DNA from: Selaginella moellendorffii
Taxonomy: Eukaryota; Plantae; Lycopodiophyta
Length of the DNA: 64,000 bases
Assembly (NCBI RefSeq): GCF_000143415.4
Contig: NW_003314272.1
Coordinates: 2,443,728-2,507,727 of the forward strand
Reading direction: 5' to 3'
Part shown: positions 1-64,000 of the stretch, piece by piece
How the letters are laid out: each line of letters opens with the position of its first letter
How positions within the stretch are numbered: the first letter of the stretch is position 1
Translations under genes and position numbers: made by a program
Notes under the pieces: generated by a model
Seen by the model: only the letters and a program-made list of their open reading frames with translations
Told to the model about the DNA's origin: nothing
Databases searched by the model: none

Positions 1-1684
1 TTCGAGAGATTATAGCTCCCCCAAGTGAGTGTGTGCAAAACAAAACAATCCCTCCGTTCGGACCACTTCCGTCCACGTAACAGAGCGAGACTGACGCGAG
101 CTTTGACTTTTCGGCAGAAAACCCTAACGAACCGACGTGGCGAAACCCCTACCGTCCAGGGCCGGGAATCAACGGACGGACGCACATTTGGCGTACGGAG
201 GCTCTTAAACGCCGGATGTGACGGGCGACGGCGGGGCGCCGTCCGACGTGGCGGCCGGTATCTGCCACCTGTCAGTCTGCCCGCGCGTGCCGGCCGGCGG
301 GCTGTCGGTCCGAATCCCCGTCGGAAACCGGGCCGGCAGGTTCCTGCGGCGCAGCCGTACGCCGTGCGCCGTCCGTACTGGTAATGGCTGACCCTTCCAT
401 CTTTTTTTTTTTGCTGCTTTTTCTTCAAGGAATGAGAGGAGGATTTGTTTTAGGCCGGATAGAAGATTGATTGACCGATTGGAGTGATTGATTGATTGAT
501 ATCTTAATTGGAGAGGGTAGAATCGATTTGAAGAACTTTTGTTGTATAGTTTTTTGTATGGTAACATGAGTGGGCGCCCCATGATTCAAAGGCTCTTTGA
601 GCAGCGTTTGTCTACTAGTGGTTTTCAAATGTTCTCGTGGGGATTTGCGAGCAAAGTTGACATTTTGTTCTTGGTCTTTGGCCGAGAGAGAGAGAGAGAG
701 TCAAGCCCTAGAATCGAAATCTCTCCACGCCTCTATGCTCCTCTCCACCACCACCTACAGGAGGAGGAGAAGATGATGACATGTTATTGGGAAGTGGGAT
801 GCCCCGAATGCGATTGAATCCCCAAACAAAAAGCCCGCGCTTGGGATTTGTATCTTTGGACAAAATGGTCTTATCAGCTGAAAGGGTCAGAACAAAAAAG
901 TTTATAAAGAAATATCCCTTTTTCCCCTTCCATTTTTCTTCTATCTTCTTTTGCAACCAAACACATGATCCTGTTGAATGTGGGGCGGCTTAAAGTTGCG
1001 CAACCAACCAACCATGGAAACAAGCGTGTAATATTCGAATCGCATCGAAGGTAGGGCACTGCCGCCGGCCAAGAGCCCTCCTTTTTTTTTCAAAGCCGAC
1101 CTGTTTCCACGCCACCTACGCAGCCGATCGGTCGACCAAGAATTTGACAAACACAACACAAAACGTGGAAAGCGAAACCCGACTGTAGCCTGCGTACATA
1201 CGCATTTACGTATACACCAAACCAAAGCGTGATTGCCAAAAGGTGGTAACATGGAAAAAGGTGGCGGAGGCGTGGCTCTTTGGGCTGGCACAGCTTCCCA
1301 ATCGGGCAATTTGTGTAAGCTTTTGCAGGACACCCGCCGCCATCCATTCCATGCACTAAAAAGTTGCTTAAACGTATTTTTATCCTGTTTCTTTTTCTTC
1401 GGATATGTATATTCATTCACCTTGAAAGATCAGCGCCACCTTTTCGAGTTAAAAAAGAGCAAGCAAGCATTTGAGATTCCTTTCGCTTTCTGGTAGCGCA
1501 TCACATGCCCGTCTTTTAAGCCACAAATGAGCATCCCCAAAAGTTCCCATAAAACAAATGAGACGTCGTCCTCCCTTGTTTATTGTAATCGATGATACAA
1601 CAAAGAAGCGCCGGTACTCTTCTTATTTTTCCTTCGGCACCTCTGTACTCTCCTTCCACTTCCATCTCTCTTTCTAGAACGCTT

Positions 1685-4600
1685 TCACCCCAGGAAGTTT
1701 GCGTTTGGAGTACTGGTAATACTGGTCGCGCTGCCGTTCGTCGCCTTGTTGCTTTGCTGCTGCTGCTGCTTCTTGTGACTTCCTTCAGTGCAAAGGATGC
1801 ACCGCTCGCTTTGCTCCTCGTCGCTGCCCGGTGATCGGCCAGGACTCGTAGCCACTGATGAGTCCTGGAGGCACGTAACGTGGTAAAAGTGGCCGCAGAA
1901 GAAGGTTACCACTGCCACTCTTTGACTTGCCAGGAGGTCCGAGCATATACAGCACGGGCTCTTGCCGGCAACCACTGCCGTCCTGGAGGAGCTGTAGCGC
2001 TTCAGTTGTAGATCGCGACGATCGGCCTGGAAGAGAGGAATTTAGAGCTAGGATCTCTATCTGTTAGCGGATACACACACCTTGAGAATGTTATTGCAAC
2101 CGCCCCTGAGCGATGTCTCCGTCTTGTAATCTGTGATCACCTTTACCAGCCGGTCTCTCAAACTGCAAAACAGCGCAATGTCAACGGAGATTGTGCCTCG
2201 TCACGGCGAGATATCGTACCGTGGCACTGGCATGTCTTTGGGAATTCTGTTTATGACTTGCATGGGATCAATATTTCCCACGGTATGATCCAAAAGCGCG
2301 CCAATCTGTGCACCAGCCAGCGTGTGAGTATCAATATAAGAGGATCGACCTAGTTATACTGACCATATCTGGATTGCGCAAGCTCTGGTTGATAAGCTCG
2401 TTCCATAAATCATCATCGTTGCGAGATGTCACAAACTCCACAGCCTGTAGTGAAGAAAATCATTGTGAGTTTACATGTAGGAAATAAATTCATTGTAAAG
2501 ACTTACAGCTTGCATGCTCTTAAGTTCATTGATAATCAGAGCTAAAGCTTCTTTCGCATTTCCCATTTGCCCCAGTAAATAAACTTTTTCCCTTACAAGA
2601 TTTAACCTTGTGCAAACGTCGTACGCCTGTAAAAAACATATACTACATCTTAAAAAACAAGATGAACAAATGTGTACCTTATTAAGACTGTAGTACTGAC
2701 TGCTACGCAAGAAAGGCAGCAATAGCCGTGGTTCAAATTCAGCATACAATTCCACCTGCACACAAATTCAATAGTCTATAGCTTCCCATAAAATAAATTT
2801 CAAAACCTGTAAATCATGGTACTTTCTTCCAGCATTTGTGTCTCGTTCGAACAGAGTATGCAAATAGTCATGTAACAGACGCCGGCGGCTCTCTTTCTGA
2901 GGCAGGTTTTCTAAAGAGGAAACCACCTCGCTCGCACTAATTCGGTCCCTTTGTTGAACGAGTAAGTCAATGGCTCTTTTCGAATCCAGCTTCATTAGAA
3001 GGGCAATCTGATCAGAAAATAGAAATGCAACATGGATCAGAGGTTACACATGTAGCTTACATGTAACTTACATTGCCGTGAAGAGCATCATAAAGATGGT
3101 GCTCCTCGATAATGTCGAACGCTGCGGGCTTTTGCAGCTGCAAAAACACAATTTATAGTTAACATCGCAAGTAAATTTGAATGATTATACCTCGAGATAT
3201 AGCTTCAGCACGTTTTCAAGCTGTCCCTGAGAAAGGTAAAGAATCGCAAGCGCCTTCATCCTCACTGGATCAGCTTACGCTCTTCAAACAACAGGCAGTG
3301 GTTACCTCGAGTAAGAAAGGAGTTTTTCCGCCGGTACTGCATTGTATCTCAGCGGCAGATATAATGGTGGGTACAGAATAAATGTGTTGGGGCCAGCTTC
3401 GAACTAGCTCCAAGAACTGCTCATGGTGCGCCGGATTTACAAGCAACCGATCAAGGACAACCTTAAAACTTTTAAAAGTCCATGTTAGAGCTCACGCTGC
3501 ACATTCGGAAGCTCACCTCATATACAGTATCGCGAAGCTGCGGATTGACAACTGGTATGTATGGGGCCAGAACGTGCAACTGTCTCAATTGGCCGAAATG
3601 AAATACCCGCCTGCTTTTACTCATCTGAACATCTGCAGAAATAAAAATAGCGGCCTCACCTTTCCCAAGCCGAAACACTACCACGCAAGATCTTTGGACA
3701 TAAAGAAGCTGCCAGCGCGTACTCCCTCCCCAGGATCAAGTGATCTAAGTATTGCGCACCAACCTGCACGGGCACGCATTGGCCATCGCCTTTTACCGTG
3801 AAAAAGAACACACCTCGTCCAGAAGCTCGACACGAGCATTTCCAGCTTCTACAGCTTCCAGTGCTTTCTCGTGCCACCCATGCTTGAGAAGCCATTGAAC
3901 ATGGTCGTCCGCATCCCTGCGCAGAAGAATCAGCTGCCTGTACAATTTATAGTTCTAGCCAAACCTTTGTCGAGCAACAACCACGTCCTTTGGAGACACA
4001 ATGTAGTACAAAGGCTCGTACCCAGCGGCCCACTGGCCACCAGCGGTGCTACTTCCTACACACGACACGCAAATGAATTTGCTTTTTTAAATCTTATCGT
4101 ACCAGAGAATGGAGCGTGAGCAAGCTCGTAATCCTTAGCCTTGTAGTGTTCATAACCATGCATAGAGAGCGCATCTGTTGCCAGTTCTTCGTTTTTCCAG
4201 TTCAAGATGCATACTTCAGGCCGTTGGGCATGTCCTGTCTTAGCACAGTTAGTAGTTTAACGTTACGTACTGAAAGTATAGCAAAGTCATGTACCTGTTT
4301 CGGAGAGTAGCCCGTTGCCGATTCCGTTTTGCTGCCCTCCCTCTCGATGTAAGCAAGGACCACGAGAGCGCCTCCATACGGAGCCAGGCCGCAAATAAAG
4401 TACTCAGTTTGCAAAACTGATACAATCTCGACATACTTCGTCCCCGGCAGAAGGTTGAACCTTTTCCCAAAAGAGAATGTTTCGGAGTTGAGGCCTCCAG
4501 GAAGGTCAGCTCCCCTCACTCTGAGGGCAGCAATCTTGATGCAATTTCCCCAGCCGACTAACAGGTGCACATCATCCTGGAAAACAAAAACTATATGCTA

Positions 4601-5509
4601 TACGGAAGAAATACCAAAGATGATGAGCACGAACCTGCCAAACTAGATGGGGACGCAAGTACTCGGCGTCTGGACTGTTCTTCGGCTTCTCAATAAAAGT
4701 AAGGCGCTGCTGTGAGGCTGTATCGAACAGTTTGACACCCTCGTCATTCGCCCACGCGATAAGGCTCGTTCTCCATTTGACAGCATGGATGGGACCCTCT
4801 CCCGAGTGCAACACCTGCAAAAGAACAAAAGAAAAGGTGTAGAAAAACCGAAGTGATCGTGACAAAGCTTTGAAGAATGAAAGAAAAATGGAGAGAGCAG
4901 AGTAATCTTCACAAGTGTCGCTACCTGATCTTTGGGACCAAACCAGCCTTTGCTGTTGAGAATGAGATGCCCTGCCAGTCCCCCGCCAGCAAAACGATTT
5001 GTTTTGCAGTAGTCTGGATCCAGCGCGACGGCCTTCATTGGCCGGTGGTAGTGGAACTTCTCGTGACTGTCGGTATACAGGCTGCTCACCACCACGGATC
5101 CATCGTCACTGCAGCTCCCCACGAACTCTCCAGCGCTATCGAAGCTCAGCTCGTTCACAGTGGCAGTATGAGCAGCGAATTCCTTCACCTGGATATCCCA
5201 TTCCATTCCATTTCCATCCAAAAAAACTGATAGGAGACTCACCTGGTTTCCCTGGTAATCCAGCAAATGCACCCTGCCGCCGTGCGTTCCCAGCGCGATC
5301 ATCCGCTCGGCGACGCTGATGCACGAGGCCGTGTCGCTGGAGAGAAGAGAGGGAACACTACCTCCCAGGCGCTTGTACTTGAGGCGCGGCTCTTCATCCT
5401 CGTCATCGATCGCCTCCTGCGCCGAGGAGGAATCGTCAGCGGCGTCGTCATCGTCGTCGCATTCGTCGTCGGCATCGGCGCGCGCGAGCTCCTCCTCCTC
5501 GTCCTCCAT
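1685..5509 (-). CDS. VPS41: Vacuolar protein sorting 41 (HOPS subunit), multi-exon
   Basis: Acidic N-terminus followed by EPRLKYKRLGGSV...IALGTHGG (WD40 region), HYHRPMKAVALDPDY, clathrin-repeat helices (ELYAEFEPRLLLPFLRSSQYY), and a C-terminal RING (CCIC...CGHFYHVTC...CILC). GT-AG introns of ~50-70 nt. Stop at 1685-1687. Confidence 0.95.
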
Positions 5510-5599
5510 TGCCGATCAATCCAAGAACCCTAGAAACCCAATCTCGAGTAGGATTATTCCAAAATCTATTATGTTACAAAAGGCACACTATCTTAGTTT

Positions 5600-6988
5600 C
5601 TAGTTGTCAATGGAAAGGGACGCTGTGTCATGCTCAACGTAAGATCTGTTCTTGGAGGTTCCAGGCTTGAATTCGTATGGCCCCTGTCTTACACCCCACA
5701 CCTACAAACAAAGCGTAGAAAGAAAAAGAAGAACGAAGAGAAAGAAAAACGCAAGTTTTAGAATCGAGAGAGACTTTGAGGAACCTGATTTCCTTCGTCG
5801 TCGTAGGCGCGATCCCAGCAGTGGATCTCTCCACTTTTGAGGATTGTGAGCTCGGATGTGCACCGGGAAGCACCGTTCTGCCAAGAAACGAAGAGGAAAA
5901 TGTGAAGAACTCTAGAAAAAAAAAAGGCTTTTTTTTTCGTTACCCAGTTGTTTGGAAAGCCTCCGGGAGGTGTTGATCCTTCGTAGAGACAACGTTGGCC
6001 TCGCGCACAGGCGGAGAGATAGACGGAAGTTAAATGCTCGGAGATGTCCTTGACAATCCAAACAAAAGAGGTGAATTGTTTTCCCAGCTCGAAAGGCTTG
6101 TTGTGACTTACTCCAGGGATCTCTTCCGGCTGTGGTCGCTGATCCTTTGGCCTCTCACAGAAGTTCTTGTATTCCTCAATGTCACGAACAGCGTAGGATC
6201 CAACCTGCAGCGATCGAAAAACTTGAAAGTTTTACTCCACAACACTGGACGTGTTTACCTCCACATCGCACTTCATTTCTTTCGGACAGGGCCTCACAAC
6301 GTAGAATCTCTGGAGAGAAAATGAAAGAACTCTCTGATCTGATACATAAAAGCGTTGTTTGTGCGCCTACCTGTCTATATGGCTTATCAGGTGTTCTCCA
6401 GAATGCCTGGAAGAACGCAAAATATCATTTTTCTTGTTTCAGTGCATGAAAACCAAAAATACTCAAGAAGAGCACCTGTTCAAAGTAGAGAACTTTCGCT
6501 CCATCGTCCAGAACAGTCGCGGGGCATGCCAGCATCCTGCGATCAAAAGCTTTTCAATGTTCTTCCTGTTCTCGACAACCAGCGCGCTTACCTGAGATTG
6601 AAGTACGTCATTGGATCCCTTGCCGCTTGCTCTTGGGAAAACTACGAAAAGCAACCTCTAAGAAAAGTGGAACAAAATGATCACACAAGCAAAGATAATG
6701 GGAAGAACAAAGAAGACAAGAAGAAACAAAGCGATGGAAAGATCGAAAGGGTGATCTCTCGCTTACTTTCTCGCCTGTGAGAGCATCGGCGACGAGACGA
6801 GTGTGATCCCACCGCGTCTTTGCTTTGGTGAGCTTGCGGAGCAGAAGAACACCACCCAGCAGACATGCCGCTTTCAAGACGAAGCTGCGAACGCCGCCGC
6901 CTCCTCCGTCACCGCCGCCGACGCTCACATTTCCAGCGCCACCGGAGGATTGGAGCGAGGAGGCGTCCTCCCTGTCGCCTCCCGCCAT
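5600..6988 (-). CDS. CRL: CRUMPLED LEAF, CpcT/CpeT-family chromophore lyase-like plastid envelope protein
   Basis: Spliced exons read ...LLRKLTKAKTRWDHTRLVADALTGEK / FSQEQAARDPMTYFNLR / AFWRTPDKPYRQ / EEYKNFCERPKDQRPQPEE / RCLYEGSTPPGGFPNNW / WDRAYDDEGNQ / VWGVRQGPYEFKP. These match CRL motifs. TAG at 5600-5602. Confidence 0.92.
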
Positions 6989-7123
6989 AGCCGAGAGGGG
7001 AAGAGGACAATAAGCCCTAGATTTATGTGTGACGTGCTACCAGTCGCCCGCCACACACATTTTAAGTTTTTCTCGCGAGCGTGAGCTCAAATCGGAGCTC
7101 CGATTGGATCAATGCAGCTCGGA

Positions 7124-7172
7124 TTGGATCAAAGATGGTGACGGGCGCTCAGAGCGATCGAGATCGCGAGAT
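7124..7172 (+). repeat. ~49-bp direct repeat, copy 1
   Basis: ttggatcaaagatggtgacgggcgctcagagcgatcgagatcgcgagat; recurs at 7646-7694 with 4 substitutions. Confidence 0.85.
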
Positions 7173-7269
7173 AGATCCCAAGCGTGGAATTTATGATAGT
7201 AAAGTGAATGTGTGGTGGAAAGTATGAGCGCTCTCTTTATAAAAAATTAGGGTTCTTGGTGGGCGAAGA

Positions 7270-7586
7270 ATGCAGCCTCCACTTGTTCTCCAGCAGCATC
7301 CACACTGCGCCAAGGTAGGCAATCGCGCGCGTAGGTTTCTCCTTACGCGTCGCCTCTCAGATCATCACCTCCCTCTTGCGCTGCCACAAGGAGCATGCCG
7401 CGGCCGCCAATTTTTTGGGGAAATGCAAAGGTCTCAAGCGTGAGGTGGCGCGCTGCTTGGAAGAGGAGGTATGTTTTTCTGCCAGGATTGACGCACGGCT
7501 TTTGGATTTCTCAAGGTTTTGCTGCTTGAATTCGATAGAGAGCGATGAAGGAGAAGAGCACGCAAAGTTGCTCGCGGACAAAGTAG
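7270..7586 (+). CDS. CMC2/Cmc1-like twin-Cx9C mitochondrial COX assembly protein, divergent and possibly decaying
   Basis: Exons 7270-7314 (MQPPLVLQQHPHCAK), 7361-7468 (IITSLLRCHKEHAAAANFLGKCKGLKREVARCLEEE) and 7539-7586 (RAMKEK...). Resembles the plant CMC2 pattern MHPPL..H.HP.C...I.....CH..H....F.G.C..LK....RC...E. Confidence 0.75.
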
Positions 7587-7645
7587 AGAATTTCATGATT
7601 GCTCCATGTAATCTCCCGTGGAGGATTGGAGCGAGGAGTCCCTGT

Positions 7646-7694
7646 TTGGATCAAAGATGGTGACAAGCGCTCATAGCGATCGAGAGCGCGAGAT
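7646..7694 (+). repeat. ~49-bp direct repeat, copy 2
   Basis: ttggatcaaagatggtgacaagcgctcatagcgatcgagagcgcgagat. Confidence 0.85.
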
Positions 7695-7771
7695 TTTCAG
7701 TGGAACCTTCCATAGTAACGAAAGAACACTGCTACAATTTGGAAAGCCATCTATGTTGTGACATACTTGGG

Positions 7772-10700
7772 TCAAATCAATGTTACGACATTCTTTGGCT
7801 TGACAGTGAGCTGCAAGGTACGAATTTCCATCGGCCCGAGCTCCACAAGTAGCGACTTTTGGTCGATCCGAGCTCCACGCTTGGCTCCACCCTCGCTTTT
7901 TTCGGCCACTTTCCATTCCATACGCCTCTTCATGCTGCTCTTGTCTTGGTTTGTTGACAGCGAGAGCTCGTTCACTCCTTGTATCTGGAAGAAGAGTTAA
8001 TCCTTAAGCGATCGAAATCGAAAACTCGAGCACGAATACCTCCCAGTGCCAGAAGAGCTGTTTGAGTTGTACATTTGCCGGCTTGGACAGGGTATCGTCT
8101 TCCCCGGCCTAGAAACAAGCCATTTCGTTTGTCAAAAGCTGGTCTTTTTTGAGATGGAAAGGTTCTTGCGTACCTCAAACAAGTGAGCCAGCCTCACGAG
8201 GATGGATTTATCCTCCAGCTCCTACGTAAAATCAAACCAGCAAGGTTATACACCTGGAGAAAACTTTGCTACTTCTTGAAAACCTGGATTGTGAGAAGCG
8301 CGACATTGTCTGGAAGAGCATATCCACTCTTTACCATCGAGAATTGCTTAGGAACATTTTGTCCACTCTGAGACAAGATCATGGTGGACAAGTTAGAAAC
8401 AACAAACTAGAAATAATCATCTACCGGAGTGCTGAAAAAGAGCTGGAGTGGAGAGTAAATTCTCTGGCCTTTGAGACGACGCCATCGGCTTGCTTCCTTG
8501 ACGGGACCCGAATTTACGTAAACCATCCGTCTAACCTGCAGAAAATGTTGAGACAATGATCGAAAATGAGACTTTTACTTGCCGTTAGACCTTCGCATTC
8601 CTGTGACCCAATACAAACTTGCTCGTCCAAAGCTTCGGAGACTCCTCTTTCATCATCGGCCATTAGACGTCTGCGTGAAAGCCCGACGATAAACACGCGT
8701 TTGGAATCAAATGAATACCTGTGAAGCATGAGCTCAACTTCACCATCGTTGGTACTCGACGCTCCTGAAGCTCGATCGACAAGAAGTGACAAGTCCGTTT
8801 GGTTATCGTTGATATAAATTCCCAGGTTTACCTGCGGAAAAACAACGATTAAGAAACTACGGTGCCAAAAAGAGAAGTGAATACTTACGGGATAGTAGTT
8901 TCCAGCAACGGGCTGAGTCACTTGCTTTGATCGCACCTAAGCGTCCATGCAAAGAATGAATGTTTAGTTCGAAAGTTTCATGGAAACTCGTACTCGTTCT
9001 AGAAAATCCCGGCCGTTTGAATCAGTGTAGAACTTGCTATTGCTCGTTGTGTTCGCCTTGACCTTCACAATGACTTCCTTTCCAACGCCATCATCCAGTG
9101 GAATGGGGCCAACCTGCATAGAAGAATCTCAAAACATAAAACGCTATTCCGCAAGGACGACTAATATGTACCGTGATCTCAAGCTCATTATGGGTTTCGC
9201 CATTGTAAAGACGATGCTCCTGGAAAGAACTTTCAGATGTAGAAGCAAAAAAGAATGCCTCACTTCGTAAATCCAAGGTGAAACTTGTCGTCGGCGTGCC
9301 TTGTACAAAGGTCCCTCCACAGCCAGCCAAGCCTGAAGCAAAAGAAAAATAAAACTTCGGAATGAAATAAAGAACAAGGAGCTTACAGATGATGTTACTG
9401 GAGTTGGATTGTTATCAGCTGGTCGAAAGATATATGCACCAGAGTTCTATCAAAGAAGAGTAAAAGTAAAAGTTTATGGCACTAAAAAATCACGTAAAGA
9501 AATACCTGGCCTCCAACTTGGCCAGTGTACCAAAAGTACTCAGTCGACGAATCCGTAATATTTGCCTCATATACTCTAGAGTTTCCAGCTGAACCTGCAT
9601 CGATCACTTAGAACGTTAATCCGAAAACATGCAAGAAACCGAACCACTTGCCATTTTCATTGGGCTTGGACGGCTTGACAAGGTAGGAGCTGAAGCCAAG
9701 AGGAGGAACCACTGCCTTAAAGACGAGCGAGTAAAGAGTTTCGTCTTCTGGTATTACGCCGATATCTAGCTCGGCATGAAGCTTTCTAAGCTTTTTGGTT
9801 GCGTCACTGATGGGTGCTAGCTGTGAGTCCACTGCTTTGCCAGTAGCGTCTGTGACAATAAGAGCGTTGGAGCTCACCTGGTAGAAGAACAAACAATGAC
9901 TTTGGATACGCGAGAAGGATTACGATAATGAAATGTCGAGAGAACTTACCGGTATTTGAATGTACTCCTCACGAGCCCATCCAAGAGGATTATAGGCAGT
10001 GACAACCTGAATGATATAGAAAGCTAAGCAGCGCCAAGCAAGCAATAAAAGCTACTCTTACCAAAGGCTTGTCACTGGTAATGTTTTCGGACGAGGGGCA
10101 AAAACTTATATCGAGATGAGGACACTGAAACAAAATCAGGCTAGTATAAGTTTCAAGGGCCATGGTAAACTCACTTGAACGGCGTCGGAAGAAACGTTCT
10201 TTCTGAGGCAGTCGGATGGAGAAACGCCGGCTGCTAAGCAAGAAGCAGCCAAGTTCATTGATTTCTCAGCCTGCACGAATGGATGGTGATATGATCGAAC
10301 ATCAGGGAAGAGATTAAACACAGCACAAGCACAAACCTCGGAAGCTGCGATAGCAAGTAGTCTAGCATAGTCGTCAGCCACCTTTTGCCGCTCGGTGCCA
10401 CTCACTCCATCGTGATGCTGTACAACACTCAAGGCACGCCACAAATTATCTGTGTTTGGATGGTCTCTTTTTCCTGTCAAGGCCTCCAGTTGCCGAGCTG
10501 CCTGTCGATAGTTTCCTTCTCGCGTTAAACAGGCTTCTAAGATGGAAAAGCACGTACCTGTAAGTAACCAGAAAGAGCACGAACGTAGCCCTTCAAGACG
10601 GTTCTACTGGTATAGTAGCCTGTCCAGAACGAGTCCTTATTGTCCGCGTATCTGAATCAGAATTCTTAGTCTAAAGCTCTTGGAATATCTCAATTTTACT

Positions 10701-12113
10701 CACGGAAAGAAGTCATTCTTTGTGACATTCCACACTTGATCAGCTGCGTGCTTAGCATCCAGATATATGGATGGCGTCGAGTACAGAGCGTTCACTCGAC
10801 CATCCTGACAAAAAAATGTAAGAAAACGATTTAGATGATCGCGGTTACCTTATTCACGTAGTGGATCAGCTTGTCCATCTCAGTGTACCACTCTGCAGAG
10901 CGGTAGTATTTGAAATCGTCTCCCATCGTCCACATGACATGATTTGTTTGAGTCGCATTTGCCTGTGGAACAACTAAATCAGACCGTTCTGATGGATATG
11001 GTGGTGGAAAAACTTACATACACCTTGGCTGCGTTTACAAACGCTTCTACACGCTCCTCTATGTTCGTAGCGCCTTTGGAAGGGTCATCCTGGACATAGG
11101 AAAAACTCTACAAGGAGCAAAGATATAGTAAAACATAAATACCTGCATGATAATTCCACCGCTTCCTTCGTAATTAAATCCTTTTGGGGGCTTGTAGTGG
11201 CGAAGAAACACACTCGTAAACAACTGGTTGTCAGACTTCAAGGTGTTTGATCCTTCCCAGACGAATTCGAGGTTCTTGTCTTGGGTCCTCCTAAGCCTGT
11301 CTTGATAATCGATCCTTGCGAAGAACAGACCATCAAAGCCAAGCTGTAAAAACAAAAAACAAGTGTTTAAATTTTCGAAACAGAGAAACTCAGAGAAGTT
11401 TTGTCACTTTGCAAACTCACCTCAGTGCCTAGGAGATATGCTTGCACGGCGGAGTGTCCAAACGGGTCTATTTGCCATCCAATGCGAGGAACTACATCAA
11501 ACTCTTGCTTGAGAAACCTGTGACCGAGTGTAGTTTGATCGATCATATCCGCGTAGTGAGTCGCGGCTTCATCGTGCATGCACCATCCACCATTTCTAAA
11601 ACCAGCATTCACAAAGTTTTGTCTCAAATAGTAGAACCGAACTAAACAAAGTGATCAGATGCTACTTACGCAAATTCGAGCTGCCCAGACTTGACAAGCC
11701 GCCTCACGACCCCCTGAATGCTAGAGTTCTGCTCGTTCCACCATCTGCTAAAGAATGCCTGAAAAAAACAGCATTTTTACCATTGGGAAAAGAATTAAGT
11801 TCGCGATCGCAAAGCCAAACCTGTTCAACTTCCACAAATTTTCTGTCCGGGTTCTCTTGCAGGGAAGCCAGGACTGAGTCAAGAATGCCCTTAACAGTGT
11901 CCTGGGAAAGAGAGAACAAGCCATTTTTTTCTCTCTTGGTCTTGATTAAAAACTTACATAGTACTCGTCCGCCGTTTTGATCCACCCAACATCGTCGTGA
12001 CTGTGAGCAACGAGATGGACGTTGAGCTTCCCGGCGACAACGCTCGCGTTAGTGTTGTAAGCAGCGTAACAACACTGCCCTAATAAAACAAGCAGAAGAA
12101 ACACCACTTCCAT
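7772..12113 (-). CDS. Glycoside hydrolase family 38 vacuolar/lysosomal-type alpha-mannosidase, multi-exon
   Basis: Signal peptide ([17 protein letters not shown]), [36 protein letters not shown] (catalytic nucleophile motif), [29 protein letters not shown], and the C-terminal ELGPMEIRT. Confidence 0.95.
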
Positions 12114-12345
12114 TCCACTTATCATTGAGACTAACAAAGCGTCCCATTCTTTTATAATCCACGATCGGCACGAGACGAACGAGGAGAAACGCTAGCGCCC
12201 TTTTGTTTTCTTTCGCTGGCCATTCTCTTGGACAGTCCAATTCTTACCGTGCTTTAAGTTTTGGAGCTATTCGTTACATTGTGGTCTCGATCGCGTGGCA
12301 AATGGCTCGATTCTAGAGGGCTAAAGTTTTCTCCATTTGCCCAGA

Positions 12346-14034
12346 ATGGGCATTTGCGTCCACTGCTCACTACTCACGGCGCTTCCAGGTCCCGTGGATC
12401 GCGACAACTCGATCGCCCGCCAGGAGCACACCTCGGATGATCCGCAAGAACTGGAGCTCCCATCGCCTAGTTTCGATAACTACGCCTCCCTCCTCCGCCA
12501 CTGCTCCCTCTCCTACGGCAAGCGCGTCCACGCGTATATTGTCTCCTCGGGGCAGGACAAGAATGTCGTGCTCAACAATCTCGTCGTCCAGATGTACGGC
12601 CGCTGCGGCAGCGTGCGCGACGCCAAGACAGCCTTTGACTCCCTCCCCGTACGGAACGTCTTCTCGTGGACCATCCTCATCGCGGCATATGCCCAGAATG
12701 GGCATCTTTCCGAGGCGCTCGTTCTCTTCCGGCAAATGGACTGCGATGGGATGGGGCCCAACGAGATAACTTTGATCACCATCTTGGGAGTTCTTGCGTC
12801 GACGAGAAGCGTCCGCGAGGCCCGCTCGCTCCACGCGCGCATCCTCCACACGCGTTTCCACTCCCATTGCCAAGTCCTCACGGCCGTGATCCACGTCTAC
12901 GGTCGCTGCCGCTGCCCACAAGACGCGCGGCACGCCTTTGACGCCATGCCCCCCCGCAAGCGGAATGTGGTGGCCTGGAACACCATGGTGGCTGCGTATG
13001 CCCAGAACGGGCATACCGCTCAGGCGTTCGAGGTGTACCGCGTGATGAGCAGCGGGGATTCGCCGGTGCGTCCCAACTCCGTCACCTTCCTTAACATCCT
13101 GTCGGCGTGTGTCGCCCCCGCGGACCTCTCCTTGGGGCGATCCGTGCACGCCGGCATCCGCGGCTGGGAGACCGACGTCATGGTCGGCACCGCACTAGTG
13201 AGCATGTACGGCAGGTGCGGATGCGTTGACGCCGCCACCGCCGCCTTCCGTGCGATGCTCGTCCGCAACCTCGTCTCGTGGAACGCCGTCATCGCCGCAA
13301 ATGCCCAGAACGGGCACGGCGCGTCGGCGGTGCTGCTGTTCCGGGAGATGAGCCTCGAGGGTGTAAAGCCCAACAGCGTGACGCTCGCGAGCGCGCTAGA
13401 GGGCTGTGCGTTTGCGGGGGCGCTGCAGCAGGGGAGGACAATCCACACACTCATGGTAGGCGGCGCCGCCCCGTTGACCTCCGAGTCTGGGGTCGTGCTG
13501 TGGACCTCGCTCCTCAACATGTACGCGAAATGCGGCACAGTCAACGACGCCGAGGGCATTTTCCACAGCATGGCGTGTAGAAATATCATCACTTGGAATA
13601 CTCTTCTCGCGGCATATGCCCAGCGTGGGCATGTGTGCGAGGTGGTGGACACCTTTGCCCTCATGCAACAGGAGGGTATCGGCGCAAACCCTATCACCTT
13701 TGTCAATGTTCTCTACGCCTTCAGCCATGCGGGGCTGCTGGAGCCGGCGGTGAAGTGCTTTGGATCGATGCTTCCAGAGTATGGGATCCAACCGGACGTG
13801 GAGCACTTCGGATGCCTGGTCGATCTCATGGGCCGTGCGGGCTGGCTCAACGAGGCCGAGGACGTGATCAAGCTCATGCCTCTCAAGGACGACGCCGTGT
13901 GGCTCGCGCTTCTCAATGGCTGCAAGATGCACCACGATTCCCAGCGCGGGGCTCAAGCAGCGGGCAAGGTCTTCAACATGGAGCTCAAGGATTCGGCGCC
14001 GTACGTGCTGCTCTCCAGCATTCACTCAAGGTGA
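12346..14034 (+). CDS. PLS-class pentatricopeptide repeat protein ending in a truncated E domain (candidate organellar RNA-editing factor)
   Basis: Intronless ORF with repeated MYGRCG...A...F..M..RNVVSWN..IAAYAQNGH motifs, then HFGCLVDLMGRAGWL..AE and W.ALLNGCKMH. Ends at SAPYVLLSSIHSR with no DYW domain. Confidence 0.93.
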   Translation: MGICVHCSLLTALPGPVDRDNSIARQEHTSDDPQELELPSPSFDNYASLLRHCSLSYGKRVHAYIVSSGQDKNVVLNNLVVQMYGRCGSVRDAKTAFDSLPVRNVFSWTILIAAYAQNGHLSEALVLFRQMDCDGMGPNEITLITILGVLASTRSVREARSLHARILHTRFHSHCQVLTAVIHVYGRCRCPQDARHAFDAMPPRKRNVVAWNTMVAAYAQNGHTAQAFEVYRVMSSGDSPVRPNSVTFLNILSACVAPADLSLGRSVHAGIRGWETDVMVGTALVSMYGRCGCVDAATAAFRAMLVRNLVSWNAVIAANAQNGHGASAVLLFREMSLEGVKPNSVTLASALEGCAFAGALQQGRTIHTLMVGGAAPLTSESGVVLWTSLLNMYAKCGTVNDAEGIFHSMACRNIITWNTLLAAYAQRGHVCEVVDTFALMQQEGIGANPITFVNVLYAFSHAGLLEPAVKCFGSMLPEYGIQPDVEHFGCLVDLMGRAGWLNEAEDVIKLMPLKDDAVWLALLNGCKMHHDSQRGAQAAGKVFNMELKDSAPYVLLSSIHSR

Positions 14035-17000
14035 TCACTAGATCGCGTACTTTTCTGTACGGCAGGGATATTCCCCGGAATCGGAGCGTGATCTACGCTA
14101 CTCTACCGTATGATGCCCTCCGAGCTACGTACACATCACCTCATGATGGCGTTTAAAATGGCTGACTGATTTGACCGCGGGCCTCCGGAGGGGTCGCTCC
14201 CCGTCACAGTCACCGTCAGGGGTGGCTGTCGCCCTGGCCCGCGACAAGGTGACGTGGCACTGGAGAGCACTCCTTCTACCAACCGGCCGGTCAGTGCCAG
14301 CCAGGAATCTCAATTTCTTGCTTTCCCGGCACCGGTAACGTGGGAACGAACGATATTTATTGGCGTGCATTATTGGGTTGGAGGGGATGCATTTATGTAC
14401 CAACATGTGGATGCATGGATAGCATGTATGTGGGCATTTATTCGCGGCCATGCATGCCATGGGATTCCATGCCCATGGCCGACAAGAGCATATGCTTATG
14501 ACAATGGCCATGAATGTTATGGGTGCACGATATAATAGGTTAGAAGGCACTACCTTTTTACCTTTCTGCGTGTCTTGCGTACAAGTGTGTAATGGATTGG
14601 ATAGGCGGGAAGGTTAGAATGTGTTGCTGGCCAACCAAAGTACCTTACAAAGCTGCCATGCAGTGGGAAATGCCCCCTTAAAGAGCTCTGGGAAGGAATC
14701 GAGCGATTGATTGAATGTGGTGTTGAAAATTGGAAGAAAGAGGGAAGAAAAGACACCCATAGGAATCGCCCTCCCTACTACTACGACTACTACTATGTGA
14801 TCGAGAAAGACCTCTCACTCCTGTGGATAAGAAAGAACTAAAGTGTCTTGGTGATGCATCTTCTAGAGCTAACTTTTCGTTGATTCTTTAAGTCTTTGTC
14901 GAGGTGTTTTAGAACTCCCAGTGGAGTGGAGTGGCTCGTCTGAAACCTAAGAAATGGAGAAAAGACCGTCGCGAGCACGCAGGTACACACGTGCACTTTT
15001 GGGTGATTGGGTGAGTCTCGCGATTATTTTAGATTTTGGCATCCTCTGATTGGCGGCTGCGCTTTGCTGCCCGACATGATTCGGCAGCATCAATCATGTG
15101 ATTGTTCTCTGGATGGCTTTGTTTGCAGCCAAAAGCCTGATTAAAGTTTGAGTTAAGCGGGGCACCTCATATGATTCACATGACTTTGACCCCACACCAC
15201 CCGCAAGCTCCCAAGCTGACCAACGACAACAAGAAATGGAATTATGCAACAAATCCAAACAGAGAATCTAATGTTTCACTTTGGTGTTGGTGTGAGTGAG
15301 GGTTGCTTGCCCAAAATGCCCAGTCATAAAACTATGATAACGTGATTGCAATTGTTTTGAGTAGTCTAAGCTCGTTGTGCTCTGGGAGGTGTTGGAAAAG
15401 AAAAGGAAAGAAACTCTGGGGAAATGCATATGCTCCAAACTCCAAATGTCCCCATCTGGCATTACACGCCCACATTTCTCTACACTTTTGCTGTATCATT
15501 GGGCAAGTTGCGCGCGCATATTCGACCCCGGAGATACAAATCCAATAATTCATGACCCCATGATAAGGGGCCGGTCGCCGGCCAGTGGGGGACCGCCGGC
15601 CGGCAGCCGAATCACCGACATATCTCTCAGGCCGACAAGCCGGCCACAAACTTTCGTTTCCAAACTATCATGGCTTCACGTTATACATGTATGGGCTGAG
15701 CCTGAGAGCTCTACAGTTGATTGCCAGAACTTTAGCAAGGCTCTTTTGATTCGATCTGGAAGATTTTTTCCAAGTCTTGCTTGTGTCGACTGGTATGGTC
15801 ACCTGCGTACCAATTTGGCTCTGGTCACTGCTCCCGAAGGTTTATATCGCCTGGTTTGGATCGCTATGTTGGTCCAAAGAGATAAAAAAAGAGATATAAA
15901 CGTCAATTTGGAGGGATCCTCCCAATCAACCAGTCAGTGTACAAAGTGTTGTAGGCTGGTGACCACAACCAAAACCAAAGCTACTGGCTTCATGAGAAAA
16001 GAAATATATGTGTATTTTTTTTCAGTGGCGTGAGCTTGGCGTGGCGTGTACCAAAAGCGAGCGAGCAGCAAAAGCAATCGGGAAAACGATGAGGTTGTTG
16101 TGTGTAAGAGACTACTGCGTTCTGTGTGTATGTGTGCTCTTCCAACTACACATATTGAAAGCGTGGGCTCTACCATTGTGTGATCATAGAGCTTTTTTTT
16201 TCATCTGTCCATCCATCCACCATTCTTGAGGAAATGAGTGAAATGAATGAGTGACAAGGGACTGGAACAAACAAAGGGGCGGAATGTGTATGATTTCAAT
16301 CAATTTCCAGGGAATTTATAGCTAGCGAGCATCAGGCACCTTTCTCTTCTCCAACCAACACAGATCTATTATGGGATTGACAATGGGATCAGACCATTGA
16401 TTCATTCACTCCCTTGTAAATGCTGTAAAGGAAAAGGAAAGAGGCCCACACGAGACCCTCTAGCTCAGACAAGGATGGACAAGGTCTTTCTTGCTTGGAA
16501 AGCATCTATGGTTTAATCCCCTTTTGTTTCTCTCATTGGGCAAAGACAAATCTTAGCTTGACATGTTCCTCGTTTTCTAAGATGAGAAAAATGGAGATGA
16601 AGCTCCTCGTTTTTAACAATCGAAACTCGTGACCGACGTCAACTTTGAGCTTCAAATTTGAAGCAGTGGCCAAATGAAGGCTGGATAGGACTGACTGCCA
16701 CCTTGCGCAACATTTACCTTTGTTTAAAAGGTCGACGGAGAGATCGACGTGTAGGCGGGGCTTTTGAAGGCTGGGTGAAGTTTTCGAGTTGGAGATGAGT
16801 CCACACTCGCAGCCTAGAAGAGATCATACATCCACTCGCTTGCTCAGACAAAAACAAACGAAAGGCCTCACGGGCGTCCATCTGGTTGAATCTTTGGTAT
16901 TGCTGTTCCAACAGAAGAGGCCAAGAGGAAGAGAACAAAACCGGACGAATGAATTCATCCATCATCTCCAAGTGTTCCACCACCGCTTGATTGATTGATG

Positions 17001-17981
17001 ATATCATAACGACAAGTCCTATTTTACCTTGGAATGCAAGCAAAAGCAAAACGTTACCGGCAATGGCCAATGAGCACAGAATTTCCCTCCCATTTTCCGA
17101 ATGTTTGTTTCCACTTCTTCAGGGGTGGTGGACTCACCCATGGGGTCAAAAATAATTGCCGTGGGGTCCAACTAACCAACCAACAAACTACTAGCGAGCA
17201 GCAGCAAAGCAAAAGTTAAAAGGCAAAGCAAGAAAAAGGGGGACGTGTGAGTGAATGACCCCACTCTCCTGTTTTTTTTTTTTTTGTTTTTCCTATCCGC
17301 CCCCATTGTCAACAATCACTCCAAGTGATTGCATGTGTGTGGATGAAGCAAAAGGTGACGGTGAAAGAAATTCTCTATGATTCTTCCCTTCCGACGAGGA
17401 GACGAGATTTTTGGGTCGGTCGGACGGCCGGTTGGGTCGGGTCGGTCGGAACCAACACGCCAGCAGTAGAAGCGTGATTCTCTGATCGATGAGTTTCTTG
17501 CGACTCTGTGGGGACGCTTTGGTGGTGGTGCGGGGGTTGGAGCTGGGTCGGGTGGGACAATTCTTTCTCCCTTGCTGTGCACATTTACCGCAAGCAATGT
17601 CAGTTCTTGTCCCCGGAGGCAGCCACACGGAACAAGAACATTTCACCGCCACCGTAAAAACAGAGCGTGGGGGCTGCTGCTTCCAACCCGGACCAAAGGG
17701 TTAATAAGAAAAATGGGGTTAAAGTATGGTTGAAAAAGTTTCACCATACGTACGAATCATGTCCACATATGTTGCGTGTGCGTGGTTATTTTTCTAATGT
17801 ATTCTTGCTGCAATCACAAATCCGCCTCGAGTCAGCCCGCCACCGCACAGGCTCAAAGCAGCGGCATTTCTATATTCCCTCGTTTAATCATATGTGGTTT
17901 CTTCTTTCCTATGGTCTGGTTGGTTTGGTTGCGCTGCTTGATTGATTTGAATGAATAAAAATGGGATGGATATGCTCTTCC

Positions 17982-18390
17982 CAATGATTGTGTGTGCTCC
18001 CGGCCTGCCCCCCTCAAGGCCGACAACCTGACGTGGCCGCACCGTACGCTGCCACGCTCGACACGCCGGCTTGTCAGGGGACGGCCCACTCATCGCGGCC
18101 TCATCATTGGCTGCCGCGCGCCTGTCCTCCCATCATTCGCGCCCCCGCCGGCAGCTTCACGTGGACGCTGCCACCGGGGCCCACTCACATGGTCACGACT
18201 CCGTACGGTACGATTGTGCCATGTGGCCTGTAGCTACCGCGCGTTATCCTAACGGAACGTCGTTGGCTGGGCCTCCGTCCGTCAATGCCGTCAACGGCTA
18301 CTGGGCTGCTGACGTGGACAGCCGGGCGGGTGGCCACACTGTTTTGGCCAGGGGGAATGCCCGGTAATTTGGACGGCCTCTCTTTATAAA
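17982..18390 (+). promoter_or_regulatory. Proximal promoter of the HD-Zip II gene: HD-Zip II site, G-box/ACGT boxes, TATA
   Basis: CAATGATTG at 17982-17990, TGACGTGG at 18029 and 18310, CACGTG at 18158-18163, TATAAA at 18385-18390. Confidence 0.5.
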
Positions 18391-18629
18391 ACCAAACGGT
18401 CCAGGGTTTTTGACCCTACATATCGATCGAGAGAGCTTCCAGTGGGATCATCGCTAGCAGGCCACAGCGAGCTCTAGATTTCTCCGTTGAGAGATTTGAA
18501 AATTTCTTGTTTGGCTGTGAGGAGTGAAAGCACACGCACGCACGGCCTTCTTCGTGTTTTAGCGAGCTAGCACAAGAGATCAGGGAAAACGAAGAGGGGA
18601 GATCTTGTTCCTTCTCGTTCTTGCTTCCC

Positions 18630-20067
18630 ATGTTGTCGCTAGAGGTGGGCGGGAGGAGCAGCGGCGCCGCCATGTTTCGACGGGAGGAGAGCCACCACGA
18701 GCGCCTCCGAGCAATGTCGAGTAGTCTCACGCTGGGCCTCGACACTGCCACCAGCAGCTGCTTCGCGATGGCCAAGAATTCTTGCGCCGTGCGGAGGGAG
18801 GAGATCGAGATGGCGGTGGCCGCGCAGTATCACCATCACCAGCAGCAGCAGCAGCAAAGATCTTTTCCAGTGCAGCTGGACCTCTTGCCGAGAGCTCCAG
18901 CGGTGCCAGCGATGGCAGCGTCGAATCACAACACCGAATCGCCACCGCCCGTCTCTTGCGTGTCGCAGCTCACTCGGCAGTCGCTATTTGGAGGAGCGGC
19001 GAGCTCGGGGATCCACAATGGTGAGATTGACGATCCCAGTAATGGGTCTTGATGGGTTTCTCACCGATGATTCGTTTCTTTCTGTGTAGATTGCGAGGAA
19101 ATCGCTGCGCCTGAGACGCACTCGTCGAGCAGGGGGCCGTCGCCGGGGCCGCCGCGCGGCATCGACATGAATGAGATCCCTGCGGACGTGGAGGGAGGGG
19201 TATCGTCCCCGCGAAGCTGCAGCGTGTCGCCCGGCGGCAGCGCCGGCGCGTTCGCGTTCGACATTGCTCGCAAGGGCGGCGAGAGCAGCAGTGTCAACAT
19301 CAAGAGGGAGAGAGATCCGCGCCCCAGCGGCGACGGCGATGCTGGCGATCGTGCCAATTGCGAAGTCAGCTCTAGGGGGAGTGACGAGGAGGATGGAGCT
19401 CCGCGCAAGAAGCTCCGCCTATCCAAGGAGCAGTCGGCTCTCCTCGAGAAGAGTTTCAAAGAGCACAGCACTCTCAATCCGGTGAGTGGAGAGGGAAGAA
19501 CGTTTCATCTAGTTTCGATCTATGCGACTGACTGGATCTTTTTTCTTTCTTTCTCCGCAGAAGCAAAAGAACGCACTGGCCAAGCATCTCAATTTGAGGC
19601 CTCGCCAAGTAGAAGTCTGGTTCCAAAATCGTCGCGCAAGGTAGGAGAGGATCAAAGCTCACTTTTCTCGTTTCTATCGATGCTCATCTCGTTTCTCTTG
19701 TTCTTGCAGGACCAAGCTCAAGCAGACCGAGATCGACTGCGAGCTCCTCAAGCGCTGCTGCGAGACGCTGACCGAGGAGAACCGGCGGCTCCAAAAGGAG
19801 CTCCAGGAGCTCCGCGCCATCAAAGTCCCTCCTCCCTGCGTCATCTCCCAGGACTTTTACATGCCGCTCCCTGCAGCCACGCTTACAATGTGCCCATCCT
19901 GCGAGAGATTGGCGGCGGTGGACACCAGATCCGGCCACATCCCACCATCTTTCTCCAAATCCCACCACCCCCACCACCTTCAACAACAAGCAGCAGCAGG
20001 AGGAGCCATGGGCAGCGGCCATCACTTCGCGCCTCACTCCCAGCCCCCCGCCGCCTATCAGAGCTGA
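18630..20067 (+). CDS. Homeodomain-leucine zipper class II transcription factor (HAT/ATHB2-like)
   Basis: Exons 18630 (or 18672)-19020, 19090-19481, 19561-19640, 19711-20067. N-terminal EAR-like LTLGL, homeodomain [15 protein letters not shown]...[27 protein letters not shown], leucine zipper, and the class-II CPSCE motif. Confidence 0.95.
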
Positions 20068-20576
20068 TTCCGCGCGAGCGAAGCAAGCGAGATTGATCAT
20101 CCAAGATCATCCCGACCCAGCGGCAAAGTGGTGATAGATCCGAGGGCCGATCTCTGTTCTATGGCGACCCAAAAGTGGAAGGTTTCCAAAAGTTTCTTTC
20201 TGACTGGATATATTACCAACTTGCGCGCGTTCGATCATGATCACTCCACACACACACACTCACACTCACACTCGCACTCGCACCAGCAAGCAAGCAAGAA
20301 CAACTGTGAGTCATCGCTATCGTACTTTTGGGACGATTTTAAGCGAGCAAGCAAAGCTGGGCTTGGCTTGTCTCTCGCCTGGCCTTTGGCAAAGTCAAAA
20401 GCAAAGGCTGGAAAAATTTGGACAGTCAGTTGAGTGGATGGGTCAGTCATCAGTCAGCAAGCAGCGAGTCAGGCTCAGAGAAATCATTCACACACACAAA
20501 TTTTCTTCTTCCACACACAGCAAGAAATACATATGTACTTACACCCAAGCACAAAAAAAACTTTCACACACACACA

Positions 20577-20579
<3 letters not shown>

Positions 20580-20646
<67 letters not shown>
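20580..20646. repeat. (CT)n/(GA)n microsatellite, ~33 units
   Basis: Perfect tc run, with CA-rich runs nearby. Confidence 0.97.
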
Positions 20647-20648
<2 letters not shown>

Positions 20649-22086
20649 GCCAGCCACAGTTTGAATGGGGCCAAGCCCAGCAAAGGAAGGAAGTCGTGCG
20701 CGACCCGTGAGGTGTGCCGAGATTCAACAACACCAATGTGGTGTGTGTTTGTAAAGCTTGTTTCTACATGCGGTACAAGAAATTCCGCGGTACTTAGGAC
20801 AGTGGCATCTATCTTGCTTGTGGACTGTTGCTGCTGTTTTGCTGCTCTTGCGCTCTTGCGCTCGCTCGTGTAAATTATTCGCAGGAATTCGCTCACTCGA
20901 GACTTGTGAGTAGCAATGAGGATGAAGATAGACAAGTTGATCAAATCAAGTTTAAGTTTGAATGGGGGCATGCATGGGGATGCATGGGCCATGCATGAGT
21001 CATGCACGAATCATGATGAGTGGGCCGTGTGTGTGTGTGATGCAATCGCCATGAATGATGATGATTTTGAATGAGCTTTTCCTTTTTTATCCATTCTTAC
21101 TGCGTGGCGCTGGATCTCGTGTTTACAAAAGTGATTTAATGCGTGACCAGGGCGGGCATACCTGACTGCTACTACTACTCTACTAAAGTAAGCCCGCGTG
21201 AGAGTTTGTGTACTGCTCTAGGTAGACTGGACGTGTTCATAGCCATCGGCTGCTTGGATTGGAGTTTTGACTAATTAGCGGTGAAGCGTAGAAGACTGAG
21301 AATTCAACGGACCGAGATCGAGAGGAATTTTTGGTTTTCACGATGGTCATGAGAATTTAGTTGTTGCGGGAGGAGATTTAGTTTGAGGAGAGACCTTGAT
21401 GGATCGAGGACATTTCTATTTTTACTTGGTATTGGAGATTTTCGCGATTGATTTAGGCGTGGAGATTTGGTTCGAGATCGATCTTGGAAATTTTTGGTTT
21501 GAGATTTCACAATGGTCATGAGATTTTACTTTACTATTGGTATGATTTTCGCGATTGATTGATTGTTGGCCAGCAGAGGCGATTTAGTTTGAGGAAAGAA
21601 GGCTTTGAATCTTCCACATGCTCCATAATGGGATCCAACCGCCCAACGGTACGGACTGGTGCTGACTCACGTGGTCCCCGCGGAATACCCGCCGGTGATT
21701 GGGCCGAATGGAGCCACGTGGCGGACACGTTGCGCCCCTCGGCGGTCAATCATACATTGGCACTGGCGGTATGATGGTTGCCTCGCGTTTTCTCCTGCCT
21801 GCGCTGCGCCCTCTCTCTCATGGTTGTCATCATGGTGGCGACGATGGTCATGATGGTGTTGATGATGATCATGCATGTGGCGTGAGGGGAGTCGTGCGAC
21901 ATGATGTCCGCGCGTGCCTGCCTTCCAGGGTGCACAGGCGCCACCTCACCTTGTCGGCTATAGGTTGATTGGCATTGTCGGCTATGTGTGCATGATGCAT
22001 CATGATGCCTGGGACTAACTAGGGCGGAGGAGGTTGCGGGTTCGACTCCGGTTCTGATATTGTTAAGGGGTTTTAGGGTTCTTCCG

Positions 22087-25029
22087 ATGGAGGAGGACGC
22101 AGAGGAGAAGGTCGTGCTAGAGTACCTGCGGCGCAAGAAGTACCGCGTCGCCGAGATTGCGCTGCTCCAGGAGCAGCAGAAGCAGAACAGCGATACGTCT
22201 GGCGCCATCAGCCACATTATCAACCATTCCAGGTAGTCTCTTCTCTAGCGTGTAGGGTTTTGATCAGCATTGCGTGCTAAATTCTTAGAGCTGACAATGA
22301 GGCTGGGCGGTACAAGGAGAGTTATAGTAAGCTCCGAAACTGGGTTCACTCGTCTCTGGATCTCTACAAGGTTCTTATTGCAGCTCTTGCTTGTTTTCAA
22401 GGTTTTGTGAATTTTTCTCTGTGGTAGACTGAGCTACTTCGTATACTCTATCCGGTGTTTGTGCACTGTTACATGGAATTGGTGGCGAAAGGTTTCGCGC
22501 AAGAAGGTACGCTTTTCCATTTGGCATGGTTGTTTTCCCGCTGAGGGGAAAGTTACAGCACGAGAATTCTTCCAAAGTTTTCGGGATGACCATCAACCGC
22601 AACATATAAGAGATCTTCAGAAACTAGAGGGAGTGATTACTCCCCAGCACCTCCAGGTAGCTTTCCTTTTAAGGGTCGAGCTTGGAGTCTCAAGGTTCTG
22701 GTTTATTCGTAGGAAAACGAGACTGCATGCACGCTTCAAGAGAACAAAGTACACGTCAAGATGTGCCAGGTAGAAATTTCGTGCTGCAACTGGAATGCTC
22801 AGAATCCCGTTTGAAATGCAGTATTCTTTCGAGTTACTTTTGCAATATCTCCAGAGCACGGAATCAATGTTAATGCTTGGGATCGTCAATTCACATATCA
22901 ACTTGAAAGGTCGTCTCTAGTTTGTCGGTTGCATTGGAGTAACTCTTTCAGGTTGTTGAAAGCAGTCCTTCCTGGGCAACCAGCAGCTTTACTGGACGAT
23001 GATGAATCTAGCTCTCTTCCTGCAAAGGTCCAGGCAGTGGTTGAAGCGACAAATCAAAAGGAGATTCACTGGGGGGTGGGTAAATTTCCTTTTTAGTTCG
23101 GCTGGACCTTCATTTTCTTTATGCAGATTCTTGAAGGATCCTTGGAAGATAAGTTTGAGAAGCAAATAGCGGCAGAGCTGGAGAAGGCTGACGCGGATAA
23201 AGATGCGGAAACAGACGAAGCTAAAGTGCGCGATTTCCTTGTTTTTCCTTTGTGATATCCATCTTCTTACGAGATTGATTCTTAGAAACGAGCTGCCGAC
23301 GGGAAAGTAAAGAAAGTGAAAAGGGACAAAGCAGGTAAAGGATTAAAGGCCGAACCGGCTGCCAGATCTGTCCCCCGATTGAAGCCGGAGTTGACGATGC
23401 CACTGCTGTAAGCTTTTCAATTCTGCAACACGAGGAATTTGAACTGGCTTCTCTGCAGGACTGACGACTTTGAACGGCAAGCTCTGGATGACCTGCGTAA
23501 TAGAGTCAAGCTCGGAAGCACTGCGTTGCCATCAGTGAGCTGTTACACATTTGTGAACACAAACAACAGGTTTGGATGCATGATGAGTTTTGAGAGTGAT
23601 TTGGTGAACTTGGAGCCACTGGCAGCCTGAACTGTGCTTCAATATCAGCAGACGGTGCTTATCTGGCTGGAGGATTCTCTGATTCGGCAATTAAGGTACG
23701 TCTATAATTGTTATTCGTTGCGTGTATTGACTTTAGAAACTTCTTATAGCTCTGGGACATGGTAAAGATGGGCGAGCCTTCAATGTATTCGGATGCTGGT
23801 AAGCAGTCTCTAAATAAAAGACCAACACCAATTCGTCAGTTTTGTAGGCAAGGGCCAGTTTGAGGGTCGCAGTTCGAGCTACATACGATTGGTTGGACAT
23901 GCTGGCCCAGTATATGGTGTGGACTTTAGCCCTGAGGGTGATTCACTGCTATCAGCATCAGGAGATTGTACAAGTGAGTTATCTTGGTCTTTGCAGGAGC
24001 TTGCTAAACGTTTTGCTATCTGTCTTGAAGTACGCCTTTGGAGCACCAGGCTGAATGCCAACTTAGCTTGCTACAAAGGACATAACTATCCCGTCTGGGA
24101 TGTTCAGGTATGACAGGCTTTTGGCCTTATAGTCGGTCTGATCTCCGGCTACTCTTGCAGTATAGTCCAGTGGGACATTATTTCGCGAGCGCGTCTTACG
24201 ACCGGACTGCAAGAGTGTGGTCCATGGATAGATTGCAACCGCTGAGGATAATGGCTGGCCATCTCTCAGACGTGGATGTAAGTTCTACCTTTCCGCTTAT
24301 GTCGTTTCTCTCCTTCGCATAAACTTGAGCGAGTTGCTGCATGCGTTTGCAGTGCGTGCAGTGGCATGTCAATTGCAATTATATTGCTACAGGCTCAAGC
24401 GACAAGACTGTCAGGCTGTGGGACGTACAAACTGGAGAGTGTGTACGCATTTTCACAGGCCACAGGTCGATGATCGTGTCGATTGCCATGTCCCCTGATG
24501 GACTGTTCATGGCATCGGGTGACGAGGATGGGGCCATTATGATGTGGGATTTGGCATCCAGCCGCTGCGTGACTCCTCTGCTGGGTCACACCGGCTGCGT
24601 TTGGAGCCTCGCTTTCAGGTAGCAAGAGCCTCTGGAGAAAAACGCTTGATTTTTTTCTTGATTTTTTTTCCTCCAGTGGCGAAGGGTCCATTCTGGCTTC
24701 TGGTTCCGCTGATAACACTGTCAGACTGTGGGATGTGAACGGGAGCTCTAAAGTCACTGCAGACAAGTGAGTATTTTAATCATCTTCTTTTAAAGCGCTG
24801 AGAGCTCTGTGTTTGTTTTTCTTATTCTCTGTTTGTGCAGAACAAGGAGATTGCGATTGTTGAAGACACTGCCAACCAAATCGACTCCAATCTACACACT
24901 AAGAGTGAGTAACAAGACGCTTTTTCTTTGTAGTTACACGCTTATTTACACCGTTATTTTCCACTGTAGTTTTCTAGGAGGAACTTGCTGTTCGTCGCTG
25001 GCGCCTTTAGTCCCAGCAAAGGCCACTAA
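22087..25029 (+). CDS. TAF5: TFIID subunit 5 (LisH, NTD2, WD40), multi-exon
   Basis: MEEDAEEKVVLEYLRRKKY (LisH), Y..LRNWVHSSLDLYK.EL...LYPVFVHCYMELV (NTD2), LPSVSCYTFVN, GHAGPVYGVDFSP, CYKGHNYPVWDV, PLRIMAGHLSDVD, and the C-terminal LPTKSTP...FSRRNLL. Stop at 25027-25029. Confidence 0.95.
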
Positions 25030-25089
25030 GTTACCTTCTCCTGGTGGAAACCATCTTGGAAAAGGATAACGCTGAAGGAAGCGAGAACC

Positions 25090-28000
25090 TCAAGCTCTGT
25101 TGTGTTTGAGAAACTTGAAAGATGTGACCGCCAGCGCCGCGAAGAAGAGCGCCATCCCACACAGCGCCAGATAGTCCCAGTGGTTGCGGCTCATCTCGAT
25201 CGGTCTGGTAGCCAGCAGTCTATCCCACACGAACGCAGGCCGGGTGGTGTTGGTCCGGGTCAGGAGCTGCTCGACGTCGTGAAGCCTCTTGCAGTGGCAG
25301 CCGGGGCACGGCTGGCGGATGACGCAGCTTAAGCAGGCCGTGGTCCCAGTGTCGCAGTAGAAGGAGGTCGGGGTGAGGATGTTGATCGTGTACTGGAACG
25401 GGTTGATCCAGTAGAGCCACTTGTAGAAGCGGATCCTGTTCCTGGGAACCGAGACGCCGGACGAGGAGATCCACATGGACATGATGATGGAGGAGAAGGT
25501 GACGGCTATGGTCGGGATCGGAGCTGCGCAGGCCAGGAAGACGCCGTAGCACACCACCACCATGGTGAAGAGGAAGAGGCACGTCCAGTACTTGAGGAAC
25601 ATCGTGAAGGTATCGACTCCGACGCCGGCCATCCCGTTTGCTATCCCGACGAAGACGAACGTTCCCAGGAGGATGTATGGGATCTCCGAGACGAGCCAGG
25701 ACAGCGGGTAGAGCAGCGAGGTGTACATGCGAGCCCGGCTCTCGCGGACGTAGACCTGCCTGTCGGTGCCGAGCTGCGGGATGAGATTGTTGGCGGTGGT
25801 GGCGCAGATGAGGATGGCCTCGATGTACATGATGAGCGACGCCGACTGCATGGAGGTGGACCGCTCGACGTCGATGTTGAGGAAGAGTGTGCCGATGACG
25901 AGCGCGATGATGACAATGCCCGTGAGCCGGTTGAAAGTGTAGCGGACGTTGCGCCACAGGAACCTGGCGTTGCGGAGGAACACCATAGCGAACTGCGTCT
26001 TGTAGGGGGCGATGTAGCGGGAGTTGAGATGGTGGAGGCCGTCGTCTTTCTGGTCACGCAGGGACTGGAGCTCGGCCGCGTTTGCGAGCTGCAGTGGGCT
26101 GTTATGATATGCGGAGACGAAGTCCGCCGCGGGCTCCCGCTTCGTGGTTCCGCCACCCAGGATGTCCAGCAGGAACACCATCGGGCTCCGCCGCGGGTCG
26201 TAAGGTGGCACGCCTGGAATGGCCGTGAAATAGTCGAGGAGCTGGCTGCCGTTGGTACCGGGTGGTCCGAAGTAGACTTGCTTCCCCTCCCGCAAGACCA
26301 GCACGCTGTGGAAGAGGCCCAGTGTCTCGGCGCTGGGATGGTGCAAGGTGACGAGCAGCGTGCGTCCGTTCATGGCCACCGTTTGCAAGAGGTGCAGAAC
26401 GTTTCTCGCGCTGGCTCCGTCCAGCTGCGAAGTTGGATCGTCGAGAAACAGGATGCTGGGATTTGCTGCCAGCTCGATGGCTATGGTGAGCTTCTTGGTG
26501 ATCTCCCGCGGCCGCTTGTTTATCTGCTGGAAGACCCCGACCAGCTTGTTGCTTACGTGGGAGAGGCCCGTGAGCTCGAGTATGAGATCGACGTGACGAG
26601 CCTTGTCGGCGGAGCTTATGTGCCGCCTGAGCCGGAGGTTGGCGCTGAACTCGAGAGACTCTCGGACTGTGAGATACGGCTGGTGCATCTCGACGTTCTC
26701 GGCAAAGCCAGAGATGCGGTGGAAGCACGTCTTCTTCAGCCGGACACCGTTGACGAGTACCTCGCCTTCCGAGGGCATCCTGCCGGCCAGGCACTTGAGG
26801 AGTGTCGACTTTCCTGCGCGAGTGCTTCCGACGAGAGCTAGCATCTGGCCTGGCTTGACATAGCCGGAGATCAGGCTCAGGTGCCCTGTTGGAAGAGTGA
26901 TGTCGAAGAACGTGAGAACTAGAGGCCTCACAGGAAGATGGAGTTCCATCCACTTGGCTGCTTCTTCTTGACCGGGACCGTCGCGGAGGCTACCGTCCTC
27001 TACTCTGCTCAGCTCCTCCGGATCTGGTTTTACAGCTTCTTCGTCGGCAACTGGATGAAGCTGGCCTTTCCTGACAGGAGATGGCGCCAGCTCCGGCAAG
27101 CGGGACTTTTTGTACGCCAGGTATGCGAGGAAGTTGAGAGCGAGGATGAAGATGACGATTGCCGCGTACGCGAGCACCAGCCTTCCCCCGGAGGCTTCCA
27201 AGTCATAGAACTTGATAAAGGCCCGGCCGAGCGTGAGCCTTGGGTTTACCAAACAGAACTGGAAGTTGAGATGGCTCGTGCATGGCTGGTCGTACCGGGT
27301 CTTCATCTGAGTCGAGGAGTAGATGATGTTGCCCCAGCGCGTTGGAACGATGTAGAGCATCCATTTCCAGTAAGCGGGTGTCACACTGGGTAGCAAAATC
27401 ACGCCAGAGAAGAGAAGACACACGAGGATGAAAAGTCCTGTGAATGAAAGAAAATAAACCCAATGTTTTGTCAAAAGGTGTTTCAAACCTGCCAAAGCTG
27501 CGGCATTCTCCAGCAGCGGAGCAAATCCGCCGACGAGAAACACGAACGACGATCCCATGTATCCTATCACAAAGATCAGCGCCAAATACTGGAAGTAGTG
27601 CGCAGCATTTTCCAGTGAGAGGCCCGCGAGGAAGTACGTACACATGCTATAGATTATTGCCTGCTCAAGAGAATGACCATGTATGTGTGAAGCTTCCGAC
27701 AATCAAGCGACTCTTACCTCGAGAAGTGATTGCGGGAGACTCACGAGGCCATGAGCCACGACGTATGAAGAAACTGGGAAGAAATGCAGCTCGCGGTGCT
27801 TTTGGAAAACCGGCCGATGAATCAAGAGGTGGATTGGGAGTTGTGTGAGGTTTATAAGCATCAAGACCATCATCGAGACGAAGCCAAGGGTTCGTAGCGC
27901 AATCATCTCATATTGATCGATCTTGCCGCCTTTCTTGTAGAAGAAAGAACCAGCAAAGAGTCCAAGAACAGTAATCTGTACGAAAACGATTGTTGAAAGC

Positions 28001-30126
28001 TAAGAAAAAGTCTAGAGCTTTTCGAACCTGGAACAGCCGAAGTATGATCAGGATTTTGAAACGAATCGCAAATGTAAATTGACGCTTCACAAGGCATTGC
28101 GTAGACCATAGCCAGTCCTTCACGTTGACAAATCCAAACCGCTTTTTGTAGCACGCACCGGTTTCTTTCTGGACAGGAAAACTCCATGAGATTACCATTA
28201 ACATCTGAAGATTTGGTATGAGTTCTCACCTCTTGCATTTTACGCTCCAGTTGCACGTGAAGTGATCCTTCTCTCGAGTTTAGCAAGTCGGCAACTTTAC
28301 AAGCTTGAGCCGCCTGTTCGGCTGGAGAGCCACCTCTAACGTAGTGAGTACTACCGTCAGGTAGCACAACAGCAGTGATTTCGTCTCCCACTCGAACCGC
28401 TCCATTGGTTATGATCTCTCCGGCCTCGGAGACATTTGTCACGTAAACACCTACAAAACCTTATAAGTCGACACTAAGAGGAACACATATCGTTACCCGG
28501 GCCATTCAGCGTGTCATGCTGGATGGAGATCTCAATATCGGAGATAGTCTCGGCCATGTAAGTGTGAGTCACGTCTTTGCTGGAAACGATACGCATGACG
28601 TCTTTGAAATGGTCGGATGCTTTATAAGATACAACAAGCTCCGGAATTCCCAGTTTTGTAAAACCAGGCATCAGGTATCTAGCTCCAGAACCCGCAGAAA
28701 TATCTTGAAGGAACACAGCAGGATCGACATAGCTAGGCTTTTTATATCTGGCAGGCAACAAGGAAGTTAGTTCGTCAGGAGATAAGAGAGTTTAGACATA
28801 CCCAAGCTTGAAGAAGTAGTTTTCCACACCGTGTCGAGGACCTTGGTAGATCATCTGGCCCTCGGACAAGATAATGATCCTGTCAAAAAGCTCGAAAACT
28901 TCCGGAGCTACCTGAGCCATGCAAGTTACTAGAGCGCATTCTTGAACACGAATCACTGTGTCTAAGAGATTATGAAGCCTGTCATAAAGGCGTAACGAGT
29001 CCTCTGCCGTTGCTGGCTGATCGTATAGAAAGACTGAAAAAGTCCGCATCGCGATCTCTGCTGTCGTAAGCCTGGCTTTCGCTGATTCCTTCAGGAGAGG
29101 CCCGACCACCAAATGCTCGATTTGCTTTAAGCCGAAAGTCTGTAGAACATATTCCAGGAATGGATTGTCGCTGTCTGCCAAGTCCGGAGCAAAGCACCTG
29201 ATCATTTGGGCCGTGAGTTCCTGCGGTCGTAGCCGTCGCGTGCATTTCTCGGCAAACTCGAGAGTTTCTCGAATGGTAAGCACCGGCAAGTGGCTGATAA
29301 AAGAACAGCATTAATTGGAGTTCAGACAAGAAGAAAACAAAACAAAGATTACGTACACGTTGTGAAGGCCTGTAGCATAAGCAATCGGACGCTTGGTCTC
29401 GAGATCTGGCGTCAATACGGAGTCGTTGTATAAGACCTGGCCTTCAAACTTTACGAGCTTGCTGGGATGAAAGTGTCCGGCAAGGACCTGGTATAATCAC
29501 AGAAAGATGGATAAGTCACATTGTAATAAGAAACCACTAAATTACCTTCAAGAGAGCAGTCTTTCCACTTCCTAGAACAAAGAAAAAAAGAAAAAAACCG
29601 TGAAAATGTAGCTAGAGTTCGTTAAGTTTTGGAGAATTACCTGCCGGACCGATCACTAGAGTCATGGAGCCAGGCATAACGTAGCCACTCACGTCGTCAA
29701 GTACCTTGACACTGCTCGGTTGATCTCTTTTCTTCGCGAGAAGCTTTAGAGGACCGAGAAAGCAGCCCACAATCTTCCTTCCAAACGTTTCATAGCTCTG
29801 CGCTTGCTGCTGGGGACTGTTCACGGTCACAGTGACACCCTTGAATCTTATCACCTGCAAACGCACGCCTGGTAAAGATCTTCCCGGACAGAAAGAAAAG
29901 AACAAGGAAAATTTTAAATATCTGGTACCAGGTCATATGGATCCGTCGCAGCGTGGTACTGCTCCAGATCGCTCTTGAGCGAGCTCGATCTCGCAATGCT
30001 GAGGCTCACAGCCCTTGGCAGCTCCTCATTGACGACGAGCTCGCGGAGGGACGAGGAATTGGAGATTCTTGCGGCCTCCATTTCGTGGCCGCGATCATCA
30101 GCGCCATCATCCGCGGTGGCAGCCAT
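25090..30126 (-). CDS. Full-size ABCG/PDR-like protein A (NBD1-PDZ-TMD1-NBD2-TMD2) with degenerate ATPase motifs
   Basis: VLDDVSGYVMPGSMTLVIGPAG/SGKTALLK, LTIRETLEFA, FELFDRIIILSEGQMIYQGPR, TMD1, GYVKPGQMLALVGSTRAGKSTLL, LTIAIELAANPSILFLDDPTSQLD, TMD2. The listed 870-aa ORF reads through one short intron near 27440-27490. Confidence 0.88.
28230..28575 (-). other. PDZ-like domain within ABCG-A
   Basis: Spliced translation THTYMAETISDIEISIQHDTLNGP/GVYVTNVSEAGEIITNGAVRVGDEITAVVLPDG...CKVADLLNSREGSLHVQLERK follows the PDZ pattern G-phi-phi-V..V...G.A...G.phi.VGD.I.AV...V...L.....phi.L..ER. Confidence 0.72.
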
Positions 30127-30633
30127 CCCCGATCGACGATCGGGAGCTGTATTCTCACAGAAATTCTCCAAATTTCCTAGATCAAGGAGAAAGAAGCGCG
30201 GAGATCACTGGAAGAAGCTCTACCTGGCCCAGATTTCCAGCTCCCATGACTGCGTTGAAATTCGTAAAAGCCCTATCTCTCTGGCAGGAGAGAGACATCC
30301 TAGTCAACTCAAACACCTCCATATATAGCTCCCATATCTCTAGAAATATTATAGTATTTCTTCCCAGATGTTAGTCCACGACGCTCGCAAATATCCAAGC
30401 AAGCCGCCACCATCGATCTTAATTTTTTCTTCCGAAGTTTCGCACGAAAGCTGAGTGAAAAAAGAAAAGAAAAAAATTGTCGTATTGAAGTACGTAAGCC
30501 TTGAGCTCAATCGTGAAAGGTCCACCATCTAGGAAGGAAATTTAGAAAACTACCAAGGAAATTGCAAAATACCTCACTATAGTCCTCCAAAGTTCTCGTC
30601 ATAGCCCAGAGCGTCGCGAGAACGTCGTGAGTT

Positions 30634-33600
30634 TTACTTCCTGTTGTGCTTGAGTCGCGCGAAGGATACGATCGCCAGGACCGCGAAGAGCAGCACCATG
30701 AAAGCCAGAGCCAGGAAGTCCTTCCCAATCCTGTGCTTCTCAAGAACTCTTGCCTTGCTCAGCCTCTCCCACACGAAGCTTGCTCGAATGAACTGGCTGA
30801 AGACCGGCCCATAGATTTGCACCAGCTTCTTCTCCAAGTCGACCAGCCTCTTGCACTTGCATCCAGGACAACTCGCGCCGATCGTGCAAGCATTGCACGC
30901 CGGAGTTCCGGTGTCGCAGTGGAACGCAGTCGTGGTGAGGATATTGACGGCGTACTGATACGGGTTGATCCAGTAGAGCCACTTGTAAAACTGGATGTTG
31001 TAGCGCGGAATGGAGACCCCCGAGGACGCCACCCACACCGAAGTCGATATCGACGAGACCGTCATGGCCAGCAGCGAGTTTGGAAACAGCAGCGTGACGA
31101 AGATGCCGAAGTAAGTCACGGCCAGGGTGAAGAGAAACAGGCCGATCCAGTACTGGACGAACGCGGACACGGAGTCGACGGCAAGGTTGGCCAGGCCGTT
31201 TCCAATCCCGACGAAGGCGAGTGTGCCGAGCAGCAAGTATGGAACCTCGGCGATGGCCCAGGACAGCGGATACAGCATCGGGGAGTACATCCTTGCTCGG
31301 TTCTCTCGATAGTAGACGAGCCTGTCCGTTCCGAGCTGCGGTATAACGTTGTTGGCCGTGAGCCCGGAGATCATAATCAGCTGGATATACGGGAAGAGGC
31401 TGGCGGACGTCATGGACAGCAGCTTTTCCACGGAGATGTTGAGGTAGAGTGTTCCCATGACGAGAGCGACGAGAATGGTCCCAAGGAGGCGGCGGAGTGT
31501 GTATGTCACGTTCCTCCATAAGAAACGCTGGTTCCGGAGGAACACCATCGCTGCCTGCGTCTTGAACGAAGCTGCGTATCGAGAGCTGATGTTCTTGAGC
31601 TCGGGATCTGGCTGCTGCTTGAGAAGCCTCTCGAGTACCTCCGCGTTTGCCTGATGCAGAGAACTGGACTGGTACAGCTGAGAGAAGTCGTGCAATGGCT
31701 TTCGCTCCTTTATGCCTCCGCCAAGTGCTCCGAGGATGTAGGTGACAGGGTTCCACTGCTCGTTGTAAGGTGGTGAACTCGGCACTGACGTGAAGTAGTG
31801 CAGCACTTGCTTGCAGTTCCAGCCAACGGGGCCGAAATAGGCTGTGTGACCGCCAATAGCTAGTACCAACACATCGTTAAACACGCTGAGTGCCTCTCCA
31901 CTGGGATGATCCAGCATGCTGATGATAGTACGCCCGCTTAAAGCAACACTCTGGAGCAGTCTCAGAATCTCTCTGGAGCTAGTGCCATCCAGCTGCGCCG
32001 TGGGATCCTCCAAGAAAAGTATGCCGGGGTTGACGGCGAGTTCCACAGCTATAGTAAGTTTCCTTCTTGTCTCCTGGATTCGAGCAGTGACGAGCTTCAA
32101 GTTGCCAACAAGTTGATTGCTCATAGCTGACAATCCCAAAAGTTCCAGGACCTCCGTCACATGCCGAGCTTTGTCGTCCGCACTGATTTGTTTTCCCAGC
32201 CTGAGATTTGCACTGAACTCCAGGGACTCTCTGACAGTAAGATACTGTTGGTGAGCTTCCAACTTCTCAGCAAATCCAGATATCCGGCAGATGGCGAGTC
32301 TGTCCAGTTTCAAACCGTTTAAAGAAACGTCACCCTCGAGCTTGCCGGGTGGTAGCCTGCCTGCAATGCAGTTGAGCAACGTTGCCTTGCCCGACCGTGT
32401 GCCCCCAGCAATTGCTAGCATTGTCCCTGGCTTGGCATAGCCAGAGACGTTGTCCAATACTACTTGCTCAAAAGAAGATCGCACGCCCCGCCTGGTGAAC
32501 CTCAGCTGGTGAAAGGAGAGCGTTACAGGCTTGACAGATAACTTGCAAGTCCACCTCCCAGGTGCTCGTGTACCTCCGTTCTCTGCTTGTTCCACATTGT
32601 TGGGGCCGCGAACATACTGTTTCTGCCTTGGTATAGCCGATGCCGTTTCCTGTATCCGGACTTTGCTGTACGCAAGATATGCCAAATAAATGAGAACCAG
32701 AATATATGCAACGATGACTCCGAATGCGAGAACAAGCCTTTTTCCACCAGCTTCTAGCTCATAATACTTGAGAAATGCTTGGCCAAGAGAAAGTGTTGGA
32801 TGAAGAAGACAGAATGGATACGTGCGGTAAAGTGTGCAAGGTAATTCATAGCGGTTATCGGTTTGAGTCGATGTAAAAATGACATTTCCCCAACGAGTTG
32901 GTGTAATGTATAGAACCCATCGCCAGTACCAGCTGATTACACTTGGAATAATAGTGGAGCCCGAAAATAGAAGGTTCAAAGCGACAAATGAACCTGTAAA
33001 AACAGTTGCTGAAGCTACATTATCTCAGGAAAAGACATACCTCCCATCGTTGTGGCTACTTCCAGCATTGGTGCAATGGCACCTACCAACAACATCCAAA
33101 GTGAGCCCAAATAAGCAGTGACAAAAATCAATCCTAAGTACTGAACATAATGTGCTGCCTTCTCTTTAGACAGCGAAGCTAAAAAATACACGCACAAACT
33201 GTAAAGCAGTGCCTGTAATACTTTCAACGCTCAAGTCATACGAGAAAATAATAGCATACCTCTATAACTGATTGAGGAATGTTCAAAATGGCATGTGCTA
33301 CTACATACGAAGAAACAGGAAATAAGTGTTGACCTTGCTGCTTGTAGAAAACGGGTCGATGAAACACTATATGGACCGGAAGCTGGACGATGTTGATTAA
33401 CATTAAAGTCATCATAGATATAAATCCAATCGTTCTCATAGAATTCATTTCGTATTGATCAAGTCTGCCTCCTTTGTGATAGAACAAGGAACCAGTGAAC
33501 AAGCCGACTAAAAGAATCTGAAGAGTCAGCATTTAGCATGACTAAATCGGACGCTGTCATTACCTGGAGAAGTCGTACAATAGCTAATCCCTTAAGTCGC

Positions 33601-35654
33601 ATTACAAATATTGTTTGACGCCGGATCAAACACCAGGTCGACAACCACCACGAACAAAATTGTTGCCATCCGAAGTGTCTTTGATAATACATAGCATTGC
33701 CTGCCTGCAAACTAAAGACATAAAGGCACTTTCAAATTACGAGATGCCCAACCTCATCGAGATTTCGCTCCAACTGTAAAAGGATGGAGCTATACGATGC
33801 CTTTAACATGTAGGAGACTTTCGAAGCTGAATCCGAGCTCTCAACATACTGAAATTCTTCATTACGCTCGCAAACTCCTGTCACCTTGTCGCCAACACGA
33901 ACGCAAGCACAACTTTCTACACTCGGAGCTTCCGTCACCAACACATCTGCAACGGATCACTGCATTTTAGTAGCAAAAGAACACATATTCTTTTCCATAC
34001 CATTCCCTTGCAGCGAAGCACGAATGCTAGAAGTTCTGAATAAGGTTGCTTGAGTCGCCTTTTCACTTGAAACAAGCCGAAAAACGTCTTTATAGTAGTC
34101 CGATCCTTTATAGAACTTTATAAGCTCCTCAATACTAAGCGATGAAGGCTGCTGTGAATACTGTCCACCCTCGCCAGCTGCAATATCCTGTAAAAATGTT
34201 CCAGATTCTACATGAGCGGGCTTCTTGAACCTGCCAGGCAAAAATAAAACGAAGAACAAAGTGTGCCAAACACATACCCAAGCTTTAAGAAGTAGCTCTC
34301 GACGCATTCACGCGGGCCTTGATAGAGAACCTCACCCTCGCTGAGAAGGATAACACGGTCGAAAAGATCGAACGATTCCGGTGAAATCTGAACCAGCGAT
34401 ATGACGGCGGCACAATGCTGTACGTGAACCACGCTTTGCAGCATTTGAAGCAAGTCATACGTGATAAGCGAGTCCTGTCCAGAACTAGTCTGATCATACA
34501 GCAACACAGAATATGTACCCATAGCAATCTCCGCAGTTGCCAGTCTGTTTCGGTCGCTATCCTTGATGCTATCAGCAAGAGTCCCAACCCGTTCGTTTTC
34601 AATCTTTTTGAGACCAAACATGTGTAGGATGTAGTCCACGTACGAGTCCCGGCCCTGTACAGCATTGGACTGTGGCATACAACGCTGCCATAGAGCACAC
34701 CGTTGAACAAACTCGATAGTTTCTCGGACTGTGAAAAACGGCAAATGCCTGCAAGTGTGCCAGTTTATACGCTGAGAAACATCAACGAGCGTACTTACAC
34801 GTTGTCGTGTTGAGTCACATAAGCGATCGGCCGCTTTATAGCAAGTCTGGGCGACAAAGGGTCGTTGTTGTAAAGCACAACGCCCTCCAGCCTGAGTCGT
34901 CTGTTGGGACGTAGCTTTCCTCCCATCACCTGTTATCACCACTGTCTGTAGAATTAACAGCCAATGTAGCATATGAAACAAAGCATTTCATATCTCCAAA
35001 CAATCACCATGCTACCTTGAGGAGAGTGCTCTTCCCACTGCCTGTTTAGAAGGAAAAGGTCTCAAAAGAAACAAAGAGCAAGGTCACGAACCTGGCGGAC
35101 CGAGAACAAGAGTCATGGAACCCGGCATCACATAGCCGCTCACGTCCTTGAGAACCTTGATCTTGCTGGATTTCTTCTTGGAACGAGCCAGCTTAATGCA
35201 AACTCCTAGAAGGCAACCAAGTAGCTTCTTGCCAAAGGTATCATAGCCCGGACCAACTTCGGTGTGATCCATCGTAACACTGATGGCTTTGAAGCGAAGA
35301 ACCTGAATGGAACGTAAGATCCCTCCACGGTAGAAAAAGGGAACTTACTAGAGTCCAGGGAGGGGATTTCTCCTTGGAAGTGGATGGAGATTCATGGCTG
35401 ACATCACCAAAGGAGCGCCTTGTGGCACACATTGGACAAAATCCCGGGCCAGCATTTTCCTCCGGGCTCCTCGCCCGTGGCGCCGACTCATCGACCGGCG
35501 ATGGAGGCGATTCTTCCTGTTCCTGAGAGCTAGAAGAGCTGCTCATCGGGTGCGGCATGGCGATCGGCGCGTAGAGATCCTCGACCAGCGACGCCGACAG
35601 CCGGAGCGAGAAGGGCCTCACCACCGAGGACTTGCGCGATGATCCATGCTCCAT
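30634..35654 (-). CDS. Full-size ABCG/PDR-like protein B, tandem paralog with the same architecture
   Basis: VLKDVSGYVMPGSMTLVLGPPG/SGKSTLLK, FDLFDRVILLSEGEVLYQGPR, TMD1, VLDNVSGYAKPGTMLAIAGGTRSGKATLL, LTIAVELAVNPGILFLEDPTAQLD, TMD2. Intron positions I checked are shared with paralog A. Confidence 0.88.
33753..34060 (-). other. More divergent PDZ-like domain within ABCG-B
   Basis: KATQATLFRTSSIRASLQGN/DVLVTEAPSVESCACVRVGDKVTGV...SKVSYMLKASYSSILLQLERN. Same position and same intron phases as in paralog A. Confidence 0.6.
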
Positions 35655-35699
35655 GAGCCCTAGAAATAAAATTCAAAACGTTCGGTTATGCACTTCAGA

Positions 35700-38600
35700 A
35701 TATTTTCTGAGATATTTAGTTTTACATATATAAAACTTCTATAAAATTGAGTCTAGATATTGATTTCTAATTATCAATTTATATATATATATATATATAA
35801 TTATTTATAAAAATAAAACATTTTAAGAAGTTATAAGTTTTATAATATGCCATTTGTTAAAAACAATCTAAAATTTAAATTATCTATAAATAATGTTTTA
35901 TAAAATAAATTATGCCTTCATTAGCAAGAGGATTTTAAAAATAACCAATCTCATGGTCAATCTAGGAATATTCATGAGATTAGGTTTTTAAGAAAAATTA
36001 TGGTGAAGAACCTTTGAAAATACTTATTTGTATTACATGGTTTACATGATAATTGTATCCAATGTAAATTAGTGATTTTAAAAAGGATTATATACTCTTA
36101 TATAAAAATTCTAAATATTCATCAATTAAAAAGAGCAATATAAAAGTAAATATTTTGTTAACATGATTCATAAGTAATAAAAGAAGAATACATGAGTTGT
36201 AAAATATTAAATAATAATATATTTTAGTTTTTTTTATCTTATTGCATAGATTTTATTTATTTCAGCTTAAAAATTATTATTTAAGATACTAATATTAAAT
36301 ATCTTTTTAAAATAGTTGTAAGCAACCAAAGAGAATGATTTAAAAAATGGTCCATAAGTTTCAAATATAGAGGGAAAGGGCCCATGAATAAAAATGCACC
36401 CATTTTTCAATTGGTTAAGGGTCTTGGGATATTTAAGGTTAAGCATTCTTGGGTTTGAATAATACTTGGCTAGGTAACCTCCCGAAAAATCCAAACTCAT
36501 GAGTTTATAATAGCTTTATAGTTTTGTTATTTTCTTGAAACATCTCACTCCAAAGACAAAAATAAAAATTAAATATTAATAACAAGCATATAAATAATAA
36601 ATTACAGTAATTTGGCATATTTTCACATGATATATTCATTCATAGAGTGAGCTAGTATAGCCAAACCAATAGATCTTATTCAAGAAAGCCGAGCTTAATG
36701 AGTCCTTTCAACCAGAAAAACTATAAAGCAATAAAGTATCTATATATTCACACAAGGATTTACTTATAAATTGCTATTTTTTATAATTTTGTTCAAAAGT
36801 TCAACAAAGAAATCTTAAATATTCTACTATATAATACGAGGTGCCTTATCCTTCCCTTTTTTTATGCTCTTGAGGGGGAGACATATTTAAATGCAAGATT
36901 AAGGAATAAAGTATAAAGTTGTTACAAAACCTGCAACTAATTGAATGTCTTGTATAATAAATCATGTTACAAAATTTTAAAACTAGAAGTAATAATTTGT
37001 GGTAGCTACTTTTTATAAATTAATTGTGAGAAACCCAAAATCTTATAAACTATACTAAAATTCCAGATTATATGCCTTAAAAAACAATTTCACCTTAAAT
37101 CCACTTAATTTGAAGAATTTTTTTACAAAATTAAGGTTTCTTATTATGTAGCATTGGTATTAATTTTGCATAAACACTATAGGTCATATGTATAGAAGCT
37201 TATATATGTGCTTTCATATGTAATTGCAATACACTGGAAGGGCAAATATATATAGATGTAATACTAAGTAGTTGTCAAAATATATATAGATATTCATTTA
37301 TCAAGAGCATCCCTCTATGCAAAAAAAATCAGAACCACTGCAAGAAATAAACTCCTTACCCAAGTTGCATGAAATTTATGTATTATATTGTATCTTTTGC
37401 ATCTAAACTCTAAAATATCAACCCAAGATAAAAAGCCATATCTCTTAACACGTGGATGCAGGCAAACAAAATAATCATGGCCAAAATTCTTCTCCAAATA
37501 TGAAATAAGAACTTGCATTTCATTAACACATTCTCACTTTGTGGGCTACCAAAGGTTGCTCGAGCTTGTAATTGCCACCTTGATTTATATGATGTAATAA
37601 TGATGATTTGAGTCTAGAGATTTTGATCTCCAAGCCTAACATTCATTTATATATAAACTATACTATACAAATTTAGTAACTTTATCTTGCCTTCTTCCTT
37701 AGAGTCTTACTCATAAAGAAGCTTTCATAGAGCCTTATGCTTTCAAGGAGGCTTGTGTGGAGCCTCCACCTAATAGAGATTGTCAGGTGGCACCTTCACC
37801 TCCTTACCTGGAACCATTAAATCAAAAGGAGCCTCCACTTTGCTACCCTCATAAAGGAGACTATCATATACCACTTCCACATCTTTGCTTGTAACCACTA
37901 TATAATGAGGAGGCTTCACTTTGTTAGTTAGAGTATCCTTCATATCATGTGGAGCCACTAGCTCATTGCCTTGGGGAACCTCAACTAAAGCCTCATCCTC
38001 TACCTCATATAGAGGATTTAACATATCCTTCTCACATAAATTGTCCACCTACAAATTAGGGGTGTTCATTTCATGAGAAGGCTCAAAAGCCTTTTCCACT
38101 ACTATGTTGCATAAGCCCTCCTCCACAATTACATTGTGCCCCACATAAAGGATCCTTTTCCATAACATCACAAGGATAATCTTCCTTTACCATTTTATGT
38201 TTGTTAGTGACCTTATGTTCAACAACCAGCTCAAATTCATCCACCACCATATGCCACACAATGTAAAATTGCACTATAGGCTTTACAAAAATAGCCTTGC
38301 AAAGAAAAACAAAATCTAAAACAAATAAAGGATATCTATTAGTATTCAATACAAGATTGATATGCCATAAATGATCATTAAGTTAATCCATCATCTTGCA
38401 CTTGTAAAGTTACTTCCTCTGTATTCTCGGGATCCAACACCTTTCTTCTATAATCTCTATAATAGTAGAATCTTCCTTTACCCTTCCCTCTTCACTTTCC
38501 TCTAGGATACCAATATTTTTATATTATTGTTTATATACTTCTATATATTTATGCTTTTGTGGTTTTTATTTTCTTTCTAGAAGAAAGATTTATGCTCTAT

Positions 38601-40580
38601 TAGATCAGGTGCCAAGAGTTCTTAGGCACAGCTTAGTGGCAATACTTGCATAAACACAACCTCAAGATTGGAGACTATATCATCTTTTTTTCACCTAATA
38701 TAATGAATGTACATATATTAGGGTTTCCACAACCTTCTTCTATTGCAAGTCACAAAGCCAATAGCATAAGTGGAGGCCCACTATCCTCATTTAGTATGTG
38801 CAAGCGTGTGTTGCAATGTTCCTCATTTACCACAATGTAATCACTGCAACAATCATAAAGTTCAAGCAAAAAAAGCAAAAACCCAAGAAAGAAAAGCTTA
38901 TATTATTAATTTGCAACATGCCTAAGTGCAACAAACTAGTGAAATACCAAATAGTTATGTGTATGATTAGAGTTGCAAAAAATTAATGGATACAACAAGA
39001 TCCACTTACTTGTATAAAAACTATTGCATTTGATGCTCTAACCATATAAAGAAATGTTTTACCCTCACCTCTAACAACCAATTACATTTGCTTTTGTGCT
39101 AATCAATTGTTACCTAAATTAGGGTGTCGTGTGCAAACAACATATGAGAAATAAGAGACTTGCAAGAGTGATTAAAGCACTTTACATTAGAGTGCATAAA
39201 ATATGCTTATAAGCTGTAAGAAATAAGGCACAACCCCGTGAAATAAGAGGAGAAAGATGATCACAATCAAATATTACAAATTTGTGCTCAATAACATAAG
39301 AATAAAACAAAATATCCCTTGCTAGATTCGTAGTAATATCATGTTTTCTAAAATGATGTGGCATTAGTCTTGTGTGGTAGTCTGAAATGTCATGCCCTAT
39401 GTATATATAGCATAACCCATGACAAAAATATTATGTATACAATCATGTTTCGATTATTTATATAGCAATTGAAAAGTGATTGTGTGCATAATAAAATTCA
39501 AAACTAAAAATAAATCCATATATATGTAAATATATTATGTAAGAATTCACAATCACATATCCATTGCTATACAAACTGCAATATTAAATCATGATGAATG
39601 TTTAAATAAAAATTATTTTTCAATTAATTTTTTTTAAATCAAAATTGCAACCACAACTTGTGAGTGCTTGGCCCTCACAAACTAAATTAGAGTTGAAATA
39701 TAATGCTCAAATTAACAATAAGTGCCAAATTTTAGGTGAAAAAATATGTGATAATAATGGTTTAGTGTAGTAGTGCTAGCAACTCAAAAGTAGTTATAGT
39801 CAAGCAAGCTATTATTGATTGCTAGAGCTCTAGTTTATTGTAAAATAACTCCAACATAATAACCACTATAGATGCAATACAAGCATCATTGCAATGTTCC
39901 TTATAATAAGTCATAGTAGTTTCTAGAATCTACTGCTCCTGTGCATTGATACCACATACTACGGTGAATTTCTTCCTCACTTTCATGAAAACCATAACAA
40001 ATAAGTTTTAAGTGATCAACTCTGGAGAGATGGGATAGTTTTATAAAGCTGAATCCTAGATGGAAGAAGAGGGACTCTAATCACTCATTTTTATTTTTAA
40101 CATCAAATTTCTTTCTTCTTTCTCAAACTTCTTGTTTCTTTTTATTTTTTTCTTGTTTTGTTCCTCCCTTCAAAATGTTGCATCAATTGATCAATGTATG
40201 GCAATATATAGCATAGAAGAATCTCAATGTGGTGATTGATTCAAGGGCAATTGACTGAGTGAAGGATTCTTCTAGATGCAATAGTGCATAAGACTTGCAT
40301 ATCACCCAAGTCAAAGAAACTTATTCTCTTCTCTCCTTCTCAATACACTAGATTGGTTTCCTTGATCATGATGTGGTGCCTCTCAAGGTCTTTAGAAACT
40401 TAGTGGCATGGTGCTTAGGTCTCTTAGAAAGGAAATTAATTTCCTTAGCATAAGAAAGTATAGTTGCAACTTAAGATAGGCTAGGTATTCATACCACATG
40501 TTCCATATCCAAGCAGATTCTATACTATAGGTTGCATTATTATACTTTAGGGTTTTTCTCTTGCGATACAATTGTTATTC
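35700..40580. mobile_element. AT-rich, CpG-depleted block of decayed transposon relics (families not resolved)
   Basis: Abrupt compositional shift, no coherent ORFs, (AT)n at ~35780-35799. Faint hAT-like fragments (YYSNP, LHPRVK) and a PBS-like tggtatcctaga on the minus strand at ~38501-38512. Confidence 0.45.
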
Positions 40581-41342
40581 TTAACTTGGTATCAGAGTAG
40601 GATGTAAGGATCTAGGAAGATGGGAGATGCATCCAACTCTAGCAGTAAGCCATATTTCTTCAATAGGAGAGATTTTTCTTTGTGAAAGAACCTTATTAAG
40701 GCATAATTCCATCTTCAAGGTATATATGGGACTATGGATAGTTCTGAGGTAGAACCTTACATTGGAACTAGAGTAAAGGCCCAAAGGCAAAGGGTCCTTA
40801 GGGACTGGAGAATTAGGAAGGAATAGGTTATGGGGTGCATTTGCATCTACCTAAGTCATGGGATCTTACTTAAGACATACATGGAAAAAAGAGTTGCTCA
40901 TGGCTCAATGATTTGTATAGCTTGAATTTTGATATGGAAGTGATGAGGATCTATTCAATCTTAGAGGCTTGCATTTTTTAGGATGGTGGGGATATGCAAT
41001 AGCATGTGGACTCTCTAAACAGGCTATTTGCAAATTTGGTTGCTCAAGGCAAGGAACATGAGGTTTTTGACACCATACAAAATATGAAGCTCTAGAAGTC
41101 ACTCTCAAAAGAGTGGGATAATATTGACAAAGCATTGATATAAGAACCAAACCTGTCATTTAATGAGACAACATCAAAGTTGGTGAACACTTCCTTGCTG
41201 TGTAGGGAGAAGTCCCAGATTTATGAGGTACATGGTGCCATGTTTGCAAGGAGGTAGAAGGGGAGCTCCTTTTGTGGAGGCTGTGGATGCAATGATGGAG
41301 GTTGTAGATATGATAATAAAGGTTATAATGGACAAGGACATG

Positions 41343-41729
41343 TGTCAAGACCCCCAACAAGATCAAAACTGGAAAATGCAAAAGACAAAGAGAAAAGCTA
41401 GTGGAAACAAAGAAGAGGCCTTAGACTAGTGTTGATTCAGATTGTGGAGAAATGGAACAAGGCTAACCTATATATACTATAGGTTGATGAAACTCCACCA
41501 CTCTTGGATCGAGGACGGCTTAAATATAGCTGAGGTTGAGGAGGCACCACATCATCATCAAGAATATGGCTCAAGACTCAAGAATCGTATAGGAAATCAG
41601 AGAGTTAGGAATAGGGAAAAGTCTCGAGAGTCAGGAATAGGGAAGTGTCTCGAGAATCAGGAATGTGGTCTGCAGGTCAGGAATCCAGTGAGATTTAGGA
41701 ATGTGGTATGAATTAAGGGATTCCTGACA
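41343..41729 (-). repeat. Chromovirus 3' LTR
   Basis: tgtcaagacc...ttcctgaca, adjacent to the PPT. Confidence 0.95.
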
Positions 41730-44700
41730 GCACCCCCTCCTCAAGAACGAGTGGAACGAGGACGTGAATGAGAACGAAGAGGAGGATGAGATGGGTGGCG
41801 AGGGACGGGAGATGGAGAAAAAGAATGAGGACTGGGACGAGAAGGATAGCGGCGATGGAAGTCTTGAACAAGGTCAGGAGAATGAATCAGGTTGTCCGCA
41901 AGTTCCCAAGTGCGTTCTTCAGGTCCATAACCCTTCCAGTCGACCAGATAGTAGAGTTTAGACCGTGAGATCTTGGAATCAAGGATGTCCTGAACCTCAT
42001 ACTCAGACCCATCCTCGAGCTGCACTGGTGGAGGCTGAGGAATGACCCGATTTGGAATAGGACTGGGAATATAAGGCTCAAGGAGAGAAGAGTGAAAAAT
42101 GGGGTGAATTTGATAGGAGGAAGGAAGTGCAAGGCGATAAGTAACAGGATTAATGATAGCAGTGATAGGGAAAGGACCGAGGCGTTTGAAATCGAGTTTG
42201 GGACATGGCTTGGTGGTGGAGCTATTTCGCCTGAGGAGCCAGACTTTATCCCCAATATTGTAAGGGGGACAATCCTGACGATGGGCATTGGCAAATGTTT
42301 TGTGAGATTCTTGAGCACGATGAAGGTGGAAGGAGATGGAGTTGTGGATTTCCTGGAGGTTGGAGACAAATGTCTCAGAGCGGGGATTTGAATGAGAGGA
42401 TTCGGATGGAGAAGAAAGTGAGAGATTGAATCGCGGATTTCGGCCAGAGTTCGCAAAGAAGGGGGAAACTCGAAGAGAGGAGTGAATAGAGTTGTTATAG
42501 GAGAACTCAGCAAGGAGAAGGATATCGAACCAGTCATCCTGATGATAGTTGATGAAGCACCTCAGGAATTGTTCTAACGTCTGAATCATTCGCTCGGACT
42601 GTCCATTAGTTTGAGGATGATATGCCGAAGAAAGGTTGGCCTTCACTCCAAGAAGCTGCAAAAACTGTTGCCAAAAATGAGAGATGAACTGAGGTCCCCG
42701 ATCCAAAACAACATCTGCAGGAATCCCATGAAGTTGGAAAATTTCCCTGAATACCAGTTTTGCCATGTCCTCGCCCGAAAACTCCTTGGTACATGGCAGG
42801 AAGTGCGCCATCTTTGTGAAGCGATCCACCACGACTAAAATGCTGTTGATGCCTCCAGAATTCGGAAGATCACTCAAGAAATCCATGGAGATGGATTCCC
42901 GAGGACCTAAAGGGACCGGGAGGGAACGAAGCAATCCTGAAGGAAGGTGGCGAGGTACCTTATTTTGGGCGCAAGTGTCACAGGAGGTAACAAAAGTTTT
43001 GATGTAGTCGTCCATGTAAGGCCACCAAAAGTCCCGTGCAACCAGCTCATAGGTCTTTGCGATGCCGAAGTGACCAACAGTCGGGCTATCGTGGCACGCC
43101 ATCAGGACCAACCTTTGAGCATCACCTTCAGGAACGTAAAGCTGCTCCCCACGGTACAACAAGCCATCTAAGAACTCAAACTCGTCAAATCACTGGTAGT
43201 CGGGAGTCACTAGGTGTCCAGCCTGAAGATGGGGGAAAATGTTGCTGGCGAGGTTATCGGATTGAAGATCGTTTCTGATCGCATCCATCAAGGAGGAGTC
43301 CTGAGGGGCCAGGGAAATTGCCATAACTTGAAGCCGATCAAGACTAAGGATAACTTGATGCTATTGATCGAAGGCAAGATTACCAGGCCTGAGACTAAGA
43401 TAGGAGCACCTTGAAAGAGCATCAGGAAGGCCTTGAAGCTTTCTAGGTCTGTACTTGATAATAAAGTCAAACCGACTCAGGAATTGTGCCCACCTTGCTT
43501 GACGACGGCTCAAAACTCGGGAAGTGGCAAAGTACTCGAGATTTTTGTGATCTGTCCAGACTATTGTTTGATGGCCCGCCCCCTTCAAGAAATGGCACCA
43601 CTCTCCAAAGGAATCCACGATGGCAAGGAGCTCCTTGTCGTGGATTTCGTAATTGATCTCTACAGGCTGGAATTTCCGAGAATGGAAAGCGATCGGATGA
43701 AGTTCGTGATCCGTTCCGAGTTGAGACAGCACAGCACCGATGGCGAAGTCGAAGGCGTCAGCCTTGATGAAGAAAGGTTGTGAGGGATCAGTGTGGATCA
43801 AGACGGGAGCAGAACTGAAGGCCGCCTTAAGTGTGTCAAAGGCCTGCTGGGCAACAGTAGACCAAGAGAAGGGAACATCCTTGCGAGTGAGATGCGTGAG
43901 AGGAAGGACAATGTCAGAGTAGTGAGCAATGAATTTGCGGTAGAAGTTGGTGAAGCCAAGGAAAACCTGAATGTCTAACATTGATTGTGGAGGCTCCCAT
44001 TCGAGAATAGTCTTGACTTTGGCAAGATCCATCGTGATACCCTCAGGAGTGACAATGTACCCAAGGAACTCCACAGACTGCTGATCGAAGGAACATTTCT
44101 CAAGTTTCGCATATAGGCTGTGTTCTCGCAGCTTCGCCAGCACCTTGCATACATGTTCGTCGTGCTCCTCTTGATTTTTTGAGTAGATGAGGATGTCATT
44201 GAGGTAGACGATCACCATCTGATCAAGAAACTCCCGAAAGACATCGTTCGCCATGTGTTGGAAAACTACTGGAGCATTTGTCAAGCCAAATGGCATGACA
44301 GTGTACTCGAAGTGGCCATAGCGGGTTCGAAACGCAGTCTTCCATTCATCACCAGGCTGGATCCGGATCAGGTTGTATGTTCCACGGAAGTCGATCTTGG
44401 TGAAGAAGTGGGCACCGCCGAGGCATTCCAACAGGTCCGAGATCAGGGGCAGCGGATAACAGTTCCGAACAGTCACCTTGTTCAAACCTCGATAGTCGAT
44501 GACTAGCCACAAACTCCCATCCTTCTTCTTGACAAAGAAGATAGGCACTCTAGCTAGGGACTGCAAATGCTGAATGTACCCGGAGGCAAGGTTCTCATCC
44601 ACGTACTCTTTGAGGGCCCTAAGCTCGAACAGGGATAACCCGTAGATAGGTCCCCACGGAGGTGACGCTCCTTCCTGTAAATTAATGGAACAATCATAAG

Positions 44701-46556
44701 GCTGATGAATAGGCAGTACACTAGCTTTTTTCTTGTCAAACACATCCCCAAAATCATGATACTTCTCAGGAAGACTGACAAGAGAAACATGCAAAGCAAA
44801 AAGGAAAATAGGTTCTTCATGAAGGAGTTCTTTCATAGTGATTGTGGAGATAGGAGGAGGCATACGACTAAATGGAATGATGAGACGAGGATACTGTCCA
44901 GTGTAAGATGGAGGAGAGGAAAAAGAAGAGGGTGAAAACTTTGAGTCAAGAACAGAACCTCGATTTGAGTTTAGGGAACTTTTCCTGATTCAGACTCAAT
45001 GAACAGCAGAGGAAGCCGTGGGAGATGGTGATGTGGGAGAGATGAGCTGTAATTCCTTCCAACAGATCTGAGGCTGATGTAGTTGGAACCAAGGAAGACC
45101 GAGCACCACAGAGGAGGACTTGCTGTTGATGATGTTGAAAGCGATATTGGTGACGGTGCACCCGATGTGTACTCGAACGGGCAATGTTTCCCTAAGTCCA
45201 GAAGATGGAGACACAAAATGCCCGCCGATGCCTTCAACTCTCATATCCCATATGGTACAAGAAAGAGGAACGTGATGTCGGGCAGCAAAGTCCGTGTCCA
45301 TGAAGCAGGAAGTTGCACTCGAGTCTAGTAGTGCCAGAGCCTTGAGTCCTAATTGTCCGGTGAAAGAAAGGAGACATGGGATGCAGAAGTTGTGGGAATT
45401 GGTGGTGGCTTTGATGAAAGGTGGTGAGGAGCTTGATAAAGAAGAAAAGTGATTTTTATTCGGGGAGTCCAAACAGACAGCTCCTACTCTGTTTGGACAG
45501 GGTTGTTTCCCGACTGCAACAAAGGTGGATTTTGAGGCAGAGTGGACTCGAGCAGTCGGGGAGGCTTCTTGGGACACATAGTTGCTTTGTGATTAGGATC
45601 AGCACAGTAGAGGCAAAGATTATGAGATATTCGACGTTGCTTCTCAGCAAGACTCAACTTCCCTTTGATGAGTCGGGGAGTACCAGAAATATCCATCGAG
45701 ACCAGAGCAATAGGTTCAAGAGTATGCCCCGAAGACTCAAGCTGGGATTCCTGAGTCTGGGACGGAAAAACAGCGGCACGGCGACTTTCCTGACGACACT
45801 CAAAGAGACAATTGTCACATCGAACAGCTTTGTTGATGGCATCTGATAGGTCCTTGGGATCCTCCATGGTGAGCAACAAATCCTTGACACCGTTGTTGAG
45901 GCCGAAACGAAATTGGTCAATCAGGGCCCGCTCATCCCACTGAGTGTCCAAGGCAAGGAGTTGGAACTCTGCAGCGTAGATCGAGGTAGGACAAGACCCC
46001 TAAGAGAGACGTCTCATCTTTGTGGTAACAGCCCGAACCCGATCCGTCTCGCCAAAACATGCTTCGAGCTTCTCTTTGAACAATTGAAGATCCATCAGCT
46101 TCGGAACCACAACCCCTTTCATGCTCTTCTCTAGAAGAGGAGAAAACCATGACAAAGCTGCACCTTCGAGCAACGTCCCAATCGCGCCAATTTGAGACTC
46201 GGAAGTGGGGTACCGCTGATGTTGAAGTGCAAAGATCAGCTCCATCTGGTTTAGGAATCCGCAAAGCTCCTAACGCTTGCCTGAAAATTTCGCCGGGAAA
46301 CTCACCTTCAGTTCAGGAACTTTGCTGGATCCTTGAGCTGAAAGTGAAGCAAGCTCCTGCTGCATGCGAAGAAGGATCACCTTCAGCTCGGTATTCTTAG
46401 ACTGGATTTTTGCAAGGACTTCGGCAAAGAAATCAGGATGGCTTGGAGACTCCATCAGCAAAAAGAAAGAAAAAGGGGGAAAAAAGCCAAAGGCAGTCAA
46501 ACAATCAAAACAAGCTAAAGGAAGAAAAATGAAAAAAAACACAATCTGAATCAAAC

Positions 46557-46943
46557 TGTCAAGACCCCCAACAAGATCAAAACTGGAAAATGCAAAAGAC
46601 AAAGAGAAAAGCTAGTGGAAACAAAGAAGAGGCCTTAGACTAGTGTTGATTCAGATTGTGGAAAAATGGAACAAGGCTAATCTATATATACTATAAGTTG
46701 ATGAAACTCCACCACTCTTGGATCGAGGACGGCCTAAATATAACTGAGATCGAGGAGGCGCCATATCATCATCAGGAATGTGGCTCAAGACTCAGAAATC
46801 GTACAGGAAATTAGAGAGTCAGTAATAGGGAAAAGTCTCAAGAGTCAAGAATAGGGAAGTGTCTCGAGAATCAGGAATGTGGTTTGCAGGTCAAGAATCC
46901 AGCGAGATTCAAGAATGTGGTATGAATTGAGGGATTCCTAACA
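46557..46943 (-). repeat. Chromovirus 5' LTR
   Basis: tgtcaagacc...ttcctaaca. About 26 mismatches to the 3' LTR by manual count, nearly all transitions. Confidence 0.95.
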
Positions 46944-49900
46944 ACATGCCTCATTGGTGGTGGAGCAACCTCCACCCTACAAGAGCATGAAGAGCATGCT
47001 AGTAGGACTCCTTGTAATAGATAATATGCCAATCACAAACCGACACACATTGGTCGAGATCAATGCAAGTGGAATGCCTACATGTGATAAATGTTATAGA
47101 AAACTTTGGAATAGAAAGCAATGGTGAAGGATCTTATGAATAAGTAAAAGAATAAAAAAGCTTCAATGTGAAGACTGGTGTAGTTGGTCAGCTTTGGGTC
47201 TTGGACTCTGGTTACACCAACTTTATAATGATGAATAAATTCATATTTAACAATATAAACTATGGTTGGGTGTTAGTACTTTAAAGCTTGGTAGTGAGAT
47301 AAACTTTATAAACACTATATAAATCCTATAGTGTATGTAAAGAAATTTAATCTCTATTGCAAAAGTTTATGATAGCAATATTGTTGTCATCTAAAGATGA
47401 CAACAATGTCACTTTTGTGGATAAGAAAAGCTTTTGCATGATAGGGCAAATGATGTTGCATGGGAAACATCAAAAGAACCATATAAAGTATATCCTTTCA
47501 GCTATATCACCATAAATATTATCATTTTCTTCACAAGGACATTCTGAAGAGCTCTGTAGTTGGCATGACAATAACAATGCCAAATGTAGATATTGCTGTT
47601 TGAATTTTCAATCTTAACTAAACTCAATCTAAATGCTGCATTTTGAGAATTATGCATGTTAGAGAAACACTATATAGAAACTTTGCTTTGTCTACATAAA
47701 AATCATTTCAACCTTTAGAATTGATCTATCCAGACCTTTGTGGACCACCTAGTCATTTTGGTGCAAGATATATTATGACATTGATTGATAATTTTAGCCA
47801 AAAAGAATAAGTAAAGTAGTGGAGGCCTTTAAGCTTTACAAGGCCACACTCTAGATGAATCTTGTAAAGAAAATTCAAGCCTTCTACATTGATGGTGGAA
47901 AAGAGTACGTAAACAATGCCTTGAGAGATATTTGCTATATAATAGGTATCTAGACCACTCACTACACCTCACAATAGAATGGTGTTGTGGAGTGTAAGAA
48001 TCAAACAGTGATGAATGTTCCTTGTAGCCTCCTTGCTGAGAACAAGCTTCACAATGAATTTTGGCAAGAGGCAATTATGATAGCCATGCATATTAAAAAT
48101 TTATTCATGGTCACACTCAAAGGAAAGACTACCGAAGAAGCTTAGACTGGCATAAAATATGATGTCTCTCATCTCCAAGTCTTCAATTACACAGTTTATG
48201 CACACATCTTGGATCTGCTCCGCAAAAAGCTCAATTTAAAATGTCAAATACTCATCTTCATGGAATATGCTTATGATGACAAGTGAAGTTGGAAAGCCTA
48301 AAAATTAAGGGATCCCTCCAGTAAGGAGACAATGCTTAGTACAACATAGTCTTTGATGAGAATAATTTTTCATAGGAGTAACTATTGGATGCAATGTCAC
48401 CTAAGTTTGTTGAGCTTGTCCCACTTATTCCAATTTGGCTAGATAACAACACAACTATTGTTAACAATCCTAATGCCAATTGATGACCCTCGTGAGGATC
48501 ATGTTGATGGAAGAGATCCTCTGCCCGATCAGCCACTACCTTTTATCATCCCTTGAAGCAAAGGTTTGCTAGATCTTATTTCAATCTTGGAAGGTTCATG
48601 TGTGAGATAACCCTTTCAAAAGGTGCTTGAAGATGTGACACCCTTTTTTTACTGATGATAAGGCTGAATTGTACATGTTTGTGGACAATCAAATCCCATC
48701 AATGCACCATGAGGCTTGATTGGAGACAAGTCCAATCCTAGATAAATGCCATCAAGAATGAAATAAATGCCCTTTTGCCAAATAACAATTTTGAAGAGTC
48801 TGATTGAAAGCTAAATCACAAGTGGTTGCTCAAAAGAACTCATAATGCAGCCAAATTACAAGGCTTACCTTGTTGCTAAAGGTTTCACATAAGTCAAGAG
48901 GGTGGATTATAATGAAACTTTTTTGCCAGTGATGCAAATAACCAAAGTTTGTGAAAGATCCACCAAATGGATATTAAAATTGCATTTCTCTATGGATCTC
49001 TTGATAAGGAGATATTCCCCTTAGCATCAAAAGCCATGGTGATATAATGAAAAAAGCATGGAGATTGAAGAAGACTTTATGCAATCATCTTGCATATGGT
49101 ATGAAAGATTTGATGAGGCTTTGCAACATAAAAGATTCCATCGTGCTCATATCAACTCCATTGTATATGCCAAAGTAAAAGGTGATAGTATATCGCCTTA
49201 TACGTTAATGTCATTGGAGGGGATGATGATGCTATCCAGCACTTAAAAGAGAGCTTGGCCTGATGCTTTTGCATGAAAGACCTTAGGGTAACAAAATTTT
49301 TTTTTGGAAATCCAAGTGGAGCAGGAATGGAAAAAGATGATGCTCTCAAAACACTGAACAGCTCCTATGCCGGTTTAGCATGGAAAATTGCTATCCTATA
49401 TACACACCCATGGTAGCAGGTGTTGTCAATGCCTCAAGATGTAAGAGGCATGCTTGATTCACAAGTTCCTTGTTGGAACTTGATCAATTGCTTGATGTAC
49501 TTTTTATCTTGACATTTGCTATGCAACTATCATGCTTAGCCAGTTCAATTCAGAGCCTTGCACAGGACATTGAAAAGCTGCAAAATTTGTTTGAAGGGGA
49601 TAATAAACCTAAGTCTCGCAATGACACAAGCCTAATCTACTACACAGGTGCCAACTATAAACTATCACCACAACTTATAGGTCCTCCACAAACAAAGGGT
49701 GCCAGTTGACCACTACAGATTTTGTATGCAACTTTGTGGAGCTCGGGTTGTAAGAATCTTACTTAGTTAACTTTAATGTGTTGGTTACATCATTATATAG
49801 TTAGTTATGTGTCACTTTAATGCATCTCTTTGAAAAGTTAATGTGGATATCAGCCAGGATCACTAATGTAGTAATCTTGTGTTTTCCCATATAGGCAAGC

Positions 49901-50706
49901 AAGAGGCAAGCTGTGGTTGCTCTTTCTTCTGCAAAGGCTAAATATATTGCCTTAACTGCTGACTGCCATGAGATGGTATGGCTAAAGGCCTCTTGGAGGG
50001 AATTGGCATCACACGGTAATCATAGCATGATGTGACAATCAGTATTGCAAAGAACGTAATGTTTAATGGTGCAGGAAGCACATCCACTAGCAAGTTGAGA
50101 TGCCCCTAGGGCCCAACAAGTTCCTTTTGAGCCTCGGTTTATGGATCAAGTGACTGTACTTTAAGGCTCCAACTCTTCTCTTGCCGTTCTTGACTAGATT
50201 GGGCACCCTCGCTGGCTCCTTGGGGGTTGGGGCGTTCACCTTCTGCCCACCGCAACATGTAGACTGTGCATCCCTCTCCAATATTGCAAAAGGACGCGAC
50301 AGGTGGCTGGGACGAGAGCATGGCCAGAGAATCTTCTTCTTGGTTTGACAGTTTCATCTCTCTTTTTTTTTCTTATTTTTCTCTCAGGCATGAGATTGTT
50401 GGCATGGTGATAGGCCACCAAATGGGAGAATTACTGCTCCTAACGTGCAACTATGAGAACATTGATGGAACAATCATGTAACAAAATGGTTGAATAGTCT
50501 TGAAATTATTCCATGCTCGCAGGTATGCAACTCCACTTTTGTGTGCTGGGATCACAGTCTATAGCCCGATGAATGGCAATGGTACGATCTCCTAGCAGCC
50601 AGTGGGCTGGGCCGATTTGGATCATCTGGCTGTTTGGCAAAGCTTTCGGCATCTCAAAAGTGACGTTCAGTTCATAAAGGTGATAAACCATGCAATTTAT
50701 TTAATC

Positions 50707-53064
50707 CTACTCTTCCATGTGATAAAAGCCATTGGCTAGAACCAAAGGAAAATCTCTTTCCGATTCACCATCACTTAAAATTGCGTGGATGTTATACGCT
50801 GACACGCCATCAAAGACCCCATCAACGTGGTTCTCAGAGGGTCGATCAATCCCATTGGCACCCCTCTCTCTGCTCGTATAAGTGAAGGGGACACGCATCC
50901 GTCCAGTGCTCGCAAACACGGTGGCTCTGGCCTACATTAAGATGATTCCTTAGTATAACTAGCCAAATTAAACTTGAAGCGTACCGTCATGTGAGGTTGA
51001 ACGTTACGGACGAGGTATTCAGTCTGGAATTGCACGCCTTCCTCCTCTGTTTCACCCCATTCCTTACTAAATGTTTGCTCAGCGCCAATCTCAATGGTAG
51101 TCTGATTTGCAGCGATCTTGGGGATGCCGGCTGTGAACGTGGTGGAAATCTTCTGGGTGATGGTGTAGGAGTTTGAAAATGTCCTTTGCGTGGAAACATT
51201 CTGCAACAAAGTCACAGTGACAGTCATGTCTGCGGGCTCGTTCCGATTATTGACGACCGAGCCCTGGCCAACCATGAGTAACCTCTGATCCGTGGTGGTA
51301 GCCAGCTCGAGAAGGTACCTGACGTTAAAAATTGATCTTGAGAGTGTAGCTTCACTGATGGTAAGACGTGTTGTTACATCGTTTGTGCCATTTGCGGTAG
51401 CGGACAAGCAGTTAGTCCAAAAATTAGTTAACCTTTTGCACAGCCTGTCGTTGTATTTGCTCCTGAGGGCCAGCATTTGGGTGCTCAGCCTGTTAGAGGT
51501 AGAGATGATGTGGCAGTAGTTATGCCCACGTGGCAGTAGCTTTATGTATATGTACACAATCATATACAGTTATATATATACAGTTCTTCCTCCTCGTGTG
51601 CGCGTCTCTCCGCTGCTAACATGGTATCAGAGCCTTGGGCTCCTTGATCCTGAGAATGGCGCTTGCTGGCCAGGAGGCCAGTGATGAGGAGGAGGATGAG
51701 CCTCCCAATTGCAATCCCTCTTGCAATGTTTGGGACGCTTGAGGCGTTGCACCAAGGCACCAGGCTGTGTAGAGGTGCTGAGCAACAAGCAGCAGCAAGT
51801 AGAGAACAAAGCCAGTGGGAGATTGAGAGATTTCACCAACCCTATCAAGAATTGGGTCAAGATTCAAGAACATTGCATAGCAATTCTTTGCAGGAATTTC
51901 CAGCAATTGGGAAGGATGCTCATGGAGATTCAAGTGCCTAGTCGCAGAGAAGTGGGAGCCTGGCAGTTCACGGCCAAGACCTCATGCTAGAGGCAAGATT
52001 GAAGCCATAGCAAGAAGCAAAGAGTGTGCAAGCAAGTCCAAGACCAAGAACCAAGTTTTGGGTAGTTGATTGATGAGTTTTCATATGCTTTTCTCATCAG
52101 CTTTCCATGCTCATCATCTCAGACTAGCTAGGCACGATTCAGGCTTAGATTCAGACTGGAATCAGCCGCCTGATCGTGAGTGGGAGTGTTAGAGGTAGAG
52201 ATGATGTGGCAGTAGTTATGCCCACGTGGCAGTAGCTTTATGTATATGTACACAATCATATACAGTTATATAGATACAGTTCTTCCTCCTCGTGTGCGCG
52301 TCTCTCCGCTGCTAACACAGCCTTATGGGCCAGAAGTGGCATCTCTCATCTCCTTCTGCAGGTCCATCTGCCCATACCCAGCAATCGCCCCTGTCATTTG
52401 GACCAAGAGCACTGTTGCGCCAATAAGCTTGCCTGTGAATGTTGTAGAATGCTAAGCTGCCATCAACCATCTGAACTACGTTGTTGATGGCCTCATCTTT
52501 GGACACATCGTTTTCCGCACCACTGAACTGGAGCCACCAGTTTCTGTCGTTTCGTAGGAGGCGTACAAGCAGAAACTGGCCATTGTCTCCCTTGAACGTG
52601 ATGAAACGTGGGAGGTGAATTGCATGCTCGGAACCATCGCTCACCTCAACTTGGCTGAAAGGGTCAGGCTGAGATTGCACGGCGTTGTACCCACGGACCG
52701 CGGCGTCGTAGCGCTTGAGGTATCGATCATCAAGTGCAGACAGGAATCCCAGCCTGCCTGATTCAAACCTCACGAGCTTGAATCGGGTCCTCTGGTCGGT
52801 CACAGGGGGTGGCTGTGTGTTGCCATCCGCTCGAATCCAGTTAGTAGGATTACGCCTCCAAAATCTGCCGTTTGGAGCACGTACAGAGAAGGTGCCTTCG
52901 GAGTCGTCGAAATTGTAGATCACCTCGTGGCATGTGAGGAAACTTCTCTGGTCGGCATCAAATGTGAGGAGCCCATCCGATTTGAGTGCCAGATACCTCC
53001 CATTCTCACCCTTGATTGTCATGTGGCGAGGCAAAGTTGTGGTTGCAGATACTGGAGTCCCCAT
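50707..53064 (-). pseudogene. Amaranthin (2x agglutinin) plus aerolysin/ETX-MTX2 beta-pore-forming lectin (Hfr-2-like), disrupted by an LTR insertion
   Basis: Two repeats starting LPRHMTIKGENGRYL and LPRFITFKGDNGQFL, with FWRR..NWI.AD, LALRSKYNDRLCKRL and CLSA motifs. The pore-forming domain has an alternating Ser/Thr-rich hairpin (TFSNSYTITQKISTTFTAGIP...EWGET) and RVPFTYT...DGVFDGV. One 53-nt intron at 50932-50984. About 490 aa once the insertion is removed. Confidence 0.88.
51491..52317 (+). mobile_element. 827-bp non-autonomous LTR element (TRIM-like, probably a Copia deletion derivative)
   Basis: 131-bp TG..CA LTRs at 51491-51621 and 52187-52317 differing at one base, PBS tggtatcagagcc at 51622-51634, PPT-like gtgagtgggag before the 3' LTR, TSD CAGCC at 51486-51490 and 52318-52322. 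Confidence 0.96.
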
Positions 53065-54088
53065 TTTTGTTACAAATGAACAAGAGCTCCTCACCCTTTT
53101 ATGGTGTGGTTCTTGTAGAGTACCACGTGAAACACGCACAAAAAAGATCTTGTTTGCAGTCACCTAAGATTGCAGGAAATGTTGATATATTGTTTGGTCT
53201 TCTTACTACAGTTGACAGCAACAACACAACTGAGCTATACAGTACAAAAGTTGGGGATCCCATCCAACATTGACAATGAACAAGATGGTCCCTCCGCCTT
53301 TAGCGCCCTTCACCCCTTTTCTTTTGCCCCTGAAAATTGTAAATCTAAAGAAACTTTCTCTAGATTTGGAAAGAACGTGGGCGATGTTGCAAGCACACAC
53401 TTGCTTTGCAGCAGCAGGGTTGGCAGCCCATCTTTATCTCTCCTTGATGCTGCTCGAGATATATATTCGAGATCGGTGAGCGGATGCCGAAGGCATACAG
53501 CAGATTGTTTACTTGCATAGTTCTTGTCCACTTCTGCAATGCACTTATCTCTTGTATTCAGATTCACTTCTCCTTTCAGATTTTTACTCAGTCTTTGACA
53601 CAATTTCTTTAGCTGCTTTCATATCCGAAGTCTTAAGCTTGAAGGACCTAGTAACTTTCCCGAAGGGAGGTAGACCAAAATTGATCTCAACTCAGGTCAT
53701 TGACTATATTGACTCTTCATTAACTTATCAGTGATAAAGGTGATAAGCTAATCATGCCGGAAAGCTTTTAGTAATCTTTGTGAACATCACTAAATGATTC
53801 GATCGAGGAAAGCTCTCTTTCGCAACATTATCAATTGCAAACCGTGTCTCATATAAATGGATGGTATCACAAACAAATTACCGGACCAGCCGCACATAAA
53901 CCGCCTGCCTACACACAACCATTCATGGTTCCACCACCACGCTTTGTATGGTTAGCCACGACACAGTAGCATGACAAGAAAAGTGGAAGAAAAAAAACAA
54001 GAGATTCACCTCTCGACTGGAACAATCGCCTGTGCTCGTGTTTTCAAGCTGAAAACTTCCGCCCGTATAGAGGCAGAGAGTTTTCCGC

Positions 54089-57617
<3,529 letters not shown>

Positions 57618-58349
57618 TGCACATTCCCTGGACTGGATCGATCCACGCGCGAAATGCCGCTCAACTGGATCGATCCTGCCTCGCATTGGAGCGGCCACCG
57701 CGATCCATTGCACGGCGATCCCGGCGCTGGACGAGCGCGCTACCACAGGCGCGTAGGGCGAGAGAGAGGGAGAGGGAGAGAGAGGAGAGGGGAAAAACAC
57801 CCACACTTGAGAGGGGATTAGGTCCGGCGTTGTAACTGGGATCTACTGGCGATGGGGGCAAAAACTTGATGTAATTAAACACCCCATTTTCCTCTTAATC
57901 ACATGGGGTTAACTGCTAATCTTTACCCTTTATTATTAGCCGGCTGGGCCACTGCCACGTGGGAGGAAGTGTGCCAGTGACAAGTTGCCACGTCCTCCCG
58001 CCCAAGGAGTGATAGGATGTATCAACGACTCATAGATTGTCACTGGTAACTATTTGAAAAAGAACCCTGTGATATTTTACCAGTGGAGAAGCAATTCTCA
58101 AACGTTGGAAATGGACAAAATTGTTTAATCGTCCAAAATTTAATCGATTGTGATTATGTTATACACTAATCTTCCTTTTTAATGGTTACATCCATTTGTT
58201 CTTAAGCCGGTGACAAGCTTTGGAGTATATGAGTCACAAATCTCTCTCCTCTTCGAGAACTAGCTCCTCCCCTCAAGAACCAAGAACTTCCCATAGTCCA
58301 CGCTTGTGTCCACCGTCTCTCTTTGTGACTGGCTCGCGCTTTACGATGA

Positions 58350-61122
58350 TCACGCTGTGTTGTTTGCCGAGGGAAACGGAGGTCTAGCCGGAGCTTCTGC
58401 CGCTGAGGGTGCCAATCCTGTCAGCCCCGACGATCCAAACCCAAACTGCTGCCTTTGAGAGCTCGAGGCAGCAAGCGACGAAGGAGGACCACCTCCTCCT
58501 CCTGCTGCTGCTGCCATGCTGCTCAGGGTGCTCGGACCTGGAACTACTTGGCCCATGAGCGCAGCCGGCCTGTTAAAAGTTAGCGGTGAGAGGGACGATA
58601 ATGGCTGTTGCTGCTGGTGTTGTTGCTGGATTTGCTGCATTTGATGCTGCTGGATTTGCTGCTGCTGCTGCTGCTGATGAAGTTGTTGTTGTTGCTGTTG
58701 CTGCTGCTGCCCCGACGGCATCTCCGCGGCCGCTGTGTTTGGCGCGATCCGGGACTGTAGCAACCGAGCGCGCTCGGCAAAGTGCTTTTGCCTGGCGCGG
58801 TCAATGTGCTCGTACTCCTTTTTCAGCATGACCTCCAGCTCACCAAAATGCTTGAGCTTTGTCTCGAGCTTTTTTAGCTGGCAGCCAACGCAACAAGCAT
58901 TATAAAGGAGGATATACAAAAGACGACATTTTTCTTCTCTCGTACCTGGTTCTCGATCACACTGGCCACTAGACGTTGCATCTCCCGCTCCTCTTGGTCG
59001 GCCAGTAGCTTTGCCTTGACCGCTGCCGCTGCAAGAGCTGTAGCGGCTGCGTTACGGATACGCTCTGCGGAAGGAGCGTTCTGATGACCAGACTCGTCTG
59101 CCTTCTTCTTCTCTGGCTTGGCTTCTTTGTCGTTGTCTGTTTGATCTGCTAGAAAATCCAAACCAGGCGATTATGAGAAACGCCAAGGACCAAATGCAGT
59201 CTTACCGCCACCATCCTCTATGTGTTTCGACTCATCCTTTGGTGCCTCGTTCTCATCCTTTGTTGGACCATTTGACCTGAGCCAAAAAACCTTTTATGAC
59301 CAATCCCATTTACGGAATAAAGATGACAACCTGTCCAACGAAGGTGGAAGAGGAATTGTGGCAGGATCATCCAAGATAAAAGTAGCTCTGGCGGCCAGTT
59401 GCGTGGCAGGATCGTCTTCGGACAGCGCCGCCAATGCAGATTGTGCAGCAGCGGCTGCGACTCGAGGACCGACCATTGCAGCGAGAAAAGCGACCTGTAA
59501 AATCACAAATTACTTCTCTTGTTGCCAAAGAATGGATGAAGACACATACCTGCGCCATTACCGGATTGCCAGCGTCAGCGAAAGCTATCAAGCCGTCGGG
59601 ACCCGATAAAGAGTCCTTAGATGCTGACGCCTCCATTATGGCTTTGAAGACCGTATCCTCTCTTGCTGCCAGCTTTCCGTCTTCCTCGGTGTGCTTTGAG
59701 GCCGCAGTGATGCTTGCGGAAGCCTCGACATCGTCCAGAAAGGAGTCTTCAATAGGCATTTTTATGAAGTGAAGTATGCACTGAGCCTTTGACTTGGTCG
59801 CTACATGCTCGGCAATCTCATTCCAGTTGTCGCCGAACATCTCCAACGCCTCGAGCAGCAGTAGAGTTTCTTGGTCCGTCCAGCCACCATCATCGGAATT
59901 AGCATCCGACAAAGCGTCCAATCGGATGAAATCGGATGTCGACATGCCCGGGCCAAACTTTCCATCATTGTAGCAATCCGGACACAAATCAAAGTCTGCC
60001 TGCCAAAATGAGGATAGAATTAGTATAGGTGGTGGAAGAAGAAAAAATGATCACTCGCTAGCTATAGGAAAAGCACCTGTTTTTGGCAGTGATAACGCCG
60101 CTTGGAGCAGTCGGCAGAGCAAGCATTGCAATGGTACTCGACTGCCGGACCTGGTGTCGATGCTAAGGCTTCCGAAACAAAAGTTTCGGCAAGCGCAGCG
60201 ACAGGATCCAAGTGAGTCTGGAACGTAGACTTTGTAGGAGTCTCAAACTGGTACAGACTTCCAAGAGGGCTCACGGAATGCGGGACAGCATGTAGCTCCC
60301 CGGCATTGTTTTCTTCCACCTTTGGAGGCGTTCCCTGCCAAGCAGGATAAGACTGTCCCGGCCTTGTTGTTACGTGATAGTTGATGAGCCCCCAGTGGTC
60401 AAGGAACTCAATGATTCGTCGGACAGAATTGAGATCCCCGACCACCAAGTCCTGGATGTCCGAGATCGCCAAAACCTTCTCTGGATTCTCCCGGTATTTC
60501 TGTATGAGAAAGTTCCTGTACTCCATGTAGAGCTCCGGCGTGTTCATTTTGGTCTTCCCGTTGAAAAACTCGGGCAGGCCACGCTTCTCGAGAGTGTGAA
60601 TGCCAGTCCACGAAAACCATCCTAGAAAACAATCCGAAGTATTAAGTAAGACGTCGCGAGACGATAGGACTTCTTACCTGCGTGAGTTGGAACGATGTGT
60701 GCTTGCTGCTTGAGCTGCTTGTGCTGAGCTAGCGATGGAGCCTTGGGAAGAACAACCGGAGTAGAAGAAGAAACTGTGCTGGTATCATCACTGGGCGCCT
60801 CATCCGGCACGACGAGCTGGCCGTGTGAGATGTTCTCAATCTGAACGACAGCGTCAGCTCCAGGAGCTCGAGACGAATCGAGCTCCCTGTCCGGATTATT
60901 GACGGCCTGCTCGGCCTGGACGGTAGCGGCGACGGCCGGATGGGGCTGCCCAATCTTCTGCTTGGTAACGCTAGGAACCTTGGACACCGTCTCGCCCTTG
61001 CCAGGGATCACCTCCAGTGGCTGCCCATTCGCCCCCACGGGAATGGGGGACCTGGATCGCGTGTTTGGCCGCTTCGTCGGGGCGGAAGCCTCTGGAGGAG
61101 TGCCCTGCCTCCGCTTCAACAT
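58350..61122 (-). CDS. SWI3D: SWI/SNF complex subunit SWI3D-like (SWIRM, ZZ, SANT, coiled coil)
   Basis: [16 protein letters not shown] (SWIRM), [37 protein letters not shown] (ZZ), [14 protein letters not shown]...[14 protein letters not shown] (SANT), [25 protein letters not shown]. Confidence 0.9.
58605..58710 (-). repeat. Mixed CAG/CAA polyglutamine tract in the SWI3D C-terminus
   Basis: [35 protein letters not shown]. Confidence 0.9.
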
Positions 61123-61567
61123 GGCTGAGAGCGCCGAGAATCTCCCAAAACCATCACCACCGAAATCTCGACCAAAACCTCTACTCTGTTGCTACGGATG
61201 CCATCGATGACGAGGAATGCGGCCCTGGAGATAGAATCGCGCGGAGAAGACTTACAGAGGGAGCTATGGCGCGGCGCCGCTCCTTGTCACGGCTGCTCGC
61301 TTGCCTGCCGTCGCCGGAGAGGAGAGAGAATAAGAGCCCTAAATTATGTTACAAAATAACTTTTATTTCTAAACGAATCCAAAGCTTCACGCACAGTGCG
61401 TGGTTTCTCGTTCTCTCTCTTTTACTACGCATCTCAGCCGCTACCTGTGGACGAAAATCCGACGGTTCACATACGAACACCTACTAAAAGGAAAACATCG
61501 TTAAAAGAAGAAAGATGGACTAACGATACCTCGCTATAGCTATGTACAAACGCCGCAAAAGAGACTC

Positions 61568-64000
61568 TCAGGAGGACAAGCGTACTGCCATCTCCTGGAG
61601 AAGCGCTCGCTTTTGGGAAGCATTTATAACTCCACCACACTCGGCGTTCTCGAGAATCTCTGTCATGATCGCAGCGGCATGGTCTCTAGCATCTTCTTGC
61701 GTGCGCTTGAGCATGAAAGCCTTAGAGAAAAACCAAAACGGGAAAGGAAGGAATCAGTCCCTCGGCTAGATCGAGAAAAGAGAAAAGAGAAAAGAGAAAG
61801 GCGGAGAAAAAATCGAAAACAATTCTCTGCCCTTGTACCTGTCCGTGGTGTGATATCTCAAACGTGCACGAGTGCTGGATCCAAGGCTCGCCATCGATCT
61901 GTACAGGATAGCTAGCGGACATCCATATCTTGATATGACGTCCTTGTCCAAGCCTCCGAGCACGGGACAAACCAACCTGTCAAAAGGGAGAAAACAAGCA
62001 AGCTGTGTGTCAGACAAGGCACGAACTCTCTATCTCTCCCTCGTACCTGCAGCTTTCCCAGATGCCAAGTCCCACAAATCCCGACCACTTCAATTATCTT
62101 GTCGTGCATGAACTGCGGCCCAAACTCGTCTTCGTGCTCCTCTTCGTTCTGCCACAAGTCCACGCCGCCCATGTAGCTGCCGATGTTTGTGAACAAAACG
62201 CCTTCCGTGTCCTGTCACGTTAAGAGACGAGGAGCTTCGACTTGCCAAAGAAACGCTCAAACAAACCTCTGGTATGATGATTTCCGAGCCGTCGACCTCG
62301 ACACGGAGGTGCCAGGGGAGATCAGAGCAAGTTCTGTCCACGATGTCTTTCGCACCCTCCTTAGCATACAGCATTTTATTGAGGAACTGTACGTAAGAAC
62401 ACAGCTTTAGACTTGATATCATAAACTACCAGGAGAGAGTACCTGATTGTAAAACTTTTCTGGATTCTCTTCACGAAGCATGTGGATATCTAGAGCCACT
62501 TTTGCGTCGCACCCGATCCCTACATGGCAACCACCATCGTATTAGCAATACAAACGAAATGCAGTGAAGAGAACGTACCAAGGTAGTTATTCACGTACTT
62601 CTCAGCCACAATCTCCTCTCCAGGCTTAGAGTAATTGTCAGAGATGCGAACAAGCCATCGATCAAGCATCGAAGCCGCTCCATGATCAACCTCGTGTAGC
62701 ATGTTGTAAAGTCCACCTTGCCTTCCAACGGCAGCATATCCTCCCCCCCACGAAAGAACTCTGGCTAAGTCGTTCCCAGTTCCTATCGGCAAAATGGCTA
62801 CGGGAGGAGGAGACTCGTAGTTACGTTTCTCAATCTCGTCCAAAACCCAGCCAACCGAGCCATCCCCGCCGCAAACCAGAATCCGAAAGTGCGCGAAGCC
62901 TTTGAAAAACTCCAATCCCGCATCCGGTCCCTGAGCCTTACTAAGCTCAAACACCTGCATCAACCACGAGCAAGAACACATACGTAAGGCAAAAGGAAAA
63001 ACTCACTATCTAGCTGAAACGCATGCATAATGACCCTGAAAGAAGTAAAGAACGAGCCATACAACCTGTTCGTGCCAGCTGAACGTTCTGCCGCGTACGA
63101 AAAACCAGACTCAAGCATCCTGACTGTAACCCGACGCCCAGACTCACCCTGTTTATAGCAGTACCGAGTCAGTGTTCCTACGTTAACAATGCAATAAGCT
63201 CTGCACTTCTAAAAGCCGGCCGCGCAACGCAAACACCACACCAGCAGGCAAACTCAAGAAGACGTCGCGTACCTGGACGGGATTGAGCAGCATGTTTAAG
63301 TGTCGTCGAAGAGCCGTCCCATGCTGAGCTCCACTCTTGCGATTGATAAACACGAGCAAAGGCCTCGCATCCCCCGGAACTTCCACCAGCTGATACTTTT
63401 GCTTCGCCGAGGGACCGTGTACCACCTCCAGCTCGTTGTTGAGCTTTCCATTCGTCAACTCGTCAACTTCCTTAAGTTCTGCCGAGCTGGTTCGCATACT
63501 ATCTCCATCAGAAATCACTCCGTCGGTGGAGATCCTCGAAGCCTCGGAGGAGCTCGAAGCCAAAGCGTTTACATTTTCACTCGACCTCTTCCCCTTTTTC
63601 CTTCGTTTCCTGATCTGTCCACGCACGGACGAGGCCAGCTCGTTGGCTCCCTGAGTTATGGAGCTGATAAGCCCGACCATCCTCTTCCCGGTATCTTTCA
63701 CCCACAGCGGCGAGACGATCAACCTCTTGTGCATCCCAAGATCACAGAGCTCACTCGAGTTTCTCGAGTGGACGGAGTGGCAATCCACATGAACTAGGCG
63801 CTGACACCACATACACCGCCAGATCGCGCTTCCACCCAAGAACGACGCGTTGCAAGGCTCGTCACAGTGCATGCAGTAGGCCCTGTCCTCTGGGATATCA
63901 TCCACGTCCATCCACCTCTCGACCCACTGGTGGAGCAAACTGGAAGAGGACCCGGCCATGGCGACGCTCTTGCAATCCTTGGCCGCGCTCTTGGAGCAGC
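61568..64000 (-). CDS. DGK1: Diacylglycerol kinase, cluster I (DGK1-like, with C1 domains); 5' end lies outside the window
   Basis: C1 domain (HQW...CMHC...[14 protein letters not shown]...CDLG), [59 protein letters not shown]. Stop at 61568-61570. Confidence 0.93.

What the first reader, a model, noticed from the sequence alone, without database searches (positions are those of the whole stretch)
25090..35654. Tandem pair of PDZ-containing full-size ABCG proteins: an architecture I do not recognise from any described ABC family
Seen: between the end of NBD1 (…FLQDI…Y..SD.) and the first TMD1 helix, both paralogs carry an ~90-aa insert. In A it reads DIEISI…GVYVTNVSEAGEIITNGAVRVGDEITAV…CKVADLLNSREGSLHVQLER; in B, DVLVTEAPSVESCACVRVGDKVTGV…SKVSYMLKASYSSILLQLER. 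Both have a phase-1 intron inside the insert and a phase-0 intron right after it. Established: PDR/full-size ABCG proteins have only a plain linker here. PDZ domains are scarce in plants, and transporters such as CFTR and MRPs bind separate PDZ adaptors rather than carrying one. From memory the tail resembles the plant MET1/ZKT-type PDZ (…GPLLMQMEKR), which needs checking. Inference: an old domain capture that predates the duplication and gives the membrane protein its own cytosolic peptide-binding or scaffolding module.
Basis: partly seen in the sequence, partly recalled or inferred. Interest (0 to 1): 0.92.

Follow-up and report, generated by a model that had tools for sequence, protein, structure and literature searches.

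The report
PDZ-fold domain inside plant ABCG transporters
Two neighbouring Selaginella genes encode full-size ABCG membrane transporters with a small PDZ-type docking domain built in between the first ATP-binding domain and the first membrane domain; the same insert marks an old, apparently undescribed land-plant branch of this family, though these two copies carry worn versions of it.

Summary
The window is Selaginella moellendorffii. Two tandem minus-strand genes of 11 exons each (A 25090-30126, 1483 aa, identical to EFJ30268/XP_002969152; B 30634-35654, 1499 aa in my model) encode NBD-TMD-NBD-TMD ABCG proteins. Each has an extra 81-96 residues between NBD1 and TMD1.

- **Transcription:** Spliced contigs from four studies contain the insert exons and confirm the phase-1 intron inside the insert in both genes and the phase-0 intron after it in B.
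- **Fold:** The AlphaFold2 model (pLDDT 77) matches only PDZ domains: Foldseek top 50, and VIA-align Z 7.2-9.1 in an exhaustive search of 48,161 chains. hhalign against a Pfam-verified PDZ gives 90% probability. Pfam itself stays below threshold.
- **Age:** The insert is older than the tandem duplication. It defines a clade running from liverworts through lycophytes, Taxus and a magnoliid to monocots and eudicots. Canonical PDRs have a plain linker at this position.
- **Caveats:** Copies A and B have lost the GLGF-type carboxylate-binding loop that their orthologues keep. Their PDZ region is only 34% identical, about the level of a plain linker. All vascular-plant members also have degenerate ATPase motifs, while liverwort members are canonical.

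Peptide binding is an inference and is doubtful for A and B. I found no paper describing the architecture. The scan had already noted it on other pieces of this genome.

The parts
25090..30126 (-). Gene A, a full-size ABCG (NBD1, PDZ-like domain, TMD1, NBD2, TMD2), 1483 aa. Exons: 30126-29929, 29854-29641, 29571-29546, 29487-29357, 29293-28802, 28747-28497, 28450-28230, 28168-28028, 27975-27718, 27660-27489, 27437-25090.
   Evidence: Splice model. It is identical to P0001 (EFJ30268.1 / XP_002969152.1 / D8RD84). Six of its introns are confirmed by spliced contigs in four runs. Pfam finds ABC_tran and ABC2_membrane.
28239..28572 (-). PDZ-like domain of A (residues 413-508), encoded by 28572-28497 (end of exon 6) and 28450-28239 (exon 7). 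It is interrupted by the 46-nt phase-1 intron 28451-28496 and followed, after 9 more coding bases, by the 61-nt phase-0 intron 28169-28229.
   Evidence: AF2 model with pLDDT 77 and pTM 0.73, order beta-beta-beta ... beta-beta-alpha-beta. Foldseek top 50 are all PDZ. VIA-align gives Z up to 9.1, rmsd 2.6-3.3 over 80-91 residues. Pfam PDZ scores E 0.005, 17.7 bits, below the 23.2-bit cut-off. The joint 28448/28495 (+2) appears in all four runs.
30634..35654 (-). Gene B, the tandem paralogue, 1499 aa in my model. Exons: 35654-35349, 35302-35092, 35041-35016, 34929-34799, 34748-34278, 34230-34001, 33946-33753, 33704-33564, 33517-33260, 33212-33041, 32993-30634.
   Evidence: Splice model. RefSeq isoform X1 (P0161, 1317 aa) equals the model from residue 183 onward, and isoform X2 (P0002) matches its C-terminal part. 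Joints 33946/34001, 33703/33752 and 33517/33564 appear in spliced contigs. The five 5' exons were not covered by the laid stretch.
33762..34058 (-). PDZ-like domain of B (residues 440-520), encoded by 34058-34001 (end of exon 6) and 33946-33762 (exon 7). It is interrupted by the 54-nt phase-1 intron 33947-34000 and followed by the 48-nt phase-0 intron 33705-33752. It is shorter than A's because of three loop deletions.
   Evidence: Alignments A2 and A3. Mapping from A. The family profile scores it at E 5e-20. Pfam finds nothing on its own. B's domain was not folded separately.
28609..29854 (-). NBD1 of A (about residues 67-400). Walker A is intact (GPAGSGKT). The signature motif is lost and Walker B reads ...FLYDQ (catalytic Glu replaced by Gln).
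   Evidence: Motif alignment against liverwort and outgroup ABCGs.
26152..26901 (-). NBD2 of A (about residues 881-1130). Walker A is GSTRAGKS, the signature is degenerate, and Walker B is ILFLDD (catalytic Glu replaced by Asp). In B the equivalent is ILFLED.
27438..27488 (-). A 51-nt in-frame, stop-free intron in TMD1 of gene A. A plain ORF scan reads straight through it, which is why the ORF comes out at 870 aa.
   Evidence: GT..AG ends and comparison with B. It is absent from P0001. It lay outside the stretch laid with reads.

Best explanation
[quoted passage not shown] The domain was acquired once, before liverworts and vascular plants split. It has since been kept as well as the NBDs and TMDs in seed plants, and rather less well in liverworts. 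Genes A and B are a Selaginella-lineage tandem duplicate of this architecture.

**Inferred.** Ancestrally the domain is an interaction module held next to the NBD1/membrane interface. It would dock a partner's C-terminal tail or an internal hairpin, or possibly a lipid head group, onto the transporter, doing in cis what NHERF-type adaptors do in trans for CFTR. Most members still have the GLGF-type loop needed for that.

In vascular plants both ATP sites lost their signature motifs and catalytic glutamates. These proteins are therefore more likely ATP-binding, non-pumping or weakly pumping scaffolds or regulators than drug pumps.

In the two window copies the carboxylate-binding loop is gone and the domain has drifted as fast as a linker. 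Here it most likely survives as a folded spacer or an intramolecular or non-canonical contact surface, not as a classical peptide-binding PDZ.
For: **Gene models and transcription**
- A is identical to P0001.
- Spliced contigs from four studies include the insert exons of A and B, with GT-AG joints at the predicted positions.

**Fold**
- AF2 model: pLDDT 77, pTM 0.73.
- The Foldseek top 50 are all PDZ, E 2e-3 to 2e-2.
- VIA-align gives Z 8-9.1 over 80-91 residues.
- An independent exhaustive search of 48,161 PDB representatives returns only PDZ domains in its top 50, Z 7.2-9.1.

**Sequence**
- hhalign of the family profile against a Pfam-verified PDZ: 90% probability, E 1.6e-6, with GLGL aligned to GLGL and VQVGD to VRVGD.
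- A PDB profile search puts four PDZ domains on top, three of Scribble and one of MPDZ.
- Pfam PDZ is the top, sub-threshold hit in A and in three of six seed-plant orthologues scanned.
- In 1.84 billion representatives, the only protein from outside the family identified among the hits at E <= 1e-3, besides two leucine-rich-repeat proteins, is a multi-PDZ protein.

**Insert versus plain linker:**

**Distribution and single origin:**. In the tree the PDZ-bearing clade has SH-aLRT 100 and A+B are sisters at 100.

**Conservation:** the PDZ region is 76-81% identical among seed plants, equal to NBD1 and TMD1, against 48-55% for linker 2. Between A and B it is 34%.

**ATPase motifs:** canonical in liverworts, degenerate in every vascular member.
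Against: - No binding was tested.
- Pfam's PDZ models stay under their gathering scores.
- Foldseek E-values are modest and Z about 9 is only just above the tool's stated noise band. The weight comes from every hit being a PDZ and covering the whole domain.
- The short helix alpha-A is not called by DSSP in the model.
- The N-terminal half model (NBD1-PDZ-TMD1) was too poor to place the domain (pLDDT 52).
- B's shortened domain was not folded on its own.
- The outgroups in the tree contained no canonical plant PDRs. Monophyly relative to those is therefore untested.
- The runs used are only guessed to be RNA, although intron-less contigs are hard to explain otherwise.
Confidence: 0.6

Rival explanations
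1. One reading: in A and B the domain is a working classical PDZ. It binds C-terminal peptides of partner proteins and scaffolds them onto the transporter.
For: The PDZ fold is predicted for A. The core residues (V-x-V-G-D-x-x-T, and L-Q-L-E-R in the last strand) are kept in both copies. Both genes are transcribed and correctly spliced.
Against: The carboxylate-binding loop is SDIEISI in A and SSIRASL in B, with no G-hydrophobic-G-hydrophobic pattern, whereas orthologues keep PGLGLSL, KPLGLKL or SIGLSV. B has three loop deletions. A and B are only 34% identical across the domain, no better than a plain linker.
Confidence: 0.15
2. In A and B the PDZ-like block is a decaying relic with no role of its own. 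It is tolerated as linker, while the third Selaginella paralogue (P0149) keeps the ancestral function.
For: Its divergence rate equals that of linker 2. The GLGF loop is lost. There are deletions in B. A better-conserved third paralogue exists in the same genome.
Against: The reading frame, both flanking splice sites and all core hydrophobic and structural residues are kept in both copies after a deep duplication (branch lengths 0.54-0.61). AF2 still predicts a confident fold for A. No copy has lost the block.
Confidence: 0.2
3. The block is not homologous to PDZ domains. It is a family-specific small beta-rich linker domain that merely resembles one.
For: Pfam scores are below threshold. The profile search of PDB gives E-values of only 0.06-0.4.
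Against: Every one of the top 50 structural matches in two different searches is a PDZ domain aligned end to end. hhalign gives 90% probability with the diagnostic GLG-hydrophobic and GD motifs in register. A multi-PDZ protein is hit at E 5e-4 in an exhaustive library search.
Confidence: 0.04

Closest known systems
Full-size ABCG / PDR transporters (yeast Pdr5, plant PDR/ABCG29-43 type, Dictyostelium and oomycete ABCGs)
   Same: Reverse NBD-TMD-NBD-TMD order. Pfam ABC_tran plus ABC2_membrane, twice. A Cys-rich last extracellular loop. 25-32% identity over most of the length.
   Different: An extra 81-105-residue PDZ-fold domain sits in linker 1; canonical members have 81-118 residues there against 160-193 in this family. 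Vascular-plant members, A and B included, lack both signature motifs and both catalytic glutamates. The clade is separate from all outgroups sampled.
Canonical metazoan-type PDZ domains (MPDZ, NHERF1, PSD-95, Scribble, Par-3)
   Same: Same fold and strand order. Z 8-9.1, rmsd 2.6-3.3 over 80-91 residues. The family consensus has the GLG-hydrophobic loop and the hydrophobic-x-x-GD-x-hydrophobic motif in register.
   Different: It is embedded inside a polytopic membrane protein, not a soluble adaptor. Sequence identity is only 10-24%. It falls below Pfam thresholds. Seed-plant members have an extra roughly 15-20-residue loop after strand B. A and B lack the carboxylate-binding loop.
CFTR/MRP with NHERF/PDZK1 adaptors
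   Same: An ABC protein coupled to a PDZ module at the cytosolic membrane face. This comparison rests on established knowledge; PDB hits include NHERF1 PDZ bound to CFTR and to transporter tails.
   Different: There, the transporter carries the PDZ-binding tail and the PDZ sits on a separate protein. Here the PDZ is part of the transporter chain, and the family shows no conserved C-terminal PDZ-binding motif (the C-termini vary).
'V1-Type' early-diverged full-size ABCGs of Cho et al. 2020 (PMC8359288)
   Same: Described there as an early-diverged full-size ABCG type present in charophytes, mosses, Selaginella and Amborella. This fits the position and taxon range seen here.
   Different: Identity with that group could not be verified, because no supplement with accessions is held. 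That paper mentions no PDZ (0 occurrences) and says the type is missing from other angiosperms. The present clade, by contrast, is found in many monocots and eudicots.

Membership tests
PDZ domain (Pfam PF00595 / PDZ-like clan) | Fold: a five- to six-stranded beta sandwich with a long helix alpha-B packed against strand beta-B, in canonical (non-permuted) order | tested here: met
   AF2 model of A with pLDDT 77. All top-50 matches in Foldseek and in two VIA-align searches are PDZ domains, Z up to 9.1, covering 80-91 residues. The short helix alpha-A is not called by DSSP.
PDZ domain (Pfam PF00595 / PDZ-like clan) | Sequence match above Pfam's curated gathering score | tested here: not met
   A scores 17.7 bits against a 23.2-bit cut-off (E 0.005). 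B has no hit. Of six seed-plant orthologues scanned, three give a sub-threshold PDZ-family hit, up to 17 bits. Profile-profile comparison does reach 90% probability, E 1.6e-6.
PDZ domain (Pfam PF00595 / PDZ-like clan) | Carboxylate-binding loop with an x-hydrophobic-G-hydrophobic ('GLGF') motif before strand beta-B | tested here: not met
   A has S-D-I-E-I-S-I and B has S-S-I-R-A-S-L. The motif is present in relatives: PGLGLSL (seed plants), KPLGLKL (liverworts), SIGLSV (third Selaginella paralogue).
PDZ domain (Pfam PF00595 / PDZ-like clan) | Binds C-terminal or internal peptide ligands in the beta-B/alpha-B groove | not testable with these tools
   No candidate ligand is known, so no complex job was sent.
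Full-size ABCG (PDR-type) ABC transporters | Domain order NBD-TMD-NBD-TMD with ABC_tran and ABC2_membrane domains | tested here: met
   Pfam hits on the large exons of A and B and on relatives. Full-length models.
Full-size ABCG (PDR-type) ABC transporters | At least one catalytically competent ATP site (Walker A, Walker B with catalytic Glu, and the signature motif of the opposite NBD) | tested here: not met
   In A and B both signature motifs are degenerate. Walker B is ...YDQ in NBD1 and ...LDD or ...LED in NBD2. Both Walker A motifs are present. Liverwort members have every motif. Actual ATPase activity was not measured.
   No MET1 sequence was available by reference. The one plant PDZ among the structural hits was the LSF1 complex 8j5d, at Z 7.4.

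The most novel reading that the evidence does not exclude
Vascular-plant PDZ-ABCGs, including A and B, are not pumps at all. They would be ATP-binding but hydrolysis-dead membrane scaffolds or sensors, derived from an active liverwort-type transporter, in which the built-in PDZ-fold domain recruits or gates a partner. That would make them an ABC 'pseudo-transporter' signalling class conserved for more than 400 million years and lost from Arabidopsis.
Probability: 0.25. Interest if true: 0.85.

Novelty: new variant of a known kind. Interest (0 to 1): 0.62.

Why it matters
ABC transporters are normally coupled to PDZ scaffolds through separate adaptor proteins. A PDZ fold written into the transporter chain itself, and kept from liverworts to flowering plants, is a domain architecture I could not find described.

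The clade is missing from Arabidopsis according to the hit lists here, and from other model families according to an earlier scan note. That probably explains why it has gone unstudied.

The family also offers a natural before-and-after pair. Liverwort members have intact ATPase motifs, and vascular-plant members have both sites degenerate, yet both carry the same insert. This makes testable the question of what an ABCG does once it stops hydrolysing ATP.

For the two genes in this window the message is more sober. They are the most eroded copies of the domain.

Tried and rejected
- **Pfam on raw exon ORFs** gave nothing, because the domain is split by an intron.
- **AF2 of the N-terminal half of A** (residues 60-730, 11-sequence alignment) gave pLDDT 52 and pTM 0.44. 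That is too poor to say where the PDZ docks, so I draw no conclusion from it.
- **Two word-indexed searches with liverwort inserts** returned only liverworts. This says nothing about mosses, ferns, hornworts or charophytes.
- **LRR hits** (P0141, P0147) in the exhaustive search are leucine-rich-repeat proteins, which I read as spurious matches.
- **Short hits P0139 and P0140** looked like free-standing small proteins. They are exons of an intron-rich, bryophyte-like ABCG on metagenome contigs.
- **Supplement of Cho et al. 2020:** not held, so I could not check whether their V1-Type equals this clade.
- **Atlas feature search:** gave only weak leads (scores of 0.80 or less), several of them PDZ clusters.
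- **Complex prediction:** not used, because no specific partner is claimed.
- **An artefact of annotation or assembly:** rejected on RNA-derived contigs and deep conservation.
Full report
**What is in the window.** The best database match to the large last exon is a Selaginella moellendorffii protein. On the minus strand I assembled two tandem genes by hand from open frames and GT-AG sites.
- Gene A (30126-25090) has 11 exons and gives 1483 aa. It is identical to P0001 = EFJ30268.1 / XP_002969152.1 / D8RD84.
- Gene B (35654-30634) has the same 11-exon structure and gives 1499 aa. RefSeq's isoform X1 (1317 aa) equals my model from residue 183 onward, and isoform X2 covers the C-terminal 1100 residues.

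Both are NBD-TMD-NBD-TMD proteins with ABC_tran and ABC2_membrane domains. They are 50% identical overall. One 51-nt intron in A (27438-27488) is in frame and free of stops, so a plain ORF scan reads through it.

**Checking the observation.** In A the extra block is residues 413-508, encoded by 28572-28497 and 28450-28239. In B it is residues 440-520, encoded by 34058-34001 and 33946-33762. In both genes a phase-1 intron splits the block and a phase-0 intron follows it.

I laid contigs of four runs from four different studies on window 28150-34120 (5,971 letters). All four runs show the joints 28448/28495, 28747/28802, 29293/29357, 29485/29544, 29570/29640 and 29852/29927 in A. In B, all four show 33703/33752 and three show 33946/34001. 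Each joint has CT..AC ends on the plus strand, which is GT..AG on the gene strand, and each lies at the predicted exon borders. The phase-0 intron after A's insert (28169-28229) lay at the edge of the laid stretch and was not bridged. The runs are only guessed to be RNA, but intron-less contigs show they derive from spliced transcripts. The insert exons are therefore in the mRNA. One run shows an alternative acceptor 10 nt further in for B's next intron (33507 instead of 33517).

**The block is an insert, not a stretched linker.** I aligned 9 family members with 12 canonical full-size ABCGs from Dictyostelium, fungi, oomycetes and others. The distance from the FLQ[DE][IV] anchor after NBD1 to the first TMD1 helix is 81-118 residues in 11 of the canonical proteins and 160-193 in the family. 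The canonical sequences are gapped exactly across the block. The twelfth canonical protein (P0046) has a long unrelated insertion elsewhere in the linker. The second linker, between NBD2 and TMD2, has no such block.

**Is it a PDZ domain?**
- **Pfam alone does not say so.** PF00595 is the best hit for A, but at 17.7 bits against a cut-off of 23.2 (E 0.005). B has no hit. Three of six seed-plant orthologues give similar sub-threshold PDZ hits.
- **Profile and structure methods do.** A 12-sequence family profile searched against PDB sequences puts three Scribble PDZ domains and an MPDZ PDZ domain on top, at E 0.06-0.4.
- **hhalign** of that profile against a Pfam-verified PDZ of an unrelated multi-PDZ protein gives 90% probability and E 1.6e-6 over 80 columns. 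GLGL aligns with GLGL and VQVGD with VRVGD.
- **AlphaFold2** on A residues 405-515 with the family alignment gives pLDDT 77 and pTM 0.73. The strand/helix order is three strands, two strands, a long helix, then a last strand.
- **Structure searches.** Foldseek against PDB returns PDZ domains in all top 50 places (E 2e-3 to 2e-2). VIA-align re-scoring gives Z 8-9.1 with rmsd 2.6-3.3 over 80-91 residues. An independent all-against-all search of 48,161 PDB representatives again returns only PDZ domains in the top 50, at Z 7.2-9.1.

Each single number is modest. The unanimity and the end-to-end coverage make the fold assignment firm. The topology is the canonical, non-permuted one.

**Distribution and age.** The family profile was run exhaustively against 1.84 billion representative proteins and found only 30 hits at E <= 1e-3. 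The full-length hits all belong to the ABCG family. Most of the rest are short proteins of 62-220 aa. Two of these were shown to be exons of an ABCG gene, and one carries an ABC-family-G name although filed under a lizard. I did not identify the others. Two hits are leucine-rich-repeat proteins, which I read as spurious, and one is a genuine multi-PDZ protein.

Named members are:
- four liverworts: two Riccia species, Marchantia polymorpha and Calypogeia;
- lycophytes: Selaginella A, B and a third paralogue on another scaffold, plus Diphasiastrum;
- Taxus, the magnoliid Tasmannia, several grasses and many eudicots.

Two short metagenome 'proteins' turned out to be the PDZ exon of an intron-rich, bryophyte-like orthologue. 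On that contig the PDZ exon sits between the NBD1 and TMD1 exons.

In a quick maximum-likelihood tree, all PDZ-bearing proteins form one clade (SH-aLRT 100). The clade splits into liverworts and vascular plants. A and B are sisters (100) inside the vascular group. The outgroups did not include canonical plant PDRs, so the clade's position relative to them is open.

**How well the domain is kept.** Among seed plants the PDZ region is 76-81% identical. That equals NBD1 and TMD1 and is far above linker 2 at 48-55%. Among liverworts it is 64%, between the NBDs and TMD1 (75-86%) and linker 2 (50%), and level with TMD2 (67%). Between A and B it is only 34%, the same as linker 2 (38%) and well under the NBDs and TMDs (51-58%).

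The loop that binds the ligand's carboxylate in classical PDZ domains reads PGLGLSL in seed plants, KPLGLKL in liverworts and SIGLSV in the third Selaginella paralogue. It reads SDIEISI in A and SSIRASL in B. B also has three loop deletions. The core residues (V-x-V-G-D-x-x-T, the conserved Tyr, and L-Q-[LV]-E-R in the last strand) are kept everywhere.

**ATP sites.** An earlier scan note on this same stretch said that both NBDs look dead. I tested this. Liverwort members have canonical Walker A motifs, SGGE and LSVEE-type signatures, and Walker B LLLDE / ILFLDE. Every vascular-plant member has lost both signatures. NBD1 Walker B ends in DQ, NBD2 Walker B is LDD, LED, LDN or LEE, and seed plants also alter the NBD2 Walker A. 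The stem of the vascular clade is long (1.09). The PDZ insert therefore predates the loss of the catalytic motifs.

**How it most likely works.**
- **Shown:** a PDZ fold lies in linker 1 and is transcribed, ancient and conserved.
- **Inferred from the known topology of ABCG2/Pdr5-type proteins:** the domain lies in the cytosol, next to NBD1 and the elbow helix at the membrane face.
- **Inferred:** ancestrally it is an interaction module that holds a partner's tail or hairpin, or a lipid, on the transporter. In vascular plants, with both ATP sites degenerate, the protein probably acts as an ATP-binding scaffold or regulator rather than a pump.
- **For A and B specifically:** the lost carboxylate loop and linker-like divergence make classical peptide binding unlikely. 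A role as a folded spacer or in non-canonical or intramolecular contacts is my preferred reading. Outright decay is the main rival.

I could not place the domain in three dimensions, because the N-half model was too poor.

**Comparison with what is known.** The proteins are full-size ABCGs by architecture but fail the catalytic-motif test. The insert is a PDZ by fold and profile but fails Pfam's threshold, and in A and B it fails the GLGF-loop test.

CFTR and MRP with NHERF adaptors is the nearest functional analogy, with the PDZ in trans there and in cis here. Cho et al. 2020 (PMC8359288) describe an early-diverged 'V1-Type' of full-size ABCG in charophytes, mosses, Selaginella and Amborella. 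That may be this clade, but they do not mention a PDZ and I could not verify the identity.

Four full-text searches combining PDZ with ABCG, PDR or plant terms found nothing relevant. None of the precomputed Pfam lists for family members includes a PDZ family.

The scan itself has already reported the same architecture on other pieces of this genome. My results agree with those notes and were obtained independently here.

**Verdict.** I class it as a new variant of a known kind (full-size ABCG with an integrated PDZ-fold domain), of moderate to high interest. The better experimental entry points are the Marchantia and seed-plant members, not A and B.

Noticed in passing
window 41741-45577 (-): A Ty3/gypsy chromovirus-type retrotransposon lies upstream of gene B. 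ORFs carry RVT_1 + RNase H (43361-44863) and integrase + SH3_Tf2-1 + chromodomain (41741-43162). The AT-rich stretch at 36-40 kb (GC 0.29-0.32) lies between it and gene B.
   Followed up: partly
window 12337-14034 (+): An intron-less PPR protein ORF of 565 aa with a weak E-motif match at its C-terminal end, in a GC-rich patch (GC 0.60).
   Followed up: partly
window 4643-5509 (-) and 63183-63959 (-): Exons with a Vps41-type beta-propeller and with a C1 (phorbol ester/DAG-type) domain. These are neighbouring genes unrelated to the finding.
   Followed up: no
window 30529-30572 and 33507/33517: One run's contig removes a 44-nt GT-AG intron downstream of gene B's stop codon, which I read as a 3'-UTR intron. 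Another run uses an acceptor 10 nt further in for B's intron before exon 9 (33507 instead of 33517), which would shift the frame.
   Followed up: no
window 28150-34120, run X7: Contigs of run X7 differ from the window at 32 positions (all substitutions), while runs X5 and X6 show none and X1 shows one. This is consistent with the second haplotype or another accession. The database also holds allelic copies of A and B on a second scaffold (P0157, P0162).
   Followed up: no
P0168 (Marchantia), P0133/P0167 (Riccia), P0169 (Calypogeia): Liverwort members of the PDZ-ABCG clade keep fully canonical Walker A, signature and Walker B motifs in both NBDs. All vascular-plant members have lost them. The insert therefore predates the loss.
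   Followed up: yes
L001 3305-13088 (JGI metagenome contig, GC 0.41): An intron-rich eukaryotic ABCG gene, 50-80% identical per exon to the Marchantia member and with its own PDZ exon at 6754-7005. It was called as many small 'hypothetical proteins' in the metagenome annotation. The source organism is unknown, probably a bryophyte.
   Followed up: partly

What the first reader, a model, noticed from the sequence alone, without database searches (positions are those of the whole stretch)
26330..34830. Both NBDs of both ABCG paralogs look catalytically dead: candidate ABC pseudo-ATPase sensor or channel regulator
Seen: NBD1 Walker B is FLYDQ (A, ~29017-29031) and LLYDQ (B, ~34490-34505) instead of MDE. 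NBD2 Walker B is FLDDPT (A) and FLEDPT (B) instead of FMDEPT. The NBD1 signature ISGGQ is replaced by LKESA (A) and IKDSD (B). The NBD2 signature LSTEQ is replaced by KRPREI (A) and RIQET (B). The Q-loop Gln is missing in three of four NBDs (YATGL, GFAEN, GFAEK). The NBD2 Walker A has G-to-R in both (GSTRAGKS, GGTRSGKA), and B has D at the H-switch position (MLDHP). The Walker A lysine is kept in all four NBDs. Established: Walker-B E-to-Q is the standard mutation that permits ATP binding but blocks hydrolysis, and asymmetric ABCs (Pdr5, CFTR, SUR) keep one working site. Inference: the same losses in two well-diverged genes with long open frames argue against simple pseudogenisation. They fit a nucleotide-binding, non-pumping role such as receptor, facilitator or SUR-like regulator, which would suit the PDZ insert.
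Basis: partly seen in the sequence, partly recalled or inferred. Interest (0 to 1): 0.88.

Follow-up and report, generated by a model that had tools for sequence, protein, structure and literature searches.

The report
Plant ABCG proteins with dead ATPase sites
Two neighbouring, intact and transcribed Selaginella genes belong to an old, little-studied plant family of ABC "transporters" in which both ATP-splitting sites have lost their catalytic residues, so they probably bind ATP without pumping.

Summary
The window is Selaginella moellendorffii. It holds two tandem 11-exon full-size ABCG genes on the minus strand: A (25093-30126, 1483 aa) and B (30637-35654, 1499 aa), 52% identical. In NBD1 the Walker B is D-Q and the signature is lost. 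In NBD2 the Walker A Gly4 is Arg, the Walker B is D-D or E-D, and the signature is lost.

The changes are not private decay. A and B sit in a monophyletic clade running from liverworts to angiosperms. In that clade the NBD1 Walker A lysine and Walker B Y-D-Q are invariant (35/35), both signatures are replaced by conserved non-canonical sequences, and the NBD2 P-loop has decayed (Lys in 24/37, Gly4 in 2/37). A PDZ-like insert follows NBD1 throughout.

Spliced RNA contigs from four studies confirm expression, strong for A and weak for B. B intron 8 was seen only with frame-breaking acceptors. Selection is purifying (ratios about 0.16 to 0.43).

Most likely these are non-hydrolysing ABCG proteins that bind ATP at NBD1. 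What they do in the cell is untested. I found no paper describing the degeneracy. Cho et al. 2020 describe a 'V1-type' clade with the same taxon spread; their sequence list was not available, so identity with this clade is unconfirmed.

The parts
25093..30126 (-). Gene A coding region, 11 exons, 1483 aa, full-size ABCG (NBD1, PDZ-like insert, TMD1, NBD2, TMD2). Exons: 30126-29929, 29854-29641, 29571-29546, 29487-29357, 29293-28802, 28747-28497, 28450-28230, 28168-28028, 27975-27718, 27660-27489, 27437-25093. Stop TGA.
   Evidence: Exact spliced mapping of P0001. Introns 1-3 seen as GT..AG joints in spliced contigs of 4 studies at word depth 49-342. Intron 4 is confirmed by loose ends.
30637..35654 (-). 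Gene B coding region, 11 exons, 1499 aa, tandem paralog of A (52% identity, same intron positions). Exons: 35654-35349, 35302-35092, 35041-35016, 34929-34799, 34748-34278, 34230-34001, 33946-33753, 33704-33564, 33517-33260, 33212-33041, 32993-30637. Stop TAA.
   Evidence: Introns 1, 2, 4, 5, 6, 7 and 10 are confirmed by RNA contigs at depth 4-14, and intron 9 by an 11-letter loose end. Intron 3 was not observed. Intron 8 was seen only with alternative acceptors.
29017..29031 (-). A NBD1 Walker B FLYDQ: the aspartate is kept and the catalytic Glu is replaced by Gln.
   Evidence: Y-D-Q is invariant in 35/35 clade members.
34490..34504 (-). B NBD1 Walker B LLYDQ.
29558..29650 (-). A NBD1 Walker A GPAGSGKT, split by intron 2; canonical P-loop.
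   Evidence: The P-loop Lys is present in 35/35 clade members.
29071..29094 (-). A NBD1 signature position, LKESAKAR in place of ISGGQKKR. In B it is IKDSDRNR at 34544-34567.
   Evidence: The clade consensus is I-S-D-x-D-R-Q-K.
26806..26829 (-). A NBD2 Walker A GSTRAGKS (Gly4 to Arg). In B it is GGTRSGKA at 32383-32406.
   Evidence: In the clade Gly4 is kept in 2/37, Gly6 in 7/37 and Lys in 24/37.
26431..26517 (-). A NBD2 signature position (KRPREITKK) through Walker B (FLDDPT). The B equivalent is 31999-32085 (ARIQETRRK ... FLEDPT).
26332..26349 (-). A NBD2 H-loop TLHHPS (His kept). In B it is MLDHPS at 31900-31917 (His position is Asp).
28230..28641 (-). A PDZ-like insert between NBD1 and TMD1 (aa 390-511, exons 6-7). 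The B equivalent is 33753-34127.
   Evidence: Conserved across the clade and absent from the oomycete and Dictyostelium PDRs aligned. AF2 model has mean pLDDT 76. The Foldseek top 50 are all PDZ domains, best E 1.8e-3. Pfam PDZ scores 16.3 bits against a cut-off of 23.2.
33471..33563 (-). B intron 8 region. The annotated acceptor puts the exon start at 33517. RNA contigs instead used acceptors giving exon starts at 33507 and 33471.
   Evidence: joints. One search shows both variants shift the frame and stop at about aa 579-591.

Best explanation
A and B are tandem duplicates of a member of an ancient streptophyte family of full-size ABCG proteins. The family carries a PDZ-like domain between NBD1 and TMD1 and has lost canonical ATP hydrolysis at both composite nucleotide sites.

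Shown:
- Intact spliced genes, transcription and purifying selection.
- Family-wide fixation of NBD1 Walker A GPPGSGKS and Walker B Y-D-Q.
- Replacement of both signature motifs by conserved non-canonical sequences.
- Decay of the NBD2 P-loop.

Inferred from ABC enzymology (Walker B Glu to Gln, signature and H-loop mutants abolish hydrolysis; the degenerate sites of Pdr5 and CFTR bind ATP without turning it over):
- NBD1 still binds Mg-ATP as a stable structural or regulatory ligand.
- NBD2 no longer binds nucleotide in most members.
- The protein does not work as a primary ATP-driven pump.

The most likely mode of action is an ATP-liganded but non-hydrolysing ABCG fold, acting as a passive or gated conduit, a binding protein or a scaffold. 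The PDZ-like module would recruit or sense a partner. That last step is speculation.
For: - Motifs and gene models.
- Family-wide pattern in 37 members from liverwort to grasses. NBD1 Lys is 35/35 and Y, D, Q are each 35/35. NBD2 Lys is 24/37. NBD1 is the most conserved domain (mean column entropy 0.94).
- Monophyly and separation from canonical plant PDRs: SH-aLRT 100.
- Nearest outgroups (Closterium, Riccia, Chlorokybus) have canonical motifs, so the loss is derived.
- Expression and splicing.
- Selection: A versus B overall dN/dS about 0.16 with saturated dS, and dN similar in NBDs and TMDs. B polymorphism gives 12 synonymous to 10 nonsynonymous, pN/pS about 0.26. Parasponia versus Trema orthologs give 0.32 for NBD1 and 0.43 for NBD2.
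- PDZ-like insert.
Against: - No biochemical data exist. Catalytic death is inferred from sequence only.
- Copy A NBD2 keeps the P-loop Lys, the Walker B Asp, an Asp at the catalytic position and the H-loop His, so slow hydrolysis there cannot be excluded.
- Liverwort, fern and conifer members keep D-E in the NBD2 Walker B.
- The family has been lost from many angiosperm lineages, and ortholog dN/dS of 0.3-0.4 shows only moderate constraint.
- Copy B is weakly expressed, and one intron was seen only in non-productive forms.
Confidence: 0.6

Rival explanations
1. They are still ATP-driven exporters using a non-canonical or slow catalytic cycle. Hydrolysis could occur at the NBD2 site of copy A (Lys, Asp-Asp and His present), or other residues could supply the catalytic base.
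For: - A NBD2 retains the Walker A Lys/Ser, the Walker B Asp, an acidic residue at the catalytic position and the H-loop His.
- Basal members keep D-E in NBD2.
- TMDs are as conserved as in working transporters.
Against: - The partner signature for that site (NBD1) is lost in every member.
- Gly4 and Gly6 of the NBD2 P-loop are lost in most members and the Lys in a third of them, so this site is not under family-wide constraint.
- The strongly constrained site (NBD1) carries an invariant Gln at the catalytic position.
Confidence: 0.22
2. One or both copies are decaying or non-functional duplicates (pseudogenes in the making). Copy B is the likelier candidate.
For: - B word depth is 4-14 against 49-342 for A.
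- B intron 8 was seen only with acceptors that shift the frame and give a stop at about aa 579-591.
- B has an intron in its 3' UTR.
- B has Asp at the H-loop position.
Against: - Both have 11-exon frames of about 1500 codons with no stop or frameshift.
- B pN/pS is about 0.26.
- A versus B dN/dS is well below 1 in every domain.
- The motif changes are ancestral to the family, not private.
- Contigs cannot show isoform proportions.
Confidence: 0.1
3. The apparent degeneracy is an artefact of misalignment or wrong exon models.
For: The N-terminal exons of B were built by hand. Short exons (26 nt) are easy to misplace.
Against: - HMMER alignment to Cdr1 and MAFFT alignments with canonical PDRs place the motifs at the same columns.
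- RNA contigs confirm the junctions flanking the NBD1 motifs in both genes.
- The NBD2 motifs lie in one long exon.
Confidence: 0.02

Closest known systems
Fungal PDR transporters Pdr5 / Cdr1 (closest solved structures: 9iuk, 9s2c, 7p03)
   Same: Full-size ABCG with NBD-TMD-NBD-TMD order; these were the best PDB matches (E 1e-75 to 1e-79). Their NBD1 site is naturally degenerate, with the Walker B Glu replaced and the NBD2 signature non-canonical, and it binds ATP without hydrolysing it.
   Different: Pdr5 and Cdr1 keep a fully canonical second site (NBD2 GxSGAGKT, LDEP, IHQPS plus NBD1 VSGGE), which drives transport. Here that site is degenerate too. They have no PDZ-like insert. In the fungal proteins the NBD1 P-loop Lys is Cys, whereas here it is kept.
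Canonical plant PDRs (ABCG29-43 type, 'V3-type')
   Same: Same subfamily architecture. The NBD1 H-loop is of the same type, with Gln rather than His at the conserved position (compare xLLQP in canonical PDRs).
   Different: They form a separate clade in the tree. All catalytic motifs are canonical in Camellia PDR3, Adiantum and Arabidopsis PDRs. They lack the insert. The best Arabidopsis hit to a clade member scores 194 bits, against 350 or more for members.
'V1-type' early-diverged full-size ABCGs of Cho et al. 2020 (PMC8359288)
   Same: Same taxon pattern: charophytes, bryophytes, Selaginella, Amborella. Same position outside the main plant PDR radiation. Probably the same lineage in the broad sense.
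   Different: That paper reports only phylogeny; it does not contain the words Walker or degenerate. It states the type is absent from angiosperms other than Amborella, whereas members occur in magnoliids, monocots and many eudicots. Its sequence list was not available to confirm identity.
CFTR and SUR1/2 (ABCC channel and channel regulator)
   Same: ABC folds used for gating or regulation rather than pumping. One ATP site is non-hydrolytic and holds ATP stably.
   Different: They are type IV (ABCC) folds, not ABCG. Both retain one hydrolytic consensus site that times the cycle. No homology beyond the NBD.
Engineered Walker B Glu-to-Gln mutants (for example ABCG2 E211Q)
   Same: Identical substitution at the catalytic base. 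In the mutants it permits ATP binding and NBD closure but blocks hydrolysis.
   Different: Here the substitution is natural and invariant across land plants. It is combined with loss of the partner signature motif, so ATP-dependent NBD closure may not occur at all.

Membership tests
Full-size ABCG (PDR-type) architecture | Two ABC_tran NBDs, each followed by an ABC2_membrane TMD (reverse topology) in one polypeptide | tested here: met
   Pfam hits on the exons, precomputed domains of P0001, the spliced models, and best PDB matches Cdr1 and Pdr5 over both halves.
Canonical plant PDR (ABCG29-43 type) | Catalytic motif set: NBD1 ISGGQ and FMDE; NBD2 GVSGAGKTT, LSTEQ, FMDEPT, IHQPS | tested here: not met
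   side by side with Camellia PDR3, Adiantum and Arabidopsis PDRs. A and B differ at every motif except the NBD1 Walker A.
Canonical plant PDR (ABCG29-43 type) | Phylogenetic placement inside the plant PDR radiation | tested here: not met
   ML tree. The canonical PDRs group with Picocystis (SH-aLRT 99). A and B fall in a separate clade supported at 100.
Canonical plant PDR (ABCG29-43 type) | Pfam PDR_assoc (PF08370) or ABC_trans_N (PF14510) | tested here: inconclusive
   Neither is among the precomputed domains of P0001. PF08370 is listed for some clade members (P0003, P0122, P0366). I did not rescan the full-length protein.
V1-type early-diverged full-size ABCG (Cho et al. 2020) | Occurs in charophytes, bryophytes, Selaginella and Amborella; branches outside the main plant PDR clade | tested here: met
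   Relatives are present in Spirogloea, Mesotaenium, Closterium, Chlorokybus, Riccia, Calypogeia, Selaginella and Amborella.
V1-type early-diverged full-size ABCG (Cho et al. 2020) | Same sequences as in the authors' tree | not testable with these tools
   No supplementary files are held for the paper.
Asymmetric ABC proteins with one degenerate and one consensus site (Pdr5, CFTR, SUR, TAP) | One consensus site with Walker B Glu, H-loop His, an intact P-loop and the partner's LSGGQ-type signature | tested here: not met
   Site 1 has Gln at the catalytic position and a lost NBD2 signature. Site 2 has a decayed P-loop and a lost NBD1 signature.
Asymmetric ABC proteins with one degenerate and one consensus site (Pdr5, CFTR, SUR, TAP) | A degenerate site that still binds ATP | not testable with these tools
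   The sequence is compatible: the NBD1 P-loop Lys and Walker B Asp are each 35/35. Binding needs biochemistry.
PDZ domain | Pfam PF00595 at or above the gathering score | tested here: not met
   16.3 bits against a cut-off of 23.2, E 0.013.
PDZ domain | PDZ fold (beta sandwich with a helix beside the peptide groove) | tested here: inconclusive
   AF2 model has pLDDT 76 and pTM 0.70. The top 50 Foldseek PDB matches are all PDZ domains, but with E from 1.8e-3 and TM-score 0.45-0.6 on the target.
Pseudogene | Frameshifts or stops in the spliced model, no transcripts, or dN/dS near 1 | tested here: not met
   No stops or frameshifts. Spliced transcripts in 4 studies. Ratios of 0.16-0.43. Caveat for B: only non-productive variants were seen at intron 8.

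The most novel reading that the evidence does not exclude
This would be the first ABC-transporter-fold family, old (shared by liverworts and flowering plants, with insert-bearing relatives in zygnematophyte algae) and still under selection, in which neither ATP site hydrolyses. It would be a true pseudo-ATPase ABCG. ATP would be held permanently at NBD1 as a structural or sensing ligand. The NBD2 site would be vestigial. The conserved PDZ-like domain would couple the membrane domain to a partner protein, making it a receptor, gated conduit or scaffold rather than a pump.
Probability: 0.45. Interest if true: 0.85.

Novelty: new variant of a known kind. Interest (0 to 1): 0.72.

Why it matters
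ABC transporters are defined by ATP hydrolysis. The known exceptions (CFTR, SUR, Pdr5-type asymmetry) all keep one working site. A conserved family with both sites degenerate and an invariant natural Glu-to-Gln at the only constrained site would show what an ABCG fold can do with ATP binding alone. It would also be a natural counterpart of the E-to-Q mutants used to trap ABC structures.

For plant biology it marks an unstudied gene family. The family has members in conifers, magnoliids, grasses, cassava, rubber tree, tea, coffee, eucalyptus and grapevine. It has gone unstudied because Arabidopsis lacks it, and automatic annotation calls its members ordinary 'ABCG36/37/43-like' drug pumps. Inventories that count these genes as transporters are probably miscounting.

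Tried and rejected
- dN/dS between A and B per domain: synonymous sites are saturated (pS about 0.75), so only the overall ratio and the dN values are usable. I therefore added a polymorphism count for B and a close ortholog pair, Parasponia and Trema. The TMD1 value of that pair (0.72) is probably inflated by a faulty Trema gene model and was set aside.
- Pfam PDZ is below threshold and Foldseek has no match at E 1e-3 or better. I call the insert PDZ-like, not a PDZ family member.
- The 575-607 aa metagenome proteins at 43-44% identity first looked like possible microbial half-size relatives. Their motifs match those of the grass members (GGANGS..TLL), so I read them as fragments of plant genes.
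- Five literature searches found no description of doubly degenerate plant ABCGs or of PDZ-containing ABCGs. The supplement of Cho et al. is not held.
- The idea that the basic residue at Gly4 of the NBD2 P-loop pairs with the acidic NBD1 pseudo-signature was dropped. Grasses lose the basic residue but keep the acidic motif.
- Complex prediction and the second structure job were not used.


Full report
**What is there**

The best database match to the large ORF at 25090-27702(-) is a Selaginella moellendorffii protein, P0001, 'ATP-binding cassette transporter'. Exact spliced mapping shows that the window encodes P0001 residue for residue in 11 exons from 30126 to 25093 on the minus strand. This is gene A, 1483 aa.

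Immediately upstream on the same strand lies gene B, from 35654 to 30637. It also has 11 exons with the same intron positions, and encodes 1499 aa. Its C-terminal 1103 residues equal the truncated database model P0002. I built the N-terminal five exons from GT-AG sites and homology to A. RNA contigs then fixed the exon 2/3 borders at 35092 and 35041. A and B are 52% identical. Neither frame has a stop or a shift.

**The observation**

I checked the placement in two ways.
- The HMMER alignment to solved Cdr1 pairs GASGAGKTT with GSTRAGKST, LDEPTSGLDS with LDDPTSQLDG, and TIHQPS with TLHHPS.
- MAFFT alignments include canonical plant PDRs from Camellia, Adiantum and Arabidopsis. These show ISGGQ, FMDE, GVSGAGKTT, LSTEQ, FMDEPT and IHQPS in the same columns.

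So the NBD1 Walker B is D-Q in both genes. The NBD2 Walker B is D-D in A and E-D in B. Both signature motifs are unrecognisable. The Q-loop Gln is missing in three of four NBDs. The NBD2 Walker A has Arg at Gly4. B has Asp at the H-loop His. All four P-loop lysines are present.

**Not pseudogenes**

I laid contigs of four runs from four studies on 29350-35349. They skip the predicted introns exactly, with CT..AC ends on the plus strand (GT..AG on the gene strand), so they derive from spliced RNA.
- Gene A introns 1-3 appear in all four runs at word depth 49-342. Intron 4 is confirmed by loose ends that match exon 5.
- Gene B introns 1, 2, 4, 5, 6, 7 and 10 are confirmed at depth 4-14, and intron 9 by an 11-letter loose end.

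There is one caveat. B intron 8 was never seen with the annotated acceptor (exon start 33517). It appeared only with acceptors at 33507 (one run) and 33471 (another). Both shift the frame and end the protein near residue 580-590. Contigs cannot give isoform proportions, so this stays open.

Selection is purifying on all three measures.
- SNPs between the window and one run give 12 synonymous and 10 nonsynonymous changes in B, against site counts of 1073 and 3424. That is a pN/pS of about 0.26.
- Between A and B, synonymous sites are saturated. dN is 0.33-0.40 in NBDs and TMDs alike, and the overall dN/dS is about 0.16.
- For a close ortholog pair in angiosperms, Parasponia and Trema, dN/dS is 0.32 in NBD1, 0.43 in NBD2 and 0.34 in TMD2. 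I fetched the DNA for that pair and mapped it exon by exon; the Parasponia gene again has 11 exons.

**The family**

Searches with the C-terminal half, with the NBD1 region and with a grass member returned about 55 clusters of clear relatives. They come from:
- a liverwort (Calypogeia);
- lycophytes (a third Selaginella paralog, P0121, and Diphasiastrum);
- a fern (Adiantum);
- conifers (Taxus, Cryptomeria);
- Amborella and magnoliids;
- monocots (Dioscorea and many grasses);
- many eudicots (Vitis, Hevea, Manihot, Eucalyptus, Camellia, Coffea, Castanea and others).

Motif statistics over 37 members are striking.
- NBD1 Walker A is G-P-P-G-S-G-K-S, with Lys in 35/35.
- NBD1 Walker B Tyr, Asp and Gln are each 35/35.
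- The NBD1 signature position is a conserved I-S-D-x-D-R-Q-K.
- The NBD2 signature position is a conserved G-K-T-F-E-I-A-K-K.
- The NBD2 Walker A keeps Gly4 in 2/37, Gly6 in 7/37 and Lys in only 24/37. Grasses read GGANGS.ATLL.
- The NBD2 Walker B is E-E in most angiosperms, D-E in the liverwort, the fern and the conifers, and D-N, D-D or E-D elsewhere.

NBD1 is the most conserved domain of the protein. A segment of about 100-130 residues between NBD1 and TMD1 is conserved throughout and is absent from the oomycete and Dictyostelium PDRs that were aligned.

**Phylogeny**

An exhaustive profile-free search of 1.84 billion representatives, name look-ups and an ML tree of 41 full-length proteins (LG+G4, SH-aLRT only, quick search) give the following picture.
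- The 'YDQ' clade is monophyletic (support 100) and roughly follows the species tree. A and B are sister tandem duplicates (100).
- Its sister (100) is a second insert-bearing group: Riccia, a second Diphasiastrum gene, the zygnematophytes Spirogloea and Mesotaenium, and two unnamed transcripts. Motifs there are partly degenerate. Both signatures and the NBD2 H-loop are lost in all of them. Except in Mesotaenium, the NBD2 Walker A and B are still close to canonical.
- Next out are proteins from Closterium, Riccia and Chlorokybus with fully canonical motifs.
- Canonical plant PDRs form a different clade.

So the degeneracy is derived and stepwise. Its first steps are already present in zygnematophyte algae, and the Glu-to-Gln change is present in all sampled land-plant members.

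Cho et al. 2020 (PMC8359288) described a 'V1-type' of early-diverged full-size ABCGs in charophytes, bryophytes, Selaginella and Amborella, 'not detected in any other angiosperm'. This is very probably the same lineage. They did not discuss motifs, and the present data show it is widespread, though patchy, in angiosperms. No Brassicaceae, legume, Solanaceae, Oryza sativa, maize or wheat member appeared. The best Arabidopsis hit to a clade member is a canonical PDR at 194 bits, against 350 or more for members.

**The insert**

An AlphaFold model of A residues 390-539, built with a 30-sequence alignment, has mean pLDDT 76. Its 50 best Foldseek matches in the PDB are all PDZ domains, but the scores are weak (best E 1.8e-3). 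Pfam PDZ scores 16.3 bits against a cut-off of 23.2. I call it PDZ-like. This agrees with the earlier scan note s1-422959 on the same stretch.

**How it most likely works**

Established ABC enzymology says that the Walker B Glu is the catalytic base, that Glu-to-Gln mutants bind ATP but do not hydrolyse it, and that the partner signature and the H-loop His are needed for turnover.

- Site 1 is formed by the NBD1 P-loop and Walker B together with the NBD2 signature. It keeps what Mg-ATP binding mainly needs (the P-loop Lys and Ser/Thr and the Walker B Asp, invariant across the family; most members also keep a Gln at the Q-loop). It carries an invariant Gln at the catalytic position and faces a non-canonical partner motif. 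It resembles the degenerate site of Pdr5 or CFTR, which holds ATP stably.
- Site 2 is formed by the NBD2 P-loop together with the NBD1 signature. In ordinary PDRs this is the working site. Here the P-loop glycines and often the lysine are gone and the partner signature is lost, so it is probably empty in most members.

I therefore read the family as ATP-binding but non-hydrolysing (confidence about 0.6). What the membrane domain then does is not shown by anything here. It could be a passive conduit, a binding protein, a receptor or a scaffold.

The well conserved TMDs argue that the membrane part is functional. So does a conserved Cys-rich last extracellular loop. The repeated losses in angiosperms and ortholog dN/dS of 0.3-0.4 suggest a useful but dispensable role.

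**Rivals**

- A slow or unorthodox ATPase, about 0.22. Copy A keeps the Lys, Asp-Asp and His in NBD2, and basal members keep D-E.
- Decay of copy B, about 0.1.
- An alignment or gene-model artefact, about 0.02.

**Novelty**

The genes are annotated and the clade has probably been seen in trees. Five literature searches found no report of four things:
- the double degeneracy;
- the invariant natural Glu-to-Gln;
- the PDZ-like insert;
- the wide angiosperm distribution.

I class it as a new variant of a known kind.

Noticed in passing
window 33471-33563 (-): B intron 8 was seen only with alternative acceptors (exon starts 33507 and 33471, in two different studies). Both shift the frame and give a stop about 13-25 codons later. 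The annotated productive acceptor (33517) was not among the listed joints.
   Followed up: partly
window 30529-30572 (-): One run shows a 44-nt GT..AG intron in the 3' UTR of gene B, about 64 nt downstream of the stop codon. That position could make the mRNA a target of nonsense-mediated decay.
   Followed up: no
window 25282-25359 (A) and 30844-30921 (B), (-): The last extracellular loop is Cys-rich (C-x6-C-x2-C-x6-C-x2-C-x-C in A and B). The pattern is conserved in non-seed members and reduced to about four Cys in angiosperms. The oomycete and Dictyostelium PDRs aligned lack it.
   Followed up: partly
window 27438-27488 (-): Intron 10 of gene A is 51 nt, in frame and without a stop. The mechanical 870-aa ORF therefore reads through it, and retention would add 17 residues inside TMD1. 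This explains the 98% rather than 100% identity in the first search.
   Followed up: yes
window 25093-27437 vs 30637-32993 (-): Synonymous divergence between A and B is lower in TMD2 (pS 0.55) than elsewhere (about 0.75), and the long 3' exons are more GC-rich than the 5' halves of both genes. Possible causes are codon bias or old gene conversion.
   Followed up: no
P0022-P0036: Metagenome 'proteins' of 575-607 aa at 43-44% identity carry the motifs seen in the grass members (for example GGANGSVATLL). They are probably fragments of plant genes in environmental assemblies, not microbial half-transporters.
   Followed up: partly
P0121 (SELMODRAFT_406260, another Selaginella contig): A third Selaginella paralog of the clade (1600 aa) keeps a canonical-looking NBD2 Walker A (GSMGSGKS). 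It still has Y-D-Q, lost signatures, E-D in the NBD2 Walker B and Gln at the H-loop position.
   Followed up: partly
window 41741-44863 (-): Ty3/gypsy-type retrotransposon pol (reverse transcriptase, RNase H, integrase, chromodomain). It follows an AT-rich stretch at about 36-40 kb (GC 0.29-0.32).
   Followed up: partly
window 12337-14034 (+) and 4643-5509 (-): A PPR-repeat gene with an E motif, and an exon encoding a Vps41-type beta-propeller. These are ordinary neighbours.
   Followed up: partly
L002 (Trema orientale) vs L001 (Parasponia andersonii): The Trema gene model (P0135, 12 exons, 1364 aa) is only 84% identical to Parasponia in TMD1, against 95-97% elsewhere. The likely cause is a mis-annotated exon rather than fast evolution.
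   Followed up: no
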